From Promethearchaeota archaeon Loki_b32 (GTDB lineage: Archaea > Asgardarchaeota > Lokiarchaeia > Sigyniarchaeales > SOKP01): DNA of 61,161 bases. The number at the start of each line of letters is the position of its first letter. The stretch's first letter is position 1. The translations under genes were made by a program, and so were the position numbers. The DNA lies in assembly GCA_005223125.1 (NCBI GenBank), contig NJBH01000023.1, positions 1-61,161 of the forward strand, read 5' to 3'. Under the pieces are notes generated by a model. The model did no database searches. It was given only the letters and a program-made list of their open reading frames with translations, and was not told the DNA's origin. Below are positions 1 to 61,161 of the stretch, piece after piece.

Positions 1-2
1 TA

Positions 3-431
3 GATGAAATGTGTTCTGATATTACTTGGACTTATTGGGTAGGTAGTAATCCTTCAGAAGAATTCATAGATGCGTACAATGCACTTTATGAGTCAAAAGA
101 AATTGCAAATAAATATTATACTGATGGTACTCCAAGTCGTTTGCCTGCCATAAAATGTCGCGAATATTTAGCTGAAAAAGGTTATGATCATGAGAAATTG
201 TTTTTTCATGGATTAGGACACGCGCTAGATTTCGAAGCCCATGGTGTTGGTCCACGAGTAAGTTCGAAAGCACCTGAAAATACTCTACTCAAGGAGAACA
301 TGGTGTATACAAATGAACCCGGGCTCTATTGGATTGGTAAATGGGGGATAAGACTAGAAGATGATCTTATAGTTGGTAAAGAAAAATGCGAACAAGTAAC
401 ATACAACCCTAAAGAGCCTATAGTGATCTAA
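3..431 (+). CDS. Xaa-Pro aminopeptidase (M24 family), C-terminal part; truncated by window start
   Basis: M24 motifs CSDIT, HGLGH, TNEPGLY and GIRLEDD; frame is open to the window edge. Confidence 0.9.
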   Translation, partial: DEMCSDITWTYWVGSNPSEEFIDAYNALYESKEIANKYYTDGTPSRLPAIKCREYLAEKGYDHEKLFFHGLGHALDFEAHGVGPRVSSKAPENTLLKENMVYTNEPGLYWIGKWGIRLEDDLIVGKEKCEQVTYNPKEPIVI

Positions 432-610
432 TCCATTGCTTTTCAGCGATGAAAATATTATGCAATAACTTATAATAATTCTTCAAAATAGTTTATTCAA
501 GCAAAAGCTTTTTATAGTTGATTTGTCACGGGATAATTGAAAATAGTGAAAAAATCTTCACTATTATAGCGAATCTATATTTTTATAATTTTGAAGGTCT
601 TTTTTGAAAT

Positions 611-2005
611 GTGTATAAAATGAAAATAAACAGAAAATGTTTTAGAATTGTTTTTACCGCTTGGATAGGCGTGCTTTTCTTAATGGGTTCGACATTCTTT
701 AACGAGATCAATACGAAACTCAACGAGGATTCTATTCAACTTCATAATTCAAGTGCATCAACTGATCTTTCATATTACACCTGGGGAGGAAGCGGTTCGG
801 AGGACGCATTTGATATCGCAACAGATTCATCAAACAATTCTTATGTAGTTGGGAAAACTAATAGTTTTGGGGAAGGTGATTATGACTTTTGCTTAATAAA
901 GTTCAATTCCTCCGGCGTGGAATGGAATCGAACGTTTGGTGGAATGTATAGTGATTGGGGAAAAAGTATCGTATTGGATTCCTTCAACAATATATACATC
1001 ACAGGGTACACTGAAAGTTATGGTGCTGGTGGCTCTGATATATGGTTGTTAAAAATCAACTCAACTGGGGGTGTGGAATGGAATCATACATGGGGAGGAA
1101 TTTACGACGATGTTGGATGGAGCCTTGCATTGGATTCCCTAAACAACGCGTATGTAACTGGATATACAAAGAGTTTTGGGGAGGGTGATTCGGACATGTG
1201 TTTGGTAAAGTTTAACTCAAGTGGTGTGGTATGGAACTACACTTGCGGAGGAAGCTATATGGATGTAGGTTATAGTGTGAAGCTGGATCCATTAGGGAAC
1301 GCCTATATTGTAGGAGACACTAAAAGCTTTGGAGTGGGAAAAACAGACATTTACTTGGTTAAGTTTAACTCGAGTGGGATGGTATGGAACTATACGTGGG
1401 GATGTGTCGAAGATGATCAGGCGACAGATATAATCTATAGTCCTTCTGGGGACTTATATGTCGCTGGGTATTACGAGCAACCTCCTAATTGCCATATCCC
1501 TCCTGGAGTTGGAATAAATTCTGTTCTAGGCTTGATAAAATTCACTTCTGAAGGAATTTATCAGTGGAACAGCACGTGGAAAGAAGGATATCTAGATTAT
1601 TCCTCTGGAATGGTGATGGATTCTTCAGGAAATGCATACGTTGCAGGATATACTCTCACAGACGGTCTGGGAGATTATGATTGGTGCTTGGTGAGGTTTA
1701 ATTCAAGTGGTGTTGCAGATTGGTATTGCACATGGGGTACAAGTGAATGTGAAGCCTGCAGAGCAGGTGTAGTGCTTGGCTCGAATGGAACGGCTCTCGT
1801 TGCTGGATATACGCTTGGCTACGGTGCTGGCGGAGCTGATATTTGTGTGGTGCAATTCATACTTGGTCAATGCCCAGTCGCACTACCCGAAGACACAAAC
1901 GGTCTAGTGATCCCGGGATATGATCCAGTCATTTTTATTGGTATCGCTGTTGTGATATCGATATGTTTAATCAAAAGAAAACAAAAGTTCACAATGAGAA
2001 AATAA
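611..2005 (+). CDS. Secreted beta-propeller (SBBP-like) repeat protein with C-terminal IPGY-TM-basic sorting signal
   Basis: About seven repeats of WNxTWGG...D...D..GN.YVxGYT.SFG.G..D..L.K; N-terminal hydrophobic segment; C-terminal IPGYD + TM + KRKQK. Confidence 0.85.
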   Translation: MYKMKINRKCFRIVFTAWIGVLFLMGSTFFNEINTKLNEDSIQLHNSSASTDLSYYTWGGSGSEDAFDIATDSSNNSYVVGKTNSFGEGDYDFCLIKFNSSGVEWNRTFGGMYSDWGKSIVLDSFNNIYITGYTESYGAGGSDIWLLKINSTGGVEWNHTWGGIYDDVGWSLALDSLNNAYVTGYTKSFGEGDSDMCLVKFNSSGVVWNYTCGGSYMDVGYSVKLDPLGNAYIVGDTKSFGVGKTDIYLVKFNSSGMVWNYTWGCVEDDQATDIIYSPSGDLYVAGYYEQPPNCHIPPGVGINSVLGLIKFTSEGIYQWNSTWKEGYLDYSSGMVMDSSGNAYVAGYTLTDGLGDYDWCLVRFNSSGVADWYCTWGTSECEACRAGVVLGSNGTALVAGYTLGYGAGGADICVVQFILGQCPVALPEDTNGLVIPGYDPVIFIGIAVVISICLIKRKQKFTMRK

Positions 2006-2334
2006 AAATATTAATATCCTAATAGGATTATCTAAACCACAATTTTTCAGATCTCTTTGTTATAAAGATCAAAAATTGATACTCACAGGAGAATGATAGA
2101 AAAAAAGAGAAAAAGTCGGAAAACATGATATTCAAATTAGGTAAATGTGATTAAGATTAGGGTCTTGAAAAAACACATTCATCACAATATTTATATTAGG
2201 TTAAATTATACAGAGTGAATAAATAGAGATAGTTTTACTGGGATTGTATGTTTTAAAAAAAAATTAAAAATATTAGATTATTTAAAAGATTATTAATAAT
2301 TACTAATATTGAAGAAAATAACCGTGGGTTAAAA

Positions 2335-3498
2335 ATGGTGAAAATAAAATGTTTTAAATGTAATTCTACAAGTATTGCTTCAAAACCATTTTTACATCGA
2401 AACCCTATAGGTACAACTTCTCGTTCTACATATAGAAGAGAAATTGTTACAGATCATTACCAACTTATTCCTTTAGCTGTTTGTAAAAAATGTAAGAGAC
2501 AATTTAATATTACTCAGAGATTAATTCCTTTTATGAGATTTCCATGTTGTTGGTGTGTAATTTTTTTTTTTCCAATAATAGGTTTCATAACTATTGGTTT
2601 TGCATTCTTACCAGGATTAATACTAATACTTATTGGTTTTTTAACGTTGGTATTTGCACTCTATTCTATGTATCGAGATACTAAATATTCTAAGCGCAGT
2701 AGTGGCAGGTATTTAAGAGTGTTTGGTAATGAGATATATGTAAAATCAGAGGATATGGTTGAATGGGTACACTATAATGAATTTATATCTGATGATTTTA
2801 AACCGTTAGTTTTAGATAAAACAGATAAAGTCCAGTTAAGATCTGTAATAATATCTCGGGTTAAACAAGGACATCAACTACAAAAATTAAACTTAAAGGG
2901 AACCGCAGAATTAGTTTCAGATTATTTCAATTTGGTAAATAATACAAAATCTTTATCCGAATATAGTAATTTATTAATTGAATTAATTCAAATAGATACA
3001 GCGTATTTTCATAACATGCTTTATCCTTGGGTATTGAAAAGACAGCTAAAAGCCTTTTCTGAGAAAGATTTACTAGACATGGAAAAAAAAATAGTCAAGA
3101 ATTCATTTATAGCAATAGATATTGGTGAAAATATAATAACGGATTTTCTAGGGACAATTTTTGTAAAACACTTAAAAAAAGAAAAAATCACTATTCAAGG
3201 TCATATTTTCTTTACTAATTATAGAATCTTATGTCCCTTCTGCCAATTTAAAATTAAAGATTCCATTCATGATTTAGAAGATAAAATTCTTCAACAACAG
3301 AAAGAAAAGATTACTGTTGGGTCACTTAAACCTTTTCTGAACATTCCCATAAATGTAGCAAACGATAATGTAGAATTAAAAGGTTTGTATCTTGTTATGC
3401 AGTCTAACTTTTATGAGAATTATAGGTTAGATATTAAGATAAGCTCTGTGGAATATTTAAAACATCATTATCAACTAATAAAAAAAGGATTCAAGTAG
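2335..3498 (+). CDS. Hypothetical membrane protein: N-terminal CxxC...CxxC zinc ribbon, two TM helices, possible PH/GRAM-like C-terminal domain
   Basis: CFKC and CKKC; hydrophobic hairpin; GHIFFTNYRIL resembles the GRAM/PH G.L..T..R.. motif. Confidence 0.55.
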   Translation: MVKIKCFKCNSTSIASKPFLHRNPIGTTSRSTYRREIVTDHYQLIPLAVCKKCKRQFNITQRLIPFMRFPCCWCVIFFFPIIGFITIGFAFLPGLILILIGFLTLVFALYSMYRDTKYSKRSSGRYLRVFGNEIYVKSEDMVEWVHYNEFISDDFKPLVLDKTDKVQLRSVIISRVKQGHQLQKLNLKGTAELVSDYFNLVNNTKSLSEYSNLLIELIQIDTAYFHNMLYPWVLKRQLKAFSEKDLLDMEKKIVKNSFIAIDIGENIITDFLGTIFVKHLKKEKITIQGHIFFTNYRILCPFCQFKIKDSIHDLEDKILQQQKEKITVGSLKPFLNIPINVANDNVELKGLYLVMQSNFYENYRLDIKISSVEYLKHHYQLIKKGFK

Positions 3499-3592
3499 AA
3501 ATTTATAAAATCATAGTTTACGCATTGAAAGAAAATATTAAGATTCTTAAGAAATTACAAGAGAGAGCACAAAAGTAAGAATTTCATCAGAA

Positions 3593-3967
3593 TTGGATCC
3601 GGATTTTAATTACTATGATCTCGAAATGGGGAGTCCAAAGGAAGAGCGTAGGACATTTCACAGGAAATTCAATGGAAGACTTATTAATAGGTGTTATAAT
3701 GAGCTAATTCAATGTGCGCACCAATCTAACTCCAGATTTGCTTTCCATGCATTAGGAGTCATAATATTAGAGTATGGGGCAAAGATGCCTGATGAAATTA
3801 AGAAGCTTATTATTGAAAATTCTCGTTGGATAGATGGGCGTAATAGATTTAAACATAAGCTAGCCCCAACTGAAAGAAAAAAATATCTTTTCGACTTTAT
3901 AGCAAAATTGTTAGAATATAAAGATGGAGAAATTGTTAAATTTCCTTGGGTACCAGAAGGCAATTAA
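3593..3967 (+). CDS. Hypothetical protein (possibly a fragment)
   Basis: 124-aa ORF with TTG start; its 3' part is duplicated downstream. Confidence 0.5.
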   Translation: MDPDFNYYDLEMGSPKEERRTFHRKFNGRLINRCYNELIQCAHQSNSRFAFHALGVIILEYGAKMPDEIKKLIIENSRWIDGRNRFKHKLAPTERKKYLFDFIAKLLEYKDGEIVKFPWVPEGN

Positions 3968-4184
3968 TTTCACAGAATTCTTTAGGATTATTATTGACAT
4001 TTCGTTAAGAAATATTGTCAACTTTGTAATTTTTAAATATAAATAAATTTCTAAGTTATAAAATTCAAAAATTAATACTGGAAAATTCTCGTTGGATAGA
4101 TGAGCGTAATAGATTTAAACATAAGCGAGCCCGAACTGAAAGAAAAAAATATCTTTTCGCCTTTATAGCAAAAATTTTAGAATA
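3815..4184 (+). repeat. Imperfect 104-bp direct repeat (3815-3918 and 4081-4184)
   Basis: gaaaattctcgttggatagatg...ttagaata occurs twice with a few substitutions. Confidence 0.9.
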
Positions 4185-4455
4185 AAGGAAGAAAAAATAA
4201 TAATAATATCTTGAATTTATAAATTCTCCAATTTATAAGATAAAAATTAATAAATTTTGAAGGTCTTCATTCAGGAGATTGTAGTTAGCTACAATTTTTA
4301 GTATAATAATCATTAAGATCTTTAGAATCCAATCCTAATAGATTTCTATATTTCTTATTATTAAATTTTAATTATAAGTTAAATTGCTAGAAATTAATTT
4401 CAGGTTTAGTACAGACACAATATCTTATATATCGAAGAATTAAAAGAAAAAAAGG

Positions 4456-4628
4456 AAAAGCTCGGAAATCATGATATTCAAAATTGCAAAAAGAGGAGAC
4501 GTATTTATCTAATAACAGGGTTAAGGGTTGAGGTATTTAGCCGATTCAACGGCATTAGGTATTTCCCAATGTGGAGTATCCCTCCGCATTTTAAGAATAT
4601 ATTTTTTATCATGATATTCCGATCTTTT
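4456..4628. other. Structured intergenic element closed by about 21-nt terminal inverted repeats (candidate ncRNA or MITE-like element)
   Basis: aaaagctcggaaatcatgata (4456-4476) is complementary to tatcatgatattccgatctttt (4607-4628); internal hairpins; left arm recurs at 2111-2138. Confidence 0.45.
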
Positions 4629-4719
4629 TATTTACATTTAATGTTCATCAAAAACTAGTATTTAAGGATTTCCTTTTTTTTCACATGAAAAAAATGACAA
4701 AGTTTTCTTATTTTTTTTA

Positions 4720-5574
4720 TTAAATATCTAATTTCCTTTCCTTTATCAACTCAAATAATGACTCGTTTATTATAGGTTTTCCATATTTGTTAGAAAAATT
4801 TACTAAAATTAATTTTATTAACTTCTTTTTCTTGTAGTATTTAATGTTACAGTCATTTTTATTGGAAAATTTTCGAAGATTATCATTTTTCGTTCTACAA
4901 TTATTAAAATTCCGAAATTTCTTTTCTTTTAAAAATTTGAGAATTTTTTCTTTTAAAATCCGTTTTACATTTTTATCGTAAAATCTAGCAATATCAAACC
5001 CATTAAAATTAACACATAATAGATTCCAACTTGGAATTTTAGCGAAATTAACATTTTTAATATAATAGCTCTCAAATTTTGATCGAAATATTTTTCGATA
5101 CTTCTTTTTTGAAGAGAGAGAAAAATGTAAGGCAAAAGGAGGTGTAATTGTGGTTTTATCTTTATAAAATTTTATATTGACATAATATACTCGTCCACCG
5201 TACATTCCATGAAGAAAATTTTCAACCGAACTTATTTTAACATTCTTTTTGTCTTCGGGAAATTTCGGTGAGGCCACACAACCACCCTTTCCATAGATTA
5301 TCCAAAGTACATGTATACCATTCTTGTTATAATATTCAGTTCGTTCAATGATTTCTTTTACTGAAATATATGAATTCTGAACTTCTACAACAATTTCTTC
5401 ACCAGATTTAAATCTGAAATATACATCTGCTCTTCTATTAATAAAATATTTTTCAAGAGATTTCTCTATTAAATCTTTATTGTTTTCTGAGATATATTTG
5501 AAAAATAATCTTTTAATTGCTTTATGGTAAAAGGATTCTGATTTCGTGTTATGAGTAGATAAAAGATTAGACAT
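4720..5574 (-). CDS. CoiA-like PD-(D/E)xK nuclease-family protein
   Basis: ES..H..IK, RRADV, VVEVQ.S.IS..EI.ERT..Y...GI.VLWI. Confidence 0.8.
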   Translation of the reverse strand: MSNLLSTHNTKSESFYHKAIKRLFFKYISENNKDLIEKSLEKYFINRRADVYFRFKSGEEIVVEVQNSYISVKEIIERTEYYNKNGIHVLWIIYGKGGCVASPKFPEDKKNVKISSVENFLHGMYGGRVYYVNIKFYKDKTTITPPFALHFSLSSKKKYRKIFRSKFESYYIKNVNFAKIPSWNLLCVNFNGFDIARFYDKNVKRILKEKILKFLKEKKFRNFNNCRTKNDNLRKFSNKNDCNIKYYKKKKLIKLILVNFSNKYGKPIINESLFELIKERKLDI

Positions 5575-5712
5575 TAGTTAAGTGAATATTTTATCTTTAT
5601 CTTAGTTAAATAAAATTGATTTTCAAAAATAAAGTTAAACGGGTAAAAAGTTTAATAAATTTTTAAATAAGATTTTTATTACTATCCTAAGTCAAACTCT
5701 ACTTTGAACAAA

Positions 5713-6906
5713 TTAACCTTTCCCCAAATTAGGTATATATTTCTCATCCGAGATTTCTATAAGAGATTTTGTGTAATCTATTATTTTCTTGGTTATTTCA
5801 GGGTGAGAAAGCATCTGAACTTGAACTTTTTCTCCTCGATCCCATAATAAATAAGGAGGGTCTTCATACTGGGCAATTTCTTTAGCTTCTTTTATCCAAC
5901 TATCTGGTAATTCATTTTCTAATTCTATATCGAGCATTTTGGATAAAAATATAGTCCATGCTCTTGGAACAACGGTCATCAAATACCCCCCACCACCTAA
6001 AGCCACCCATTTATTTTGACAATATTCACGTGCAGCTGTTTTCAATGTTTGAGCAATGTCTCTATAAATAGATAGTGAGAATCCCATTTGGGTTAGTGGG
6101 TCATCAAAATATGTATCTACTCCAAGTTGAGTTATTAAAATATCCGGAGCATATGCTTCTAATAATTTTGGAGCGGTTTTTCTAAACAAATTTAAAAATG
6201 GCTTATTATGTGTTCCTGGTAATAATGGAAAATTTATGGAAAAGCCTTTTCCTTTTCCTTCTCCATTTTCATTAATGTTCCCCGTCCCTGGAAAGAGGAA
6301 TCTACCATCTTGATGATATGAAATTGTTAAAACATTGGGATCATCATAAAATAGCCATTGAACACCATCTCCATGGTGACAATCAATATCTAGATAAGCA
6401 ATTTTAATATCCTTTTTTAACGTCTTGAGATGATTTATAGCCACTCCAATATCATTAAAAATACAAAAACCTGATGCTTTGTCTTTCATAGCATGATGTA
6501 AACCACCTGCGGGATTAAATGCGATTTTAAATTCTTCTTCATTCCAAACAGTTTCAACGGCTTTAATCGACGCCCCACATATTAGAGCAGATGCTTCATA
6601 CATTCCTTTAAAAATTGGATTATCTCCAGGACCTAAACCATAACGATATGGAATCACACTATTATCTTTAGGATTTTCACTTAATTTTTTGACAACCTTA
6701 ATATATTCTGGTGAGTGTGTGCTTTCAATTTCTTGTTGAGTAGCTATTCGAGGTTGTATAATTGTTAGTCTTTGATGTTCTAATAATTTTAATTTCTCCA
6801 TTAGACTATATGTCAACTTAAGTCTTAAGGGTCTTAAAGGATGATCTCTACCAAAATTGTATCTTTGATATTCATCTGTATAGATGAGTCCGACTTTATC
6901 AACCAT
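5713..6906 (-). CDS. acuC: Class I histone deacetylase / AcuC family deacetylase
   Basis: HPLRPLRL, GGLHHA, SGFCIFND, YLDIDCHHGDGVQ, FPGTG, GGGGY. Confidence 0.93.
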   Translation of the reverse strand: MVDKVGLIYTDEYQRYNFGRDHPLRPLRLKLTYSLMEKLKLLEHQRLTIIQPRIATQQEIESTHSPEYIKVVKKLSENPKDNSVIPYRYGLGPGDNPIFKGMYEASALICGASIKAVETVWNEEEFKIAFNPAGGLHHAMKDKASGFCIFNDIGVAINHLKTLKKDIKIAYLDIDCHHGDGVQWLFYDDPNVLTISYHQDGRFLFPGTGNINENGEGKGKGFSINFPLLPGTHNKPFLNLFRKTAPKLLEAYAPDILITQLGVDTYFDDPLTQMGFSLSIYRDIAQTLKTAAREYCQNKWVALGGGGYLMTVVPRAWTIFLSKMLDIELENELPDSWIKEAKEIAQYEDPPYLLWDRGEKVQVQMLSHPEITKKIIDYTKSLIEISDEKYIPNLGKG

Positions 6907-7100
6907 ACTAGTAATTAAAATATAAAATCCTATTAATTATATTAATGTAAATTATATTTCTCTTTTATTTTTCTTGTTATATTTGATAAATTCTAAAAAA
7001 AAGTATTAATAAATATGAGAACTTGTATTATCAAAATATCATATTAAAAAAAATATAAGAAATAAATAGTTCATATAGAATTAATTTCAATCTTAAGAGA

Positions 7101-7655
7101 ATGAGCCAAAACTTCCGAAAATTTATAACTCGAGTGGGTCGGGAATCTGAATTTAAACCACTTAAGAACCAATTGCTTAATTACTTAAAAAAAGAGAGCG
7201 AAAATAAGTATAAGAATTATCCTAGGCTTTTGGAGTTAATGACAAATTATTGGCCAGAATATAAAGATCGCTCGCGCATCTCTCATCTCTTAATAGATCA
7301 TCATGAAGAAATTTTTTCTTTTTATTTGAATACATTCTTTCATTTCCGAAAGGGGGGCTTATCGTTCTCTGATCCAGAAGCCCCTACTCCCGTCGATTTC
7401 AAATTAGTCTTTAAATATCATTATAATGTTAAAGAAGTTGAAATTATCGAAGATGTGATGAAAGAAATAAATCTAGATGCCAGCACAGAATCCATTTTAA
7501 AGAGACTTTTTATATTTACGGTAAGTTCTTTTGGTTTTATGGTTGAACAAATATTTGGGAGACCATTTGCGTTCCAATTTTTTGATATTTCTGCAAATTC
7601 TCTTCCTAATAATGAATGGGAAGTAATCGCAATAATTTCTGGAAGGGAACAATAA
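7101..7655 (+). CDS. Hypothetical protein
   Basis: 184-aa ORF with ATG start; no recognised motif. Confidence 0.6.
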   Translation: MSQNFRKFITRVGRESEFKPLKNQLLNYLKKESENKYKNYPRLLELMTNYWPEYKDRSRISHLLIDHHEEIFSFYLNTFFHFRKGGLSFSDPEAPTPVDFKLVFKYHYNVKEVEIIEDVMKEINLDASTESILKRLFIFTVSSFGFMVEQIFGRPFAFQFFDISANSLPNNEWEVIAIISGREQ

Positions 7656-7693
7656 TATATTCTAATAATAATTGTTAGTTTTAATATAAATTA

Positions 7694-8122
7694 TTAATCC
7701 TTACTAAGAAATGAACTTAAATCCATCATGTCATCCCCTCGTTTCACTTGAATCTTAGACCTTATACCTTTGGCTTTCCTTTCAAGATATATAATCGCAT
7801 CAAGAGGTATTTTTCTTGGAACTCCTCCTCTCTGCTGTATTAATGTTAATAAATAATCAATGTTTTGTATTACATCTGGACTTATAAGTTCATTATAAAT
7901 ATTCTGATAAACAAGGGGTTCATTAACCTTTATATTGTTTAGATGTGTATACGCATCCTGAGCTAAAACAACTTTTAAAACGAAATCAATTTTTTCATAT
8001 ATAGAACTAACTCTTTCTTGAGCAGCTTCCTTTCTCTTTTTAGCATCCATCATTACCTTCATCTTTCGCATACGAATTTTTTCTAATTCATGTTGGTCAA
8101 TATTATAGTTATTTTCACTCAT
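7694..8122 (-). CDS. PDCD5-like (DNA-binding, TFAR19 family) protein
   Basis: ELEKIRMRKM N-terminus, VL..DA...L..IK core and KIQVKR near the C-terminus resemble PDCD5. Confidence 0.6.
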   Translation of the reverse strand: MSENNYNIDQHELEKIRMRKMKVMMDAKKRKEAAQERVSSIYEKIDFVLKVVLAQDAYTHLNNIKVNEPLVYQNIYNELISPDVIQNIDYLLTLIQQRGGVPRKIPLDAIIYLERKAKGIRSKIQVKRGDDMMDLSSFLSKD

Positions 8123-8365
8123 CTATTTTTTTTCTCTTTAGTCCTATTTACTTTTTAGCGGCTCTCACTATTTTATAATACACATTAACTATACATCCAA
8201 TAATTAAAGTAATGACGTCCTAAATAATAAGTTTGTGAAGTTTACTTAAGACGGATCTAAATTTACTCCATTGTATTTGAATCTTTTGAATATCAAAACA
8301 AATTAAATAAAGAGTTTTAAAGTTTAAATATTAATAAATTAAATGTAATTTAATTCTATCCTTAT

Positions 8366-10357
8366 ATGTATTGGTGCTTAATTATTAAATCTAAATCTCA
8401 TTTACTATTAATCTTATTTTTCGTTTGTTTTTGTTTTAATAATGGTCTTTATATGGAACAAGTTCCAAGAATTTCAGAAAAAGTGGAAGACATTTCGAGA
8501 ATTAATGAAAAAGAGTTAAATCAAACACCAGAATTATCATCAAATGGTGTAGAATTTTCCAGTTATAATCTTTCAGTTATTTTCAATCCATCTACTTCAA
8601 GTGTTTCTGGAAATTTGACTGTAAATTATTATAATAATGATCCTGTTGATTTTGAACAGATTCCTTTTCATCTGTTTTTATCAGGCATGCAATATGTAAG
8701 TAGAGAGGGAGATATTGATATTTTAAACGTTACTACTGTAAGTGAACCAAAAACACCTTTAAATTTTACTGTAGATGAACAAGCTCAACTTTTATGGGTT
8801 AATTTATCAACAACTTTAAATCCTTACGAAAGTATATCTTTTGAAATAGAATTTCATTCTATTATCCCGGATGGAGGACTTGACAGAGCAAATTCTCATG
8901 GCGAAGGGAATAATACAATTTTTAAATTTACAAGTTTCTATCCAATGCCATGTGTTTATGATGAGTTTGATGGATGGAATACTGATCCTTATCTAGACGT
9001 AGGTGATCCATTTTATCACGATATGGCTTACTATGATCTTATTATTGAAGCTCCAAAAAACATAACTATAGCAGCAACGGGAGAATTAATAGATAAGATA
9101 AATAAAGAAGCAACAATTGTACATCATTTTAGTCCACGATCAGTGGAAAATTTTGATCCATTACCAGTAAGAGAAGTAACATTTGCAGCTTCAGAAGGTT
9201 ATAAGAATGAATGGGAAATTATTAATGATGTTAATGTTTCTACTTATTACATACCAAATTCAGAAGAAATGTGGGAAAATAACGCTTTGGATTATTCTGT
9301 AGCGGCATTCAATCTTTTTAATGACACATTCGGTTTTTATCCGTATTCCACTCTTAATATTGTTGAGGAATATGCTCTTTATTTAGGAATGGAGTATCCA
9401 TTACAAGTGTATGCTTCAGAAATAATTGATAATTATGAATATTCTACGGCTGTTAAAAAACAGATTTTAGAAAAAGTAATCGTCCATGAAATTGCTCACC
9501 AGTGGTGGTACAATTTAGTTGGTTTTGACGAGATAGATTGGGGATTTTTAGATGAAGGGCTAACATGCTGGTCTACTGATTATTACGCAGAAATAATACA
9601 TGGCAATTGGGAATATTTTCAGTGGACAAAATATTATGATAGAGTAAGGACATACTACGCAGACGAATACCTTCCTTCAAAGATAAATCAATCCGCTTAT
9701 GATCTCATTGCTACTAGCTTAGATTGGGTATATATTTCATATTATAAATCTCCTTTAATATTTGAGAAAATTTGTAGAACTTTAGGTGAATCCAATTTTC
9801 TAATAGGATTAAGTAATTTTTTTGAACAATATAAATTTGAAATTGCCTTATTATCTAATTTACAAGATGTATTCGAGGCTTTCATTGGGTCATCGTTAGA
9901 TTGGTTATTCTTTCCTTGGTTTGATAATGATTATATTCCAAACTATCGATTCACTAAATGCGGTTATGATGAAAATACAAACAAATTAACAGTTATAATT
10001 GCAGACCAGAATGAAACTATAAATGATTACTTATATTCTCAGCAAGTAATGCTTTATGTATATGATTCTGGGGATTCGATAATATATAGCGACTATGTAT
10101 GGATAAATAGCACAACAACTATAGTTATTCCTCTTGTAGATATCCCTTACAATGTCAGATTGGAGTATGGTCAAGACGTAATAGCTCAATTAGGGGATGA
10201 GAATATAACATATATTGAAAGTCTAGTTGATGTTGAAGAAGAAAAAGGAAAAATATTCGGATTTGATGTATCCTTACTTCTAATCTTCTTTGTAGTACCA
10301 TTGATTTATCTAATTTACAAACTAAAAATCAAGCAGAAAAGAAATTCTAAAAATTAA
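8366..10357 (+). CDS. Membrane-anchored M1 family zinc aminopeptidase
   Basis: GMEYP; HEIAHQWW...LDEG (HEXXH-18-E); signal peptide; C-terminal IFGFD-TM-basic anchor. Confidence 0.9.
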   Translation: MYWCLIIKSKSHLLLILFFVCFCFNNGLYMEQVPRISEKVEDISRINEKELNQTPELSSNGVEFSSYNLSVIFNPSTSSVSGNLTVNYYNNDPVDFEQIPFHLFLSGMQYVSREGDIDILNVTTVSEPKTPLNFTVDEQAQLLWVNLSTTLNPYESISFEIEFHSIIPDGGLDRANSHGEGNNTIFKFTSFYPMPCVYDEFDGWNTDPYLDVGDPFYHDMAYYDLIIEAPKNITIAATGELIDKINKEATIVHHFSPRSVENFDPLPVREVTFAASEGYKNEWEIINDVNVSTYYIPNSEEMWENNALDYSVAAFNLFNDTFGFYPYSTLNIVEEYALYLGMEYPLQVYASEIIDNYEYSTAVKKQILEKVIVHEIAHQWWYNLVGFDEIDWGFLDEGLTCWSTDYYAEIIHGNWEYFQWTKYYDRVRTYYADEYLPSKINQSAYDLIATSLDWVYISYYKSPLIFEKICRTLGESNFLIGLSNFFEQYKFEIALLSNLQDVFEAFIGSSLDWLFFPWFDNDYIPNYRFTKCGYDENTNKLTVIIADQNETINDYLYSQQVMLYVYDSGDSIIYSDYVWINSTTTIVIPLVDIPYNVRLEYGQDVIAQLGDENITYIESLVDVEEEKGKIFGFDVSLLLIFFVVPLIYLIYKLKIKQKRNSKN

Positions 10358-10432
10358 TCTAATAGGATTACTTAATCGTCTTGAAGTATTTGGAGAGCTT
10401 CGTTTAAATACCGTGAAGTATAATGAGATTAA

Positions 10433-10612
10433 TGGTCCCCTCTGCCGGCATATCGTGAATTTTTTTTGGAAATTCAACTCGATCCGGCGACCTCTACCGG
10501 TTTGGTTTACTCCAATACTCTCGGTTTCGGCTGACGTAATTTCATTAGCAATTAGCTTTATTACGCGATTTTATCTACAGCCGAGTACTCTACCAGTCTG
10601 AGTTAAGAGGGG
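10433..10612 (-). tRNA. trnY: tRNA-Tyr(GUA) with three introns; exons 10612-10575, 10525-10520, 10493-10478, 10449-10433; CCA encoded
   Basis: The spliced 77-nt product forms a full cloverleaf: CCCCTCT/AGAGGGG acceptor with C1-G72 and A73 (archaeal/eukaryotic Tyr identity), ACTC/GAGT D-stem, CTCGG/CCGAG anticodon stem with CT-GTA-GA loop, GCCGG/CCGGC T-stem. Introns of 49 nt (37/38), 26 nt (43/44) and 28 nt (59/60); the last two have clear BHB motifs. Confidence 0.93.
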
Positions 10613-10899
10613 TTGTTAAGTTAAAATTAAATAATAATGTAATTAATTTATTTTTTATGTTTTTAGTTTTGGAGTGAATATTGCTATTAAGTTATATGCA
10701 TTTTTTTGCTCATAAAATCCTATCTTTTGTTTAAGAAAACTTATTAAATAAGAAATTTCACACTAGTATTAACTCAAAAATTGCACAACAAAAAAGCTCA
10801 AATTTCTTTTGTTGTGAAAAATTTTTAATAAATTAAACAATAATTTTATAAAATTAAACTAGTATAAAAATTACAATTTAAAGCAAAATTAAATGATAG

Positions 10900-11449
10900 G
10901 TGATAATCATTAGAGAAGAAACAGACTATACTGAGGCAATTGAATCGTACAAGAATGATCCGTATATAATTTTAGAACCATGGGGTAGGAGTATTGATCA
11001 TTTAAGACTTACCATCATCGGGAAGAAGGGAACCCCCTATGCAGAGGGTAAGTTCATTTTTGAAATCAAATTTCCAGAAAGATGAGAGACTATGCGTCCT
11101 CATTCTGGACAATTACCCATTTGCTCCTCCCTATGCTTACGCAGTTACTTTAATGTGGCATCCTAATATTGATTCCTCTATTCCCCCAGGAAAATTGAAC
11201 ATTTGTCTAGACCTAATTAATCCAGATCTTGTAGGTAAGGTGGATGCTTCAACTGGAGCAAGTGGATGGACACCGAGTAAAACTCTGATTAATATTATTG
11301 AAGCTTTAAAAGGAATGATGCATTACGAAGCTCCTTTCTTTAATCCGGGCGATCCATTGAATCATGAAGCAGGAGAACAATATTTCAGAGCCCTTAAGAA
11401 ATTTGAGGGAAAAGCTAACGCTTGGACTAAAAAATACGCGATGGATTGA
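10900..11449 (+). CDS. Ubiquitin-conjugating enzyme E2 (UBC) split by a 31-nt intron; join(10900..11079,11111..11449)
   Basis: Exon 1: I.GKKGTPYAEGKF.FEIKFPE. Exon 2: NYPFAPP...WHPNID...ICLDLI...W.P...L..I...PLN.EA. The joined product is a complete UBC fold with catalytic Cys. Confidence 0.92.
11080..11110 (+). other. Bulge-helix-bulge (archaeal tRNA-type) intron within E2 mRNA
   Basis: CCAG/CTGG central helix, AA^A and AC^A 3-nt bulges, intron stem GATGAG/CTCATT + GAC/GTC; excision restores frame and motif. Confidence 0.85.
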
Positions 11450-11628
11450 ATATTAAGTAATTTTATTTTTTCTCTTAATTTTATTTTTCAAGAAAAAAAT
11501 TGAAATAATATATTAATTTTTCTGGACTTAAAACATAATTTGGGAGAATAATCTAACCTAATTTCTTCTAATTCTTAATCAAAACCTTTATTAAAATAAT
11601 TGGATTAAAGCAAATAATCAATAAAGAA

Positions 11629-12510
11629 GTGGGAATATTGCTAAAAATATCAAAAGGATTAAGATCAAAAATAATTGAACTGGATAAGTTTGATATCTCT
11701 TTATTTGAGGAGGATTTAGCAGAAAAAGCAAAAATGATAATTCCCAAAATCTTTAAGAGTGTAAAAAAATCGAGAAGAGATTATAAAAACGAGATGAAAA
11801 CTCCTCCTGGTGATTTGAAGCACGCAACTAAAGAATTTTGGGAAGAGATTATTAAAAAAGCAAAATCATTGCGAATTGATCTCATAGGATTTGCCCCTAT
11901 TGATGAGAATTTAATTTTTGAAAATGATTATGTAGGTGGAATCCAATTTTTATACGAAAATGGAATTGTGTTGGGTATGGAAATGGATTACTATGCAATA
12001 AATAGTGCGCCAAACCCTCCAGCTGGTTTAGAATCATTAAGAATATATGCAGAATTAGGTGTAGCTACGAATAAGTTAGCTGATTTTATTCGTTCTAAAG
12101 GGCATAAAGCGATTGCTTGCCATCCGTTAGGAGGGCCTATTCTTTATCCGGCAATGGCAGTTAAAGCAAAATTAGGAAAAATGGGAAAACAAGGGCTTTT
12201 AATAACAAAAAAATTTGGTCCTCGACAAAGACTGTCAATGATTGCGATAAATGCTGATCCCCTCCCAGAAAATACAAACGAAGATGTTGAAATTTCAGAA
12301 TATTGTGAAAAGTGCAGAAGATGCATTCATTTTTGTCCAGTGAATGCAATTTATGATGAACCAATTGTAAAACATAATGGAATAAAGACTCGAATTGATA
12401 GTGATAAATGTTTTGAATATTTTTATGAAACTACTGGGTGTTCAGTCTGTATTGAAACATGTCCCTTTCATAAAATAGGATATGAAGTTCTTTATTATCG
12501 ACAAATATAA
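11629..12510 (+). CDS. Reductive dehalogenase/QueG-like cobalamin and 2x[4Fe-4S] protein
   Basis: A..A.LG.MGK.GLLIT..FGPRQRL; CEKCRRCIHFCP; C...CSVCIETCPF. Confidence 0.8.
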   Translation: MGILLKISKGLRSKIIELDKFDISLFEEDLAEKAKMIIPKIFKSVKKSRRDYKNEMKTPPGDLKHATKEFWEEIIKKAKSLRIDLIGFAPIDENLIFENDYVGGIQFLYENGIVLGMEMDYYAINSAPNPPAGLESLRIYAELGVATNKLADFIRSKGHKAIACHPLGGPILYPAMAVKAKLGKMGKQGLLITKKFGPRQRLSMIAINADPLPENTNEDVEISEYCEKCRRCIHFCPVNAIYDEPIVKHNGIKTRIDSDKCFEYFYETTGCSVCIETCPFHKIGYEVLYYRQI

Positions 12511-12542
12511 AAAACCGTTAATTCTGATAAATAAGAATAAAA

Positions 12543-13163
12543 ATGACGAAAATCTCTTTTGAATCTAAAAAAGTTATAATTTTTGATTTAGATGGGACTA
12601 TTGTTAATTTAACAGCAGATTGGATGTCTTTAAGAGATGTATTGGTTGAGAAATATAGAGAAATATATGAAGAACAATGTGATTTTGAACGAATTTCGAA
12701 ATGTCTGGATACGATTGTTGAAAAGAAAGATGAAGAAATATTAGAAATTTTTTTTGATATTATACGACAGTATGAGCTTGAAAATATAAAAGATACTCAG
12801 TTAATAGAAGAATCAATTTTTTTTATTAACAATAAAGAGTTATTTGGGATTAAAAACAAGGTCAAATTTGCTGTTCTATCACTCAATACAAGAAGTTCAA
12901 TAATTAGATCTTTAGAATTAGCCAATATTCGTAATAAAATAGATCTAATCGTAGGTAGGGAAGATGTTAGGAGATGGAAACCTGCTCCAGATGGGCTTAT
13001 AAAAATTCAAAAGTATTACAAAGTAAGCAAAAAAGAGATGATCTTTTTTGGAGATTTAGAAAATGATCTTTTAACAGGGAAAAATGCAGGTATCGAAGCT
13101 TATTTAATAGATGATTTAATAAAATTTGTAAATAAGATAAAAAATAAACAAAAAAATAACTAA
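12543..13163 (+). CDS. HAD-superfamily hydrolase (phosphoglycolate phosphatase-like)
   Basis: FDLDGT, KPAPDG, FGDLEND..G.NAG. Confidence 0.9.
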   Translation: MTKISFESKKVIIFDLDGTIVNLTADWMSLRDVLVEKYREIYEEQCDFERISKCLDTIVEKKDEEILEIFFDIIRQYELENIKDTQLIEESIFFINNKELFGIKNKVKFAVLSLNTRSSIIRSLELANIRNKIDLIVGREDVRRWKPAPDGLIKIQKYYKVSKKEMIFFGDLENDLLTGKNAGIEAYLIDDLIKFVNKIKNKQKNN

Positions 13164-13183
13164 GCTACTAATTTTATTCATTT

Positions 13184-13738
13184 CTATACTTTTGTAAAAT
13201 TAAAGACCTCATCCTTCCTCTCAATAAATTTAAATAATCCAATATTAATAATTTTGCCTATTATCTCATCATCTTTAAAATGATGATCATCTACTGATAA
13301 CCATCCATTTTTCTTTAAAATACGGTGTAGTTCTTTTAAAATACTCTCTGGATCTGACAGATCATGATAAATATCCAATAACAAAACGACATCGATGGTT
13401 TTATCTTCTAATTTTGTATCACAATCAGTTAAAATTGTTTCAATATTTTTTAGATCTCTTTCGGACGCCCTCTTTTCAACCTCTTCAATTGCTAAAGGAT
13501 GAATATCCGCAGCATAGACTTTTCCTGAGTTTCCAACTACTTCTGCTGCGGCAATTGAATAACTCCCTGGACCACAACCATAATCTAATACAATTTGGCC
13601 CTCTTTTATTTTAGTTTTTTCAATTTTATAAAGAGGTGGATATTTTTTATCACGTTGTCTAAAGTGTTTTACCATAAATTTAAAATGGGTTTTGCTCATT
13701 GGTGTATCTTTTTTAATTTTTTCTGGAATCACTAACAC
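13184..13738 (-). CDS. Class I SAM-dependent methyltransferase
   Basis: VLDYGCGPG, VYAAD, L.ELHRILK. Confidence 0.9.
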   Translation of the reverse strand: MLVIPEKIKKDTPMSKTHFKFMVKHFRQRDKKYPPLYKIEKTKIKEGQIVLDYGCGPGSYSIAAAEVVGNSGKVYAADIHPLAIEEVEKRASERDLKNIETILTDCDTKLEDKTIDVVLLLDIYHDLSDPESILKELHRILKKNGWLSVDDHHFKDDEIIGKIINIGLFKFIERKDEVFNFTKV

Positions 13739-13771
13739 CTCTATTTAAAATATAAACAAACAAAAAGAATA

Positions 13772-15355
13772 TCACATAAAAGTGATTATAACATTAAATC
13801 TTTTAATTTCAGATTCAGTTAGTGCTTTTCCTAAAGGAGTTATTGTTATAATATCGTTACTTTTTATTTTTAATGTTGTCAATTTTATATTAGGGTCTTT
13901 TAAAGAAGGCATATATGGATTCCAATAAATTTCCTTAGTCATTGGGTTTGTTATCATCCATAATTCAGGATCTAACTCATAACCGGTTATTTTCATTGCT
14001 TCAAAAATGTAACCCACATCTGCATCAAATGGGACCACAATTTGTACATTTTCTTCTCCTTCTATTTTTCCACAAGCGAGACAATCATCTCTTTTTATTA
14101 TATTCAAATGATCAAATTGACCGTATATCCCATTATAATTTACGTAAGGAGGATCCATTGGAGCCCCAATATTCCTACCATTAACTCTAAATAGGAGTTT
14201 TAATGCTTCTTGAGATTGGATACTAGCAATAACAGAGCTAACAGTTTGTATTGCAGCTATCTTATTTCCTAGAATATTTTCCATTTCTTCGAATTTATAG
14301 TCTGGTCCAAAAGTTTCTTTAATATTAAGTTTCCATTCCTCTAATTCTTCTTCTGATAAAGTTTCTCTCTTTTCTGATGGGACATTTTCATTGAAGACTC
14401 GTTCTCTTAATTTTTCAAATTCTCCTTGTGCTATTTCTTTCAGCTTCACAACTTCGTCATTTAAATTAAGATCTGGTTTATGTCCATATCTTTTTTCAAA
14501 TTCTACTTCAGCTTTTATGACACAATGATTCCTATTACGCGGTAAACCTTTTAAGGTGCATGCTGCTACGAGTTTATCATCAGCAGGTGGTATTGGTACT
14601 AAACATCTATAGCACGGAGTTAAATCTAATAATTCCGGAGCATATTTCCAATCAAAAACCATTTCTATTTCTCTTCTAAATTTCTGAATTAATGGTGTTA
14701 TTTTTTCTGCTTTTATAGTTTCAATTTCTTCTTCTAATTCTTCTATTCTTTTCTGAGCTGCGAAATATTCAGGATATTCCATTTCAGTTGTTTCCCATAG
14801 CCTTGTTTGTACCAAATTTTCAATTTCTCTTTCTTTATTCTTATATTGCAATCCAGAACCCTCAGGAATAATTATTTGTACATGGCCTTCAAAAGCATGC
14901 GTAGCTCCTTCGACCATAGGTTTTTTAATTCTTAAACAGATCTTATTTAAATCCAACCTTGCGTTAAAATTATCTAAAGCAGCTACTACTATATCTGCTT
15001 CTTCGTAAACAGCCATTGGTAATTTTTGGAGTTTTTCAAAATAATAATCAACTTTAAGATATGGATTCATTTCTAATAATCTTTCTGCTGCCACTTCAGC
15101 TTTGGCTCTCCCTTCATCTCCAGGTCTAAAGAGCATTTGGCGTGATAAATTAGACGTTTCAATCGTGTCAAGATCGACTAGAATCAATTTTTTTATCCCC
15201 ATTAGAGCGAAATCCTTAGCAATTTCACAACCTAAAGCACCAACGCCAATAATCATAATTACTCCATTATCAATGATATCTTGATCCCATCCATCTATTA
15301 ACTGCTGTCTTGCATACATACGCGACTTAACAATGTCATCTGGCTTTTCAGTCAT
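13772..15355 (-). CDS. Ubiquitin-activating enzyme E1 (Uba3/Uba2-like ThiF family with catalytic-Cys domain and C-terminal UFD-like domain)
   Basis: GVGALG, DLDTIETSNLSRQ.LF, ALDN..AR, TPCYRC, ACTLKGLPR...HCV, CLAC. Confidence 0.9.
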   Translation of the reverse strand: MTEKPDDIVKSRMYARQQLIDGWDQDIIDNGVIMIIGVGALGCEIAKDFALMGIKKLILVDLDTIETSNLSRQMLFRPGDEGRAKAEVAAERLLEMNPYLKVDYYFEKLQKLPMAVYEEADIVVAALDNFNARLDLNKICLRIKKPMVEGATHAFEGHVQIIIPEGSGLQYKNKEREIENLVQTRLWETTEMEYPEYFAAQKRIEELEEEIETIKAEKITPLIQKFRREIEMVFDWKYAPELLDLTPCYRCLVPIPPADDKLVAACTLKGLPRNRNHCVIKAEVEFEKRYGHKPDLNLNDEVVKLKEIAQGEFEKLRERVFNENVPSEKRETLSEEELEEWKLNIKETFGPDYKFEEMENILGNKIAAIQTVSSVIASIQSQEALKLLFRVNGRNIGAPMDPPYVNYNGIYGQFDHLNIIKRDDCLACGKIEGEENVQIVVPFDADVGYIFEAMKITGYELDPELWMITNPMTKEIYWNPYMPSLKDPNIKLTTLKIKSNDIITITPLGKALTESEIKRFNVIITFM

Positions 15356-15510
15356 TTTAAAAACGCTATTTTTTATTATTATAATATTATTATTTCAAGA
15401 TCAGAATTTAAACTCTTTTAATGGGTTGTCTACCACTATTAAGAAATTAATTAAAATAAAGAGTTTCAATTTTATTTAAATTTAAAGGAGAAAATATTAA
15501 ATATTACTTT

Positions 15511-18500
15511 CTAACTTTTTTTCTTTTTAGATGATTCTTTAATCATTCTTTTGAGATTATTGATTTCTTCTCTTTCTTTTGCTTTTTTTAATTTTTCTTC
15601 GAATTCTCTTTTTTCTTCTTCTTTAGTTGCTATTTCATCAATAAGTTCTTGCTTCATTTTTATTAAATTACCCATTTCTTTACGAAATTCTTTTGCTTCA
15701 TACTTAATTATCCTCTCTTGTTTTTTAGCAGCTAGTTTTTGCTTTTGTCTTCTTTTTTCAATTAAATCTATTACTTCATCAGCCAATCCACTAACTTCAC
15801 TAATAGATTCTTTTAATTTTGCCTCTTCAACCTTTTTACGCTTTTCTTCTGTAATTCTTTGTTTTTCTAATTGCTCTTGAATTAATTGAATTCTCTCTTC
15901 TTCATTTTTAACTTTTTCTTCTAGTAATTTTGTATTTTTAATTTCAGTTGCAATATATTTTATTTCTTCGTTCCAACCTATTTCTCGGAATTTAATAATT
16001 GCTGATTCAAAGTTTGTGTATGCTTCATCAAAATTATGATAAGCTGCTTGCTTTTTACCTTTCTCAATGAGTTTTAAACCTTCATCTTTTATTTGTTCTA
16101 CATGTTGTTTTTTATAGATTAAATCTTGATATTGCTTTTCTTGTTCCCGTTTCAACTTTTCTTGTTCTATCCTTCTTCTTTTCACTTCCTCCTGAAATAG
16201 AGCATACTCATTTTGCCGTTGTAATCGTGCTTGTTCCTCTAAACGTTTCTTTTCAAGAAAATTAGCTTGTTCTTGTTGCAAATCTTTAATTAGTGTGTTT
16301 AAATTATTTATTTCTGGTTCCCACCCAATATTTTCTGCTAAAATATGTCTTGCCTGGATATACAATGAAATTGCCTCATTGTAGTTAGGAATTCTGTGTT
16401 TCAAATACTTTCCAGCCTCTTCCAAAAGGGAATATGCAGATTCTCTCACACTCATTTGTTCTTGTATTATTTTTTCTCGTTCTTTCTGTGCTAATTGTTG
16501 AGCGTCCCTCTTATCTCTTTCTTGTCTCTTTCTTTCCTCAACTAAGGCTTTTAATGCTTTTCCTTCTTCTAAACTTTCTAATTCTTTTTTATATTTTAAT
16601 TGTTTGGCTTCATCTGTTTGCTTCTTTAAGATATTTATTTTAAATATCATATTATTTATAGAATCTGTTGGAAACTGTAGTTCATTTAGAAAAATACTTG
16701 CCCTCCTATAACAAACTAGTGCATTATCATAATTTTGTTCTTTTAAATAGCGCTCTCCCTCCTCCAGAATCTTAAATGCTTGTTCTTTTCTTTCTTCTAG
16801 TCTTTGTTTCAATTGTTCCTTTTTTAATAATTCTAATTCTTTTGCTTTCAATCGTTCTTTTTCAATGAGTAAATTTTTAGAGATTTTTTGTTGGAATTTC
16901 CAATCATCTCGTTCTCTCAGCAATCTTTGTTCTAATTCTTTCTGTTTTTGTATTTGATGTTCTCGTTTTTTCTCTTGAACTTTAAGAATTAATTCTCTAA
17001 TTGTTTCAGTGGGATAAGCAATTTCATTTAAGATTAATTCAGCAGCATGATAATAATCAAGAGATTTACCATATTGTGTCTTATTCATGAATGTTTCTGC
17101 CTCTTCAAGAAGATTAAAAGCTTCATCTCTTCGATTTTCCATATCCTCCTGGATTTCTCTTTGTTTCTGTAATCCAATTTGTCGTTCTTTTAACTTTAAC
17201 TCATTTATTTTTATACTTTCTGCTAGCTTTTGCTGAAATTTAATGTTCTCTCGTTCTTTTTGAAGTATATTCTCTAGATTTATTTGTTTAGTTGACCATT
17301 CTTCTTTAGTTTTCTCTTGAATTTTGTAGATCATTTCTCTAATTACATTAGTTGGAAATCCAATTTCATTCAAAAGCAACTCTGCTTGTCTATATTTCTC
17401 TATAGCTTGAACAAATTTCTTTTGATTAAATAGATTTTCAGCTAAATCCATAACTTTAAACGCTTCTTGTTTCCGGTTTTCCATTAATTGTTTTAGTTTT
17501 TCCCTTTTTTGAATTTCAATTTCTTTAACTTTTAATCTTTCTTGTTCTCTTCTCATGCTTTCCGAAATCTTATTATGGAATTTTTCTTCTTCTTTTTGTT
17601 GTTGTATTAATAATTCATTCTCTGTTTCTTTCTGTCTTTCAATATCTCTCTTTCTAATTTCAATAGTTATTATGGTATCCTGTAGTAATTTCAAATAATC
17701 ACTTGTCCATCCGATTTCAGTAAAAAAATTTATTGCATTTTGATAATTTTTCAATGCATTATCATATTTCTTTTGACTAAGTAAGTTATATCCATCACTT
17801 ATCAATTTGAATGCTTCTTCTTGTTGTTCTAAATTTTGTGAAGTAATCAATTCTCTTTTATGAATTAATTCTCTTTCCTCTAAAGCTTTTGTTTCTTCTT
17901 TATCTTTCAGAACCTTTATCTTTTCCATAAATTCATAATCAGATTTTTCTTTTTCTATAGCGTCTTGAATCATTTTTTGTTTTAATAAGTCTTTCTCTTT
18001 CTTTTTATTTTCAATATTTTGTATAGCGTTATTTATGATTGGAATTTCATCAGTCCATTGAATTTGTGCAAATATATTAGCTACATTGTGATAGAGTTCA
18101 ATTGTATCATCAAAATTTCCCTGTGAAAGGGGATTTTGAGCTTTTTCTAAAATATTGAATGCTTCTTCTTTTTTTCTTTCCCTATAAGCAATTTCTTCCT
18201 CTCTTTCTCTAAGACTTATTGCTCTTTTCTTTAATTCATCACGTTGTAGTTTTATCTCCTTGACAAGGTTCTTTTGAAAAATATTATCTTGTTTTTCCTG
18301 TTCTAGATATGCTTTTAATTCCTTTTGTTTTTGTAATTCTATTTCTCGCTTTTTATCTTCAATTGCAATAATAGCTTTCTCAATCAAATCAATTTGTTCC
18401 TCCCATTGGATTTCGATAAAAATCTCTTTAGCCGTATTATATAAATCAATTGTTACTTCAAATTTACCTTGTTCAATTTGTCTTTGAGCTTCTTCTAAAA

Positions 18501-21500
18501 TAGTGAATGCTTCTTGTTTTTTCTGTTCTCTAACACGCCTTAAGTCTTCTTGTTTTAATAGGTTCTCTTGCTTTTCTTTCATTTTTAGTTCTTCAAATTT
18601 AATTTTCTCCAAAATTTGTTGTTGAAATATATGTTCATTTTGTTGTCTTCTAAGATTTAGTTCTAATTCTTTCATCTTATTCATGTTTTCTTCTCGTTTT
18701 TTCTCCTGAATCTTTTGAATCATTTCTCGAATAGCTCCGGTTGGAAAATTAATTTCATTTAATAACAATTCTGCACGATAATAGGATTTCATGGACTCCT
18801 CATATTCACCTTTATCTAATAGCAATTCAGCACTATTCATAATCTTAAATGCTTCTACCTTTAGATTTTCCATTTTTTGAAGTAAATCTTCTTTCTGTTG
18901 GATTTTTATTTCTTTAACTTTTAATTTTGATTGTTCTTTTATCATATATTCACTGATTCTTTTTTGAAATATATCATCTTCTTGCTGTTGCTTTAATGAG
19001 ATCTCAAATTCTATTTGTTTTTCCTTCTCATTTTCTCTTTTCTTTTCTTCAATACTTTGAATAGTTTCACGTAATAACTTTAAATATCCTTCCCCCCACC
19101 CAATATTTTTTAAAATTTCTATACCTTTATCATAATTACTTATAGCTTCATCAAGATTTTCCATTTGAAGTAAATTATCTCCTTCCTCAATCAAACTAAA
19201 TGCTTTCTGTTGTTTAGCTAAATTCTGAGCAGAAAGCTGTTTTTGTTTTTCAACTTGTTGTTTCTCCATTAAAATTTCAGCTTTTTTCCGCTCTCTTTGA
19301 TACTTAATACGCTCAATAAAAACTCTATCGTAAGTTTCTCTCTTTATTGATTTCTGTAATAATTTCTGTTTATTTAATTCATTTTCTCTTTTTCTATTTT
19401 CAATATTATTAATTGCTTCTTGGATTATTGTTATTTCTTCATTCCACTGAATTTGAGCAAATATATTTATTACATTATAATAAATTTCAAGAGAATCATC
19501 AAATTTTCGATGGGAAAGAAACTCTTGAGCTTTATCTAATAAATCAAATGCTTCTTGTTTCTTTTTATCTCGAAACGCAAGTTCTTTTTCTCTTTCTCTT
19601 ACAGTAATTTCTTTTTCCTTCAATTTTTTCTTTTGTAGTTTCATTTCCGTTATGATAGTGTCTTGAAATACTTTTTCTTGCTTTTCCCGGTCTAACCCTG
19701 TTTGCATTTTAATTTGATTCTGTAAATCGGCTTCTCGTTTTTTATTTTCAATCTCTATGATGGCGTTTTGGATTAGATTAATCTCATTTTGCCATTCGAT
19801 ATCGGCAAAAAAGTTTATAGCGTATTTTAAAATTTCAATGGCTCCATCATAATTTCCTTGTTGTACATTTTCTTGAGCTTCTTCAAGTAATTTAAAACCT
19901 GCGATCCTTCTTTCTTCTCGATATTTTTTCTCTTTTTCTCGTTCCATTAATTCAATTTTCTTCTTCTTAAGGTTATCTCGTTCTTGTTGTAAGAACTTTG
20001 AAATTTGTTTTTGAAATTCTTCTTCTTTCTTTTGAGTTTCAATAGCATCTTTTAACTTCTTTTGTTTTAGGATATTTTGGTTTCTCAGTAGTTCTTCAAC
20101 TTCCCTTATTGAATCTTCAATTAACGGAATTTCTTCTGTCCATTGGATTTCTGCAAAAATATTTGCCGCATTTTGATAAGCTAAAATAGAATTATCATAT
20201 TCACTTTTTTTTAAGGAATCTATAGCAGAATCTAAGAATTCGAAAGCAATATGTTTACGATGTTCGAAAAATTTAACTTCTTCTACGCGATCTTTAATAA
20301 TAATTTCTTTTTTCTTTAAACGATTTCTTTCTTTATCTAATTGGATTACAACATACTTCTGGAATTCTAACTCTTCCCGTTCTCTTTCCTCTATTTTTTT
20401 TTGCTCCTCAAATTTTTTTGTAAGTTGGGAATGCTTTAACTTTTCCACGTTAGAGATTGTATTCTTAATCATGGAAATATAAGTCTCCCACCTTGGACCT
20501 AAATCAGTAAGGATTGATAATGCATTCTTATATTCATTTATAGCGTCATCGAACTTCTTTTCCTTTAATATATTATCTGCTTTATCTAACATTATAAAGA
20601 GATCTTCTTCTCTAATTACTTCATGTATTATTTTTTCTTCATATTCTTTTCTTTTTTTGTCGAGCTCTTTAGCTGTTTTGACAATTTGTTCCTCTCGCTT
20701 TTTATATATTGAATCCCTAAGTATCATTAAATCTCTTTGTCTTTTTTCCCTTAAATGTTCAGCTACTTTTTCTCTCTTTTGCTTATCTTTTATTTGATTT
20801 ACAAGGCTTACAATTGGTTGGACATATGTATCCCATTCTATTGATCTAAGAAGTTGAATTGCTTGATCGAACTTTACAATTGCTTCAGAATACTTCCTTT
20901 CTCTTTCAAGCCTATTACCAATATCAATTAAATTAAACGCTTTATATTGAATTTGTTCCTCGTGTTTTTTCTCCGACTCAAATTTAATTAACTTTTCTTT
21001 TTTTAACTCCGCTTCCCTTTCTAAAACAACTTTCTGTTCTTCTATATCACTTGTTAATGGGAGAGTTGATTGTTGAGCCTGAAGAGTCTCAAATTGGGTT
21101 TTATCTTTTTTAAGTTTTTTAATAATTGATTTAATGTTTTGGATCTGAGCACTCCAACCTATGGAACTCAATAATTTCATCGCTCTTTCATAATTCAATA
21201 TAGCGTTGTCAAATTTTTTATCTTTTTCAAATATCTTAGCAGCATCGATATGTTCGAAAGCTTGATTTTGTATATTTTCTTCATGTTTTTTCTTTGCTCT
21301 AAATTGTTCAATTACCTCTGCTTTTTCAACGCTGCTTTTTTGTCCGAACATTCCAACGACTTGAGGTGTATCATCTGGGAGAAATTGAGTCTTTTGTTGT
21401 TTTAATTCCGTTTCTTGTAGCTGAGGTTGTTGAATAATCTTTTTTTGTTCTAAATCCCTAGATAACATGTTTATTTTTGTTTTTATGTTTTCCAATTGAA

Positions 21501-21882
21501 TTTCAGACCAACCCGCTTGAACTAATAATTGAATAGCAGCTAAATATTGTTGAATAGCATCTTCAATAAAACCATCAAATTCCAACTTTTTCGCTCCTTC
21601 TAATAGAGTAAAAGATTGATCTTGTAATTGTTCAATTTGAGCTTTAGTTAGAGTTTGTTGATATAATGTCTCCTTCTGAAGAAAATCTTTCAATTCACCA
21701 ATTCTATCATAAATTTCTTGAATTCTGTGCATCAAATATCCACTTTGTTTGAGAAAATCAGCAGCTTTTTGATAGTGTGAAATTGCGTTTTCTATATCGT
21801 TTTCAGCTTCAAGTTTTTGGGCAATATCTAAATACTTTAAAGCTTCTTGTGCTAATACTTCTGGATTCTGCAATTTAAACAA
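15511..21882 (-). CDS. Giant (about 2120 aa) TPR/MIT-like helical-repeat and coiled-coil protein
   Basis: About 18 units of AF.L...A....(helix)..AI..Y..A...F..I(G/Q)W / I.FP followed by E/K/Q/R-rich helices. Confidence 0.75.
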   Translation of the reverse strand: MFKLQNPEVLAQEALKYLDIAQKLEAENDIENAISHYQKAADFLKQSGYLMHRIQEIYDRIGELKDFLQKETLYQQTLTKAQIEQLQDQSFTLLEGAKKLEFDGFIEDAIQQYLAAIQLLVQAGWSEIQLENIKTKINMLSRDLEQKKIIQQPQLQETELKQQKTQFLPDDTPQVVGMFGQKSSVEKAEVIEQFRAKKKHEENIQNQAFEHIDAAKIFEKDKKFDNAILNYERAMKLLSSIGWSAQIQNIKSIIKKLKKDKTQFETLQAQQSTLPLTSDIEEQKVVLEREAELKKEKLIKFESEKKHEEQIQYKAFNLIDIGNRLERERKYSEAIVKFDQAIQLLRSIEWDTYVQPIVSLVNQIKDKQKREKVAEHLREKRQRDLMILRDSIYKKREEQIVKTAKELDKKRKEYEEKIIHEVIREEDLFIMLDKADNILKEKKFDDAINEYKNALSILTDLGPRWETYISMIKNTISNVEKLKHSQLTKKFEEQKKIEEREREELEFQKYVVIQLDKERNRLKKKEIIIKDRVEEVKFFEHRKHIAFEFLDSAIDSLKKSEYDNSILAYQNAANIFAEIQWTEEIPLIEDSIREVEELLRNQNILKQKKLKDAIETQKKEEEFQKQISKFLQQERDNLKKKKIELMEREKEKKYREERRIAGFKLLEEAQENVQQGNYDGAIEILKYAINFFADIEWQNEINLIQNAIIEIENKKREADLQNQIKMQTGLDREKQEKVFQDTIITEMKLQKKKLKEKEITVREREKELAFRDKKKQEAFDLLDKAQEFLSHRKFDDSLEIYYNVINIFAQIQWNEEITIIQEAINNIENRKRENELNKQKLLQKSIKRETYDRVFIERIKYQRERKKAEILMEKQQVEKQKQLSAQNLAKQQKAFSLIEEGDNLLQMENLDEAISNYDKGIEILKNIGWGEGYLKLLRETIQSIEEKKRENEKEKQIEFEISLKQQQEDDIFQKRISEYMIKEQSKLKVKEIKIQQKEDLLQKMENLKVEAFKIMNSAELLLDKGEYEESMKSYYRAELLLNEINFPTGAIREMIQKIQEKKREENMNKMKELELNLRRQQNEHIFQQQILEKIKFEELKMKEKQENLLKQEDLRRVREQKKQEAFTILEEAQRQIEQGKFEVTIDLYNTAKEIFIEIQWEEQIDLIEKAIIAIEDKKREIELQKQKELKAYLEQEKQDNIFQKNLVKEIKLQRDELKKRAISLREREEEIAYRERKKEEAFNILEKAQNPLSQGNFDDTIELYHNVANIFAQIQWTDEIPIINNAIQNIENKKKEKDLLKQKMIQDAIEKEKSDYEFMEKIKVLKDKEETKALEERELIHKRELITSQNLEQQEEAFKLISDGYNLLSQKKYDNALKNYQNAINFFTEIGWTSDYLKLLQDTIITIEIRKRDIERQKETENELLIQQQKEEEKFHNKISESMRREQERLKVKEIEIQKREKLKQLMENRKQEAFKVMDLAENLFNQKKFVQAIEKYRQAELLLNEIGFPTNVIREMIYKIQEKTKEEWSTKQINLENILQKERENIKFQQKLAESIKINELKLKERQIGLQKQREIQEDMENRRDEAFNLLEEAETFMNKTQYGKSLDYYHAAELILNEIAYPTETIRELILKVQEKKREHQIQKQKELEQRLLRERDDWKFQQKISKNLLIEKERLKAKELELLKKEQLKQRLEERKEQAFKILEEGERYLKEQNYDNALVCYRRASIFLNELQFPTDSINNMIFKINILKKQTDEAKQLKYKKELESLEEGKALKALVEERKRQERDKRDAQQLAQKEREKIIQEQMSVRESAYSLLEEAGKYLKHRIPNYNEAISLYIQARHILAENIGWEPEINNLNTLIKDLQQEQANFLEKKRLEEQARLQRQNEYALFQEEVKRRRIEQEKLKREQEKQYQDLIYKKQHVEQIKDEGLKLIEKGKKQAAYHNFDEAYTNFESAIIKFREIGWNEEIKYIATEIKNTKLLEEKVKNEEERIQLIQEQLEKQRITEEKRKKVEEAKLKESISEVSGLADEVIDLIEKRRQKQKLAAKKQERIIKYEAKEFRKEMGNLIKMKQELIDEIATKEEEKREFEEKLKKAKEREEINNLKRMIKESSKKKKS

Positions 21883-22026
21883 AACCGTTTAAACTTAATT
21901 TAAATTTAATAATTCTAATCTTATTCTTATTTTAATTTAACCACGGTAAGTAATTAAACTTTTTATATGGTGATAATTATTTTAACTAATTTATTAAGCA
22001 CGATAAATCATTAATGACGTGAAGAT

Positions 22027-23982
22027 ATGGAGATAAAAAATAGTAATATTATTATTGATTTTGAACCTATATCCCGAAGAGTGAATTTTTCAAGTGATCT
22101 TTCACTTTTTGAAATTCTTTCTGAATTAGATGTGTCAATAAGATCAATTTGTGGAGGTTTAGGCACCTGTGGAAAATGTAAACTCCTAGTTCAAAAAGGA
22201 AATGAATTTTTAACAGCCCTAAGTAATAGCGAGAAAAAAATTTTAAACATTGATGAACTTACAGATGGATGGCGTCTTGCTTGCCAAACAAAATTAGACA
22301 AGAATTACATTAAACATTTAGAAAGCCTTCAAACCCCTCAATTTAGAGTTTTTTTACCAAGTGATACTTTACTAGAAGATTTTAAAATACTTATGACAGG
22401 AATAAGTAAAGGGACAAAAATACAACCATCTATTCAAAAAGTTTATACTGAAGTGAAAATCCCTTCATTAGAGGAACCTGATGCTGATTTTGAAAGAATT
22501 TTAGCAGCAATAAAATCTAAACTTCCACATTTAAAGAAAAGTGATAGTATCAATATCGATTTTGATGTTTTGAAAGATATCCCTAATATTTTAAGAGAAA
22601 ATGAACATAAAATTACATTAATATTAAGGAATAATACCAATATTATTGCTTGTGAACCAGGTAATACTGTTAACGAGAATTTTGGAATTGCATTTGATAT
22701 TGGGACAACTACAATCGTATGTTATTTAATAAACTTAAATGATGGTAAAATATACGCTGTTGACTCAAAACTAAATAGTCAAACTGCGTATGGAGAAGAT
22801 GTAATAACCCGACTAACACTTATAAAGGAAAACAAAAAAAACCTTCAAAAATTAAATTCTATCGTAATTAACGATTTAAACGAATTAATCTCAAAAACAT
22901 GCAGTATAGCAAAGATCAAACCTTCTCAAATATATGAAGCTACTGTTGTTGGAAATTCTGCTATGCATCATATCTTTTTAGGGCTTGATCCAATCAATAT
23001 AGGTTTAAGTCCTTTTATCCCTGTCATTCAGAAAAATTTAAATGTTAAAGCAAAAAAATTGAATCTAAATATCTCCAGAAATGGGAATATATATATTGCA
23101 CCTATCATTGCGGGATTTGTAGGGGCTGATACGATAGGCGTAATACTTTCTTCACAAATTTATAATGAAAAATCAATTACTTTAGCAATTGATATTGGTA
23201 CAAATGGTGAAATCATCATAGGTAATCGAAAATTCTTATTTGTAGGGTCTTGTGCGGCAGGATCTGCTCTGGAGGGGGCTCATATTAGTAATGGGATGAG
23301 CGCTGCTGCTGGAGCTATAGATACAATTAAAATTGACCCTCATGATTTCATTGTATCTTATACAACAATCAAGGATAAAAAACCAATAGGAATATGTGGT
23401 TCTGGGTTAGTTGATGCCATGGCAGAGATGCTAAAATCTAAAATTATTACTAGAAGTGGAAATTTCAATCGAGAATATATTACTCATGAAAGATTCATTA
23501 AAAATGATAAGAATATAGAATTCATTATAGCCAAAAAAGAAGAATCTTCTATAAAAAAAGATATTACGATAAATCAGAATGATATTCGACAAATTCAAAT
23601 GGCAAAAGCAGCTTTTTATTCTGGATCAAGGATTATTATGAAACGTTTGAAAGAAAATTTGAACATTAAACAAGTTTTTTTAGCAGGTGCTTTTGGTAAT
23701 TATATCAATGCTTATAATGCAAAATTCATAGGTATGATTCCAGATATCAATGATGATGAGATTTTTCAAATAGGAAATGCTGCAGGAATTGGAGCACAGC
23801 ATTGCTTACTAAATAAGAATTTAAGAAATAAAGCACAACAGCTATTAAAGAGAATTCAATACGTTGAAATTGCTGTAGAAAAAGACTTCCAAAAAGAATT
23901 TGCTGAAGCAATGTATTTTCCTCACTTAAACCTTGATTATTTTCCGAATTTGAGCGAATATAATGAAATCCCAAAAAGATGA
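22027..23982 (+). CDS. Reductive activator of corrinoid proteins (RACo/DUF4445 ASKHA ATPase with N-terminal 2Fe-2S)
   Basis: CGGLGTCGKC...RLACQ; DIGTTT; YGEDVITR; DIGTNGE; GICGSG; LAGAFG; GNAA. Confidence 0.92.
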   Translation: MEIKNSNIIIDFEPISRRVNFSSDLSLFEILSELDVSIRSICGGLGTCGKCKLLVQKGNEFLTALSNSEKKILNIDELTDGWRLACQTKLDKNYIKHLESLQTPQFRVFLPSDTLLEDFKILMTGISKGTKIQPSIQKVYTEVKIPSLEEPDADFERILAAIKSKLPHLKKSDSINIDFDVLKDIPNILRENEHKITLILRNNTNIIACEPGNTVNENFGIAFDIGTTTIVCYLINLNDGKIYAVDSKLNSQTAYGEDVITRLTLIKENKKNLQKLNSIVINDLNELISKTCSIAKIKPSQIYEATVVGNSAMHHIFLGLDPINIGLSPFIPVIQKNLNVKAKKLNLNISRNGNIYIAPIIAGFVGADTIGVILSSQIYNEKSITLAIDIGTNGEIIIGNRKFLFVGSCAAGSALEGAHISNGMSAAAGAIDTIKIDPHDFIVSYTTIKDKKPIGICGSGLVDAMAEMLKSKIITRSGNFNREYITHERFIKNDKNIEFIIAKKEESSIKKDITINQNDIRQIQMAKAAFYSGSRIIMKRLKENLNIKQVFLAGAFGNYINAYNAKFIGMIPDINDDEIFQIGNAAGIGAQHCLLNKNLRNKAQQLLKRIQYVEIAVEKDFQKEFAEAMYFPHLNLDYFPNLSEYNEIPKR

Positions 23983-24221
23983 AGTTTCGTTATTAAAATT
24001 TATTTATTTATTTTCATTGTTATTTTTCAAGTTAAACGGATAGAAATGAATATAAACTAATTTGAGTTTATGTAAAAATATTTAAATTTATAATTTATTT
24101 TATCTTTAATTTAGTCTATATTAATAAATAAATAAATTCTTAAATACCATTTACGATATTAATTTATATACAGTATTAAAAAATTATAAAAGATTATAAT
24201 AACCGACGTGAGTGAAGCTTT

Positions 24222-24746
24222 ATGTCAAGTTTTAAACTAAAAGTATTATTAACTGGGGCGGCAGCTGTAGGAAAAACCAGCCTTGTCCAACGTTTCATAA
24301 AGAATAGATTCCAAGCTAACTATAAATTAACTGTAGGAGTTGATATTTTAACCAAAGATGTTGAATTTAGGCAAGGAGAGATTGCCACTCTGAGTATTTG
24401 GGATATAGGAGGGCAACAGCGTTTTGAATTCATTCGCAGTACATTTTATAAAGGTGCTGCTGGGGCTTTATTAGTCTTCGACTTAACTCGAGAACAAACT
24501 TACACGGAAACTAGAAAGTGGCTTACTGAGATAAGACAATTCGCGGGAGAGAAGATCCCCTTTGTTTTGATAGGAAATAAAGCGGATTTAATAGAAGATG
24601 TCGGCGTGGTTATAGATAGGGATGAAGCCCGCTCATTTGCAGAAAATGAGGGAAGTATTTATATAGAAACTTCTGCTAGGACGGGAATTAATGTTGATGA
24701 GGCTTTTACAGAACTTACTCGTCGAATTATTGACTCTAGAACCTAA
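24222..24746 (+). CDS. Rab-like small GTPase
   Basis: GAAAVGKT, TVGVD, WDIGGQQRF, NKAD, ETSA; no C-terminal prenylation Cys. Confidence 0.95.
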   Translation: MSSFKLKVLLTGAAAVGKTSLVQRFIKNRFQANYKLTVGVDILTKDVEFRQGEIATLSIWDIGGQQRFEFIRSTFYKGAAGALLVFDLTREQTYTETRKWLTEIRQFAGEKIPFVLIGNKADLIEDVGVVIDRDEARSFAENEGSIYIETSARTGINVDEAFTELTRRIIDSRT

Positions 24747-24813
24747 ATAACATTATTAAATTTATTGATCTAAGTTCTACTCTTATATTTTAAATTTTAA
24801 AGATTATTAAAAT

Positions 24814-26238
24814 TCATTTTGAACCCTCGAATTCCTCGTACAGATCATCATGAATGACATTAATCGCGTCAACTAACTTTTCTCTTTCAATAACTAGTGA
24901 CAAATTTAACTCATCATAACTTTGAGAAATTGCTTTAATCTTTATGTTTTTTTTATCTAATGCATTAAAGATTTCTGCTTTAGTTTTAGTTTCAAGAATT
25001 TTAAGCCCTGTTATATTAATTACAGCAACATGTTCCCATTTAATTTCAAAAAATTCCAGAAAATATTTTGAACTTTTTAAGGCTGTTATTGCTTTCTCAT
25101 AATCTTCCTCACTTATAATGAATGATGTACTAATTTCAGAGGAACTTTGGGCCACTAGAGAAACACTTATATTATTTTTACTCATAACTTTAAAAATCTT
25201 AGCTAAAACGCCAGGTACATCTACCATACTACCGGAAATTATAGTAATAATTGTTGCAAATTCCACTGCAGAAATCCCCTTAATATAATTCTTATCTGAT
25301 CTTTCAGATATCTCTGTGTAGTTCTTTTCTAAAGGAGTATTAAAATTTCTTATTTCTAATGGTATTTTATGCTTTTCAATAGCTTCTAAACATTTTGGAT
25401 GGAGAATTTTAGCTCCAAAATTGGCAATATGTTTAGCCTCATCATAATCAAGATTTTTGATAAGAAAAGAGTGAGGAACATATTTTGGATTTATCGCTAA
25501 TAAACCATCAACATCTTTCCATAAAGTAACTTTAATACATTTATCATTACCTACATCATATAAGGATCTAGCAATAATAGAAGCTGTATAATCGGAACCT
25601 CCTCTTCCTAGAGTTGTGATATAGCCTATCTTATTTCTACCAATGAAGCCTGTTAAACAGATTATTATATCTTTATTAGGATTTTCTAAAAGGGGGAGTA
25701 ATAATCTTTTAGTACGAGCATTAGTTAAATCATATAATGGATAAGCATTATTGAATTCATCATTTGTAATAATTAATTTATTCGTGGAAAAAAATAGAGA
25801 ATCTAGCCCATTACTTAATAGATATTGGTTTAATATATAGGTAGATAAAATCTCGCCAAAACTCATTATGTAATCTTTATAATATGGTTCTAATCCAAAT
25901 TCTTTAATATCCGCGCAGGTATCCTCTAATTCACTCAAATTCTTATCTATCCAATCCTTTGCCTTTAAATAATGTTCAGAATCTTCAGTAAATATCTGCC
26001 CAATTATATTAAGATGTTTTTTTTCAATTAAAGCTATGTTTTTGTCAATTTCCTTATCAGTTTCTAAATTATTAGCAGTTTTTAAGAGTAAATCTGTGAT
26101 TCCATTCAAAGCAGAAACAACATATACTTTCTTTATATCTTTATAGATACTGGTAATTTCGAGTATTTTTTTAAATGCATTTTTATCTATTAAACAGGAA
26201 CCCCCGAATTTCATAACGATTATTGGCACTTTACTCAC
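24814..26238 (-). CDS. lysC: Aspartate kinase with ACT domains
   Basis: KFGGS, VVSA..GITD.L, GE..S, TTLGRGGSDYTA, DVDG, GAKILHP. Confidence 0.93.
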   Translation of the reverse strand: MSKVPIIVMKFGGSCLIDKNAFKKILEITSIYKDIKKVYVVSALNGITDLLLKTANNLETDKEIDKNIALIEKKHLNIIGQIFTEDSEHYLKAKDWIDKNLSELEDTCADIKEFGLEPYYKDYIMSFGEILSTYILNQYLLSNGLDSLFFSTNKLIITNDEFNNAYPLYDLTNARTKRLLLPLLENPNKDIIICLTGFIGRNKIGYITTLGRGGSDYTASIIARSLYDVGNDKCIKVTLWKDVDGLLAINPKYVPHSFLIKNLDYDEAKHIANFGAKILHPKCLEAIEKHKIPLEIRNFNTPLEKNYTEISERSDKNYIKGISAVEFATIITIISGSMVDVPGVLAKIFKVMSKNNISVSLVAQSSSEISTSFIISEEDYEKAITALKSSKYFLEFFEIKWEHVAVINITGLKILETKTKAEIFNALDKKNIKIKAISQSYDELNLSLVIEREKLVDAINVIHDDLYEEFEGSK

Positions 26239-26359
26239 ATTTCTTTTAAAGTATTAGTACTTCTGAATAATAAATATAAATTATAATTAAATAGTTAAAT
26301 TTTATTCATTCAATTTTATTTAAACAAAAATAAAATCAGATTTTTAATTTATTTTTATA

Positions 26360-27232
26360 ATGATTGATCTTCATTTACACTCGTCTGTTTCTGATGGTTT
26401 AGAAACACCAGCAAAATTAATAGAACAAGGCCTATCTCTCAAACTAAAGGCTATTGCAATAACAGACCATGATACAATAGCGGGTGTAGAAGAATTCTTG
26501 TCTTTTGGAGAATCAAAAGATATAATTGTAATTCCTGGGATAGAAATTTCAATAAGGCATGAACCTAACAGGGAATTGATAGATGTTCATATTATTGGTT
26601 TAAATTTTGACTATTCTTCATCAAAATTAATCAATACAATAAAAAATCAGATTAAAGGAAGATTAGAACAAAAAAAGGCTATTTGTAAACGTTTAAAAGA
26701 TGAATTTGATTACAATATCTCATTTGAAGAAGTAAAAAGTATTGCCGGTGGTAATGTTGTAGGGCGACCTCATATTGTCGAGGTTATGAAAAGAAACAAT
26801 CCTGATAAGGTAAAAGGAAAATCTAAAAGCGAATTATTTAAGATGATAAGTATCGGTGGCATAGCATATGTAGATCGGGAAGTAGAGCTTAACCTTGAAG
26901 AATCTATAGAATTAATTAGTTCTGCTGGGGGAGTCCCAATATTGGCACATCCAGGAATTTATGATGTCGCAAACCGAATGAAATTTGTTGAACAATGCAT
27001 TAAAGCAGGAATAAAAGGTATTGAAATAGAATACACTTATGCAAAAAATAGACCATTTTACGAAACGGAAAAAGCAAAATGGGCTCAGGAATTTTTCCCA
27101 AATTATTACAGAAAGATTGCAGAAAACTATAATTTAATAAAATCTGGTGGTTCAGATTATCATGGTGGAAAAAAGGGAATTAAAATGGGAGATGCTAAAG
27201 TCCCTTATAATTACTTAAAGAGTTTTATTTAG
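26360..27232 (+). CDS. PHP-domain metal-dependent phosphoesterase (TrpH/YciV-like)
   Basis: DLHLHS..SDG, AITDHD, GIEIS, GRPH, LAHP, GGSDYHG. Confidence 0.92.
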   Translation: MIDLHLHSSVSDGLETPAKLIEQGLSLKLKAIAITDHDTIAGVEEFLSFGESKDIIVIPGIEISIRHEPNRELIDVHIIGLNFDYSSSKLINTIKNQIKGRLEQKKAICKRLKDEFDYNISFEEVKSIAGGNVVGRPHIVEVMKRNNPDKVKGKSKSELFKMISIGGIAYVDREVELNLEESIELISSAGGVPILAHPGIYDVANRMKFVEQCIKAGIKGIEIEYTYAKNRPFYETEKAKWAQEFFPNYYRKIAENYNLIKSGGSDYHGGKKGIKMGDAKVPYNYLKSFI

Positions 27233-28705
27233 CATGAGACATGCTCTTAATACTTTCCGCTCTTTCTTTTAAGAGATTATCAACCTCAATATAATCTTTT
27301 TTGCATGTAAAAAAAAGTGGAACCCAAAAACATGTAGAAATAATACCAAAAATTAATGTAGACCAAAATATTGTTGATGAGAAGCTATCTGTAAAAGCAA
27401 TCATAAAACCCCCAATTATTGCTCCCAATGCTCGTCCAAAAGTATCTATAAATGAACCCATTGCAATCATAGTACCACGATTTTCGGGTAGATTCACATC
27501 AATAAGAGACGAATACCAGTTAGGAGCAATTCCAAAAGTAAAAGCAAGCCCAACTCCAAGTAAAATAGAAAAAATAATCCATAAAATCCAAAAGCCTATT
27601 ACATCTGTATAAATACTTTGAAAAAAAAGGTTTGACTAGCTACATTTGGAGACATAGAGAAAGCAATTAATAGAAATGGTAGGGTTAAAATTAAACAAAT
27701 TGTTGCTACTTTTACCCTTCCACTTAGATCTCCTTTTTGAACTTTTTTATCCCCCCAATGTGCTAAACCAAATTGACCAATTCCAAATCCTAATGGAACA
27801 ATAATTAACAATAAGACAATTACAGTCATAATATTAGTAACATTTATACCTAACTCTAATTCAAAATATGGAAAAATATATGCTACTAATAATCCTGAAG
27901 CGACAACATCGAATAAATTGAAGATTAAGAAGAAATTTGACTTACGAGTAAAGATAAATTTCAGATCACTTATTTTAATCTTATAAGAATAGTGGATATC
28001 TTCATCTGATAAGACTTCTTCTAAATACTTATCTTTACTTGCTCTAATAGGTTCAATAGTTATAAAATAGTTTAAAATTGTTAATATTAATGCACAAACA
28101 CCCAAGAGAAAAAAGGGTAGTTGCCATGTATTTAATAAATTGGGATATGTAGATTGGATAAAATCGATATTTCCTCGTATAGTCTCTGACTCAATATCCA
28201 CGCTTTCAAAAGGTATTCTATTAAATGTTAAAGCAAAAACTCCAGCAAATAGACTTGCTAATGTAGTACATAAAGACCAAAATGCAAATGATTTTGATCT
28301 TGATTTAGAGGAGATAAAATCTGTTAAGTATGAAATAGCCAAAGGTGTTGTTACTCCTGTAGCAGTTGCAGCAATTATTCTTAGAACAAATAAATGCCAA
28401 AATTCCGCAACAGCAATATGTAATATTGCCACGATAGACCACAGTAAGCCAGCAAGAACCAGTAACATTTTTCGTTCAATTATATCAGTAAAGTAGCCAA
28501 AAACTATGACAGAAATACCAGTAACTATCGTATAAACTCCAATCATAATTCCTATCATATCAAAATAAATATCTAGATCAGCTGCTATTAAAACTTGATT
28601 TGGAAGGATTAAAGCACTATCCATTATGATAATTAAAATTAATAAAACAAAGAGAACTATGGATAAAATATCTCTTTTTTTCTTAGGTCTAAAAGGCTGA
28701 CATAT
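27225..28705 (-). pseudogene. MFS transporter (spinster-like) with a frameshift in a T8 run near 27621-27628 (true lesion, slippage site or assembly error)
   Basis: ORF 28624-27599 (GYFTD..ERK motif A) continues after adding one T as FQSIYTDVIGFW...DVNLPENRG into ORF 27497-27225; the first TM helix lies upstream of the called ATG. Confidence 0.8.
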
Positions 28706-28731
28706 ACAAATAGAATTATTTTTTTATGCGC

Positions 28732-30618
28732 CTAATAATTTAAAAGCTTTTGTAATTCTAGAATTTGTTGATCAATTCTTTGAATTAATTCATTAATTTT
28801 TATCTTTTTTTCTTGTAACTCCTCAGATGTTATTTCCCCTGTAAGTTCTTGCATATCTAAATCTAAAGACATCTTTGTAAGGTTAGCTTTTTTAATTCTA
28901 AGTTCTAATAATGACTTTTTCATATCGTCTTTTTGTTTAACTTCAATTAATGGGGTTTTTTGTTGTTGTACATTAATCTTTGATGAAGTAATTGGTTCTA
29001 CAGGTGTAACAGGCTTCTTCGGAATATCGTTTTCTATAGGTATCAACGTCTTTTTTGGCATTTCAGGTGTTTTGGATGGAGTAGGGGAAATTCTATGTTT
29101 TTGCTCCATTAATTTAAGGGGAGAAACAGGAACTGGGGCTTTGGGTTTGTCAATTGGTTTTGCTTGACCATAAGGTGATATTGTTAATTTAGATTTTGCA
29201 TCTTTTGGAACCATTCCTACAGATTTTGGTCTCGCTTTTACCATGAAGTCTTCTGGGTTTAACTTTAGACTAATCCTCTCCTGTGATGCTACAGATGCTT
29301 TAGGTTTGGTCGCATCTCCAGTTATTTTTACACTAGATTCAGGTAATTCTTCACTAGTATCTAATTTACTGCTTTTAGATATTTCAATTGATTCTTGAGT
29401 AATGGGTGTATCTTGAGGAGGTAATTGAGGCGTAGGGGGAGGAGATACTGTTTTTTCTAATATTGGAGCTTTATCAAGTGTAATGGGTTTAATTTTTTTT
29501 TCTGGTTCCTTTTGGATTACCTCCTGTTCTGATTCTTCTTCGAGAATACGAGTTGCTGGTGTAGGTGGGGGTGCACCAATCTTTTTTAACATATCTTTTA
29601 TTTTTTGGGATTTGTCAAAAAATTCTCTTCCCAATGAATCATCTCCCAATTCTATACACAAATCACTTATTTTATCAAATAAAAAGGCTGCTTTATTGAA
29701 ATCAGCACTTTTTAAAGCTTTTACAGCTTCCTCAGTTAATTTATCTCTCTCAAGTATTGGTTTTAAAAGAGGTGAGACCTCCGCGCTCATTTCTAAAACA
29801 TCAGCAATAATTTGGATCATTTTATTACGATTATCTGGTTCTAAAGCTATCATGGAGTAAGTTTTCAACCCAAGAACGTTTTCTATTTGAACAGGATTCA
29901 TTGCATTTTCCAAATCTTGTTTATTACCAATTACTGCGGATTGGGCATAAGGGGCTTGTTCTTTTATTAATTCTAAGAAATATTTACTTTTTTCAACATT
30001 TTCTAATGTAGAATCAGTAATTAAAAGAACTGCATCACTTCCCTTGATAAAATTGTTCCATAAATAACTAAATTGTTCCTGTCCAGCGAAATCCCATAAA
30101 TGAAAATGTAATTTTCCTATTCTAATAGTTGCAATGTCTCCTGTAATTGTTGGTATATGTTGCATAGGAATTTCGTCTGCTTTAATTAATTTGGTAATCG
30201 TGGTTTTCCCAACACCAGAAAATCCAATTAAAGATATTTTAGGGCGCAAATTTCGATGGATTAAATCGATGGTAGGATCAAAAACTTCGAAGGTTTTGGC
30301 ATCAAAGCGGTGTTGTAATATATCTTCAAATAGATTCAAAAATTCAGTTTTACACTTAACCAATTCCTTTTTTATATTTTCAAATTTATCAGTTAAACTT
30401 GTCACAAATAAAAAGATCAGATTTAGTTCTTTTTCTGTTATATATGCAACTCTAAATTTATAATAGTCATGAAAATCAATCGTTGATTCACTTCTAATCA
30501 ATGTTTCATTGATGATATCTTCTACTAGAAGGTTTAAAACTTCTTCCTTAAGAGCTTTCCCAAAGTGTCTATAATATAAAAGTTCATTACCTCTGTATAT
30601 AAACACTTGTCTTAAAAT
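28732..30618 (-). CDS. Longin-like domain + Arf/Rag-like small GTPase + helical segment + Pro-rich linker + C-terminal coiled coil
   Basis: GFSGVGKTT, PTI, WDFAGQ, NKQD; N-terminal longin-like alpha/beta region; probable start slightly upstream of the ORF-track GTG at 30606. Confidence 0.85.
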   Translation of the reverse strand: MLRQVFIYRGNELLYYRHFGKALKEEVLNLLVEDIINETLIRSESTIDFHDYYKFRVAYITEKELNLIFLFVTSLTDKFENIKKELVKCKTEFLNLFEDILQHRFDAKTFEVFDPTIDLIHRNLRPKISLIGFSGVGKTTITKLIKADEIPMQHIPTITGDIATIRIGKLHFHLWDFAGQEQFSYLWNNFIKGSDAVLLITDSTLENVEKSKYFLELIKEQAPYAQSAVIGNKQDLENAMNPVQIENVLGLKTYSMIALEPDNRNKMIQIIADVLEMSAEVSPLLKPILERDKLTEEAVKALKSADFNKAAFLFDKISDLCIELGDDSLGREFFDKSQKIKDMLKKIGAPPPTPATRILEEESEQEVIQKEPEKKIKPITLDKAPILEKTVSPPPTPQLPPQDTPITQESIEISKSSKLDTSEELPESSVKITGDATKPKASVASQERISLKLNPEDFMVKARPKSVGMVPKDAKSKLTISPYGQAKPIDKPKAPVPVSPLKLMEQKHRISPTPSKTPEMPKKTLIPIENDIPKKPVTPVEPITSSKINVQQQKTPLIEVKQKDDMKKSLLELRIKKANLTKMSLDLDMQELTGEITSEELQEKKIKINELIQRIDQQILELQKLLNY

Positions 30619-30657
30619 AATATATCACCAAGATAATAAAAATTTCCTTCTTTAAAG

Positions 30658-31149
30658 TTAATTTGAAATATGTTTAACTAAGTCTTTAATAATGGAATAC
30701 TTATCTTTTCTTACTTTTTCTCGTTCCAATGTTTCTTCAATTTTAGAAACTTCTTTTGAAAAATCGAAGAGAGAAAATTTTTTAATCTCCTCTTCCTTAA
30801 CACTTAGACTCAGTTTTTTCAAAAATACACTAATACTTGGCATAAATTTAGCCAAATTTACATTCAAATCTAATTTTGATATTAATATTAATTCTTCACT
30901 AAAAGTAAACAGGTAATTATATTCTTGTGCCTCTAACGCAAAGGAATTTATCTTATTTAAGTTTAATTCATTAGCTATTTCTTTAGAATTTGAAATCAAT
31001 GATAAGATCCCTTGAGGGATAACTTTACCTTTTCCAAACTCTTTTATTAACGATCCTAATATAATTCCATATTTATTTGCTATAGCACATTCAGCATTAA
31101 GCTCAGATTTTAATTGAGAGATTATCTCCTCGTATTTAACTTGATTCAT
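30658..31149 (-). CDS. Roadblock/LC7-like (or profilin-like fold) protein
   Basis: AIANKYG.ILGS...A.EL...LILIS...VNL pattern; directly upstream of the longin-GTPase on the same strand. Confidence 0.6.
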   Translation of the reverse strand: MNQVKYEEIISQLKSELNAECAIANKYGIILGSLIKEFGKGKVIPQGILSLISNSKEIANELNLNKINSFALEAQEYNYLFTFSEELILISKLDLNVNLAKFMPSISVFLKKLSLSVKEEEIKKFSLFDFSKEVSKIEETLEREKVRKDKYSIIKDLVKHISN

Positions 31150-31262
31150 AATTAAGAGATATTGTTTTTAAATAAATAATGAAAACCTATTTATTTATAT
31201 TTGTTTAGTTATTAGGCTCATTATATAACTAATATTTTAATAATTTTAACTCATAAAAATAC

Positions 31263-32060
31263 TTGAAAACCTACAAAACACGTTTTTTAGAAAAGGAATC
31301 TGATGTTACAATCATTTCTGACTCTAAAAAAGCTATTTTGAGGGCAAAAGAGAGTTTCTTTTATCACCGTAAAATTTTAGAAGAATATATCTCAAAGGAT
31401 AAACATTTTCTGAGTTCTTTTTCTCCGATTAAGGTAAAAACGAACTTAAAAATTATTAAAATTATGGCGAATGTGGCAGAAATTTGTAATGTCGGACCAA
31501 TGGCTTCTGTAGCTGGAGCATTAGCTGATTTAATGCTTGGAAAAATGATGGTCCAATATGATAATCAAAATTCAGAAACCATGCCTTGTAATATCGCTCT
31601 AGTTGAAAATGGAGGTGAGATAGCAATTGACTCCAAAGAATCAATAAAAGTTGCGTTGTATGCTGGTAAAAATGAGCTAAATTTAAATTTAGGCTTTCTC
31701 ATAAAAAATAAAGATTGTCCCATAGGAATAGGTACTAGTTCTGCAACTATTGGGCACGCGATTAGTTTAGGACAAGCTGACGCAGTTACGGTTTTTGCCA
31801 AAAAAGCAGCTTTAGCAGATGCAGCTGCTACAAGAATTTGTAATTTAGTTAAAGGTACTGATATAGAAAGTTCGATAAAAAGAGGGTTAGATATTGCTGA
31901 TGACTTAGATGGTATAAGTGGAGTCTTAATTTCCCGTAAAGATAAAATAGGCCAAATTGGAAAACTACCTCAATTAATAAAGATAGAGGGTTCTAAAAAT
32001 CGCATCTTAGAAAAAAAAATTGAAGAGATCTTTATTGATAATTCTGAAATATTTAAATAA
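31263..32060 (+). CDS. UPF0280 / ApbE-like family protein
   Basis: GPMASVAGA, VENGGEIA, GTSSAT.GHAISLG.ADAVTV...ALADAAAT. Confidence 0.9.
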   Translation: MKTYKTRFLEKESDVTIISDSKKAILRAKESFFYHRKILEEYISKDKHFLSSFSPIKVKTNLKIIKIMANVAEICNVGPMASVAGALADLMLGKMMVQYDNQNSETMPCNIALVENGGEIAIDSKESIKVALYAGKNELNLNLGFLIKNKDCPIGIGTSSATIGHAISLGQADAVTVFAKKAALADAAATRICNLVKGTDIESSIKRGLDIADDLDGISGVLISRKDKIGQIGKLPQLIKIEGSKNRILEKKIEEIFIDNSEIFK

Positions 32061-34332
32061 TCCAGAATAAAGGTGTTTCTTTTCCACTCTCTGTTCTTGC
32101 AGAATAGATTTTATTTAGATAACCAAGTCTATAGTATTGTTCTGATTCCTCTTTTGTTAACTGACCAAATAATTCAAATCCTTTATTTATAATATACTCA
32201 CCTGCAAAAATCAAAAACACATCTGTATTGTATTCCTCTTTAATTTCTTTTAAAATATTAATCCCACTATCATTAACATGATTGCTTGGAGGAAATAAAT
32301 CTATATTATATTTTAAAAAATAAAAGTTTTCATCATAAAGAAGTACTTCCGTTTTTTTATCAAAAGGGTAACCATAATACTTAAATGCATGGCTCCAGCC
32401 AAATTCAGTAATAATAACATTTTTATTTGAAGTATTATTTGAATACCATTGAATTGGGCGGATATCTCTCTCTTTTATAAGGAAAACATCAAAAGCATTT
32501 GATTCATAAAAGTATGTGGTAAATAGTGAAAATATTATAATAAATAAAACTACAAATTTCTTTTGGAATATCGAATGTGATTTTATAAGTTTATAAATAT
32601 ATGATATAAAACCAATTACGACAATAGGAGGGAGTAAATAGAGTATTCTCTGCCAAATCATATTAGTTAATATTAATAAATTAAATGCAATCCCAATTAT
32701 CAAAAATAACAATAATCCTATCCCCCAAATTAATAACGACTTTCCTCTTTGCTTCTTTTGAAATACAATTAATCCCCAGATTGCGAAACTACTTATCATA
32801 ACTATTTCAATCACATAGAAAATATTTATTAGTTCTATACTCATCCATACAAAGTCTACTACTAATAAAACAATAAGGACAATAATTAAAATGCTCGAAA
32901 TAAACGGAATTATTATCTTATCTTCTACACTTTTATAACGAACGTTTGTTTCTCCTCTAATTGTAGCATTAAACTTTCCATTTGTAAAACTGATTGATTC
33001 TCGTATCTTCCAAATAAAAATAAACAATACTAAACCTCCACCCATAACTCCCAAAATAAGAAGATACCAGGGTATATTCAGTGGTATAAAAAACCAGTAA
33101 TGTCCTTCTCCAATACCGAAAGTAGAAAAAATAATAAATAACCCCAATAATCCACATAAGAGGATAAAATCAAATCCTCTTCTAAAATCTCTTATGAAAT
33201 AAATCAAATATAACCAGAGAAAAGATAATAAGAAAAATAATGTAGTAATGTCATGAGTAAGAACTGAACTGATGAAAACTAATATAATTAAAATATAATC
33301 AAAAAAAATATTTGAAACAAGTGCTTTTTTAGTAGGACGTTCTAATTTGGAAAAATTCTGTAATCTTACATAAAGGAGGAAGAATATCATTAAACACTTT
33401 ATTAAAGCTGAACCAGAGGGCCAATACTGAATCATCATCGCGGAAAAGCCTAGAGAAGAGAATTCTAAAAGAAAAACTCCAAATATTGCTAAGTTTTGAT
33501 TTTTAAAAATTCTCATACAAATGTTATAAAAAATTAACCCTGATACAAAGAATGTATAAAAAGTAAAATATTTCGGGATAAGTGTGTGATTTATGCCAGA
33601 AAAGAAATTAATTACCGCACCAAATATGTTTAATCCCATAGTTCTGTGATAACCTTCTAAAGGTAATATATTGATATCAGTAATAATTCTACTATTAAGT
33701 ATGTGAAGCCAAGGATCAGTTCCAACAAAATAATTAACTTTAACGATGTTTAAAATACAAATAAGGAATAAAAAAATAACTAACAAAAGTACATTAAAAG
33801 AAATTAAATTTTTGAGGTAATTCCATAAAGAATAAATATTATAGTTTTCTTTCCTTAGAATTGAAATATCTTTGGATCTAAAAAAAACAAATGAATTTTT
33901 CTTGAATTCCAAAATTATTATAAAGCCTATTATTAAAAAGAATAATATTACTACTGAAAAAAAGAAAAAGAACCTTGTTATTGGGATATTTACCAAATAT
34001 CCAAGATATCCCATAAGTATGTAAAAAACTGAATTCATAACGATTGTTAAACTTAATTTCTCTAAAAAATTAAAAGATTTACCCTTGAATATAATGAAAA
34101 AAATGGGATAAGTAGGTAAAAATAAAATAGTGAAGATTGTACTTATAATGACTAATGTATGAAATAGGGAGTCTAAAAACAGAATTTCTGTAATACCTAA
34201 TATTAAATTTAAATTAATGATTTTGAATAGAATAAATATCAGAGACAATATAGAAACTAAAAAGACAAATAAATGAATTCTTGAGTTTAGAATAAACAGA
34301 ATTCTTTTGAATTTATTTCCAGAGATTTCCAT
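32053..34332 (-). CDS. Polytopic membrane protein, probable GT-C fold glycosyltransferase
   Basis: Many TM helices; GTDPWLH luminal-loop motif; soluble C-terminal domain; glycan-island context. Confidence 0.6.
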   Translation of the reverse strand: MEISGNKFKRILFILNSRIHLFVFLVSILSLIFILFKIINLNLILGITEILFLDSLFHTLVIISTIFTILFLPTYPIFFIIFKGKSFNFLEKLSLTIVMNSVFYILMGYLGYLVNIPITRFFFFFSVVILFFLIIGFIIILEFKKNSFVFFRSKDISILRKENYNIYSLWNYLKNLISFNVLLLVIFLFLICILNIVKVNYFVGTDPWLHILNSRIITDINILPLEGYHRTMGLNIFGAVINFFSGINHTLIPKYFTFYTFFVSGLIFYNICMRIFKNQNLAIFGVFLLEFSSLGFSAMMIQYWPSGSALIKCLMIFFLLYVRLQNFSKLERPTKKALVSNIFFDYILIILVFISSVLTHDITTLFFLLSFLWLYLIYFIRDFRRGFDFILLCGLLGLFIIFSTFGIGEGHYWFFIPLNIPWYLLILGVMGGGLVLFIFIWKIRESISFTNGKFNATIRGETNVRYKSVEDKIIIPFISSILIIVLIVLLVVDFVWMSIELINIFYVIEIVMISSFAIWGLIVFQKKQRGKSLLIWGIGLLLFLIIGIAFNLLILTNMIWQRILYLLPPIVVIGFISYIYKLIKSHSIFQKKFVVLFIIIFSLFTTYFYESNAFDVFLIKERDIRPIQWYSNNTSNKNVIITEFGWSHAFKYYGYPFDKKTEVLLYDENFYFLKYNIDLFPPSNHVNDSGINILKEIKEEYNTDVFLIFAGEYIINKGFELFGQLTKEESEQYYRLGYLNKIYSARTESGKETPLFWII

Positions 34333-34344
34333 AATAGCTTTTTT

Positions 34345-35316
34345 CTATTTTATCTTTAAATCAAACTTATATTTCTTGCAAAACCATTGAAAATAATCTC
34401 TTAGTCCCTGTTCTTGAGTGTATTTTGGCTGAAATTTTAAAATTTCTATTGCCTTTGAAATGTCAGCAAAACTGTGTATGATATCTCCAGGTCTAGGAGG
34501 ATCATAGATGATTCCTAATTCCTCCTTATTTGTGAGTTTTAACATAAGTTTCGCAAGATCTAACAATTTTATTGGAGAACCCGCACCAATATTAAAAATT
34601 TCTCCTGATAGTTTATTTTCAGCAGCTAAGATATTAGCTTGAATAACATCTTTTATGTATGTAAAGTCTCTTGACTGGTTACCATCACCAAATATTATCA
34701 AACTTTCATTTTTTATTATTTGACCCAACCAGATTGCAATTACTCCACTATATGGAGAATCCTGTTGTTTTGGCCCAAAAACGTTAAAATAACGTAATGA
34801 AATTGTATTTAATCCATAAACATGATGAAAAACCTGCATATATGATTCGCATGTTAGTTTAGATACACCATATGGAGAAATTGGTATTCTTGACATTTCC
34901 TCTTTTTTAGGTAGTGTTGGAGTATCTCCGTATACTGCTGAACTCGAAGCAAATATAATTTTTTCAACATCCCTTTTTCTTGAAGCATTTAATAAATTTA
35001 AAGTACCATTAATATTAACATCATTACATGATTCTGGCATTTTTATTGACTGAGGTACACTTGTAAACGCTGCTTCATGATAAATTATATCTATATCTTT
35101 AAATATATCCAATAAAAAATTAAAATCTCTTATATCTCCTTTATGGAATTGAAAATTTTTATGATTTAAAGCCTCATCTAAGTTCTCTAACCGTCCATTA
35201 AAGAAATTGTCAATACCAACTATATTTGCGCCCAATTCGAGTAAATAATGTGTTAAATTACTCCCTATAAATCCAGCAGCTCCAGTAACTAAGATTCTTT
35301 TATCTTTAATTTTCAA
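34345..35316 (-). CDS. NAD-dependent nucleotide-sugar epimerase/dehydratase (WbpP/GalE-like)
   Basis: TGAAGFIG, SSSAVYG, YGVSK, RYFNVFGP, RDFTY. Confidence 0.93.
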   Translation of the reverse strand: MKIKDKRILVTGAAGFIGSNLTHYLLELGANIVGIDNFFNGRLENLDEALNHKNFQFHKGDIRDFNFLLDIFKDIDIIYHEAAFTSVPQSIKMPESCNDVNINGTLNLLNASRKRDVEKIIFASSSAVYGDTPTLPKKEEMSRIPISPYGVSKLTCESYMQVFHHVYGLNTISLRYFNVFGPKQQDSPYSGVIAIWLGQIIKNESLIIFGDGNQSRDFTYIKDVIQANILAAENKLSGEIFNIGAGSPIKLLDLAKLMLKLTNKEELGIIYDPPRPGDIIHSFADISKAIEILKFQPKYTQEQGLRDYFQWFCKKYKFDLKIK

Positions 35317-35419
35317 TTTATTCCACTTAAAATATTAAGTCTGATTTTACCATTTAAAATTACATATCATATAAAAATGTTCATAAAGAAAAATTGATTA
35401 AGGGTTATAATAGATTTAT

Positions 35420-36556
35420 TTAACTTAAATCTAAAAGATATTTCATAAATTCTTCCTTATATTCTTTCGGAAGTTTGTTTGGTCTTTTTAAATTTAAGGC
35501 GGAATGAAGTTTTGTTTTTATTAAAATTAGTATCGGGCCATCCCGATTTTTAATATTATCAAGAGAATCTAACAATTGTTCTTTTGTCTCAATTTTAATA
35601 CTCCATCTGTAATTCGATGCAATTGCCAAGTCTTCAAATTTAATGATTGAAGAATTCGTTGGTTGACTTCCAGTAGATTCATGTGCTTCATTATCTATAA
35701 TTATATGAACAAAATTTGTAGGAGAATATTTTCCTATCGTTGAAAATGCACCCATCTGCATAATAGCTGCACCATCTCCATCGAATACAATGATTCTTTT
35801 TTGTGGTTTTTGAAGTGCTATACCTAATCCAATAGAACTAGCGCACCCCATAGAGCCAATATTATAAAAACTTTTATAGTGATCTTTTTCATTTGATTCT
35901 CTATATTCAAATAATAATCTCGAAATATAACCAGTATTGGAAATAATGATTTCATCTTTAGATAAACTGTTTAAAATTAAGTGAATTACTTCTTTTGTAG
36001 TTAAACTATATTTATTCGATATTACTCTCTTCATTTCATAATTTTGAAAGAAGTTTCTTCGAAATATTAAAGCAAAGGGGCCCTTTTTCTTGTCAAAATA
36101 TTGTAAGGCTTTATTAAATTCTTTTTCAATCTTTTGGGCATTTGGCTCTAATATGGCATAAGGAATTTGGAGAGTTTCTAATAATGGCAATGTAATTTTA
36201 CCCATTTTTTTATGTTGTGGAGCATCTTTTTTATTAGGTTCACCTCGCCAGCCAATCATTAAAAGAATAGGAATTGAATATATCTCAGGGTCGCATAACG
36301 ATGTAAGTGGATTAATAGTTTTTCCAAATCCAGAATTTTGCATGTAAACAACTCCTATTTTATTGGTTGCTAAATAATATCCTGCTGCTATAGCAATTGC
36401 TTCGCATTCATTACACGCAATTATATTTTCAAAGTTTTCACCCTGATTATCGGTTAGAAATTTCATCAAATCCTTAAATGTCGAGTCTGGAATTCCAGTA
36501 AAAAAGGTTAAATTATGCTCATTTAAGATATTGAAAAACTGTTCGCAAGAAATCAT
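35420..36556 (-). CDS. aepY: Phosphonopyruvate decarboxylase
   Basis: FTG.PDS..K, NE..A...AAG, YMQNSG.G...NPL.SL, GWRGEP...D.PQH, GSMG..SS..LG, DGDGA..M, N..HES.G.QP. Confidence 0.93.
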   Translation of the reverse strand: MISCEQFFNILNEHNLTFFTGIPDSTFKDLMKFLTDNQGENFENIIACNECEAIAIAAGYYLATNKIGVVYMQNSGFGKTINPLTSLCDPEIYSIPILLMIGWRGEPNKKDAPQHKKMGKITLPLLETLQIPYAILEPNAQKIEKEFNKALQYFDKKKGPFALIFRRNFFQNYEMKRVISNKYSLTTKEVIHLILNSLSKDEIIISNTGYISRLLFEYRESNEKDHYKSFYNIGSMGCASSIGLGIALQKPQKRIIVFDGDGAAIMQMGAFSTIGKYSPTNFVHIIIDNEAHESTGSQPTNSSIIKFEDLAIASNYRWSIKIETKEQLLDSLDNIKNRDGPILILIKTKLHSALNLKRPNKLPKEYKEEFMKYLLDLS

Positions 36557-36562
36557 TTTTAT

Positions 36563-37297
36563 CTATGAAATTTTATAATTTTGTTTATTTTTATTTAGGT
36601 AATTCTTTACTCCTTCTAAATCTTCATGATCATCAATTTCAACACAAAATTCATCATAATAACAAGGTTTTAAAATAAGAAGATCTAAAATTTCATTTAA
36701 AGCATCTTCAGCATAACAATTTACTTTACTGTTGTTTATAAAATCTTCAATTTCTTGTAGCCATCTTAACATAAATTCTTTAGACAATTTATATAATGGT
36801 GCTAAGAAGGCAGTATTATTCCCTTTTAAATTAACTCCAATTTTATAAACTCTGTTGTTCATTATTATTGACTTAAAATCTTTTTCTGGAGGTGGGATGT
36901 CTCTATTAACTAAAACACAATCCTTGTTATTAGATTCAATTAATAATTTTACTAAATTTTCAGAAAAGATTAAATCTCCATGAGAATACAAGACATCATC
37001 ATTTATAATGTCCTTAGCTAAATATAAAGAATAAATGTAATTTGTTTTATTATAAAGTGGATTATTCACATATTGAACTTTAATTGAAGGATAATGTTGT
37101 TTAATATGCTTTTTAATTCTATTTTCAAATGGACCTGTAGTAATGATAAAATCTTTAAAACCTAATTTTAATATATTCTTTAATTGATGATCCAAGATTG
37201 TCTCATTATTCCTTATTTTAACAAGACATTTTGGCGTATTATTAGTCAAAGGAGCTAATCTCTTACCAATCCCAGAATTTAACAATATAATTTTCAT
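36563..37297 (-). CDS. LicC/PntC-like phosphonate or phosphocholine cytidylyltransferase
   Basis: SGIGKRL..LT...PKCL, NP.Y..TNYIYSL, HGDL, EIDD.EDL; inside the phosphonate operon. Confidence 0.85.
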   Translation of the reverse strand: MKIILLNSGIGKRLAPLTNNTPKCLVKIRNNETILDHQLKNILKLGFKDFIITTGPFENRIKKHIKQHYPSIKVQYVNNPLYNKTNYIYSLYLAKDIINDDVLYSHGDLIFSENLVKLLIESNNKDCVLVNRDIPPPEKDFKSIIMNNRVYKIGVNLKGNNTAFLAPLYKLSKEFMLRWLQEIEDFINNSKVNCYAEDALNEILDLLILKPCYYDEFCVEIDDHEDLEGVKNYLNKNKQNYKIS

Positions 37298-38430
37298 TTA
37301 ATATCCTTTAAGATACTTCTTAATTGGGTTTCTGTTAATAATCTTGGATTATTTTTAACTCTTTCAGGGTTAAATCCATTTTTAATTATAATTTCTCTAT
37401 CCTCTTGATTTTTTATGCCTAATTTTCCAAGGTTTGTTTCTAATCCAACATCATCAATTAATTTTCTAACTTTATCTTTTGCCTCCATAAAATTAGAAAC
37501 TCCTAAGAGTGATATCAGCTCTTTCATAGTTTTTTTAACATAATCAACTCCACGAGGATCTTTAATATCTTCATTACTAACTCTTGAATTAAAAATAATC
37601 ATAGAGGGTAAAGTTAAAGCTACAGCATGTCCATGTGGTACTTTAAAATAAGAGGTAATTGGATATGAAATAGCGTGACAGGCTGTAGTTTTTGTTATAT
37701 TTATTGCCTTACCAGACAAATTTGCAGCAATTGCCATGTTGTATCTAGAATCTCTACTAGGATTTTGAAATGCAGTCAAAATATTACTCATTATCAATGC
37801 TATTGCCTTTTTAGAATAATTTTTTGATTCACTTGTAGAATTAATATTCCAATAGGATTCAATAGCTTGTGTAAATGCATCTAAACCTGAAGTTGCTGTT
37901 AGATTCTTGGGTAAACTTTCAGTAAATTGAGGGTCGACTATAACATATTCAGGCTGCATGTAATCAGAATCTCCTAACGAATATTTATTTTTATCTATAT
38001 AAACAACAGCAAAATGAGTTGCTTCACTTCCGGAACCCGCCGTTGTGGGAATTCGAATTAAAGGAACCCCCTTCTTTTTTATCCTTTTTTGTTTAAGAAC
38101 ATATTCTTCAGGAGAACCATTATTAGTTGATAAAATCGAGATGCATTTACCCATATCTAAAACTGATCCTCCTCCAACAGAAAGAATCACATCAAATTCT
38201 TGCTCTTTAAATAAATCTAATCCTCTTTTTATATCATTAATTTTAGGATTTGGAGAAAAATCATTAAATTGAAAAAAATCATGATCCTTAAGAATTTCGA
38301 GAATAACTTTTTTTATGATAGTTTTTTCAAAAGAGTCCTTTCCAGTTATTAAGAAAATTTTATTGAATGAGGATTCTTCAAGTATTTTCCTTAATTTATT
38401 TATAGAATTAAATCCTAAGTATTCAATCAT
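37294..38430 (-). CDS. Iron-containing alcohol dehydrogenase; probable phosphonoacetaldehyde reductase (PhpC/FomC-like)
   Basis: GGGSVLD, PTTAGSGSEAT, DA..QAIES, TTACHA.SY, PHGHA, NNPR; located between PEP mutase and Ppd. Confidence 0.85.
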   Translation of the reverse strand: MIEYLGFNSINKLRKILEESSFNKIFLITGKDSFEKTIIKKVILEILKDHDFFQFNDFSPNPKINDIKRGLDLFKEQEFDVILSVGGGSVLDMGKCISILSTNNGSPEEYVLKQKRIKKKGVPLIRIPTTAGSGSEATHFAVVYIDKNKYSLGDSDYMQPEYVIVDPQFTESLPKNLTATSGLDAFTQAIESYWNINSTSESKNYSKKAIALIMSNILTAFQNPSRDSRYNMAIAANLSGKAINITKTTACHAISYPITSYFKVPHGHAVALTLPSMIIFNSRVSNEDIKDPRGVDYVKKTMKELISLLGVSNFMEAKDKVRKLIDDVGLETNLGKLGIKNQEDREIIIKNGFNPERVKNNPRLLTETQLRSILKDIK

Positions 38431-38482
38431 ATTCTAGGTTAATTTAATTGGAATTATAAAGATATAATTTAATTAGTTTTAA

Positions 38483-40192
38483 TTATATTAATTTTTCAGC
38501 AACATCAACGTCTTTTCTAGTATGAATCTCAAACCATCCTTTATGAACTTCCAATATATCCACTCTGAACCCTCTATCTATCACTTCTTGTATAAGATCT
38601 ATAAAAGATGCTTTATTAAATGAATCGGCCTCATGAAAATTCCCTTTATGGTTCAAATTGCACTCATTATATATCCTTCTAATGATCTCAACCCCATATT
38701 CTGAGAAGTATGCGATTCCAGTAAATTCATAATCTGCCATGTCCATATTAATTGTTCTTCCAATTCTTATAATTTCATTTTCCACTTGGTATAAATCCCT
38801 TGTTTGTTCGCTTGGTTTATTTTTTGTTAAAATAAGTTCAAGATTTTTATCAATCTTATGTTTATGATATGTATAAGAATTATCTAAAACCAAAATAATA
38901 TCTCCTTTTGATATAAGCAGATTTTTTATTATTTTTTCATTGAACAGAATATCGGAATAAATAAATATGAATCCACCCTCCATTTCCTCTTCGGCTTTAA
39001 AGAGAGAATGTAAAATGTAATATTTATCATATTCTTCATTATTAATGTATTTTACCCCATCGACATTAAATTCTTCTTTTTTAAATCCTCTAATAACAAT
39101 TATTTCACTGATACCACAATTTTTTAACGTTTCTATTTGCCTTTGGAGAACAGGTTTACCCTTTAAGATAGTCATTGCTTTTGGAATTTCAAATTCTGGA
39201 TCTGCACCAGCAGCAGGAATTATAACTTTTATAGTGCCTTTAATATATTTCATATCTTTTTCTTTGACATCCAAAAACCCCACATCTTTAAAAACCGTTT
39301 TCACAGGGCTACACATAGCTTCTGCTTCAAAAGCTCTTTTATTTCTTAAAATGATCGAAGCTGTTTCCTTCATTGCCTTATGAGCCGCTCGTAACAGGTG
39401 ATTAGCATAAATTACAATGTTAAAACCATGATCTTTTAATTCATCCTCAGTAATTGTATTATAAGTAGTGGGAACGCATACTAATGGCTTTCTATCCCCT
39501 AACTCCTTTGATAGCTTTTCATATTCATTAGCAAAATCGAATATCTCTTTTGGATTGATATTTTTAGAATGAATCATAATTCCATCTGCACCTGCTAATA
39601 GATACTTTTTTGCTCTATAAATAGCATCTTTTAATCCTGCACCTGAAATTAAACTTTCAATCCGAGCTATAAGCATAAAATCGTTTGAGATTTGGACTTC
39701 CTTACCCCTTTTGATTTTCGTAGCAAAAACATCTGGATCTTCCTGATCTTGAATTGTACCACTTTCTAGACTATTTCTCTTTGGAAATTTTTTATCCTCA
39801 ATAATAACCATTGAAACGCCCATATCTTCTAAGGATCTTATAAAATATTCGAATTTCGCAGCTTCACCACCAGTATCACCGTCAATAATAATAGGCTTAT
39901 TTGAACTGTTTAAAACTTGTCTGATTGTTTCATATCGAGATTCAACTCCGATAATTTCAATATCAGGATATCCTTTTGAAGCGCTATCTGTGAAACTACT
40001 AAACCAGAAACCATCAAATTCGAGAATTTCGTCTCTAACGTTCTCCTTAATATTATTAGCAATAATAGCGCTAAGTCCATTGTGAGTTTCTAGAATTCTT
40101 ACAAAACCCTTGTTAATAAGCAATTTTTTCAAAATACTCCTTCTATCATTAGGTAAGATTCTCCCTTTTAATTTTAATTCCATCCTTATCAC
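38483..40192 (-). CDS. aepX: Phosphoenolpyruvate mutase fused to a C-terminal nucleotidyltransferase
   Basis: PEP-mutase signature EDKKFPKRNS (EDK-X5-NS), DGDTG, ARIES, VPTTY, YANH; C-terminal IPAAG...YSDILF...W.EI. Confidence 0.95.
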   Translation of the reverse strand: MIRMELKLKGRILPNDRRSILKKLLINKGFVRILETHNGLSAIIANNIKENVRDEILEFDGFWFSSFTDSASKGYPDIEIIGVESRYETIRQVLNSSNKPIIIDGDTGGEAAKFEYFIRSLEDMGVSMVIIEDKKFPKRNSLESGTIQDQEDPDVFATKIKRGKEVQISNDFMLIARIESLISGAGLKDAIYRAKKYLLAGADGIMIHSKNINPKEIFDFANEYEKLSKELGDRKPLVCVPTTYNTITEDELKDHGFNIVIYANHLLRAAHKAMKETASIILRNKRAFEAEAMCSPVKTVFKDVGFLDVKEKDMKYIKGTIKVIIPAAGADPEFEIPKAMTILKGKPVLQRQIETLKNCGISEIIVIRGFKKEEFNVDGVKYINNEEYDKYYILHSLFKAEEEMEGGFIFIYSDILFNEKIIKNLLISKGDIILVLDNSYTYHKHKIDKNLELILTKNKPSEQTRDLYQVENEIIRIGRTINMDMADYEFTGIAYFSEYGVEIIRRIYNECNLNHKGNFHEADSFNKASFIDLIQEVIDRGFRVDILEVHKGWFEIHTRKDVDVAEKLI

Positions 40193-40373
40193 TTTAATTT
40201 ATTTTAATTACTAGATTTAATGTGAAATACTGATACAAGTTTATTTTTGAATAATCTCGAACTCATAATTAATAAAGTCTTCATAAATTAAATACTTAAA
40301 TGTAACAAGTTTAATTAGCTTTTCCTATTCAAAAAATAGCTAATACTAAAAATAAAAAAAATAGAATTGAATT

Positions 40374-41687
40374 TTAAATATATTCTTTTCTCTCTGGCAT
40401 ACTTTTCCAATCTAATAATAGGACTAATCCCCCTATTAATGCAACTATAATCCAGAGTAAAAAAGCAGCTTCGGAACCCGCAGTATCAATAAGAGCTCCT
40501 GATGTAAAAGATGTAATTGCAGCGCCAATATATCCCCATCCATCAATAAACCCAGTAGCAGCAGAAGCAGCTTTTCTTGTGCCAAACTCCATTGGTATAG
40601 TAGCAACTAGAAGAGCATGAGGTCCAAAATTTAAAAATCCAATTAAAAGTAATACTGGAATTCCAAAAACAATATCAAGTGGGGGCAACAATGTATAAAT
40701 AACCAATGTTAATGATAGCGCAAAAAATAGGGCACAAATCACAGGCATTCTTCTTTTTCCGGCAAATTTATCAGAAATCCAAGCACCAACAATAACTCCA
40801 ATTGTACCACCTATTGGATAGAAAATAGATTTCCATATTGGAAAAAATCCTGCACCTGTAATTTCAGGACTTAAGAGATATGGTAACCAATCTGTTAATC
40901 CGTATCTTACCATATTCAAACAAAATAACCCAAAAGAAGCAAAAAGAACAGTTTTTGTCTTAATGATTGTACCAATTGTGTATTTAAAGCCCACAAAATC
41001 ATCTTCACGACACTCACCCATTACAATTTTCCCATCGCATTCCTCTTCCAATGTTGGTAAGCCAACTTCTTCAGGAGCATTTCTACCTCGTAAATAAAAA
41101 TGTATCGCCATGAAAAGCATTATAATTCCAGGGAAGATGAAAGAAAATCTCCAATTTAAGCTGAGTGTGTCAGTGATTAAAATTGCTATAAACCATGATA
41201 CTACACCTCCAAGTAAATATGAAGTAGCGAGTCTACTGGACCATTTTCCTCTCTCGTCTGGAGGATGCCAATTGGCTATGGTTTTAACTGAAGGTGCCCA
41301 TCCCATTGATTGAAAATATCCATTTAAACCCCATAACAGAAATATAAGCCAAAGAAAATCAAAGGCTACTCCCATAAATAAATTTATGACTGAAGAAACA
41401 ATCAAACCAATGGTTATAAACCGTCTTGCCCCTATCTTATCCCCTAAAAAACCATTAACAAATTGCCCAAAAGCATAAGCCAAGAAAAAGGTAGTTCCAA
41501 CAAATCCCATTACTGTTGCTGAAATCCCATATTCAGGCATAAGATGGGGTTTTGCAATGGAGAGATTAGTACGTCCGATATAATATATCATATAAGTAAT
41601 CCAAACTGTAAAAAATATCCGCATCCTCCATTGTTTAAATTTTTCTTTTACTTCAGTTTCACTAGCAGTGTTTTCAATTTCGCTCAT
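40374..41687 (-). CDS. OPA-family MFS organophosphate:Pi antiporter (GlpT/UhpC-like)
   Basis: YYIGR.N.S.A, GYFQSMGW.P.......W....ERG, GRNAPEEVGL, ATGFIDG.GYIG. Confidence 0.88.
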   Translation of the reverse strand: MSEIENTASETEVKEKFKQWRMRIFFTVWITYMIYYIGRTNLSIAKPHLMPEYGISATVMGFVGTTFFLAYAFGQFVNGFLGDKIGARRFITIGLIVSSVINLFMGVAFDFLWLIFLLWGLNGYFQSMGWAPSVKTIANWHPPDERGKWSSRLATSYLLGGVVSWFIAILITDTLSLNWRFSFIFPGIIMLFMAIHFYLRGRNAPEEVGLPTLEEECDGKIVMGECREDDFVGFKYTIGTIIKTKTVLFASFGLFCLNMVRYGLTDWLPYLLSPEITGAGFFPIWKSIFYPIGGTIGVIVGAWISDKFAGKRRMPVICALFFALSLTLVIYTLLPPLDIVFGIPVLLLIGFLNFGPHALLVATIPMEFGTRKAASAATGFIDGWGYIGAAITSFTSGALIDTAGSEAAFLLWIIVALIGGLVLLLDWKSMPERKEYI

Positions 41688-41702
41688 TTTTTTTTCCTAA
41701 TT

Positions 41703-42467
41703 TTATATTTTTCCTTTTTTAATTAATTGTTTAGCATATTCATAATCTTCATCTGTATCCAACTCAACCCAATTTCCTTGAATATCTACAGAATAAATAG
41801 GATATCCTCTATTAATAAGTTCTTCAAACATATCTGTTAAGTATGCTTTATCGAAAGTTGTGGCGTCATGAAAACGTCCATCATACTTACACGTTTTATT
41901 ATACTTTGCACGGTTATAATTACGTGTAAGGATTTCTGCTCCTTTTTTAGAAATCTTGCCTAAACCTATGAATTCTCCATAGGCAACATCAGGATTAAAA
42001 AATTTTGAAAGACGAGTTACTTTTCCATCAACAACGCAAGCTAACTCTGCTTCGTCTGTGGGATGTTTTGTTCGATTTTCATATCTTATTCTCCAATCTC
42101 TATCAATTATAAGATTAAAATCATGTGGAGCATCTAAGAGTTTTTGAACAACTTTTTTATTATAAAGGATATCTGAGTATGTAAATATAAACTCTTCGTC
42201 CAATTCTGGTTCCGCGTAAAAAAGAGATTCAAGAATATTATTGTTATAATAATTATCATTGTCATAATACTTGATATTTGGTAGATTAATTGTTTCTTTC
42301 TGATATCCACGAATAATGACAATATCATTAATACCACAACTATAAAAAACCTCTAGAATCCTATCAAGAATTGTTATTCCTTCAATTTCTAATAAGCATT
42401 TGGGTTTATATTCTGTAAAGGGTCGTAATCTAGTACTTGGTCCTGCTGCGATGATTATAGCTTTCAT
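41703..42467 (-). CDS. LicC/PntC-like cytidylyltransferase
   Basis: KAIIIAAG..TRL.P.T...PKCL, GYQ, NNIL.SL, YSDI, W.ELDT.EDY. Confidence 0.88.
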   Translation of the reverse strand: MKAIIIAAGPSTRLRPFTEYKPKCLLEIEGITILDRILEVFYSCGINDIVIIRGYQKETINLPNIKYYDNDNYYNNNILESLFYAEPELDEEFIFTYSDILYNKKVVQKLLDAPHDFNLIIDRDWRIRYENRTKHPTDEAELACVVDGKVTRLSKFFNPDVAYGEFIGLGKISKKGAEILTRNYNRAKYNKTCKYDGRFHDATTFDKAYLTDMFEELINRGYPIYSVDIQGNWVELDTDEDYEYAKQLIKKGKI

Positions 42468-42629
42468 TTGCTAAAACTTCCATGTTTAATTTATGTTTTA
42501 ACTCTATTTACAATAAATAGTTTTATATAAAAATTGTAGATTTTATTAATTTCTTTCGGAAATATATAGAGTTCACATATTACAAAAATGTTAAAATAAT
42601 TAATCGAAATATAATAGGAAATTTAAATT

Positions 42630-44135
42630 CTAATTGTAATATTTTCTTAAATGCTTATTAAAATAAAGAGGAAAATATAAAATCCAAACTAAAATTTCTT
42701 TCCATCTTTGAAAGAGTTGATTTCTTCTAACAATAATTGATTTTATAACAAATCTTAAGTATCCTGTTTTATTCCACTGATCTGATACATCAGATAATTC
42801 AGTATCTAGAATTAAGTAATTTTTTGAAATGTTCTTATATTTCTTTATTAATTTTTTTAACCCATAACCAGTTAATCTGTTGAAAAAAAGAATAGTTGTA
42901 ACATCTTGTATTTGAGAGGTATTTCTATTGATTATATCATGTTGATTGATTACAACATTTTTTGCTTTTAGTGTTTCTCGTAAATATTTTACTAGAGTAG
43001 GGGGAAATTGGTCAGGCATTAAAATAGTTTTAGATTTTAGTTTAGGCAATATACTATGATTATATAATGAATCCAAAGTTGATTTGAAATTATCATAAGC
43101 TTTTGATTCTGTATCTAAATAAAAATTATATAATTCATTGTAAATTTCAGGAAATTTTTCCTTAATATCTTTTTCTTCCAGCTTGTCATTAGCAAGGTTA
43201 AATAATGAAAACTTTCCATTATCATTGAGTAATTTCCAATCACCTTTGGTTATCATAGTCTTCTTTATTGATTGAAACATTAAATAACAATCACCTCTTA
43301 CCTTTCTTTCACTATTAACATCGATATCATTCTCTATCAATGGTTTGAATGAAATGGAATGTCTATCATGTTCAGTTTCAATATTTAAGTAATTTAAAAT
43401 AGTTTCCAGTATATCTATTAGATATACTCTCTTATATATTGTTCTAAATGTTGCAGTTGTTAAAATTGATGGAATTCTTATGAATAAAGCTGGTTGCATT
43501 GAAGATTGATGTATATCATCAAAATGTAATAGTTTTGTTTTTTTGTATAGAATTTTGTCATAATATCCATGATCAGAATTAAGAATAAATATAGAATTGT
43601 TCCAAAAATTATTCTTCTTTAAAAATTGAATAATCTTTCTAATATATCGGTCAACTTGAGGGTCACTAGGTCTAAAGAATATGAAATATAGATTTTTTTC
43701 CTTTGATTTTATATGCTCAACTTTTTCCATAAACAGATCATAAATTTCTTTCGCATCTAACCAATGGTCTCCTTGATACATCTCTTCGATATAATAAGGA
43801 TTGAGAATATCCTTTAGAACAATTACCTGCTCTCTACCAAATATAATGGATTCAATATTATATCCTTCTTGTTTTAAAGGATAAATACTATTATTTAATT
43901 CTAAACTTGGAAGGTTCTCTATTGATCGATAATAATCAGGGAATATATAATAGGGAAATCTACCAGTTAAAAATGAAAGAAGAGATAAATTTGTTGAAGG
44001 AAATTGAGAAACACAGTCTTCAAAATATAATCCTTCTTTATTCTTTTTTAGTTTTTTATATATTGGAAGCAACCCATGCAGATCAGATCTTTCATAATTA
44101 CAGATTGAATCAGTGACTATCCAAAAAATATTCAT
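42630..44135 (-). CDS. Alkaline-phosphatase/sulfatase superfamily protein (possible phospho(no)-transferase or hydrolase)
   Basis: NIFWIVTDS, PST..S..S.LTG..P, NSDHG, LFNL..D..E. Confidence 0.75.
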   Translation of the reverse strand: MNIFWIVTDSICNYERSDLHGLLPIYKKLKKNKEGLYFEDCVSQFPSTNLSLLSFLTGRFPYYIFPDYYRSIENLPSLELNNSIYPLKQEGYNIESIIFGREQVIVLKDILNPYYIEEMYQGDHWLDAKEIYDLFMEKVEHIKSKEKNLYFIFFRPSDPQVDRYIRKIIQFLKKNNFWNNSIFILNSDHGYYDKILYKKTKLLHFDDIHQSSMQPALFIRIPSILTTATFRTIYKRVYLIDILETILNYLNIETEHDRHSISFKPLIENDIDVNSERKVRGDCYLMFQSIKKTMITKGDWKLLNDNGKFSLFNLANDKLEEKDIKEKFPEIYNELYNFYLDTESKAYDNFKSTLDSLYNHSILPKLKSKTILMPDQFPPTLVKYLRETLKAKNVVINQHDIINRNTSQIQDVTTILFFNRLTGYGLKKLIKKYKNISKNYLILDTELSDVSDQWNKTGYLRFVIKSIIVRRNQLFQRWKEILVWILYFPLYFNKHLRKYYN

Positions 44136-44278
44136 TGGGGTACCTTTTTTAATATCTATTTTAATGTTTTTAATTATTTGAGTATAAATGCATTTAATGA
44201 TTAATTAAATGATAAAAATTTATTGCATCATGCTTAACTCTTAAAATTATTATTCTAACTTAATTACTCACTATTCTA

Positions 44279-45388
44279 TTATTGCAAACATTTTTCATAT
44301 GTATCTAAAACAGTTTGTGCGCTCTTTTTCCAGGAAAATTTCTTGACTCTTTCAAAACCCTTATTTATTAGATTATTCCGTAAATTTGTATCATTAATTA
44401 TCTGAATAATTTTATTCGCAAGTTCACTTGGATCTCTGTTATCATTTAAAATTAGGGCAGCATCTCCTACAACTTCTGGGATAGCAAAAGCATTTGATGT
44501 AATAACCGGGCAACCACAAGCCATAGCTTCTATATTGGGTATACCAAATCCTTCGAAAAATGATGGAAATACAAAAACTTCAGCTAAATTTAAAAGCTCA
44601 ATAATTTCTTCTCGAGAAATAAAGCCTGTAAAAATAATATCTTTAAGTATATTCTTCTTTTTGACAAATTCAACTACTTTTTGATTTTTCCATCCTTTCC
44701 CTCCCAAAACAAATTTTAGATCAAATTTTTTTTCTTTTAGAATTTGAAATGCATTTAGCATTGTCCAAGGGTTTTTTCTCACAGAATATTTACTCAAATG
44801 AAAAATAAAAGGTTTATCTATTCCAAATTTTTTTTTGGCTTTTATTGGATTATCTTTATATTTTTTGAAATCCTTGTCTACAGAGCTATGAGTAAAAAAG
44901 ATTTTATCTTTTTTCACATGGTATTGATTAGTAATAAAAAATTTACCCGCTTTTGAACCCACAAATATGTAATCCATTTTTCGAATATAAAATGGCTTAA
45001 TAATTCTTGAGTGCAACACTTTAATTTTAGAATATTGATATGGAAAATAGAATTGTGCTGCTCCTCCTCCATGGATTGAAGTAATTTTTTTTGGTTTTCT
45101 TAACCAAATAGGAGAGAATATAGTTATAGGATAAAAATGAAGAATATCAAATTTTTCCTTTATAAGCTTAATAGTTGCTAATAATGGATTTTTAGAAATA
45201 ATAAGTTGATCTGCTTTTTTATAAATTTCATTGTTATTTTTCGAGTAATGTATAAGTACAATATGAAATCTATCATTAATATTTAAAATATTATTAACTA
45301 ATTGTCTTAAATAACTACCACTTCCACTTGTTCCTTGATCTATTGGTTTTGTAAAAATCCCTACTTTTGGCCGGTTATTTGATTTCAA
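44279..45388 (-). CDS. GT4 glycosyltransferase
   Basis: FVFPS..EGFGIP.IEAMACGCPVI.S. Confidence 0.93.
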   Translation of the reverse strand: MKSNNRPKVGIFTKPIDQGTSGSGSYLRQLVNNILNINDRFHIVLIHYSKNNNEIYKKADQLIISKNPLLATIKLIKEKFDILHFYPITIFSPIWLRKPKKITSIHGGGAAQFYFPYQYSKIKVLHSRIIKPFYIRKMDYIFVGSKAGKFFITNQYHVKKDKIFFTHSSVDKDFKKYKDNPIKAKKKFGIDKPFIFHLSKYSVRKNPWTMLNAFQILKEKKFDLKFVLGGKGWKNQKVVEFVKKKNILKDIIFTGFISREEIIELLNLAEVFVFPSFFEGFGIPNIEAMACGCPVITSNAFAIPEVVGDAALILNDNRDPSELANKIIQIINDTNLRNNLINKGFERVKKFSWKKSAQTVLDTYEKCLQ

Positions 45389-45417
45389 CTTTATTTTAAC
45401 ATTTCTTTGATTTGTAA

Positions 45418-46293
45418 TTAATCATATATATTCGCAGATTGAAAAATCTTGATAATATCCTTTTCAAACGTTTTAAATTTAATAATTATAAATGATGTAA
45501 ATACAATAAACATAAAAATAGTATAAACTATCATAATAAGTTCTAATATCTGTAAATAACCAAAATTCATATATAATATGAAGCCAATGAAAAATACCGT
45601 TATAATGATATAAGGATGACTAAAAGCATTAACAAGATTAATAATTAAACCTTTTATAGATTTAATAAATCCTTTTTTTGACGATTGTAATTCGTTACTT
45701 TCTACTTTTTGATTAATAATATTTCTGATTTCACTCTTTGTAGACGCTATAATGGCTATCTTACGGATTACTCTTACTCCTAATAAAAGGTAAGACGCTA
45801 CTGCTCCTAAAATTATGTATAGAAATTCTGTATTAATATTATAAATACTATAACCAATGGCAAAGAAAAACCATCCCAGAAAGATTAAATGTCCTATCTC
45901 ATCGTAATAAATTCCTCGCAATGAAATTTGTTTTTTATACCTTGCAATCTCCCCGTCTACTTCATCAGAAAGATAATATAGATATAATAATATAAAACCA
46001 AGGATAATGAAAAAGTTACTACCTAACCCAATCAATAATAATCCTATTAAACCAATTACAATTCCGAAAACTGTAACAAAATTTGCAGTAATTGGGGTTT
46101 TTACTAATATCCAGGTGATAAAAGGAGAGATAAAGTGAGCAGGAGAGTGCCACCAAGCCTTTTTTCTTTTTGTTCTTTCTAATTTTTTTCCTTGAGCGAT
46201 CCTTTTGAATTCTTTAAATTTCATCTTACATTTTAAAAACATTTTAATTTGTAATATCCTTACAAATTTTTTGAAAAATAAATTATTTATCAA
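45418..46293 (-). CDS. CDP-alcohol phosphatidyltransferase family protein
   Basis: TANFVT, D..DGEIAR...S..G...D...H. Confidence 0.88.
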   Translation of the reverse strand: MINNLFFKKFVRILQIKMFLKCKMKFKEFKRIAQGKKLERTKRKKAWWHSPAHFISPFITWILVKTPITANFVTVFGIVIGLIGLLLIGLGSNFFIILGFILLYLYYLSDEVDGEIARYKKQISLRGIYYDEIGHLIFLGWFFFAIGYSIYNINTEFLYIILGAVASYLLLGVRVIRKIAIIASTKSEIRNIINQKVESNELQSSKKGFIKSIKGLIINLVNAFSHPYIIITVFFIGFILYMNFGYLQILELIMIVYTIFMFIVFTSFIIIKFKTFEKDIIKIFQSANIYD

Positions 46294-46563
46294 AATCTTC
46301 GAATCATAAATATAATTCGAAACTCATAATTTTTTATTAAAATGAATAAAAGAGGTCATAGATTTTTTACTTTTAATATGAAACCCCGAAACATTGAGAA
46401 ATAGCTACCTAAAGATAATACAGAGTACAAAAATTTAGCTACTAATACATTTTACTCCATTTTAAAGAAATTCTGCGAGCAATGATAAACTTTTTTAGGT
46501 AGTTTAAATTACCAACTACAATCATTATGTAAAATATTTTAATTCTTTATATATAGGTCAAAA

Positions 46564-47232
46564 ATGAATAATAGAGTTTTTATTTTGTGTGCTGGAGAAT
46601 CCACCAGATTTGGAGGCAAACCAAAACAATTGATTAAAATAGCTGGGGAAGAAATTTTAAGACGAATTATAAGATTTTTAAAGCAATATGATAGAATTAG
46701 CGAAATTTTTATTATAACCCATCGTGATGATATTAGAAACAATATAAAAGAATTAAATGACAATACAATATACTTTATAAACCCATCAAAAAGGAGATAT
46801 ACGCTTGAGTCGATGCTATCCACCCAAGATGAATGGGTTGATAGAAATATTATTTTACTTGGAGATGTTATATTTTCTAAAAATGCTTTAGAAAAAATAT
46901 TAAATTCTAAGAAAGATTTTTGCTTTTTTGGAAGAACCAAGCCTTATAAATCTACCAACAAAATAGAACAGGAGATCTATGGCATAAAGATCCCCTTTAG
47001 CGAAAAAGAAAGAAGAATAAAAGATTCTCTTGAAGCAATAGAAAAATCTATGGGAAAAAATAAGGGAAAGCTAAATAGTCTCTTTTCCTATTTAGAAAAA
47101 CAAGAGAAAAGCAAAGGGTTTTTTCGTGAAAAATATTGGTTTGAAATTAACGATACAACTGAAGATATTGATTCTAAAGAAGACTTAGAACAATTTAAGG
47201 AAAATATACTAGATAAAAATTTATTAGATTGA
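46564..47232 (+). CDS. Nucleotidyltransferase (LicC/MobA-like)
   Basis: ILCAGESTRFGG.PKQL, LLGDV, DID..EDL. Confidence 0.82.
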   Translation: MNNRVFILCAGESTRFGGKPKQLIKIAGEEILRRIIRFLKQYDRISEIFIITHRDDIRNNIKELNDNTIYFINPSKRRYTLESMLSTQDEWVDRNIILLGDVIFSKNALEKILNSKKDFCFFGRTKPYKSTNKIEQEIYGIKIPFSEKERRIKDSLEAIEKSMGKNKGKLNSLFSYLEKQEKSKGFFREKYWFEINDTTEDIDSKEDLEQFKENILDKNLLD

Positions 47233-47395
47233 AATTATAAGTCCGATTTAGCAAGATTATAATAATAATTTAAATTTAAAATAAATTTTTCTTCATAAAT
47301 TTCTTCTTAAAATCTTTAAATCATAAATTTAATTTGAAGGTTTAAATTTAGTTTTTTAAAATTGTTAAAATTATCACAAATTTTTCACCTTACTT

Positions 47396-49060
47396 ATGGC
47401 ACCTAGTGAAGCAGAGACAGAATTGTCAAATGCACATGATGAGTACAAAAAATTGGCGACAAATACTTTTTTTTCATTTCTAATAAATTATGGATCACAT
47501 TTTTTCACGTTTATATACTCATTTCTTTTAGCTCGCTTAATTACAGATCAAATTTGGGAATTTCTAATAATAGCAACTTCATTCATATCGATTATAGTAT
47601 TGATTACAACTTTATTACCTCCTGGTCTAAATTTTGCTTTGAATTATTATATTCCACGATATCTTGCTTTAAATCAAAAATCAATGATAAAATCATTAAT
47701 AAAAAATGCTATTCTAACAAAACTGATCTTTGTAATACCTGTTTATATTATTAGTATTATTGCTTTTTCGTATCTTACGGATATTTTCGCAATAACTTTA
47801 TCAAATAAGATATCTCTTCTATATATTTTATCTCCTTTGATAATAATTAATAGTTTTAATGTAATTTTAGCTGCAGTAAACAGAGGGTTTAGTAAATTCA
47901 ATTTTCTTTTTTCTTTATTAATAATAAAAAACGTGATTCACATACTTCCTTTATTGTTTTATTTTTTATTTGATTATAATATTGAAGTTGAATTAATTGC
48001 CATAATTGTTATGTTTTCAAGTTTAGTTCCATTTATAATAAATTTCTTAAGTGTAATTTTAAGGTATTTAAAAATCAAATCAGAAGGAAATAAAACAGAA
48101 GCATTTAAGGAAAGCTTTTCTAAAACATTCAAATATGGAAGCTATACAGGTTTGACAGATAATATCATGCGTTTTTGGAAAGAGATTCAACTTCAAGGAA
48201 TTTCTGTCTTTGAACCACTAGGGGTAGTAACAGGTTATAATATAGCTCTAAACTATCGTAGTTTATCCTCATATTCAGCGGCTTCATTTCGTTTTCCATT
48301 AATGACATCTTTTTCAGGATTATCTACTAAAGAGAAGTTTGATCAAGTAAATAAAATTTACAAAATAACTTATAGAGTAAATTTATTTTTATTATTAATC
48401 ATATCAGGAGTATTATTTTTTAGCGTAGATTTTGTATTAGATTTTGTGTTCCTTGAAGATCGTTTAATTTATTCAACTATCCTTAAGTTGGTTTTAATTG
48501 CAACGATATTTAGGATGTTTGGACAATTTTTACAAACACTATTAAACGCTCAGAATAAGGTAAAATTACCTCTTATTCTACAAATAACATACATGTTATA
48601 TATTATACCCCTATTCTTTATAGGATTGATATTCTTTGAAGGTATTAGGGTTGAAGTAGCAATAATTTTAGGATTAATTATTGGCAATATTATATCATTA
48701 GTTATTCAAATTTTAGCAACACATCGATTTGGAAATATTAAATTAAATATTAAAAGAATGGTTTTTCAATATTTAACATTTTTTATCCCATTAGGAATTA
48801 CGCTAATGTTAGAATCTGTTATCTTTAAAGAATTAAGTTTTAACATAATTCAGAATTTAGGTTTATCACTCTTTAAGAATTTTGATTTTTTATCTATTGG
48901 TGCTTTTGTTTTACTATTTATTTCAATGAATTTAATCTTAAAAACAGTGACGACAAACGATATTCAGCAGTTTGAATCATTTTTTGTCAATAAAGACAAA
49001 ACCTTGAATAAAATCGTGCTGAAAATTTTAAGTGTTTTGAAGAAAATAACAAGAGATTAA
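47396..49060 (+). CDS. Oligosaccharide flippase (Wzx/MOP superfamily)
   Basis: About 14 TM helices; LARL....; GL..AL..YI; G.YNIA. Confidence 0.82.
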   Translation: MAPSEAETELSNAHDEYKKLATNTFFSFLINYGSHFFTFIYSFLLARLITDQIWEFLIIATSFISIIVLITTLLPPGLNFALNYYIPRYLALNQKSMIKSLIKNAILTKLIFVIPVYIISIIAFSYLTDIFAITLSNKISLLYILSPLIIINSFNVILAAVNRGFSKFNFLFSLLIIKNVIHILPLLFYFLFDYNIEVELIAIIVMFSSLVPFIINFLSVILRYLKIKSEGNKTEAFKESFSKTFKYGSYTGLTDNIMRFWKEIQLQGISVFEPLGVVTGYNIALNYRSLSSYSAASFRFPLMTSFSGLSTKEKFDQVNKIYKITYRVNLFLLLIISGVLFFSVDFVLDFVFLEDRLIYSTILKLVLIATIFRMFGQFLQTLLNAQNKVKLPLILQITYMLYIIPLFFIGLIFFEGIRVEVAIILGLIIGNIISLVIQILATHRFGNIKLNIKRMVFQYLTFFIPLGITLMLESVIFKELSFNIIQNLGLSLFKNFDFLSIGAFVLLFISMNLILKTVTTNDIQQFESFFVNKDKTLNKIVLKILSVLKKITRD

Positions 49061-49119
49061 TAGTTTCAACCCATTTTGAGATCCTACATATAAATTCTAA
49101 TATTTTAACGCTCTACTTT

Positions 49120-50078
49120 CTATTTTTTTATCAACCAATTATAAGTTCTTTGCAATCCTTCATCAATATCAATTTTGGGTTGATAATTTAAAATATTTTT
49201 TGCTTTATTTATATCTGCATGAGTTATTTCCAAATCTCCTTTTTTCTTTTCTTTATAGTTAACTTTTTTAGGCTTATTAACAATATCATAAATTTTATTT
49301 ACTAATTGATTAATACTTTTGGATTAGACCAACCCAGGTTAAATGCTTGACCTGAAGATTCTCTTTTTTCAGAGGCTAATATTAAACCATTAATTATGTC
49401 GGAAATATAAGTAAAGTCTCTTAATTGTTCTCCATCTCCATATATCATTAATTCCTTATTCTGTAATACAAGATCGAAAAATTTCCCCGCAACCATATCT
49501 GGTCTTCCCCTTGGACCATAAACTGAGTAAAATCGAAGTGAAGTTATAGGTATAGAATATTCTCTAAAAAAATAATCAGCATAAATTTCACCACATAATT
49601 TTGATAAACCATATGGACATATCGAATTTTTTGGATGATCTTCATCTACAGGAGTATAAATTGGATTACCATAAACAGTAGAAGATGATGCATAAACAAG
49701 CTTTTTAATCCCTTTCTTTCGTACAAATTCCAAGAGATTTACAAAACCTCCTATATTATTTCTTGTAACTTGTACAGCGTTGAGCATTGAATATTGTACT
49801 CCGGCATGAGCAGCAAGATGGAAGATAATATCAATTTCATCTGCAATTTTGCCATAAATTGATTTATCCAATAAATCAACTTTAATTACTTTATAATCTT
49901 TTAAAATTTCATAATTTTGTGTAATACTTGCTAAATTTTCTTCTTTTCCTGAATAATAACATTGATTAAAATTATCTATTATCTCAATATAATTATTTTC
50001 TTGTATAAGGGTTTCAAAAAGATGCGTTCCAATAAAACCGGCTTCGCCTGCTATTAAAATATTTCTATTTTTTTTCAT
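49120..50078 (-). pseudogene. Nucleotide-sugar epimerase with a 1-nt frameshift near 49315
   Basis: The ORF stops at 49302, but the expected C-terminus (INQLV...GDLEITHADI.KAK..L.YQPK....EGL.RTY.W) continues in another frame to about 49120; altered Rossmann motif AGEAGFIG. Confidence 0.8.
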
Positions 50079-50528
50079 TTCAATGAAAGACTTTATGTTT
50101 TCCTATTTAATAATAATCAGAATATTATAAGGTAATATCTTTGGAATCGTTTAAGTGTATCCTTCTGAAATTTCTCCTATTTTTACCAGTTTAGTACAAA
50201 ATTTAAGAAAAAAACCTTTTTAATAGAAATTTTTGAAGAGTCCGGAATAAACCTCTGATCTGATAAACTTTCTAATCTGAACGGGAATAATTTTTTCAAG
50301 AACTTCGCAAAAGTTAAGTTTTTAATATTTTTTTTCTTATCAAATATATAAAATAATTTCAAACTTAGTTATTAACGAAAAATATCAAGTTCTATTATCT
50401 AAATTAACCTTTTGACTATTAATATTGTTTTAAAAGTAGAAAAAGTATCTAAAAATTGTAAAAAAATGAAAATATAACACTCTAAACTAAAATTATAATT
50501 TAAAGAAAAACTAACAATCATGATATAA

Positions 50529-51182
50529 ATGAAAAAAGAAAGTGGTTTAAAACGGATATATCGCTATTTAGGAATTGGATTTTCAAATATCCTATATAAA
50601 ATCTCAAAAAAAATAAATCCTAATGTAATTACTGTTTGTGGATTTTTTGTTTTCTCCTTAGCCTGGTTGCAGTATTTAGTTATGTTTCTATTTGGTGAAG
50701 TAAATTTAATAAATAAGATACTTCTCATTGTAGGTTTTAATATAGCTTTAATTATTGATTATCTTGATGGTGAATATGCTCGAAAAACAAATAAAGATTC
50801 TAAGATAGGACACCACCTAGACGGTATTTTAGATTTTATTAAAATTTCAACCACTTATTTGTTACTTTATCTTACAACGACTGAACACTTCGGAAAACTA
50901 TTTATTTTTGTATCATCAGTCATATTTACTATCTTCATATGGAGTAAATATACTAGTTATCGTGAAAATTTAATGAGTAAAGCTCCAAAAGAAGGTAAAT
51001 TTTTATCACTGAGCTTATTATTTAGCTTTTCAATAGCACATCAATATCTTTACTTTTCAATTTATCTAATGTTTGGACTTTGGCAAATTCTAGTCTTACA
51101 GATAGCCTTAGGATCAGTATTTACTTTTAAGAATTTTGTAAAACTCTTTAAAATGGCAAAAATTATAGATAGATCTGAATAA
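50529..51182 (+). CDS. CDP-alcohol phosphatidyltransferase family protein
   Basis: PNVIT, DYLDGEYAR.....S.IG..LD...D. Confidence 0.9.
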   Translation: MKKESGLKRIYRYLGIGFSNILYKISKKINPNVITVCGFFVFSLAWLQYLVMFLFGEVNLINKILLIVGFNIALIIDYLDGEYARKTNKDSKIGHHLDGILDFIKISTTYLLLYLTTTEHFGKLFIFVSSVIFTIFIWSKYTSYRENLMSKAPKEGKFLSLSLLFSFSIAHQYLYFSIYLMFGLWQILVLQIALGSVFTFKNFVKLFKMAKIIDRSE

Positions 51183-51213
51183 CTTCTTTTAGTAATATTG
51201 AATTCATTTACTT

Positions 51214-52371
51214 TTATTTGAGGTATATTCTTTCAAAATTCTTAATATTGCTCTCCCATAAAAATTTAGTTTTAATTGTATTTAATCCATTTTTTTTAAA
51301 ACTTTCTCTTATTCTTTCATTTTGTAAAAGTTTTTTTATAGATTTTGCATAACAGTAGTAATCTTCTGCTTCACACAATAGCCCATTTTCTAAATTGTCA
51401 ACAAGATCTGTTGTTCCAGCAATATTACTTGTGACTATTGGAATTTGATAAATCATTGCTTCCATTAAAACACCAGGTAATCCTTCACCTCTACTAGGAA
51501 AAAAAAATATATCTGCTTGATTATAAAAATTATGAACATCAAGACGGTTTCCTAAAAAATTAACCTTTTCAGATAGCCCTAAATTTGAAATTAATTTAAT
51601 TGATTTCTCTCTCTCTGGGCCATCTCCTATTAATATAAACCTAATGTTCTCATTTCTCAATAGATTTGCTGTTTTTATAATTAAATCAATACCTTTTCTT
51701 TTATTATGTAGACCAACAAATAATACTATCTTTTCATCAGCTCCAATATTTAAAAGATCTCTAATATTTTCTTCAGAAGATTTTGGATTAAAATTGATAC
51801 CAGTAGGAAAAACCCTAATCTTCCTCTTAGGTACACCTGATTTTTTGGCATAATTAACAAATGAATCTCCATAAATTACAATATAATTAGAAGCAATATA
51901 GGGAAGTTTTCCCACTGTCTTAAAATATATTTTAAACAAAATATCAAATATTGATGATACTTTGAATGAATATGCTGGAAAAGTATCCATTGTAAGAATT
52001 AACTTTTTCTTTTTAAAAAATAAGAGTTTTAATAAACAAATAATAAAAGTATTAGGATAAAAAGGAACCCAAACATGGATAATGTCGTTTTCTTTCAATA
52101 TTTTCCAAGCTTTTCTTAAAAAATCCAAATTAGTGGGAATTGGCCAAATGAATCCTGATGATTTTGTCCAAATAGGATATGTTAATAAAGTTATACCTTC
52201 AAAATCATCATAGTGTCTCGTTTTTTCTCTCTTTATTGCTGATTTTTCTCTGGGAGTTAAAATTGATATTTGATAATCTTTCATCTTCAATAGATTCATT
52301 ATAAAAGAGATCGGACGCCTAATATTAATACCGGGGTTCACGTAACATATCCTTTTGTTAACAGCTCCCAT
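51214..52371 (-). CDS. GT4 glycosyltransferase
   Basis: RKG, FFFPS..EGLP..LMEAM. Confidence 0.92.
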   Translation of the reverse strand: MGAVNKRICYVNPGINIRRPISFIMNLLKMKDYQISILTPREKSAIKREKTRHYDDFEGITLLTYPIWTKSSGFIWPIPTNLDFLRKAWKILKENDIIHVWVPFYPNTFIICLLKLLFFKKKKLILTMDTFPAYSFKVSSIFDILFKIYFKTVGKLPYIASNYIVIYGDSFVNYAKKSGVPKRKIRVFPTGINFNPKSSEENIRDLLNIGADEKIVLFVGLHNKRKGIDLIIKTANLLRNENIRFILIGDGPEREKSIKLISNLGLSEKVNFLGNRLDVHNFYNQADIFFFPSRGEGLPGVLMEAMIYQIPIVTSNIAGTTDLVDNLENGLLCEAEDYYCYAKSIKKLLQNERIRESFKKNGLNTIKTKFLWESNIKNFERIYLK

Positions 52372-52721
52372 AAATAAGAATAAGAATGATATAATATTTA
52401 AATTATCTTTTTGAACAAAATCTTTATTTTTTTCTTCCTAAATATAATAAAGATTAAAAGGGGAGGAAATTACTTACTTTTAGTATATATTCAAACAAGA
52501 TTAAATAGCCTCGTGGGGTTTCACATGCAATTTTTTAATATGAATAATTTTTTAATATGACAAAATATTCTAACATTTAATACAAATTTATTAAGAATGT
52601 TATCAAAAATTAAGAATTATTACTGATTCTAAATTAAAGCAAGGAATATAAGTTGAAATTATTATTTTTTTCTCAGGAGTCAAATTATACCAAAGAATAA
52701 ATTAACTAAAAACCGTAAATT

Positions 52722-53489
52722 ATGAAATACCTTTTTCCAAGTTTAAAAATTGGGCTAGTAATACCTGCTTACAATGAGGAATTAAATATTGGAAAAACAA
52801 TTGAACAAATTCCTCGTAATATTTCTGATAAATTAGATGTAGTAGTTATAGATGATGGATCTATAGATAAAACTAGTGATATTGCTAGTAAATACAATAT
52901 TACACTTTTAAAACATCCTAAAAACCGAGGGAATGGAGCTGCAACAAAAACAGGATTAATTTATTGCAGAGAACGAAATTTTGATATAATTGTTATTTTA
53001 GATGCAGATGGTCAACATGACCCTAAATATATTAGTAATTTTATTACTCCTATTTTAGAAGATAGCATTGATTTCACTATTGGAAACAGGTTTAAATATT
53101 ACTATGACATGGAACCGAAAAGAAAATTATGTTCAAAATTCATGTCAGCATTCTATTTTATTTTTCTTCGTAGAAAAGTAGCTGATCCTACAAATGGATA
53201 TCGGGCTTTATCTTCTAAATTATTACAGGAATTAGAATTTGAATCTGAATATTCTCTAACACAAGAAATGCTTTATAAAATCATTCCTTACTACAAATAT
53301 AAAGAAATCCCCGTAAAAGTTAATCCAAGGAACCATGGTCAGTCTTTTATTAAAATCAAAAATTATTTACTTAAAATTATACTTCTCTTTCTTAAATTTT
53401 ATATCTTCCCTAAAGTAAAGAAAATAACTCATAAAATCTTAAGTGATGAATTTAGAACAAGAGTTAAATCTTATTATTTAAAAACGTAA
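52722..53489 (+). CDS. GT2 glycosyltransferase (DPM1-like)
   Basis: IPAYNEE, DDGS.D.T, N.G.GAA..TG, DADGQH. Confidence 0.92.
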   Translation: MKYLFPSLKIGLVIPAYNEELNIGKTIEQIPRNISDKLDVVVIDDGSIDKTSDIASKYNITLLKHPKNRGNGAATKTGLIYCRERNFDIIVILDADGQHDPKYISNFITPILEDSIDFTIGNRFKYYYDMEPKRKLCSKFMSAFYFIFLRRKVADPTNGYRALSSKLLQELEFESEYSLTQEMLYKIIPYYKYKEIPVKVNPRNHGQSFIKIKNYLLKIILLFLKFYIFPKVKKITHKILSDEFRTRVKSYYLKT

Positions 53490-53529
53490 AGAGATTTTAT
53501 GTCTTAACGTGAGGATATTAAACAGATAT

Positions 53530-54219
53530 AAAAAAAAAAATAGATGTTGTATTAATAGGAGCAGGTCCAATGGCAATTCCATCTCTTATTTTTTCTCTGT
53601 TCAATCAGACTATTTTTAAGATAAATATACCATATATTTTTTATTTTTTAGACATATTAATCATCGTGTCATTTGCTATATGGGGATTATTAATTTTTCA
53701 ATATAAAACAAGAGGAAAACCATTATATTTGTGGGGACTAGCACTTGATTTCTTATTCTTAATAATGTTTTTATTCGAGACTATAGTTGGAGTTTCTACT
53801 TTCTTTTTAAGAGTATTTCATTTAACTTTAATAATTATTATTATAGGTTTTGTATCTTATTTGTATAAATTAATCAAAAATAACTCATTCCAAAAGAGAA
53901 AATTTAAACCTTTTTAATTTTTATTGTAGGTTTTTCAATATCTACCTCATATTATTTTGACTCGACAGCAGGAGATACTTTTTTTTTAAAAGAACAAGAG
54001 GTGAATTCTATACAATGGTATTCTAATTACACCTCTGGAGAAAAAGATAAAGTTTTTGGAAAGTTGAATATCTGCCCAAATAAGGATTGCACTGCTTCAC
54101 TAAAGGAAAATATTCTAACAAAATTACAAAAAAAAGCCATAGTAAACTGCCCAAACTGTAATGCTGAATTAAATGAGGGTAATATTAAAGAAGTATCCTT
54201 TAATTATGTAAAAGTTTAG
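53530..54219 (+). pseudogene. Chimeric remnant: Rossmann N-terminus + fragment of a GT-C membrane paralog + double-CxxC zinc ribbon
   Basis: KIDVVLIGAGPMA; FAIWGLLIFQ.K.RGK.L.LWG and IQWYSNYTS match the 32053-34332 product; frame break near 53912; CPNKDC...CPNC. Confidence 0.7.
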
Positions 54220-54357
54220 TTTTACTCTTTTTATTTTCGATTATTGCAACATTATGAGAATTTATTTAACTTTTTTTAAAGTAGTTTAATTTTAGAATAA
54301 AATATAGAAGCTTTTATCACAACCTTTATATAAAAGTGGATCCAAACTATAATTACT

Positions 54358-56433
54358 ATGTCTAAAAAATCATTTTTAATACTAGGCATAATTTTTATAG
54401 CCTTTGGTGGTGCTTTAATACCAACAGGCTATTTTTTGAACAACTACTTTGTAGAACAAGTCGCAGAAGGAGTACCTGAAGCTCTTTTAGGAATTCAAGA
54501 TGAAGCCATTCCAAGTTTGGAAGATCAAATACCAGTTTTAGCAACTCCAGAAGCTTTAATGAATATAAAAATGCAAGCATTAACGCAAGTAAATGATTCT
54601 TTTAAAATTTTGTCCACACCAAGTGCTCTCCTAGGAATTAGAGAAGAAGCTTTAGTTCAATTTCCTATTATAATTAATTGTTCAGGAGCAGCTTTAGCAA
54701 TAAATCAAACATTAGAAGGAGTAGGCGGAGTGATTGGCCTTGGTGCTGCTAAAGAACAATTCTTTAATAGTCCAATATTTCAAGCTACTTACGGCACCCC
54801 TATGCAAGGTGTATCAGATTATTACGATACATTGGCTGGTAATCCCGATTTAGTTAACCTTGAGTATAATAAGACTACTCGAAATTATTTATTATATGGA
54901 AACAACTCTCTTCTCCCACTTCCAGGATTAATGGATGATATGGATTTAGGAATGGGTGTAGCGGGATTTTTGCAACTCTATCTTAATGTAACCCTAGGAA
55001 TTGGTCCCGTCGATAATACAACATTACAGTTTGGTTACAATGCTTCATGGACCCAAATTGAAGCACTTGCGGGATATATTCAGAATTATGTATGGGAACA
55101 GGTAGTAAAACCTCAGTGGATCGGAGCTGGTTATGCTACTTTAGATGATTATGCTGAGGCATTATTCTATGAACAATGGGCTAACGGAACCATCAATGGA
55201 GATAGTGTTCTCCCTTCTGGGCTGTTAAGTATGATTAATGTATCTTGGGCAGAAGAGGCTCCATATTTTGAAGTAGGACTACCGACAGAAACCAAATTCT
55301 CATTGAACTTGACAGAAGCATTATGGAATGAAGCAGATCCCAATACTTTTGTTCATGTTGCGGGAATTCAAACTTGGCTATATGCTGCTGCAGGAGATCC
55401 CGGAAATGTAACAAAGATACTTACAGATTTTGCTGCAGATGGTCTCACTTTCAATAATATGACGGCACTTCTATTTTGGTTAGCAAACCCTCCTGGATTC
55501 TATCCCGATAGAGTAGAAGACCTTCTAGTATATGAATATGGTTGTCCATTAGAAGATATTCCCATGTTTATGTTGTACGAACAATGGGCTAATGGTACAA
55601 TCGGGGGCTCTTCTGTTATACCAAATGGATTTCTTGCTGAGCTTGATCCAATGTTTGCACTTTTAACTCCTTTTGAAGTAGGATTGCCAACACCAACTGG
55701 TCTTTCACGTTTGGAAGTTAGTAACCTGTGGAATCCTTATGATGAAGCTTCTTTCTTTAATAGTTTTGGGATATTAATTTGGCTCGGAGCAGCTACAAAT
55801 ACAACTCTTCAAGATCTCTTGAAATTTCAATATGGAATATCAGATCTTGAATTACTGGCTCTTTTGACATGGTTAGGTGATTTTATAGAGGAAACTGTGC
55901 CTATACTTATTCTAGCCGATACAGGTTACACTATATCAGAGCTCGCACAAGTTCTGTTCTATGAGCAATGGGCTAATGGCACAATTTATGGTGGAGACCT
56001 TTTACCAGATGGATTTCTCAGTGAACGAGATCCCCCTATTTATGGTCCACCTTACTTTGAAGTTGGATTAACTATTGGACCTACGGGATTATCAGTTGCA
56101 CAATGCGTAGCTCTATGGGATGAAGATAGTGACTATTCCTTAGTTACTGTTAGAGGAATAAATAAATGGTACAATGCAAAAGAAGGTAATGCAGTCTGGG
56201 AAGAACTAAAAACAGAAAATGGCGGTTTATCTGATGCTCAAATGGCTGATATTAAAGAATGGCTACCCAAATTCAGGGATGTTATTACTAATAAACTAGC
56301 GAAAGATGATAAGAATTTGCCAATGGAACCATATGACCTTGGAAATACATTATTTATAGTAGGTGCAGCAGGTGGAGGAGCATTAGCGGCTTTAGGTGTA
56401 GTTCTAGCTATATTATCAAGAAGAAAAATCTAA
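54358..56433 (+). CDS. Cell-surface protein with N- and C-terminal TM anchors and three EQWANGT repeats
   Basis: Three copies of YEQWANGTI.G....P.G.L......FEVGL; many NxT/S sequons; a TM helix at each end. Confidence 0.75.
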   Translation: MSKKSFLILGIIFIAFGGALIPTGYFLNNYFVEQVAEGVPEALLGIQDEAIPSLEDQIPVLATPEALMNIKMQALTQVNDSFKILSTPSALLGIREEALVQFPIIINCSGAALAINQTLEGVGGVIGLGAAKEQFFNSPIFQATYGTPMQGVSDYYDTLAGNPDLVNLEYNKTTRNYLLYGNNSLLPLPGLMDDMDLGMGVAGFLQLYLNVTLGIGPVDNTTLQFGYNASWTQIEALAGYIQNYVWEQVVKPQWIGAGYATLDDYAEALFYEQWANGTINGDSVLPSGLLSMINVSWAEEAPYFEVGLPTETKFSLNLTEALWNEADPNTFVHVAGIQTWLYAAAGDPGNVTKILTDFAADGLTFNNMTALLFWLANPPGFYPDRVEDLLVYEYGCPLEDIPMFMLYEQWANGTIGGSSVIPNGFLAELDPMFALLTPFEVGLPTPTGLSRLEVSNLWNPYDEASFFNSFGILIWLGAATNTTLQDLLKFQYGISDLELLALLTWLGDFIEETVPILILADTGYTISELAQVLFYEQWANGTIYGGDLLPDGFLSERDPPIYGPPYFEVGLTIGPTGLSVAQCVALWDEDSDYSLVTVRGINKWYNAKEGNAVWEELKTENGGLSDAQMADIKEWLPKFRDVITNKLAKDDKNLPMEPYDLGNTLFIVGAAGGGALAALGVVLAILSRRKI

Positions 56434-56498
56434 ATTCAATTAATTATTTTTTTTTTATTTCTAATTTTACTTAGCTTTTAGCGAAAGAAAGTTTAATC

Positions 56499-56720
56499 TT
56501 ATTTGTAATACTTTATCCAGTAGTCAAACATATCTTTCAGAGTTTCTTCTAGAGGACTTGCAATGTTCCAACCTAATTCAGTTTTAATTTTCGAGTTATC
56601 TCCTAATATTATATCCTCATCTGTCGCTCTTAATTTATCAGGGGAATTCTCTCTGACTTCTATTTCTCTTTTAGAAAAGCTCAGAACTATATCTAAAATT
56701 TCTTTAATTTGAAATTTTAA
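56499..56720 (-). pseudogene. C-terminal remnant of a GDP-mannose 4,6-dehydratase/reductase-like gene
   Basis: Manual translation FQIKEILDIVLS...DKLRATDEDIILGDNSKIKTELGW.....LEETLKDM.DYW; no start codon; absent from the ORF track. Confidence 0.75.
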
Positions 56721-56752
56721 ATTCTTTCTTAATTCTTTATTTGAAATTCAAT

Positions 56753-58696
56753 CTATAAGATCTCATACAAAGTGAAATCACTACTTGTTGATTCTCCTAC
56801 TAGAATATTAAAAGTACTATTAGAAGAAAAATCATCAATAAAATCCTGATCGAAAGAAGATAAATTTATAATTAAATTATTAATTGAATTCATTTGAAGA
56901 AAATCCCAAAAATCATTAAAAGATGTATTTCCTATAAATTGATAATATTCTAAATTATACTTGTATAATAAGTAATATATTGCACCCGCATGTTGTGATA
57001 ACGAATAAATCTCATAAACAGCTATATTAGATTCCGGTTCAATATTTCTATTAATAAAAAACACACACTCAACTAAAGAATCATCATAGTAATAACGGGA
57101 CCTAATATTAATGCTGGTATAATTATATGCTAAAAGATTCGAAGTAAACATAAAAATAATCAGAAAAAAAGGTAAACTTAACACTCTTTTATTGAATTCG
57201 GTTTTTTCAACCTTCTTCTTAAGGTTAATATGGTTAAGTTTAATTTTTTCCCATACTCTACCAAAAACAGATAAACCCCATTCAAAAGTTAACCCTAAAA
57301 GAAGTATTAGAAAAGGAACTGACACTTCTAATATTCTTATGAAATATACCCTAAAAAAACTTATTGAAAATAAAAAGAAAGGTGAAAGTAAGACTAAAAT
57401 CATAATTACATATCCTACTTTTAAAAAGTTAATAATTTTTCTAGAATTACCTTCTAGTTTTCTTTTTTTATAAAATAAACCTAAACCAGGTCCAAGAATA
57501 ATGAATCCAAAGTAAAGAATAAATTGAATATCATAGAATATAAAATTAGACAAACTCAACAAAAACTTGTTTGGACGAGAATTTAGGGGAGCATTAACCA
57601 AAGTATCAAGTTGATTATAATTCTGAATTTCAAATAAACCAGAAAAAGTTCGAAAAAGGTCAATTAAATCTTTAGAATAAAAAAAAGATACACTTAGAAT
57701 GTATGGAACAACAAAAAATATCGATAATAACATAATCAATAAGGATTCTTTAATAATTAAGATCCTATTTCGATTTGAAATTTTTATTTTTATAATATAA
57801 TAAAATGCCAATATAATAACAAAATATAATGAGTACACAGGATTAATTAAAAAAGTAGCTGATATAATAAAACATAAAAGATAATTTGGCGTTTCTGTTA
57901 AAAGTATTAGAAATGAAATTAAAATGAGTAATAAAGCAATAGACGATGATAAAAACATCATTGTTCTATAAATAAAGAAAATTTGTGCTAAGATAGAGAA
58001 TAAACAAAAAAAGATTATAGCGTTTTTTTTGAAAACTCTTTTAGAAATTGAAAACATAACTAAAATGTAGAAATTTAAGAAAGGAAAACATGCAAATTTC
58101 ATAAAAAAATATGTTGTAGTGAAGCTATTTGATATTAATATATTTCCACTGCAGAAAAGAAAAAACCCCCATGGATAAGTAGAACCATGCTCTGAATAAT
58201 TAACAATCCCATTTTCATTAAGGTAAAGTACGTGTTTAGTCCAGTAATAAGTATCTCTGGCTAAAAGTGCTGAAGATTCTGAAGTTTTTATCCAAAAAGT
58301 TATAAATTGAAATAAGTAAATGATAAAAAGAATTAAGATATGAATAAAAATACTTTTATAATTTGAGCTTAAGTAACGTTTGATTTGAGTTAATGTATTC
58401 CGAATTTTCTTCTTTTTTAATATAAATAATAAAAATGTTGAAGAAATAATTAAAAAAGGTAAATAAGCAGTATAAAAATTGAAAATTTCAAATAAATTTA
58501 GGATATACGAGATAAAAATATATATTAATATTCCTACCGCATAAGAAATAATTCCATACTCAAGTAAAGTTAAATTCCATTTCTTTTTACTATGTTTTTG
58601 GTAAATATAAATAAAGACACTTCCAAATATTGAAATAATCACAGAAAAAAGTATGAAAATAATGTAAGTTTTAATAAGTGATAAATATAAGGTCAT
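56753..58696 (-). CDS. Polytopic membrane protein, probable GT-C fold glycosyltransferase
   Basis: Many TM helices; RDTYYW and YPWG loop motifs; soluble C-terminal domain. Confidence 0.55.
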   Translation of the reverse strand: MTLYLSLIKTYIIFILFSVIISIFGSVFIYIYQKHSKKKWNLTLLEYGIISYAVGILIYIFISYILNLFEIFNFYTAYLPFLIISSTFLLFILKKKKIRNTLTQIKRYLSSNYKSIFIHILILFIIYLFQFITFWIKTSESSALLARDTYYWTKHVLYLNENGIVNYSEHGSTYPWGFFLFCSGNILISNSFTTTYFFMKFACFPFLNFYILVMFSISKRVFKKNAIIFFCLFSILAQIFFIYRTMMFLSSSIALLLILISFLILLTETPNYLLCFIISATFLINPVYSLYFVIILAFYYIIKIKISNRNRILIIKESLLIMLLSIFFVVPYILSVSFFYSKDLIDLFRTFSGLFEIQNYNQLDTLVNAPLNSRPNKFLLSLSNFIFYDIQFILYFGFIILGPGLGLFYKKRKLEGNSRKIINFLKVGYVIMILVLLSPFFLFSISFFRVYFIRILEVSVPFLILLLGLTFEWGLSVFGRVWEKIKLNHINLKKKVEKTEFNKRVLSLPFFLIIFMFTSNLLAYNYTSINIRSRYYYDDSLVECVFFINRNIEPESNIAVYEIYSLSQHAGAIYYLLYKYNLEYYQFIGNTSFNDFWDFLQMNSINNLIINLSSFDQDFIDDFSSNSTFNILVGESTSSDFTLYEIL

Positions 58697-59065
58697 TATA
58701 CTAACTCAAATCTAAATACTTATTAAAATTTAACTTATCATTCAAGGGGTTTATAAGACTTTTTATCTGATATTATGAATTCTTAACATAAACCCATTGA
58801 AACGTTTGAGCTAATTAAGTGATTGTTGAGATTTTTCCATATTGGAATCTTTTCTAATTATGTATTATTTTACTTTAAATCTTTCTTAATATGTACAAAT
58901 ATTGCATCAAAACATTCGAGGTGGCAAAACCTTAATTTACAAGAATGATTGGAATATATAATAAAAAAGGACAAAACTTGCAAAGATTTATTAAGCAATT
59001 TTAGTTCTATTTTTATTAAATATTAGTAATATTTTTAATAATTATTTGCAGGGTAAATTGATAAA

Positions 59066-59932
59066 ATGAATATTAAACCAATTATTTCAGATATAAATGA
59101 ATCTAGCATTGATAAAAATTTCATTAACGAATCACTAAGTAAAATCAAAAATTTTGACACAGCAGAAGAACCTTTAATCTCTATTATAATCCCTATGTAT
59201 AATGAAGAGTATTCTATCAGAGAAGTAATTGAAAGAATACCAAACCACAATTCGTATGAAATTATTGTAGTCGATGATGGTTCTACTGACAATAGTGTGA
59301 AAAAAATCAAAGAAATAAAAGAAAGAAACATTCAGATTATTCAACATGAGAAAAATCTTGGTTATGGGGCCGCAGTACTAACTGGTTTTAAGCGTGTTAC
59401 CGGGGATATAATTGTAACAATGGATTCTGATGGCCAACATAATCCTGAAGAAATCCCTAATTTGATTAAGCCCATCATCGATAATCAAGCTGATTTTGTT
59501 GTTGGATCAAGATATTTAGGCAGTTCTAAATATAAAGTACCTCTTCATGCACGTATGGGAGAAAATCTTATAAAAATTTGTTTGTGGTTTTTATATCGTC
59601 AAAAGGTTAGCAATAATCAGAGTGGGTTTCGAGCGTTTAATAGCCAATATGTAAAAATATTAAAAAACATAAGAGATACCAAGTTTGGGTTATGCACTGA
59701 AACCATTTTTAAAGCAGGGCATAGTAAATTAAGAATTTCTGAAGTACCCATTAATATAAACGTTCGACAGTATGGAAACTCACGTGTAGATTTATTTAAA
59801 ATTTTTATTTCAATTTCAACTTGTATTCTAATTTATATCGTGAAACGCTTCAAGCTAAATAGATTTTTTTCAAATCGAATTCTTGCCAAAATAAAGAATA
59901 AGATAACAATATTAATTGATAAATTTACATAA
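59066..59932 (+). CDS. GT2 glycosyltransferase (DPM1-like)
   Basis: IPMYNEE, VDDGSTD, NLGYGAA..TG, DSDGQH, QSGFRA. Confidence 0.92.
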   Translation: MNIKPIISDINESSIDKNFINESLSKIKNFDTAEEPLISIIIPMYNEEYSIREVIERIPNHNSYEIIVVDDGSTDNSVKKIKEIKERNIQIIQHEKNLGYGAAVLTGFKRVTGDIIVTMDSDGQHNPEEIPNLIKPIIDNQADFVVGSRYLGSSKYKVPLHARMGENLIKICLWFLYRQKVSNNQSGFRAFNSQYVKILKNIRDTKFGLCTETIFKAGHSKLRISEVPININVRQYGNSRVDLFKIFISISTCILIYIVKRFKLNRFFSNRILAKIKNKITILIDKFT

Positions 59933-60354
59933 AACTTTTTTTAATTAAATCTATTAAACCAACATCTTGAAATTTAAGAATAAAAGAAATTCTTATGAAA
60001 ATAAACCTTTAAAAATAGTTGTTCGTGGGTTAAATTGTGCAATTTTGTAAAATAATTGTGTTTATATTCAGTTTTATAGTTTGTAAAATGTTAGTACAAT
60101 AGAATTTGCTCCAAGCGCAATTTACAATAAATTCAATTTTAATATAATAGAGTAATTTAAAATTAAAATTAATACCTTACCGGTTTCATTAGGTTCAAAT
60201 TTTTAGCAATTTATCCAAGGCATACTGCTTAATCTATGTCATTATCTTAAATTTTGAAATATTGATATTTGAATAAATATTATCTCAATGGGAAAATATT
60301 AAATTAGTGAAGAAAAAAAGAATTTTTGAAACAACAAACTTAACTTGATGCATA

Positions 60355-61161
60355 ATGAAAAAAATAATTACTTGTATAGGAATCCGTCCAGATATTATAA
60401 GACTTTCTCAAATTATTAAAAAACTAGATTTATTTTTTAAGAACATAATTGTTGATAGTGGTCAACACTATGATTATAACCTAAACAAAATTTTTTATGA
60501 ACAATTGGAAGTCCGTATTCCAGATTATAACCTAAACATTAAGAGTGGAACACATGCTACTCAAGTAGGAAAATTGATGATTGAATTTGAAAATGTATTA
60601 ATTAAAGAGAGTCCTGAGTTTGTGATAGTATTAGGTGATAATAATAGTAGCTTAGGCTTCGCTTTAGCAACTTCAAAATTAAATATTCCTTTAGTTCATA
60701 TAGAAGCAGGGATGCGAAGTAAAAATTGGCTAATGCCTGAAGAAAAAAATCGTGTAATTATTGATCATATTGCTGATATGAATATTTGTTATTTACCAGA
60801 ACATAAACTAAACCTAATTCGAGAAGGTTTAAATCCACGTAGAATTTGGGTTGTCGGAAATCCTATTTTAGAGGTAGTTCATTCTGTAGAAACTAACTAT
60901 AAGCAAATTAATCCTTTTTATCTAGTCACTTGCCATAGAGCTGAAAATACAGAAAATATTGAAAATTTAGAAATCATAATAACCTTTCTTGGGAAATTAT
61001 ATCAAATAAAAAAAGTTGAAATTAAATTTATTCTAATGCCAAAAACTAAAAATATAATGGAAAAATATCAAAAAAGTTTTCCAGAAGGAATAAATCCAAT
61101 ACCCTCTCTAGGTTTTCTTGAATTTTTAGGAATGGAAAAAGAGGCAGATTTAGTTCTAACT
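60355..61161 (+). CDS. wecB: UDP-N-acetylglucosamine 2-epimerase (non-hydrolysing), truncated by window end
   Basis: Manual translation MKKIITCIGIRPDII, SGQHYD, LGD, HIEAGMRS, MPEE.NR, VGNP, TCHRAEN. Confidence 0.92.
   Translation, partial: MKKIITCIGIRPDIIRLSQIIKKLDLFFKNIIVDSGQHYDYNLNKIFYEQLEVRIPDYNLNIKSGTHATQVGKLMIEFENVLIKESPEFVIVLGDNNSSLGFALATSKLNIPLVHIEAGMRSKNWLMPEEKNRVIIDHIADMNICYLPEHKLNLIREGLNPRRIWVVGNPILEVVHSVETNYKQINPFYLVTCHRAENTENIENLEIIITFLGKLYQIKKVEIKFILMPKTKNIMEKYQKSFPEGINPIPSLGFLEFLGMEKEADLVLT

What the first reader, a model, noticed from the sequence alone, without database searches (positions are those of the whole stretch)
10433..10612. Triple-intron tRNA-Tyr with a 6-nt micro-exon and apparently ordered splicing
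Seen: introns at 37/38 (49 nt; relaxed motif, G at intron position -3 can pair with C32 like the eukaryotic A-I pair), 43/44 (26 nt; ACCG/CGGT helix, AG^A and AG^A bulges) and 59/60 (28 nt; ATCG/CGAT helix, AG^T and AT^G bulges). Exon 2 is only ACCGAG, and it cannot form the intron-2 helix and the anticodon stem at the same time. Intron 1 ends in CAGCCGA, complementary to exon-1 TCGGCTG, so it can hold the free anticodon arm. Established: multi-intron tRNAs at non-canonical sites are known mainly from Thermoproteales and need a broad-specificity EndA. Inference: intron 2 is removed before intron 1. The host endonuclease tolerates relaxed motifs, which supports the E2 intron.
Basis: partly seen in the sequence, partly recalled or inferred. 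Interest (0 to 1): 0.75.

Follow-up and report, generated by a model that had tools for sequence, protein, structure and literature searches.

The report
Three-intron tyrosine tRNA gene, Asgard archaeon
This is a real gene for the cell's only detectable tyrosine tRNA, cut into four pieces by three tRNA-type introns; such genes are already known in Asgard archaea, but its first intron carries a conserved, probably protein-binding, hairpin that holds the anticodon arm and is worth testing.

Summary
Confirmed. Window 10612-10433 (minus strand) encodes tRNA-Tyr(GUA) with introns of 49, 26 and 28 nt at 37/38, 43/44 and 59/60. Splicing gives a 77-nt cloverleaf. Same-genus species that lack intron 2 or intron 3 show exactly the predicted junctions. 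Intron 3 is a strict bulge-helix-bulge (BHB), intron 2 an HBh' motif, and intron 1 a relaxed hBH (3 of 4 central pairs; G at -3 in 65 of 67 variants). The genome, a Promethearchaeota (Asgard) MAG, has an (alpha-beta)2 EndA with the specific loop, plus RtcB.

Intron 2's motif is about 200-fold more populated while intron 1 is present. However, intron 1's own motif stays strongly disfavoured either way, so the order is likely but not proven.

The anticodon-holding tail is older than intron 2. It belongs to a hairpin with a kink-turn-like motif. This hairpin occurs once per genome in 96 of 121 genomes of the order, and its invariant GA lies exactly 8 nt from the anticodon-pairing CAG.

Multi-intron Asgard tRNAs and ordered BHB processing are already published. 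This scan has noted the same three-intron tRNA-Tyr and the kink-turn module before, on other genomes.

The parts
10575..10612 (-). Exon 1: tRNA positions 1-37 (acceptor 5' strand CCCCTCT, D arm, anticodon stem 5' strand CTCGG, loop CTGTAG with anticodon GTA)
   Evidence: ARAGORN cloverleaf after splicing; conserved in 53 genus loci
10526..10574 (-). Intron 1, 49 nt, at 37/38 (or 38/39): relaxed hBH motif, with H = C32-G(-3), G34-C(-5), U35.G(-6) and a U33xC mismatch; bulges AG^A and AA^A; outer helix = anticodon stem
   Evidence: G at -3 in 65 of 67 distinct orthologous sequences, 3 or 4 central pairs in 66 of 67; present in every orthologue seen
10534..10566 (-). Conserved hairpin inside intron 1: stem GCGUAAU/AUUACGU, internal loop AA / AAU-GA-A (kink-turn-like), capped by the small hairpin AGC-UAAUU-GCU
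   Evidence: covariation: 5 of 7 stem pairs and 3 of 3 inner pairs show compensatory changes, score 0.356 against 0.161 shuffled (0 of 500); GA invariant; one hit per genome in 96 of 121 genomes of the order
10527..10533 (-). Intron 1 tail CAGCCGA, which pairs with U28-G34 (window 10578-10584) and sequesters the anticodon stem 5' strand and C32-G34
   Evidence: P 0.7-0.99 in ViennaRNA ensembles; core CAGC/G31-G34 paired in 100% of 56 distinct sequences; always 8 nt after the invariant GA
10520..10525 (-). Exon 2, 6 nt ACCGAG = positions 38-43 (A38 plus the anticodon stem 3' strand)
   Evidence: invariant in the genus (ACCGAG), ACCGRG or ACCGTG with a matching 5' strand in other genera
10494..10519 (-). 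Intron 2, 26 nt, at 43/44 (or 44/45): HBh' motif, with H = ACCG(38-41)/CGGT, bulges AG^A and AG^A, inner helix GU(A)UUGG/CCAAAC, no outer helix
   Evidence: absent with an exact junction in 26 of 36 distinct genus alleles
10478..10493 (-). Exon 3: positions 44-59 (variable loop AGGTC, T stem 5' strand GCCGG, T loop ATCGAG)
10450..10477 (-). Intron 3, 28 nt, at 59/60: strict hBHBh' motif, with H = ATCG/CGAT, bulges AG^T and AT^G, outer helix = T stem (5 bp), inner helix 7 bp
   Evidence: P about 0.63 in every precursor state; absent with an exact junction (T loop ATCGAGG or ATCGAAG) in G001, G007, G017, G012 and others
10433..10449 (-). Exon 4: positions 60-76 (G60, T stem 3' strand, acceptor 3' strand AGAGGGG, A73, encoded CCA)

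Best explanation
This is the functional, and apparently only, tRNA-Tyr(GUA) gene of a Promethearchaeota (Asgard, Loki-type) archaeon. It is transcribed as a 180-nt precursor with three endonuclease-type introns. These are cut by the genome's (alpha-beta)2 EndA, which carries the specific loop, and the exons are joined by RtcB. Intron 3 (T loop, strict BHB) folds on its own and can go at any time. The intron 1 tail (CAGCCGA) pairs with U28-G34 as soon as it is made, so the precursor's ground state has no anticodon stem. That leaves the 6-nt exon 2 free to form the intron 2 motif, so intron 2 is most easily cut while intron 1 is still in place. Intron 1, a relaxed motif at the canonical site, needs the anticodon stem to displace the tail and is therefore probably removed last. 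The tail and the kink-turn-like hairpin next to it are an old, conserved module of the canonical tRNA-Tyr intron that predates intron 2. Shown here: the gene, the junctions of introns 2 and 3, the motifs, the enzyme set and the conservation. Inferred: the order of cuts, how intron 1 is recognised, and any protein binding.
For: The spliced 77-mer is a canonical tRNA-Tyr. Natural alleles without intron 2 or intron 3 give the predicted junctions, and all four presence/absence combinations occur in the genus. G(-3) is conserved. The EndA alpha subunit has the catalytic triad and loop, and the beta subunit lacks the His. RtcB is present. No other Tyr gene was found by ARAGORN, the Rfam tRNA model, model R1 or my BHB-splicing census. 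Ensembles: the tail helix has P 0.7-0.99 and the anticodon stem about 1e-4; BHB2 has P 0.26-0.68 with intron 1 against 1e-3 to 1e-4 without; BHB3 is about 0.63 throughout. In the red alga C. merolae, RT-PCR showed the anticodon-arm BHB is always processed last (PMC3728597).
Against: There is no RNA data, so neither the mature sequence nor any intermediate has been seen. The nearest-neighbour model puts the canonical intron 1 motif 8.7-10.5 kcal/mol above the ensemble both before and after intron 2 removal, so how EndA reaches it is unexplained. The model ignores tertiary structure, Mg2+, proteins and the unknown growth temperature. A penalty of 4-5.6 kcal/mol for BHB2 after intron 1 loss is not prohibitive for an enzyme that captures minor conformers. 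My tRNA census is incomplete, so 'only Tyr gene' is not proven, and the genome is 95.5% complete.
Confidence: 0.72

Rival explanations
1. The intron 1 hairpin and tail form a cis-acting kink-turn RNP module. L7Ae binds the kink-turn, the tail acts like the 3' guide of an atypical H/ACA RNA, and U35-A36 are presented at the base of the hairpin to Cbf5 (or another modifier) before splicing. On this view the sequestered state is a modification checkpoint, and the splicing order is a by-product. This adds to the best explanation rather than replacing it.
For: The hairpin covaries while GA and RA stay fixed. The bulged strand reads WAU-GA. The GA-to-CAG spacing is exactly 8 nt in 56 of 56 distinct sequences, although the 5' linker varies from 4 to 12 nt. 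The core helix G31-G34/CAGC is paired in 100% of sequences, and it is kept even where a separate, better central-helix strand (GCAG or AUAG) exists further 3'. The module occurs once per genome across the family, in part of a sister family, and in one other family. L7Ae and Cbf5 are present. Precedents: Psi35 of pre-tRNA-Tyr is guided by H/ACA RNPs that pair with the anticodon arm and intron in Sulfolobales (PMC2651775). Atypical H/ACA RNAs without lower stem or ACA work, one has only a 3' guide, and they are modified in cis (PMC11077068).
Against: There is no ACA box, lower stem or 5' guide. The kink-turn lies 8 nt (7 bp plus a bulge) from the target, against the 5-6 reported for archaeal H/ACA RNAs. 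In this genome the 2b.2n pair is A.A, not A.G. An intact Pus7/TruD gene is present and could make Psi35 unaided. Nothing is known about modifications in this organism. The conserved helix could equally serve folding or timing.
Confidence: 0.3
2. There is no preferred order. EndA removes the three introns independently and stochastically by trapping transient BHB conformers, and the competing helices have no kinetic consequence in vivo.
For: Each intron has its own recognisable motif and none is nested. Energy gaps for BHB2 are a few kcal/mol. All presence/absence combinations of introns 2 and 3 are viable in relatives, so neither depends on the other. Orthologues with intron 1 alone must splice it from the same sequestered state.
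Against: BHB2 is 200- to 10,000-fold less populated after intron 1 removal. Order correlates with motif free energy, with the anticodon-arm motif last, in the one system tested.
Confidence: 0.25
3. The gene is a decayed pseudogene, or is spliced differently. For example, the intron 1 tail CCGAA could be the real 3' strand of the anticodon stem, with ACCGAG belonging to an intron or a long variable region.
For: The tail CCGA duplicates exon 2's CCGA. A strict-looking BHB (H UGUA/UACG, outer helix 5 bp) exists at precursor positions 40-80.
Against: The alternative gives a C27xA43 mismatch, an A37-G38 loop and an 11-nt variable region, or it leaves 8 extra nt. The 40-80 motif destroys the covarying stem and is not conserved in other families. 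ACCGAG is invariant while the tail varies (CUGAG, CUGGA, CCGUA, CCGUU) and can be separated from exon 2 by 6-12 extra nt. Exons keep perfect pairing across more than 60 species.
Confidence: 0.03

Closest known systems
Multi-intron tRNA genes of Asgard archaea (Valentin-Alvarado et al. 2024, PMC11291895; Goswami et al. 2026 preprint, 10.64898/2026.10.13.758758) and of Thermoproteales (Sugahara 2007, 2008, cited in PMC4090602)
   Same: Several short BHB-type introns at canonical and non-canonical sites in one tRNA gene. Standard finders miss them. There are repeated gains and losses between close relatives. The host has an (alpha-beta)2 EndA with the specific loop.
   Different: Those papers focus on Jordiarchaeia, Atabeyarchaeia and Thermoproteales. 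In what I read they do not describe this Loki-type genus, this tRNA-Tyr, the 6-nt exon, or a conserved structured canonical intron.
Ordered processing of multiple BHB motifs in Cyanidioschyzon merolae pre-tRNAs (Soma et al. 2013, PMC3728597)
   Same: The pre-tRNA has three introns (D, anticodon and T arms). Order follows motif stability, and the anticodon-arm motif is cut last.
   Different: That host is a eukaryote, its motifs fold independently, and the order was measured by RT-PCR. Here two motifs share nucleotides 38-41 and the order is only modelled.
Box C/D guide embedded in the archaeal pre-tRNA-Trp intron (Clouet d'Orval 2001, Singh 2004; cited in PMC4090602)
   Same: A canonical-site tRNA intron conserved because it carries a kink-turn RNP module that acts on its own tRNA's anticodon arm.
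   Different: There are no C, D, C' or D' boxes and no methylation guide here. The RNA is a single kink-turn hairpin of 33 nt, and the tRNA is Tyr, not Trp.
H/ACA guides for Psi35 of pre-tRNA-Tyr in Sulfolobales and Aeropyrum (Sso1, sR115; PMC2651775, PMC11077068), and atypical H/ACA RNAs lacking lower stem and ACA (S. islandicus sR109, sR136, sR148, sR563)
   Same: A kink-turn hairpin is followed by a 3' strand that pairs with the anticodon arm up to G34 and leaves U35-A36 unpaired. One atypical guide has only a 3' guide, and atypical guides are modified in cis.
   Different: Here the 'guide' is part of the substrate molecule itself. The spacing is 8 nt rather than 5-6, and there is no ACA, lower stem or 5' guide. 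No modification data exist, and Pus7 is intact.

Membership tests
Archaeal EndA-type (BHB) tRNA intron | [quoted passage not shown] | tested here: met
   Intron 3: 4 of 4 pairs, both bulges, outer helix 5 bp, inner helix 7 bp. Intron 2: 4 of 4 pairs and both bulges, inner helix only (HBh').
Archaeal EndA-type (BHB) tRNA intron | The same motif for intron 1 at 37/38 | tested here: inconclusive
   Only 3 of 4 central pairs, with an outer helix of 5 bp (relaxed hBH). The register is conserved, with G(-3) in 65 of 67 sequences. The motif is predicted at P about 1e-6 because the tail helix competes.
Archaeal EndA-type (BHB) tRNA intron | Removal restores a canonical cloverleaf, with junctions matching intron-less homologues | tested here: met
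   ARAGORN calls tRNA-Tyr on the 77-mer. Intron-less alleles exist for introns 2 and 3. No intron-1-less allele was found.
Archaeal EndA-type (BHB) tRNA intron | The host encodes a splicing endonuclease able to cut relaxed or non-canonical motifs, and an RtcB ligase | tested here: met
   Two PF01974 genes. The alpha subunit is most like the A. pernix catalytic subunit, with Y/H/K and the KPR loop. The beta subunit has the catalytic His replaced. RtcB is present.
Archaeal EndA-type (BHB) tRNA intron | Actual cleavage and ligation in vivo or in vitro | not testable with these tools
   No transcript data are held.
Archaeal/eukaryal-type tRNA-Tyr | GUA anticodon, C1-G72 first pair, A73 discriminator, short variable loop | tested here: met
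   Read from the spliced sequence. That these are the identity elements is from my own knowledge of archaeal TyrRS recognition.
Kink-turn / K-loop (L7Ae site) | A canonical stem, a 3-nt bulge, then tandem sheared G.A and A.G pairs leading into a second stem | tested here: inconclusive
   C stem, WAU bulge and G.A (1b.1n) are present in all sequences. In this genome 2b.2n is A.A; it is A.G in G016, G014, G012 and most other genera and families. One extra bulged nucleotide sits in the lower stem. L7Ae binding has not been tested.
Classic archaeal H/ACA guide RNA | Lower stem and ACA box 14-16 nt from the target; bipartite guide | tested here: not met
   There is no ACA at the required distance, no lower stem and no 5' guide (sequence).
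Classic archaeal H/ACA guide RNA | Kink-turn 5-6 nt or bp above the pocket | tested here: not met
   Always 8 nt (7 bp plus one bulge) between GA and the CAG guide-like strand.
Box C/D guide intron (tRNA-Trp type) | C (RUGAUGA) and D (CUGA) boxes with a 10-12-nt antisense element ending 5 nt before D | tested here: not met
   There is no CUGA in intron 1 and only one UGA. Rfam gives no snoRNA or sRNA hit even at E up to 10.

The most novel reading that the evidence does not exclude
The canonical intron of tRNA-Tyr in this Asgard lineage is not junk between splice sites. It is a conserved self-acting RNP module: an L7Ae-binding kink-turn hairpin set at a fixed 8-nt distance from a strand that captures the tRNA's own anticodon arm and exposes U35-A36. 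On this reading it directs modification of the anticodon (Psi35 by Cbf5, in the manner of atypical H/ACA RNAs modified in cis), or it gates the order of processing. The same sequestration is what allowed a second intron to settle at 43/44 and create a 6-nt exon.
Probability: 0.3. Interest if true: 0.8.

Novelty: new variant of a known kind. Interest (0 to 1): 0.5.

Why it matters
As a three-intron tRNA the gene is one more example of a published Asgard and Thermoproteales trait. It still has two practical uses. First, it shows that half of this genome's tRNA set is invisible to standard finders. Second, close relatives provide a natural series of alleles with all combinations of introns 2 and 3, which is ideal material for EndA specificity and order-of-splicing experiments.

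The more interesting point is that the precursor's predicted ground state is not a cloverleaf. A conserved intron tail holds the anticodon arm next to a kink-turn-like hairpin at a fixed distance. If that module binds L7Ae and directs or times a step on its own tRNA, it would be a second kind of functional archaeal tRNA intron after the tRNA-Trp box C/D intron. It would sit in the closest prokaryotic relatives of eukaryotes, where Psi35 of tRNA-Tyr is famously intron-dependent.

Tried and rejected
1. ARAGORN (with and without -i) and Rfam on the unspliced DNA found nothing.
2. An alternative splice using the tail CCGAA as the anticodon stem was rejected. It gives a mismatch, an odd loop and an 11-nt variable region, and the tail is variable while ACCGAG is fixed.
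3. A strict-looking BHB at precursor positions 40-80 was rejected. It leaves 8 extra nt, breaks the covarying stem, and is absent in other families.
4. Box C/D guide: no boxes are present.
5. Classic H/ACA: no ACA or lower stem, and the spacing is wrong. I had dropped the whole H/ACA idea until earlier scan notes pointed me to atypical H/ACA RNAs. It is now kept as a rival at 0.3.
6. Intron transposition within the genome: blastn-short of introns 1-3 finds no other copies. The one 17-nt match of intron 2 lies inside a glycine-cleavage H protein coding sequence and is chance.
7. GC-island detection of hidden tRNAs missed half of the known tRNAs and was dropped for a BHB-removal census. That census is itself incomplete.
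8. The phylum-wide search with my narrow model R1 found the module in only one family outside the order. This is not evidence of absence, but I could not confirm phylum-wide conservation myself.
9. Rfam tRNA search at E up to 10 in the genome gave only 33 hits and did not locate the hidden genes.

Full report
OBSERVATION. On the minus strand, window 10612 to 10433 reads as a tRNA in four pieces. Removing 49 nt (10574-10526), 26 nt (10519-10494) and 28 nt (10477-10450) leaves 77 nt. ARAGORN calls this tRNA-Tyr(gta) with a regular cloverleaf: acceptor CCCCTCT/AGAGGGG (C1-G72), A73, encoded CCA, anticodon loop CUGUAGA, and a 5-nt variable loop. The uncut DNA is invisible to ARAGORN and to every Rfam model, even at E up to 10. 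A mechanical scan for bulge-helix-bulge geometry over the 180 nt gave three results.
- Intron 3 is a strict hBHBh' motif: central helix ATCG/CGAT, bulges AG^T and AT^G, the T stem as a 5-bp outer helix, and a 7-bp inner helix.
- Intron 2 is an HBh' motif: ACCG/CGGT, bulges AG^A and AG^A, an inner helix only.
- Intron 1 is a relaxed hBH at the canonical site: CUGU against GCCG with 3 of 4 pairs, bulges AG^A and AA^A, and the anticodon stem as outer helix.

IS IT MORE THAN CHANCE? The locus is conserved in relatives. In 53 loci of the same genus (36 distinct alleles), intron 1 is always present (49 or 55 nt). Intron 2 is present in 10 alleles, a T-loop intron in 27, both in 6 and neither in 5. 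Alleles without intron 2 read ACCGAG followed directly by CGGTC. Alleles without intron 3 read a T loop of ATCGAGG or ATCGAAG.
One sub-clade of the genus carries its T-loop intron at 57/58 (helix GGCU/GGCU) rather than 59/60, so the T loop was invaded at least twice. Another genus has an unrelated 21-nt intron at 43/44 (L079), and other genera have D-arm introns.
For intron 1 no intron-less allele exists. However, in 67 distinct sequences whose intron lengths run from 45 to 59 nt, the nucleotide at -3 is G in 65, and 66 have 3 or 4 central pairs in the canonical register. This supports a cut at 37/38.

HOST AND ENZYMES. The genome is 4.13 Mb, about 28% GC and 95.5% complete. Its nearest relatives are MAGs named Promethearchaeota or Promethearchaeia, which are Asgard. 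It has two EndA genes.
- The first is most like the catalytic alpha subunit of Aeropyrum pernix. It keeps Tyr, His and Lys and aligns through the KPR of the Crenarchaea-specific loop.
- The second is most like M. jannaschii EndA but has lost the catalytic His, as a structural beta subunit would.
This is the (alpha-beta)2 type with loop L1 that Kaneta et al. reported for Asgard and that is needed for relaxed motifs (PMC5829648). RtcB, L7Ae, Cbf5 and Pus7/TruD are present.
Only 21 to 23 tRNAs are found by standard tools. My own BHB-removal census re-found this Tyr gene as 'two non-canonical introns plus a 49-nt canonical one'. It also uncovered further two-intron genes (Trp, His, SeC, Leu-CAA and others), mostly with introns of 28-31 nt. 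The census is incomplete, and no second Tyr gene appeared.

ORDER OF SPLICING. Nucleotides 38-41 are needed both for the anticodon stem and for the central helix of intron 2, so the two are mutually exclusive; this follows directly from the sequence. ViennaRNA ensembles give the following.
- The helix between U28-G34 and the intron 1 tail CAGCCGA dominates (P 0.7-0.99).
- The anticodon stem is at about 1e-4.
- Intron 3's motif is at about 0.63 in every state.
- Intron 2's motif is the MFE fold of a local construct while intron 1 is present (P 0.26 at 37 C, 0.68 at 20 C). It falls to 1.4e-3 or 7e-5 once intron 1 is removed and the anticodon stem can form.
That supports 'intron 2 before intron 1'. 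It also fits the only measured case: in C. merolae the anticodon-arm motif is always processed last (PMC3728597). [quoted passage not shown]
Removing intron 2 does not make intron 1's motif more available; it stays 8.7-10.5 kcal/mol above the ensemble. And the tail helix is not an adaptation to intron 2, because it is equally strong in all genus alleles that lack intron 2. How EndA gets at intron 1 is therefore open. Possibilities are refolding driven by tertiary structure or proteins, or independent cutting of relaxed half-motifs by the loop-bearing enzyme.

WHAT ELSE IS THERE. Intron 1 is unusually conserved. A covariance model of the anticodon 5' half plus the intron hairpin (R1) hits once per genome in 96 of 121 genomes of the order: 89 of 101 in the family and 6 of 14 in a sister family. 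At phylum level it hits 19 of 21 genomes of the family plus one genome of another family, which shows the same layout by eye. The model is narrow, so misses elsewhere say little.
On 56 distinct sequences, the 7-bp stem shows compensatory changes at 5 pairs and the small inner hairpin at all 3. The covariation score is 0.356, against 0.161 for shuffles (0 of 500) and at most 0.082 for slid partners. The alignment was fitted to the model, which favours the structure.
Between the two helices lies an internal loop that does not vary the way the stems do. It has R-A on the 5' strand and W-A-U-G-A on the 3' strand, and the GA is invariant. That is the layout of a kink-turn: canonical stem, 3-nt bulge, then G.A and A.G or A.A. 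In this genome the second pair is A.A, and one extra nucleotide bulges from the lower stem.
The GA lies exactly 8 nt before the CAG that pairs with C32-G34 in 56 of 56 sequences, while the 5' linker varies from 4 to 12 nt. The CAG(C) is kept even in species that have a separate, better central-helix strand further 3'. So the tail helix seems to be selected for its own sake.

WHAT THE MODULE MIGHT DO. It is not a box C/D guide, because it has no boxes. It is not a classic H/ACA guide either: it has no ACA, lower stem or 5' guide, and its spacing is 8 nt rather than 5-6.
Earlier notes of this scan, written on other genomes, propose a 'self-guide' for Psi35. They led me to Wang et al. 2024 (PMC11077068). 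In Sulfolobus islandicus, atypical H/ACA RNAs without lower stem or ACA are active. One has only a 3' guide. They are pseudouridylated in cis when the sequence 5' of the target pairs with the 3' guide. Psi35 of tRNA-Tyr there is made by an H/ACA RNP.
The topology here is the same: a kink-turn hairpin, then a strand pairing up to G34, with U35-A36 left free. I rate this reading at about 0.3, for three reasons: the spacing rule fails, Pus7 is intact, and nothing is known of modifications in this organism. A folding or timing role, or simple L7Ae chaperoning, is equally possible.

COMPARISON AND NOVELTY. Asgard tRNA genes with several introns, up to five, are published, as is the fact that annotators miss them (PMC11291895; preprint 10.64898/2026.10.13.758758). 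Three-intron tRNAs have been known from Thermoproteales since 2007 (cited in PMC4090602). As a multi-intron tRNA this is a new member of a known kind, and at least six species of the genus share the three-intron state. The conserved kink-turn-like module with its anticodon-holding tail was not found in the papers I could search. It makes the gene a new variant of the 'functional tRNA intron' theme, whose known example is the tRNA-Trp box C/D intron. This scan has seen both the three-intron tRNA-Tyr and the module before on other DNA.

VERDICT. Interest is moderate, 0.5.

Noticed in passing
window 11080-11110 (+), within ORFs 10900-11085 and 11039-11449: A ubiquitin-conjugating (E2/UBC)-like gene is split by a 31-nt insert with BHB geometry (CCAG/CTGG central helix, 6-bp inner helix). 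Removing it joins the two frames into one 172-aa ORF with the HPNI...C motif.
   Followed up: partly
window 10478-10483 and 10449 (T loop of the spliced tRNA); L005, L009, L012 and others: The T loop reads ATCGAGG (A54) in this clade and CTCAAAT or CTCGAAT (C54) in the sister clade, also in alleles with no T-loop intron. So this tRNA-Tyr lacks the usual U54. A54 is one strand of intron 3's central helix.
   Followed up: partly
L006, L010, L022, L042, L047 (intron 1 tail): Some species carry a 6-nt insertion (AUAGAA or AUUGAA) just before exon 2. AUAGAA turns the 3 of 4 central helix of intron 1 into a full 4-bp helix while the CAGCCGA tail is kept upstream. The 'holding' strand and the 'splicing' strand can therefore be separate elements.
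   Followed up: partly
genus loci L011-L027, L036-L065: The sister clade has its T-loop intron at 57/58 (29 nt, helix GGCU/GGCU) instead of 59/60. Intron 2 of both clades is homologous (AGUAUUGG...CCAAAC). All four presence/absence combinations occur, so there have been repeated gains and losses within one genus.
   Followed up: yes
genome G000: C16:19162(+), C32(-), C57(-), C22(-), C48(-), C4(-): These are hidden tRNA genes, recovered only after removing BHB candidates: Trp, His, SeC, Gln or Ile, Leu-CAA and Thr. Each has two or more introns, mostly of 28-31 nt. Only 21-23 of the expected 46 or so tRNAs are visible to ARAGORN or Rfam. Met, Cys, Ser and most Thr genes are still unfound.
   Followed up: partly
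L066, L076, L077, L081-L084, L088, L062: In several other genera, and in one species of this genus, the tRNA-Tyr gene has an AT-rich insert just 5' of position 26 (a D-arm intron). L079 has an unrelated 21-nt intron at 43/44. tRNA-Tyr is an intron hot spot across the family.
   Followed up: no
window 10533-10573 (precursor positions 40-80): A second, strict-looking BHB (UGUA/UACG, 5-bp outer helix from the tail pairing) overlaps intron 1. It would leave 8 extra nt and is not conserved, so it is probably chance. It could still be a decoy site for EndA in the sequestered fold.
   Followed up: partly

What the first reader, a model, noticed from the sequence alone, without database searches (positions are those of the whole stretch)
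11074..11112. tRNA-type bulge-helix-bulge intron inside the mRNA of an Asgard ubiquitin-conjugating (E2) gene
Seen: the E2 gene appears as two ORFs in different frames, breaking inside the conserved FPxxYPxxPP motif. The break reads ttt CCAG aa^a GATGAG a GAC tatgc GTC CTCATT CTGG ac^a attac. That is a 4-bp helix (CCAG 11074-77 / CTGG 11105-08), a 3-nt bulge 3' of it on each strand (AAA, ACA), and an intron hairpin. Established: archaeal splicing endonuclease (EndA) cuts after the second nucleotide of each BHB bulge and RtcB ligates; cbf5 of Crenarchaeota is the classic archaeal mRNA example. Applying this rule with no adjustment removes 11080-11110 (31 nt) and gives CCA GAA AAT TAC CCA = FPENYPFAPP, restoring frame and exact motif spacing. 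Unspliced RNA stops at TGA 11083 before the catalytic Cys. The immediate exon helix is weak (1 bp), but GGGTAA 11046-51 can pair with TTACCC 11113-18. Inference: a eukaryotic-signature ubiquitin gene in an Asgard archaeon depends on non-spliceosomal mRNA splicing, which could act as an on/off switch, loosely like HAC1/XBP1. Annotation pipelines would call it a pseudogene.
Basis: partly seen in the sequence, partly recalled or inferred. Interest (0 to 1): 0.97.

Follow-up and report, generated by a model that had tools for sequence, protein, structure and literature searches.

The report
tRNA-type mini-intron in Asgard E2 gene
A ubiquitin-conjugating (E2) gene of a Loki-type Asgard archaeon is broken by a 31-base insert shaped like a tRNA intron; relatives carry similar inserts at seven places in the same gene, so the messenger RNA is very probably cut and rejoined by the tRNA-splicing enzymes, which the papers I could search report for only one archaeal coding sequence (cbf5).

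Summary
Confirmed. Bases 11080-11110 are a genomic 31-nt insert, present in independent assemblies, that frameshifts an otherwise intact, purifying-selected E2 gene before its HPN/Cys active site. Removing it gives FPENYPFAPP, as in intronless orthologs. It forms a 4-bp helix with two 3-nt bulges and an inner stem (5 of 200,000 shuffles do as well). Across the class, 16 of about 134 genomes with this ortholog carry 29-39-nt inserts, at 7 sites. Of 23 distinct inserts, 21 form a full central helix at the protein-defined boundary (about 2.4 expected). Two other lineages have different inserts at exactly this site. The genome encodes an (alpha-beta)2 EndA with the broad-specificity loop, and RtcB. 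One metatranscriptome contig shows the exact junction, but an intronless relative cannot be excluded. Best reading (0.9): an EndA/RtcB-spliced mRNA intron, one of many sporadically gained micro-introns in Lokiarchaeia. The proposed HAC1/XBP1-like switch is not supported: the sister species lacks the intron and positions are scattered. Splicing is inferred, not shown. This scan has noted the same phenomenon many times on other DNA.

The parts
10899..10904 (+). GGTGAT, Shine-Dalgarno-like motif; the GTG at 10900 called as start by the ORF finder lies within it
   Evidence: (GGTG lies 10-11 nt before the homologous start codon in nearly all ATC/ATT-starting orthologs)
10909..11079 (+). Exon 1 of the E2 gene, from the probable ATT start to ...F-P-E
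   Evidence: (UQ_con positions 15-55)
11046..11051 (+). GGGTAA, 5' arm of a distal exon-exon helix pairing with TTACCC 11113-18; not a canonical adjacent outer helix and not conserved in other same-site carriers
   Evidence: pair probability 0.63-0.94; 6/6 pairing in only 4 of 139 orthologs
11074..11077 (+). 5' strand of the BHB central helix (CCAG, exon)
11078..11080 (+). Bulge 1 (AA^A); predicted 5' cut between 11079 and 11080
   Evidence: RNA contig joint at 11079
11080..11110 (+). 31-nt intron: frameshifting, TGA at 11083-85 in the exon-1 frame, hairpin 11081-11104
11105..11108 (+). 3' strand of the BHB central helix (CTGG, intron)
   Evidence: also CTGG in the different introns of L065 and L114
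11109..11111 (+). Bulge 2 (AC^A); predicted 3' cut between 11110 and 11111
   Evidence: RNA contig joint at 11111
11111..11449 (+). Exon 2 of the E2 gene: NYPFAPP, HPN (11159-67), catalytic Cys (TGT 11204-06), stop
   Evidence: (LNICLDL in 139 of 139)

Best explanation
The 31 nt are an archaeal BHB intron in a protein-coding mRNA. The pre-mRNA folds so that exon CCAG pairs with intron CTGG, flanked by two A-led 3-nt bulges and closed by the intron hairpin (a relaxed HBh' motif). The cell's (alpha-beta)2 splicing endonuclease, which has the crenarchaeal-type L1/CSL loop, cuts after the second base of each bulge, and RtcB joins 11079 to 11111. This yields an E2 of about 169 aa with intact HPN and Cys; unspliced RNA stops at 11083. 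SHOWN: the insert, its boundaries, its geometry, recurrence of the same geometry in orthologs, purifying selection on both exons, and presence of EndA and RtcB genes. INFERRED: cleavage and ligation in vivo. The intron is one member of a population of roughly 30-nt micro-introns that Lokiarchaeia gain repeatedly at sites whose exon sequence can supply half of a BHB. It is most likely spliced constitutively and tolerated rather than used as a dedicated switch.
For: Insert boundaries set by alignment coincide with the EndA cut rule. Inserts were found without using the motif and the register was chosen by protein similarity (ties broken by helix score): 20 of 22 distinct inserts have a 4/4 central helix against 2.43 expected (maximum 8 in 5,000 shuffles; antisense control 5); G018 adds a 23rd, also 4/4. 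In the 9 inserts with a single best register, 7 are 4/4. The second bulge is AA^A in 17 of 22. At the codon-133 site the central helix varies on both sides: ACGT/GCGT, ATGT/GCAT, ACAT/GTGT, ATAT/GTGT. Same-site inserts in L065 (32 nt) and L114 (31 nt, unrelated sequence) keep CTGG and a complementary stem. dN/dS versus the sister species is 0.09 (exon 1) and 0.024 (exon 2); versus L111 4 synonymous and 0 nonsynonymous changes. Some genes carry 2-3 inserts (L272, L279, L282). Two EndA genes: the catalytic one best matches PDB 3p1z/3ajv (E 2e-35; crenarchaeal enzyme by my own knowledge) and has the G-x-P-L-G-I-S-K-P-R loop; RtcB is present. Asgard EndA is (alpha-beta)2 with the L1 loop (PMC5829648). 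Several tRNA calls in the genome are 102-106 nt long, consistent with roughly 30-nt non-canonical introns. Metatranscriptome contig X18 joins 11079 to 11111 exactly.
Against: No raw RNA reads. The one spliced RNA contig has depth 3.8 and 8 differences in 169 nt, and DNA runs also contain the joined form from intronless relatives, so it is not proof. The minimum-energy fold slips the bulge register and the adjacent exon helix is 1 bp. Related introns are not independent observations; counted by site, 7 of 7 sites have a full-helix insert. A genome-wide ab initio scan showed no enrichment over control geometries.
Confidence: 0.9

Rival explanations
1. Programmed +1 ribosomal frameshift just before TGA 11083, stimulated by the hairpin, giving an E2 with about 10 extra residues and no splicing.
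For: In the window the +1 frame is open through the insert; stop-adjacent +1 shifts are known from RF2 and antizyme (own knowledge).
Against: The same-site insert in L114 has stops in both frames; 14 of 22 inserts have stops in both the upstream and the downstream frame; lengths give phases 0, +1 and +2, so no single recoding rule fits. All 139 aligned sequences, once inserts are removed, keep the exact FPxNYPFxPP spacing.
Confidence: 0.03
2. A recent inactivating insertion (pseudogene) or a small mobile hairpin that is never removed.
For: The sister species lacks it; the genome has two other UQ_con genes; a young insertion would not yet show decay.
Against: BHB geometry at protein-defined boundaries recurs in 21 of 23 inserts. 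Carriers such as L065 and L114 show dN/dS of 0.016-0.026 against their nearest intronless neighbours. L111 shares the identical insert with 4 synonymous and 0 nonsynonymous changes. Genes with three inserts remain otherwise intact.
Confidence: 0.05
3. The intron is spliced and splicing is a regulated switch for the ubiquitin pathway, as with HAC1/XBP1.
For: Unspliced RNA gives a truncated, Cys-less product; the neighbouring E1 gene also has 30-nt inserts in two relatives (L055, L058); the fold has a competing slipped register.
Against: About 88% of genomes with the ortholog lack an intron in it, including the sister species; 7 scattered sites; carriers are not one clade (AU p = 4e-6); the window's own E1 is one unbroken ORF; similar inserts occur in cdhD and two other unrelated genes.
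Confidence: 0.1
4. Assembly artefact.
For: The genome is a metagenome-assembled one.
Against: Present in contigs of independent runs X1 and X14 and in L111.
Confidence: 0.01

Closest known systems
cbf5 pre-mRNA intron of Desulfurococcales/Sulfolobales (Watanabe 2002; Yokobori 2009, PMC2738675)
   Same: Short intron inside an archaeal coding sequence, at a conserved motif, bounded by a relaxed BHB; host has hetero-oligomeric EndA; misread by annotation as a frameshift or pseudogene.
   Different: cbf5 is one ancestral intron at one site, inherited and lost, and confirmed by cDNA and in vitro. Here the phylum is Asgard, the gene is an E2, there are 7 sites with repeated appearance in unrelated branches, lengths are mostly 29-32 nt, and there is no experimental confirmation.
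Non-canonical tRNA introns of Asgard archaea (bioRxiv 10.64898/2026.10.13.758758) and Thermoproteales
   Same: Repeated gains, many on terminal branches, at sites able to form a BHB; (alpha-beta)2 EndA; route of arrival unknown.
   Different: That study covers tRNA genes only (the word mRNA does not occur in it). Here the host is an mRNA, with no tRNA scaffold to supply the exon helix.
BHB intron in the 5' UTR of Haloferax HVO_1309 (PMC7714728)
   Same: EndA-processed BHB in an mRNA.
   Different: Non-coding position, 46 nt, other enzyme type; does not restore a reading frame.
HAC1/XBP1 unconventional splicing (Ire1 with Trl1 or RtcB; own knowledge)
   Same: Non-spliceosomal removal of an intron by a protein endonuclease and a tRNA ligase, restoring a functional product.
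   Different: Uses Ire1 and two stem-loops, is stress-regulated and conserved; nothing here shows regulation or conservation of position.

Membership tests
Archaeal BHB (EndA-type) intron | 4-bp central helix between exon and intron | tested here: met
   CCAG/CTGG, 4 Watson-Crick pairs, p = 0.97
Archaeal BHB (EndA-type) intron | 3-nt bulge 3' of the helix on each strand, with the cut after the second base giving the correct product | tested here: met
   The rule reproduces the alignment-defined boundaries and the ortholog peptide; the free RNA prefers a slipped register by about 1.7 kcal/mol
Archaeal BHB (EndA-type) intron | Intron-side outer helix (h') | tested here: met
   6 bp plus 3 bp, -8.3 kcal/mol
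Archaeal BHB (EndA-type) intron | Exon-side outer helix (h), required for strict hBHBh' but not for relaxed HBh' | tested here: not met
   1 adjacent pair only; a distal 6-bp helix lies beyond a side hairpin. Hence the relaxed subtype, not the strict one
Archaeal BHB (EndA-type) intron | Host encodes an EndA able to cut relaxed motifs, and RtcB | tested here: met
   Catalytic and structural subunit genes, L1/CSL-like loop with Lys, RtcB; activity not assayed
Archaeal BHB (EndA-type) intron | Structure maintained across homologs despite sequence change | tested here: met
   21 of 23 inserts with 4/4 helix; two-sided changes at the codon-133 site
Archaeal BHB (EndA-type) intron | Precise excision from the RNA in vivo | tested here: inconclusive
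   One RNA contig with the exact junction, 95% identical, depth 3.8; intronless relatives give the same junction in DNA
Archaeal BHB (EndA-type) intron | Cleavage by EndA in vitro; circular excised intron | not testable with these tools
   Needs biochemistry or circRNA-seq
Ubiquitin-conjugating enzyme E2 (PF00179) | UBC fold with HPN motif and catalytic Cys | tested here: met
   The halves cover the profile; the intact ortholog scores 88 bits (cut-off 27); Cys invariant
Regulated unconventional mRNA splicing (HAC1/XBP1-like) | Intron position conserved across the clade | tested here: not met
   3 separate lineages at this site, 7 sites overall, about 88% of genomes intronless
Regulated unconventional mRNA splicing (HAC1/XBP1-like) | Condition-dependent splicing | not testable with these tools
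   No raw RNA reads available

The most novel reading that the evidence does not exclude
Lokiarchaeia carry a mobile population of roughly 30-nt, ORF-less BHB micro-introns that keep inserting into coding sequences at recurrent sites (here three unrelated lineages at one E2 codon boundary, seven sites in one 510-nt gene). EndA/RtcB mRNA splicing would then be a routine, genome-wide step of gene expression in a major Asgard lineage, with ongoing intron gain.
Probability: 0.7. Interest if true: 0.9.

Novelty: new variant of a known kind. Interest (0 to 1): 0.77.

Why it matters
In the papers I could search, splicing inside an archaeal coding sequence is documented for cbf5 alone. Recurrent BHB introns in Asgard mRNAs would show that relatives of the eukaryotic host lineage routinely splice mRNA without a spliceosome, and that introns are being gained on short time scales. 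This offers a tractable system for the open question of how introns arrive. It also means that Asgard genes called split or pseudogenes, including eukaryotic-signature genes such as this E2, may be intact, which affects gene inventories. The E2 gene is a compact test case: one 510-nt gene, seven sites, and intron-bearing and intronless sister species.

Tried and rejected
(1) Ab initio genome-wide BHB scans with ORF restoration and with a dicodon coding model (one search timed out): no excess of the 3-nt-bulge geometry over 1-, 2-, 4- and 5-nt controls (224 vs 207-238 regions), so they cannot count introns in this AT-rich genome. (2) RNA evidence: the only read-laying run used contigs, not reads; the junction cannot be assigned to this species with certainty. 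(3) A donor for the intron elsewhere in the genome: no similar sequence found. (4) A single origin with vertical descent of the codon-61 intron with few losses: carriers are not one clade and their common ancestor subtends 84 of 153 sequences; many losses cannot be excluded formally. (5) The distal GGGTAA/TTACCC helix as a conserved requirement: L065 pairs only 4 of 6 there. (6) The promoter/terminator scan was at chance level. (7) Literature searches for Asgard mRNA introns found none; the library lacks most subscription papers. (8) L110 is genome G081, not G018 as labelled; its register there was mis-set and is corrected.

Full report
OBSERVATION. The sequence is as described. An upstream ORF ends at TGA 11083-85 and a second ORF in the +1 frame runs to 11449. 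They match Pfam UQ_con positions 15-55 and 51-139. Deleting 11080-11110 fuses them into one E2 reading ...IKFPENYPFAPP...HPN...ICLD.... Only two deletion registers give this product, and one of them is a BHB cut register: CCAG, AA^A, hairpin, CTGG, AC^A. Shuffling the 31 letters gives an equal geometry in 5 of 200,000 trials, and random genomic 31-mers in 13 of 200,000. The region folds with z = -3.7. The four central pairs have probability 0.97, but the minimum-energy fold extends them to six pairs and slips the bulge; the canonical register costs about 1.7 kcal/mol more, and the adjacent exon helix is one pair. The motif is therefore of the relaxed HBh' type. The insert is genomic: contigs from a cold-seep run and a vent run span it with 2 differences each, and L111 (99.2% identical) has the same 31 nt.

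ORGANISM AND MACHINERY. Orthologs come from records titled mostly Promethearchaeota. The genome has two EndA genes. The C18 protein carries the Tyr, His and Lys catalytic motifs and best matches PDB 3p1z/3ajv (E 2e-35; a crenarchaeal enzyme by my own knowledge), including the loop G-S-P-L-G-I-S-K-P-R; the C2 protein lacks the His and looks like the structural subunit. This agrees with the report that Asgard EndA is (alpha-beta)2 with the L1/CSL loop that allows relaxed motifs to be cut (PMC5829648). RtcB is present. Several tRNA calls are 102-106 nt long, consistent with introns of about 30 nt at non-standard positions.

ORTHOLOGS. Most orthologs are unbroken, including the nearest species (L031, 92.9% nt). 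Among 161 genomes of the class, about 134 have the ortholog and 16 carry one or more short inserts. I located inserts by alignment, chose the register by protein similarity (ties broken by helix score) and only then scored structure. There are 23 distinct inserts of 29-39 nt (mostly 30-32) at seven sites: codons 60, 61, 68, 78, 130, 133 and 149, counted from GTG 10900. Of the 22 scored by script, 20 form all four central pairs, against 2.43 expected from shuffles that may use any register within 3 nt (maximum 8 in 5,000) and 5 on the antisense strand; the G018 insert is a further 4/4 case. Of the nine with one unambiguous register, seven are 4/4. The second bulge is AA^A in 17 of 22, and the first bulge begins with A in 21 of 22. 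At codon 133 the central helix changes on both sides while staying paired (ACGT/GCGT, ATGT/GCAT, ACAT/GTGT, ATAT/GTGT). Kin share introns, so these are not 23 independent events, but every one of the seven sites has a full-helix insert. At the window's own site two other lineages have inserts: L065 (32 nt, with a partly similar core; alignment score reached by 78 of 20,000 shuffles, a null that ignores the shared hairpin constraint) and L114 (31 nt, unrelated core). Both end in CTGG and have their own complementary stem.

SELECTION AND RIVALS. Against the sister species dN/dS is 0.09 in exon 1 and 0.024 in exon 2; against L111 there are 4 synonymous and no nonsynonymous changes; L065 and L114 give 0.016-0.026 against their neighbours. 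The catalytic Cys motif is invariant. This argues against a pseudogene, although a very young insertion would not yet show decay. A +1 frameshift is formally possible in the window, because the downstream frame is open through the insert. It fails as a general account: 14 of 22 inserts, including same-site L114, have stops in both frames, and lengths span all three phases.

RNA EVIDENCE. One metatranscriptome contig (X18, depth 3.8) joins 11079 to 11111 exactly. It has 8 differences in 169 nt, against 16 for the nearest known intronless species and 2 for L111 over the same span. It keeps G at 11046 and, by my reading of the tool's counts, T at 11049, a combination found in only 5 of 139 sequences, including the window and L111 but not L031. 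DNA runs also contain the joined form, at least one contig of it from a distant relative (85% identical). So this is suggestive only: an unsampled intronless relative could be the source.

HISTORY. The window clusters with intronless L031 (support 1.0), L065 nests among intronless sequences, and L114 pairs with intronless L112. A tree with the same-site carriers held together is rejected (AU p = 4e-6; 40 rows, quick search). Repeated gain or lateral transfer at a favourable site is the simpler reading, though many losses are not excluded. CCAG occurs at this position in 49 of 139 sequences, so many alleles could accept such an intron. No donor sequence was found in the genome. This mirrors the repeated, terminal, BHB-constrained gains reported for Asgard tRNA introns, whose route of arrival is also unknown (bioRxiv 10.64898/2026.10.13.758758).

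GENOME CONTEXT. Aligning sampled stretches of two relatives to 542 kb of this genome recovered, besides the E2 insert, a 33-nt insert at C45:47179 (4/4 helix), a 29-nt insert at C24:174989 (4/4 at a register 2 nt from the alignment) and a 31-nt insert at C4:82073 (3/4); a 30-nt insert at C45:44217 shows no clear motif. Earlier scan notes describe matching inserts in cdhD, a zinc-ribbon gene and an integrase-like gene of this genome; I confirmed the inserts, not the gene names. Four in about 13% of the genome suggests some tens in all, a rough extrapolation. Ab initio scans could not separate signal from background. The window's E1-like gene (13772-15355, minus strand) is unbroken, while two relatives have 30-nt inserts in it.

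MECHANISM. Shown: the insert, its boundaries, geometry, recurrence, selection, and the enzyme genes. Inferred: EndA cuts after 11079 and 11110, RtcB ligates, and an E2 of about 169 aa is made; unspliced RNA gives a short product without the active site. I put this at 0.9.

COMPARISON AND NOVELTY. It works like the cbf5 intron of Crenarchaeota, the only coding-sequence case in the papers found (PMC2738675; PMC7714728). It meets the structural tests of a relaxed BHB intron, fails the strict exon-helix criterion, and has an inconclusive in vivo test. It differs from cbf5 in phylum, in host gene, and above all in being one of many recurrently gained introns rather than one ancestral intron. No paper on Asgard mRNA introns was found, with the caveat that the library is incomplete. 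This scan has recorded the same phenomenon many times on other DNA; I used those notes as leads, not as evidence. Verdict: new variant of a known kind; interest 0.77.

Noticed in passing
window 10899-10911: The E2 probably starts at ATT 10909. The homologous codon is ATC (44), ATG (43), TTG (12), ATT (9) or GTG (7) in orthologs, and the ATC/ATT starts nearly always have GGTG 10-11 nt upstream whereas ATG starts almost never do: apparent AUC/AUU initiation compensated by a strong Shine-Dalgarno motif.
   Followed up: partly
L272 (G128:C91), L279 (G123), L282 (G159): E2 orthologs with two or three BHB-type inserts in one 510-nt gene; in G123 a 39-nt insert lies one codon before the window's site. 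One insert in L272 (codon 130) is in frame, has no stop and a poor helix.
   Followed up: partly
L055:6110 and L058:6116 (minus strand): 30-nt, stop-containing inserts with a 3/4 central helix in the GxGALG motif of the neighbouring E1-like (ThiF) gene in two relatives; the window's own E1 (13772-15355) is unbroken.
   Followed up: no
G000 C45:47179, C24:174989, C4:82073, C45:44217: Further 29-33-nt coding-region inserts relative to G006; three have BHB-like geometry, the last does not.
   Followed up: partly
L209 (G006:C1 1,500,001-1,520,000; opposite G000 C21:20646): 30-nt insert in the relative with a 3/4 helix, 7-bp stem and AA^A second bulge.
   Followed up: no
window about 10400-10600 and the matching stretch in L036, L056, L061, L082, L089, L093, L150: A GC-rich, tRNA-like stretch upstream of the E2 gene carries variable 26-30-nt inserts in relatives; probably intron-containing tRNA genes that ARAGORN did not call. 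Not verified.
   Followed up: no
G000 whole genome: ARAGORN finds only 23 tRNA genes, several mis-assigned and 102-106 nt long, which points to many non-canonical tRNA introns.
   Followed up: no
window 15511-21882 (minus strand): 2123-aa helical repeat protein directly upstream of, and co-oriented with, the E1-like gene.
   Followed up: no
L269 (G142:C135): This E2 ortholog has an in-frame TAA inside the match without an insert; not explained.
   Followed up: no

Follow-up and report, generated by a model that had tools for sequence, protein, structure and literature searches.

A probable 2-hydroxyethylphosphonate tailoring cassette in a Lokiarchaeial cell-envelope glycan locus

Gene content of the locus

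The window, i.e., the whole stretch of 61,161 nucleotides that was analyzed, carries four intact, co-oriented genes on its minus strand between positions 35,420 and 40,192. In transcriptional order these encode a fusion of PEP mutase with a nucleotidyltransferase domain (PepM-NT), an Fe-ADH, the cytidylyltransferase-like NT244, and phosphonopyruvate decarboxylase (Ppd), and all four genes of the initial annotation are real. The core is tightly packed, with one 4-nt overlap (NT244 with the Fe-ADH stop) and spacers of 6 and 52 nt. The features discussed below are as follows.

32053..34332, minus: memb759, polytopic membrane protein with ~14 hydrophobic segments, probably a GT-C-fold glycosyltransferase
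34345..35316, minus: NAD-dependent sugar epimerase/dehydratase, TviC/GalE-like (PF01370, E 4e-65; NF011728, 237.8 bits, under cut-off)
35420..36556, minus: Ppd, phosphonopyruvate decarboxylase, a TPP enzyme (TIGR03297, 421.6 bits vs. cut-off 312.5)
36563..37297, minus: NT244, stand-alone LicC/PntC-type nucleotidyltransferase, probable cytidylyltransferase for 2-hydroxyethylphosphonate (HEP) (PF00483, PF12804)
37294..38430, minus: Fe-ADH, Fe-dependent alcohol dehydrogenase, probable phosphonoacetaldehyde reductase yielding HEP (PF00465, PF25137)
38483..40192, minus: PepM-NT, PEP mutase (amino acids ~1-310) with a C-terminal LicC-like PF12804 domain (~320-569) whose nucleotide-binding loop is degenerate (TIGR02320, PF13714, PF12804)
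40374..41687, minus: MFS437, MFS transporter of the organophosphate:phosphate-antiporter type, GlpT/UhpC/PgtP-like (PF07690; TIGR00881, 239.5 bits, under cut-off)
41703..42467, minus: NT254, second LicC/PntC-like cytidylyltransferase, paired with the transporter (LicC 1jyk, E 3.5e-12; PntC 6pd1, E 1.5e-7)
42630..44135, minus: Sulf501, formylglycine-less sulfatase-fold (alkaline-phosphatase-superfamily) protein, candidate phosphonyl transferase (partial PF00884 match)
45418..46293, minus: CDPOH291, membrane protein of the CDP-alcohol phosphotransferase family, alternative transferase candidate for a lipid or alcohol acceptor (PF01066, 26.5 bits vs. cut-off 22)
46564-47232, divergent from CDPOH291: IPCT-like cytidylyltransferase
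50529-51182: second PF01066 membrane protein of the CDP-alcohol phosphotransferase family

The host genome is of the Lokiarchaeia type: Promethearchaeota, Lokiarchaeota or Hermodarchaeota are the labels that close homologs carry, and the genes near the cassette include those for Ras, Arf and Roc GTPases and for an E1-like ThiF protein, bearing out the "probable Asgard" origin first proposed. The surface-glycan setting was likewise borne out, in that a flippase, GT4 and GT2 enzymes, epimerases and a GT-C-like protein surround the cassette; one epimerase gene lies downstream of ppd in the same orientation. The GT-C-like protein, memb759, gave no match in a Pfam search and its model is poor (pLDDT 53); every long VIA alignment was to a GT-C enzyme (STT3, Z 12.2; AglB, Z 11.7; ArnT; PglB), and it probably adopts this fold. 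It is found in 48/54 genomes of the genus, with or without pepM.

Predicted route to CMP-HEP

The PepM portion passes the NCBIfam equivalog cut-off for PEP mutase (TIGR02320, 341.4 bits vs. 319.55), matches PF13714 with an E value of 1.6e-49, and has the PEP mutases 5unc and 1m1b as its top PDB matches. The EDK-X5-NS motif noted in the initial annotation is readable as I-I-E-D-K-K-F-P-K-R-N-S (EDKKFPKRNS). Because homologs are 566 amino acids long, the ATG at 40183 is probably the true start. Phosphonopyruvate hydrolase was rejected (152 bits vs. a model cut-off of 374), as was an isocitrate-lyase-type identity, for which the models score far lower. By family assignment, PepM would convert PEP to phosphonopyruvate, and Ppd would decarboxylate this to phosphonoacetaldehyde, thereby pulling the unfavourable equilibrium; sulfopyruvate decarboxylase models gave Ppd only 130 and 90 bits, both under their cut-offs.

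The Fe-ADH has TIGR03405 (Phn_Fe-ADH) as its top NCBIfam match, at 192 bits and under the cut-off of 423.7, and its top PDB matches are generic ADHs. In the Fe-ADH tree it falls in a clade (SH-aLRT 100) of 33 pepM-linked ADHs from many phyla, one from a Stackebrandtia among them, whereas the genome's own three Fe-ADH paralogs fall outside; the gene is also syntenic with Ppd in 17/20 Asgard loci. Phylogeny, synteny and sequence thus point to reduction of phosphonoacetaldehyde to HEP, and support the earlier proposal that Ppm, Ppd and Fe-ADH together yield that compound. HEP is the best-supported of the predicted products.

The domain fused to PepM matches PF12804 (E 3.3e-8, amino acids 324-426), but its loop reads AAGADPEF-EIPK versus AAGLGTRL...TPK in LicC, i.e., it is without the Arg and five residues are missing. 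The conserved Arg of the GXG(T/S)RX4-8PK signature is missing across the whole clade of the fused domain; substitution of Ala for that Arg (R15A) dropped the activity of Tde-PntC to <10% (PMC6697681). The fused domain is not a canonical PntC, and is probably a non-canonical or non-catalytic partner. NT244, whose top PDB match is LicC (1jyk, E 6e-12) and which also matches PntC (6pd1), has the canonical GXGxR...PK signature in its alignment (SGIGKRLAPLTNNTPK; loop SGIGKRL...TPK), and NT254, a paralog of the fused domain at 30-35% identity, has the signature AGPSTRLRPFTEYKPK (loop AGPSTRL...KPK). Since the fused domain is without the signature Arg and both stand-alone proteins have it, NT244 is the likely CMP-HEP synthase, predicted to use HEP and CTP. 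It adjoins pepM in 19/20 Asgard loci irrespective of the fusion type, and for Fom1 it is established that a Ppm-associated cytidylyltransferase forms CMP-HEP (PMC6697681). The "nucleotidyltransferase" label that the initial annotation gave to the fused domain needs correction accordingly.

MFS437 adjoins pepM clusters in three lineages, namely the genus of the window (g1), Ca. Lokiarchaeum ossiferum (57% identity) and Nanoarchaeia (42%), and was kept in three of the four cassette-deleted loci examined. NT254 is restricted to Sulf501-positive genomes (18/18). The transporter possibly imports phosphonate or organophosphate, and together the two proteins may act as a salvage feeder, drawing on extracellular material to supply this or a related CMP-linked head group.

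Proposed destination of the phosphonyl group

We consider it probable that the genes constitute a Pnt-type, HEP-branch phosphonyl-tailoring cassette that is inserted into a Lokiarchaeial cell-envelope glycan locus. The phosphonyl group of CMP-HEP would be moved to a sugar residue in a lipid-linked glycan on the cytoplasmic side; a Wzx-like flippase would then turn the glycan over, and a GT-C enzyme would use it outside the membrane. No LicD or TagF-type transferase was found in the genome, and Sulf501 is the strongest candidate for this step; it would employ a Ser/Thr-Asp-His metal site instead of formylglycine. Its family comprises 58 clusters, all Lokiarchaeia-type or from marine sediment, in which D9, S47, D188-H189 and H204 are invariant, T48 is near-invariant, and the CxPxR motif is missing. 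The AF2 model (pLDDT 87) resembles S1 sulfatases at a TM of ~0.55, and the nearest folds are hydrolases; a search for TM segments found none, and the protein is predicted to be cytoplasmic. Sulf501 is present in 17/17 pepM-positive genomes of the genus, and 32/54 genomes have neither, most of these still retaining memb759. Sister genera without Sulf501 carry, beside pepM, a TagF-type CDP-glycerol glycerophosphotransferase, a type of enzyme that uses CMP-linked donors. Five pepM-less genomes retain an intact Sulf501, which is therefore not solely dependent on the cassette; what it does in the glycan locus may be unconnected with phosphonate. Of the earlier suggestion that CMP-HEP serves surface decoration, the glycan context has held; the transferase is the candidate Sulf501, and decoration itself is still what we infer.

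CMP-HEP, as an analogue of CDP-ethanolamine or CDP-glycerol, might instead be used by CDPOH291 or the 50529-51182 protein, which would give a phosphono head group attached to an archaeal lipid, or to an inositol or glycerol acceptor, rather than a decorated glycan. Two PF01066 proteins do lie in the locus, CDPOH291 being weakly similar to archaetidylinositol-phosphate synthase; CDP-OH-like proteins occur near the cassette in two DPANN loci (L074 and L081), and in Burkholderiales, CDP-OH transferases beside pepM define a group predicted to make phosphonolipids (PMC8942020). However, some pepM-less loci retain CDPOH291, and it did not appear in the portions retrieved from three pepM-positive loci (L042-L044), so that its link to pepM is weaker; its divergent pairing with its own IPCT-like cytidylyltransferase also points to a CDP-alcohol module in its own right. 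In archaea, moreover, lipid head groups are normally added to CDP-archaeol and not from CDP-alcohol donors, and we regard this route as unlikely.

Release of HEP or a derivative as a small-molecule antimetabolite, exported by the MFS protein encoded directly upstream, would be in keeping with the many HEP-branch clusters that make antibiotics, e.g., fosfomycin and phosphinothricin (PMC8942020). Nevertheless, no radical SAM, ATP-grasp, NRPS or dioxygenase tailoring gene was found in the cluster, the known members of the organophosphate:Pi antiporter family import, and some pepM-positive genomes lack MFS437 while pepM-less ones have it; the cassette, furthermore, lies inside a glycan locus and is always accompanied by nucleotidyltransferases. 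A free bioactive phosphonate is accordingly quite improbable.

Slightly less probable again is that HEP is only an intermediate, converted by an unlinked or unrecognized enzyme to AEP, methylphosphonate or hydroxymethylphosphonate. Genome completeness is 95.5%, and in Nitrosopumilus maritimus the three opening steps are identical and lead on to MPnS (PMC8942020). The initial annotation had recognized no AEP transaminase and no MpnS/HepD dioxygenase, and the genome agrees: no PhnW scored over the cut-off (the top class-V aminotransferase, encoded beside serA, reached 168 bits vs. 360.8), and the cupin-bearing ORFs included nothing resembling MPnS or HepD, in a search made with the Cupin_2 model only, which a divergent enzyme could escape. 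All 11 Cupin_2 matches were small cupins, a Cupin+CMD protein, a cupin-type phosphoglucose isomerase or a PMI-like protein. MPnS and HEPD need O2, and Lokiarchaeia are strict anaerobes. Nor was any further conserved gene found to travel with the four-gene core across the Asgard loci examined.

The core itself is syntenic in 17/20 Asgard pepM loci, far above chance, and also in DPANN and CPR loci. PepM was found in 42/400 Asgard genomes sampled (~10%), in two unrelated fusion lineages, and in 17/54 genomes of the genus; clean deletions that leave ppd/pepM remnants occur in genomes and in one metagenome contig. The cassette is thus an accessory, optional, strain-variable and repeatedly lost module. 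Such patchiness and repeated deletion might suggest decaying cargo, functionless in the present genome, but this is scarcely credible given ORFs that are intact here and in 16 congeners (55-85% amino-acid identity, catalytic motifs kept) and pepM contigs in a sediment metatranscriptome, where two ~99%-identical contigs hint at transcription, though they come from a single library that may include DNA. With the cassette common to DPANN, CPR and many bacteria, and with fusion of Ppm to a PF12804 domain being the commonest Ppm architecture (33%; PMC6697681), the case is less singular than the initial annotation implied. The chemistry is ordinary and the four-gene set well known; the host is an uncultured Asgard archaeon, with a cultured relative, Ca. 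L. ossiferum, whose own Fom1-type cassette makes the proposal testable.

Comparison with known systems

The bacterial Pnt clusters (Treponema denticola Tde1415, Atopobium rimae Ari1348; Rice et al. 2019, PMC6697681) share with the window the Ppm-PF12804 fusion, an additional LicC-like cytidylyltransferase that is encoded separately within one or two genes, and a cell-wall or glycan neighbourhood with CMP-activation logic. The window differs in its HEP branch (Fe-ADH) as opposed to the AEP branch (transaminase), in having no LicD-type transferase, in a fused domain without the Arg, and in its Asgard host. As far as CMP-HEP, the chemistry is that of Fom1-Fom2-FomC in the Streptomyces wedmorensis fosfomycin cluster (Ppm, Ppd, Fe-ADH and HEP cytidylylation), but the fusion of the window is C-terminal, of PF12804 rather than PF01467, and in another PepM clade; Fom3 and Fom4 are missing, and the setting is a glycan locus and not an antibiotic cluster. 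It is other Asgard families, including Ca. L. ossiferum, that share the exact Fom1 domain order (HxGH CyTase, then PepM), alongside Ppd, ADH and NT244 as in the window.

The methylphosphonate cluster of N. maritimus (Ppm, Ppd, Pdh, MPnS; Metcalf et al. 2012) is alike in its archaeal host and first three steps; the search here found no MPnS, as would fit an anaerobe, and HEP itself is the likely head group. The N. maritimus product is probably esterified to exopolysaccharide, and sulfatase-family and nucleotidyltransferase genes reportedly lie beside that cluster. An HEP-conjugated exopolysaccharide has been isolated from Stackebrandtia, and that of Stackebrandtia nassauensis/Glycomyces is the only HEP-branch cluster family with such an isolated conjugate (PMC8942020). 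A Stackebrandtia pepM-linked ADH is in the same clade as that of the window, whereas the hosts of this family are Actinomycetota, its PepM is unfused, and its accessory transferases are different. The HEP cassettes of DPANN share the PepM, Ppd, Fe-ADH and NT244-like core (NT244 is 49-55% identical to its counterparts in L074, L076 and L094) and lie in a glycosylation island; they are, however, Fom1-type fusions, whereas the PepM of the window sits in a clade with Nitrospinota, Dehalococcoidia and Thermoplasmata and is paired with the Lokiarchaeia-specific Sulf501.

The phosphonate cassette, its host, and its predicted product

The source genome is 4.13 Mb in size and 95.5% complete, and the window is one entire contig of it (C30). 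Four intact genes lying head to tail make up the cassette; in order, they are separated by a gap of 52 nt, a 4-nt overlap, and a gap of 6 nt.

Genes of the predicted 2-hydroxyethylphosphonate (HEP) cassette
38483-40192, minus strand: PepM-NT, PEP mutase with a fused LicC-like PF12804 domain; 569 aa if begun at a GTG; the ATG at 40183 is the likelier start and gives 566 aa, the homolog length
37294-38430, minus strand: Fe-ADH, putative phosphonoacetaldehyde reductase, 378 aa
36563-37297, minus strand: NT244, stand-alone nucleotidyltransferase of the LicC/PntC type, 244 aa
35420-36556, minus strand: Ppd, phosphonopyruvate decarboxylase, 378 aa

PepM scored 341.4 bits with TIGR02320 (PEP mutase, EC 5.4.2.9; cut-off 319.55), and in a profile search of the whole genome with the same model, pepM was found as a single copy (343.4 bits). 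The family test took in the sister families phosphonopyruvate hydrolase (PPH), methylisocitrate lyase, and CPEP mutase; the PPH model gave 152.4 bits (cut-off 374.4) and prpB 104 (cut-off 354). The catalytic motif EDK-X5-NS, which distinguishes Ppm from the rest of the isocitrate-lyase superfamily (PMC6697681), is present as E132-D133-K134-KFPKR-N140-S141 (i.e., E-D-K-K-F-P-K-R-N-S), and its residues, together with D104, D106, K138, R177, and H208, are invariant in seven Asgard PepMs of both fusion types. By family model and motif, PepM is thus a PEP mutase with predicted mutase activity, a name that automatic annotation already gives it. Ppd scored 421.6 bits with TIGR03297 (cut-off 312.5); a role as the sulfopyruvate decarboxylase of coenzyme M synthesis is ruled out by the model scores (ComE-like, 130.2 against 221.5; ComD-like, 89.7 against 147.95) and by the adjoining PepM. 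The initial annotation had named both enzymes correctly, and on model scores PepM groups neither with isocitrate lyase nor with PPH. The core is a standard HEP-branch phosphonyl-tailoring cassette.

That the host is a probable Asgard archaeon, as had also been proposed, is correct. More than 120 clusters of homologs share 53-99% identity and the two-domain build with the PepM of the window, and those with names are listed as phosphoenolpyruvate mutase of a Promethearchaeota, Lokiarchaeota, or Hermodarchaeota archaeon; the window also encodes Ras, Arf, and Roc GTPases, an E1-like ThiF protein, and RACo. No rRNA, tRNA, or Rfam match lies within the window, and the taxonomy is that of the names of protein homologs. 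The same DNA was found in metagenomes of sediment, subsurface, and cold seep (nine studies).

Fe-ADH scored only 192.4 bits with the phosphonate-cluster model TIGR03405 (cut-off 423.7), and the lactaldehyde reductase model came close at 189.3. In a tree of 54 sequences, it nevertheless fell into a clade of 33 ADHs (SH-aLRT 100, branch 0.32), all of which adjoin pepM or ppd, and which spans DPANN, Thermoplasmata, Methanosarcinales, CPR, Bacteroidota, Verrucomicrobiota, and Actinomycetota, including a Stackebrandtia. Three other Fe-ADHs of the same genome (26-30% identity) lie outside this pepM-linked clade, and an Fe-ADH adjoins ppd in 17 of 20 Asgard loci. By tree placement and neighborhood, Fe-ADH is predicted to be of the phosphonate-cluster type despite missing the TIGR03405 cut-off.

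The initial annotation had recognized no AEP transaminase in the window, and the same holds genome-wide for PhnW (TIGR03301 and TIGR02326): the best match reached 167.8 bits against a cut-off of 360.8, adjoins a phosphoglycerate dehydrogenase, and is better fitted by another aminotransferase model. It had likewise seen no MpnS or HepD dioxygenase. This stands insofar as no oxygenase of the MPnS, HEPD, or HppE type was found among the 11 Cupin_2 matches of the genome, a search that was indirect, using the Cupin_2 model only, and that a divergent member could escape. Small cupins (99-128 aa) account for eight of the matches; the longer proteins comprise a Cupin+CMD protein, a weak PMI-like protein, and a cupin-type phosphoglucose isomerase. 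Oxygenases of the MPnS/HEPD type require O2, and Lokiarchaeia are anaerobes. Of the two unassigned ORFs beside the cluster, one belongs to a conserved hypothetical family of archaea (PRK04334) and the other is an orphan. The former, unk265 (31263-32060, plus strand; NF003321/PRK04334), scored 240 bits, just below the cut-off of 262; it is conserved beside the membrane protein gene memb759 throughout the genus, and three short contigs of metatranscriptome X20 map to it. At the far end of the glycan locus, two ORFs of 691 and 647 aa (54358-56433, plus strand; 56753-58696, minus strand) have no Pfam match, and the first coincides with a rise in G+C to 0.355 from a surrounding level of about 0.26.

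The HEP branch accounts for 8.5% of ppm neighborhoods, and S. nassauensis yields a HEP conjugate from its exopolysaccharide, a product having been isolated from just one other HEP-branch producer (PMC8942020). Given this precedent, the pepM-clade Fe-ADH, the lack of an AEP route in the genome, and the lack of any recognized step past HEP, the best-supported product of the cassette is HEP.

Cytidylyl transfer and the proposed destination of the head group

Three LicC-like domains occur in the neighborhood: NT244, the stand-alone NT254 (41703-42467), and the domain fused to PepM. The best PDB matches of all three are LicC (1jyk) and PntC (6pd1). The PntC/LicC signature is GXG(T/S)RX4-8PK with Arg15 and Lys25, and the Tde-PntC variants R15A, K25A, and K153A have <10% activity (Rice et al., PMC6697681).

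Signature region of the three LicC-like domains
NT244: S-G-I-G-K-R-L-APLTNNT-P-K; canonical, with Lys replacing T/S
NT254: A-G-P-S-T-R-L-RPFTEYK-P-K; near-canonical, with Ser for the second Gly and both Arg and Lys kept
PepM-fused domain: A-A-G-A-D-P-E-F-E-I-P-K; without the Arg, the second Gly, and T/S; loop 5 residues shorter

In the fused domain, the spacer is only three residues and PK alone is retained from the signature. The same degenerate loop, IIPAAGxDP...PK, was present in every C-terminally fused PepM aligned (~12 sequences from seven phyla: Asgard, Thermoplasmata, Methanosarcinales, Dehalococcoidia, Nitrospinota, Falkowbacteria, and a deltaproteobacterium), and the stand-alone nucleotidyltransferases adjoining those genes have the canonical signature. 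NT244 follows the cassette in 19 of 20 Asgard loci regardless of fusion type, and its homologs in Woesearchaeota and Nanoarchaeota are 49-50% identical. Because NT244 is canonical and travels with the cassette everywhere, and the fused domain is degenerate, CMP-HEP synthesis is assigned to NT244, with a predicted preference for CTP and phosphonate; the fused domain would be divergent and possibly non-catalytic. The PepM-nucleotidyltransferase fusion of the initial annotation is real as an architecture, which is in fact the commonest for Ppm (33% of Ppm enzymes; PMC6697681), but the assignment to NT244 corrects the emphasis placed there on the fusion.

NT254 comes directly after MFS437 (40374-41687), a GlpT-like transporter of the organophosphate:phosphate antiporter family that scores below the cut-offs of the PgtP, UhpC, and GlpT models. 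The pair also flanks the cassette of Ca. Lokiarchaeum ossiferum (57% and 54% identity), and a MFS437 homolog lies two genes from pepM in a Nanoarchaeon (L081). Both genes were intact in three of the four cassette-deleted genomes examined, which makes salvage a reasonable idea: a phosphonate or phospho-alcohol would be imported and then cytidylylated by the pair. NT254 is 58-59% identical to that of the window in three pepM-less genomes (G195, G202, and G214) and 74-86% in pepM-positive ones, and its open frames are longer (324 aa) in genomes that lost the pepM cassette. The NT254 segment had low depth at ≥90% identity in the DNA run X12.

No LicD, TagF-type transferase, or C-P lyase was found in the genome. 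Within the locus, the candidates for head-group transfer are the sulfatase-fold protein Sulf501 (42630-44135) and two proteins of the CDP-alcohol phosphotransferase family. Sulf501 (501 aa) belongs to a family of 58 clusters confined to Lokiarchaeia-type MAGs and marine sediment, and no relatives beyond Asgard were found by a word-based search. Its AF2 model (pLDDT 87) comprises an S1-sulfatase/alkaline-phosphatase-superfamily domain and an extra C-terminal domain; Foldseek ranked 6ust first (E 9e-16, TM 0.55), ahead of numerous S1 sulfatases. Sulf501 has neither a signal peptide nor a TM segment, and it lacks the C/S-x-P-x-R formylglycine motif, the position reading V-S-Q-F-P-S-T-N. D9, S47, D188-H189, and H204 are invariant in the family and T48 nearly so, the metal pair D188-H189 standing where sulfatases carry Asp-Asn; a Ser/Thr nucleophile combined with Asp-His in this way is typical of phosphotransferases and diesterases of the EptA, LtaS, and NPP types. 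The N. maritimus cluster presumably contains sulfatase genes as well, and a Nanoarchaeota locus (L076) encodes, two genes away from pepM, a sulfatase-family protein of weak similarity (23% identity; PF00884, 87 bits).

Occurrence in 54 genomes of the genus (related genomes, not independent samples)
Sulf501: 22
pepM: 17 (window's own counted), all Sulf501-positive
NT254: 18, all Sulf501-positive
Sulf501, pepM, and NT254 all absent: 32
memb759 family: 48

This nested occupancy indicates an accessory unit, made up of Sulf501 and its two "feeders", within a glycan locus that is itself conserved. We infer that the head group would go to the glycan of that locus, with Sulf501 as the candidate transferase; Sulf501 stays intact in genomes without pepM, and its nearest folds are hydrolases. 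In six Sulf501-less Lokiarchaeial loci of sister genera of f1, the family of the window (L038-L041, L045, and L050; e.g., L040:10636-11856), a TagF-type CDP-glycerol glycerophosphotransferase (PF04464, 266 bits) directly adjoins pepM. TagF-type enzymes as a class take CMP-linked donors, and since HEP retains a free hydroxyl, CMP-HEP could in principle be polymerized by the TagF-like enzyme in the manner of CDP-glycerol. A fuller scheme, which we put forward as a rather unlikely one, would make Sulf501 the founder of a new transferase class, a cytoplasmic sulfatase-fold enzyme lacking formylglycine that moves a phosphonyl (or phospho-alcohol) head group from a CMP-linked donor to a lipid-linked glycan via a Ser/Thr-phosphonyl intermediate; the de novo PepM cassette and MFS437/NT254 salvage would be its interchangeable feeders, a C-P surface would be gained or lost by single deletions, and the TagF-like enzyme of the sister genera would make a teichoic-acid-like poly(hydroxyethylphosphonate).

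The CDP-alcohol phosphotransferase-family protein CDPOH291 has a weaker association with pepM, as it occurs in loci lacking pepM and was not found in the portions of L042-L044 that were covered; it also has its own IPCT-like cytidylyltransferase partner. CDPOH291 and this IspD/IPCT-like CT222 are divergent neighbors (45418-47232), like the halves of a bifunctional IPCT/DIPPS, pointing to a distinct module for CDP-alcohol head groups within this locus.

Downstream of the cassette and in the same orientation lies the polytopic membrane protein gene memb759 (32053-34332), which is not specific to phosphonate strains. Its AF2 model from 11 close orthologs is poor (pLDDT 53). In the VIA comparison, STT3 (Z 12.2 over 305 aa) and AglB (Z 11.7) were matched, Z values below ~13 not being decisive for helical bundles; every long alignment was with an STT3, AglB, ArnT, PglB, ALG, or PMT enzyme (Z 9-12). 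The motif G-T-D206-P-W-L-H is invariant, and the Atlas search returned DUF families alone. Taken as a lead and not as proof, these alignments make memb759 probably a GT-C glycosyltransferase. A second paralog (46% identity) is found at G000:C35:12822-15086 of the same genome, and many congeners have two or three copies.

Variability of the cassette and the origin of PepM

The locus frame in the genus runs Arf/Roc GTPase, unk163, unk265, memb759, epimerase, [cassette], MFS437, NT254, Sulf501, GT4, CDPOH291, and flippase. Four Sulf501-positive, pepM-less genomes retain this frame. G202 has a 3' remnant of ppd (aa 274-377) between the epimerase and MFS genes, and what is left in G216 is aa 345-378 of ppd, aa 1-63 of pepM, and aa 53-101 of NT254; no cassette remnant was found in the G204 and G195 loci. 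In run X12, a 388-nt contig (depth 133, contig depth being no valid measure of abundance or expression) fuses 35627 to 40275, with a microhomology of 9 nt and a shorter side of 146 nt. The joint omits 4647 bp, i.e., pepM, ADH, NT244, and most of ppd, and thus cassette-bearing and cassette-free strains coexist. A second, weaker indel joint (40330 to 42633, run X1) has exactly 30 nt on its shorter side, and joints with fewer (e.g., 40373 to 46260) were excluded; it agrees with congeners L042-L044, which are without MFS437 and NT254. The cassette is an accessory, repeatedly lost module that behaves as a strain-variable island. Two contigs of metatranscriptome X20 on the PepM domain (39277-39649 and 39714-40038, with five and three mismatches) hint that pepM is transcribed, the contigs being from one library that may contain DNA; the missing X20 contigs over other parts of the cluster are uninformative.

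The survey of Asgard genomes for pepM that the initial annotation had proposed gave matches over the TIGR02320 cut-off in 42 of 400 sampled genomes (about 10%). Two PepM architectures occur. Family f1 has the ~566-aa PepM-PF12804 form, and families f3, f13, f15, and f16, together with one f1 genome, have a ~435-aa form with an HxGH cytidylyltransferase N-terminal to PepM, which is the Fom1 build; the HxGH motif reads FIHPGH in those four families, including Ca. L. ossiferum. A tree of 109 PepM domains unites the fused forms of f1 in a monophyletic group (SH-aLRT 99) inside a wider clade (SH-aLRT 100, branch 0.36), whose other members are Nitrospinota; Dehalococcoidia with a Guaymas Thermoplasmata; and Methanosarcinales, Falkowbacteria, and Myxococcota. 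The Fom1-type Asgard PepMs are placed elsewhere, with Woesearchaeota, Nanoarchaeota, and Methanosarcinales. These two placements indicate that at least two PepM lineages entered Asgard genomes independently, i.e., by separate acquisitions.

One Fom1-type carrier is the cultured Ca. Lokiarchaeum ossiferum B-35 (G138), whose PepM (UYP47934.1) is labeled 2-methylisocitrate lyase in GenBank. Its locus (L046; G138:C1:4923200-4943199, at ~4.93 Mb on the chromosome) comprises NT244-like, Fe-ADH, Ppd, and CyTase/PepM genes and, divergently, NT254-like and OPA-type MFS genes. We found no paper tying Lokiarchaeota or L. ossiferum to phosphonates.

Eight Nitrospinota loci (L059-L064, L068, and L069) carry a 570-aa PepM-NT fusion of 48-51% identity, with no Ppd and no Fe-ADH within 10 kb either side; their downstream chemistry must therefore differ, and is possibly a phosphonopyruvate branch. 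Separately, L081 (Candidatus Nanoarchaeia archaeon, JAQTOY010000009.1; 6838-14542) encodes a Fom1-like CyTase-PepM together with Ppd and Fe-ADH; on the flanks are an OPA-type MFS and two radical SAM proteins, one B12-binding and of the Fom3 class (475 aa), the other radical SAM/SPASM (492 aa). It looks like early fosfomycin logic, CMP-HEP methylation leading to hydroxypropylphosphonate, in a DPANN archaeon.

Significance and comparison with known phosphonate systems

Phosphonates at the cell surface withstand phosphatases, and their presumed role is protection from grazers, phages, or enzymes. To our knowledge, the chemistry of Asgard envelopes is almost uncharacterized, and these envelopes matter for models of partner interaction. 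A predicted C-P decoration pathway is fairly common in the Asgard genomes sampled, in two independently acquired forms, and because one version is present in Ca. L. ossiferum, the prediction is testable with existing biomass. The phosphonyl-transfer step gains concrete candidates, the sulfatase-fold protein or the TagF-like enzyme, and a PF12804 domain that throughout its PepM clade is without a residue needed for cytidylyl transfer is useful to phosphonate biochemistry. An overlooked source of HEP esters may lie in anoxic marine sediments and cold seeps.

The HEP-branch cassette type and the Ppm-PF12804 fusion architecture are already known. What is particular here is the Asgard host and the frequency of the cassette in that phylum, the two independent lineages, a presence or absence that leaves deletion scars, a fused domain that has no Arg, a sulfatase-fold partner restricted to Lokiarchaeia, and the cultured carrier. 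Among archaea, a cold-seep BGC survey reports phosphonate clusters in six phyla (PMC11051675), and a Borg preprint describes a PepM-cytidylyltransferase fusion on a Methanoperedens Borg. Fom1 consists of an N-terminal PF01467 (HxGH) cytidylyltransferase followed by PepM, whereas the fusion in the window is C-terminal and of PF12804. A similar strain-variable pattern, in which a phosphonate trait is present at low frequency, is reported for Prochlorococcus and SAR11 (PMC8931226).
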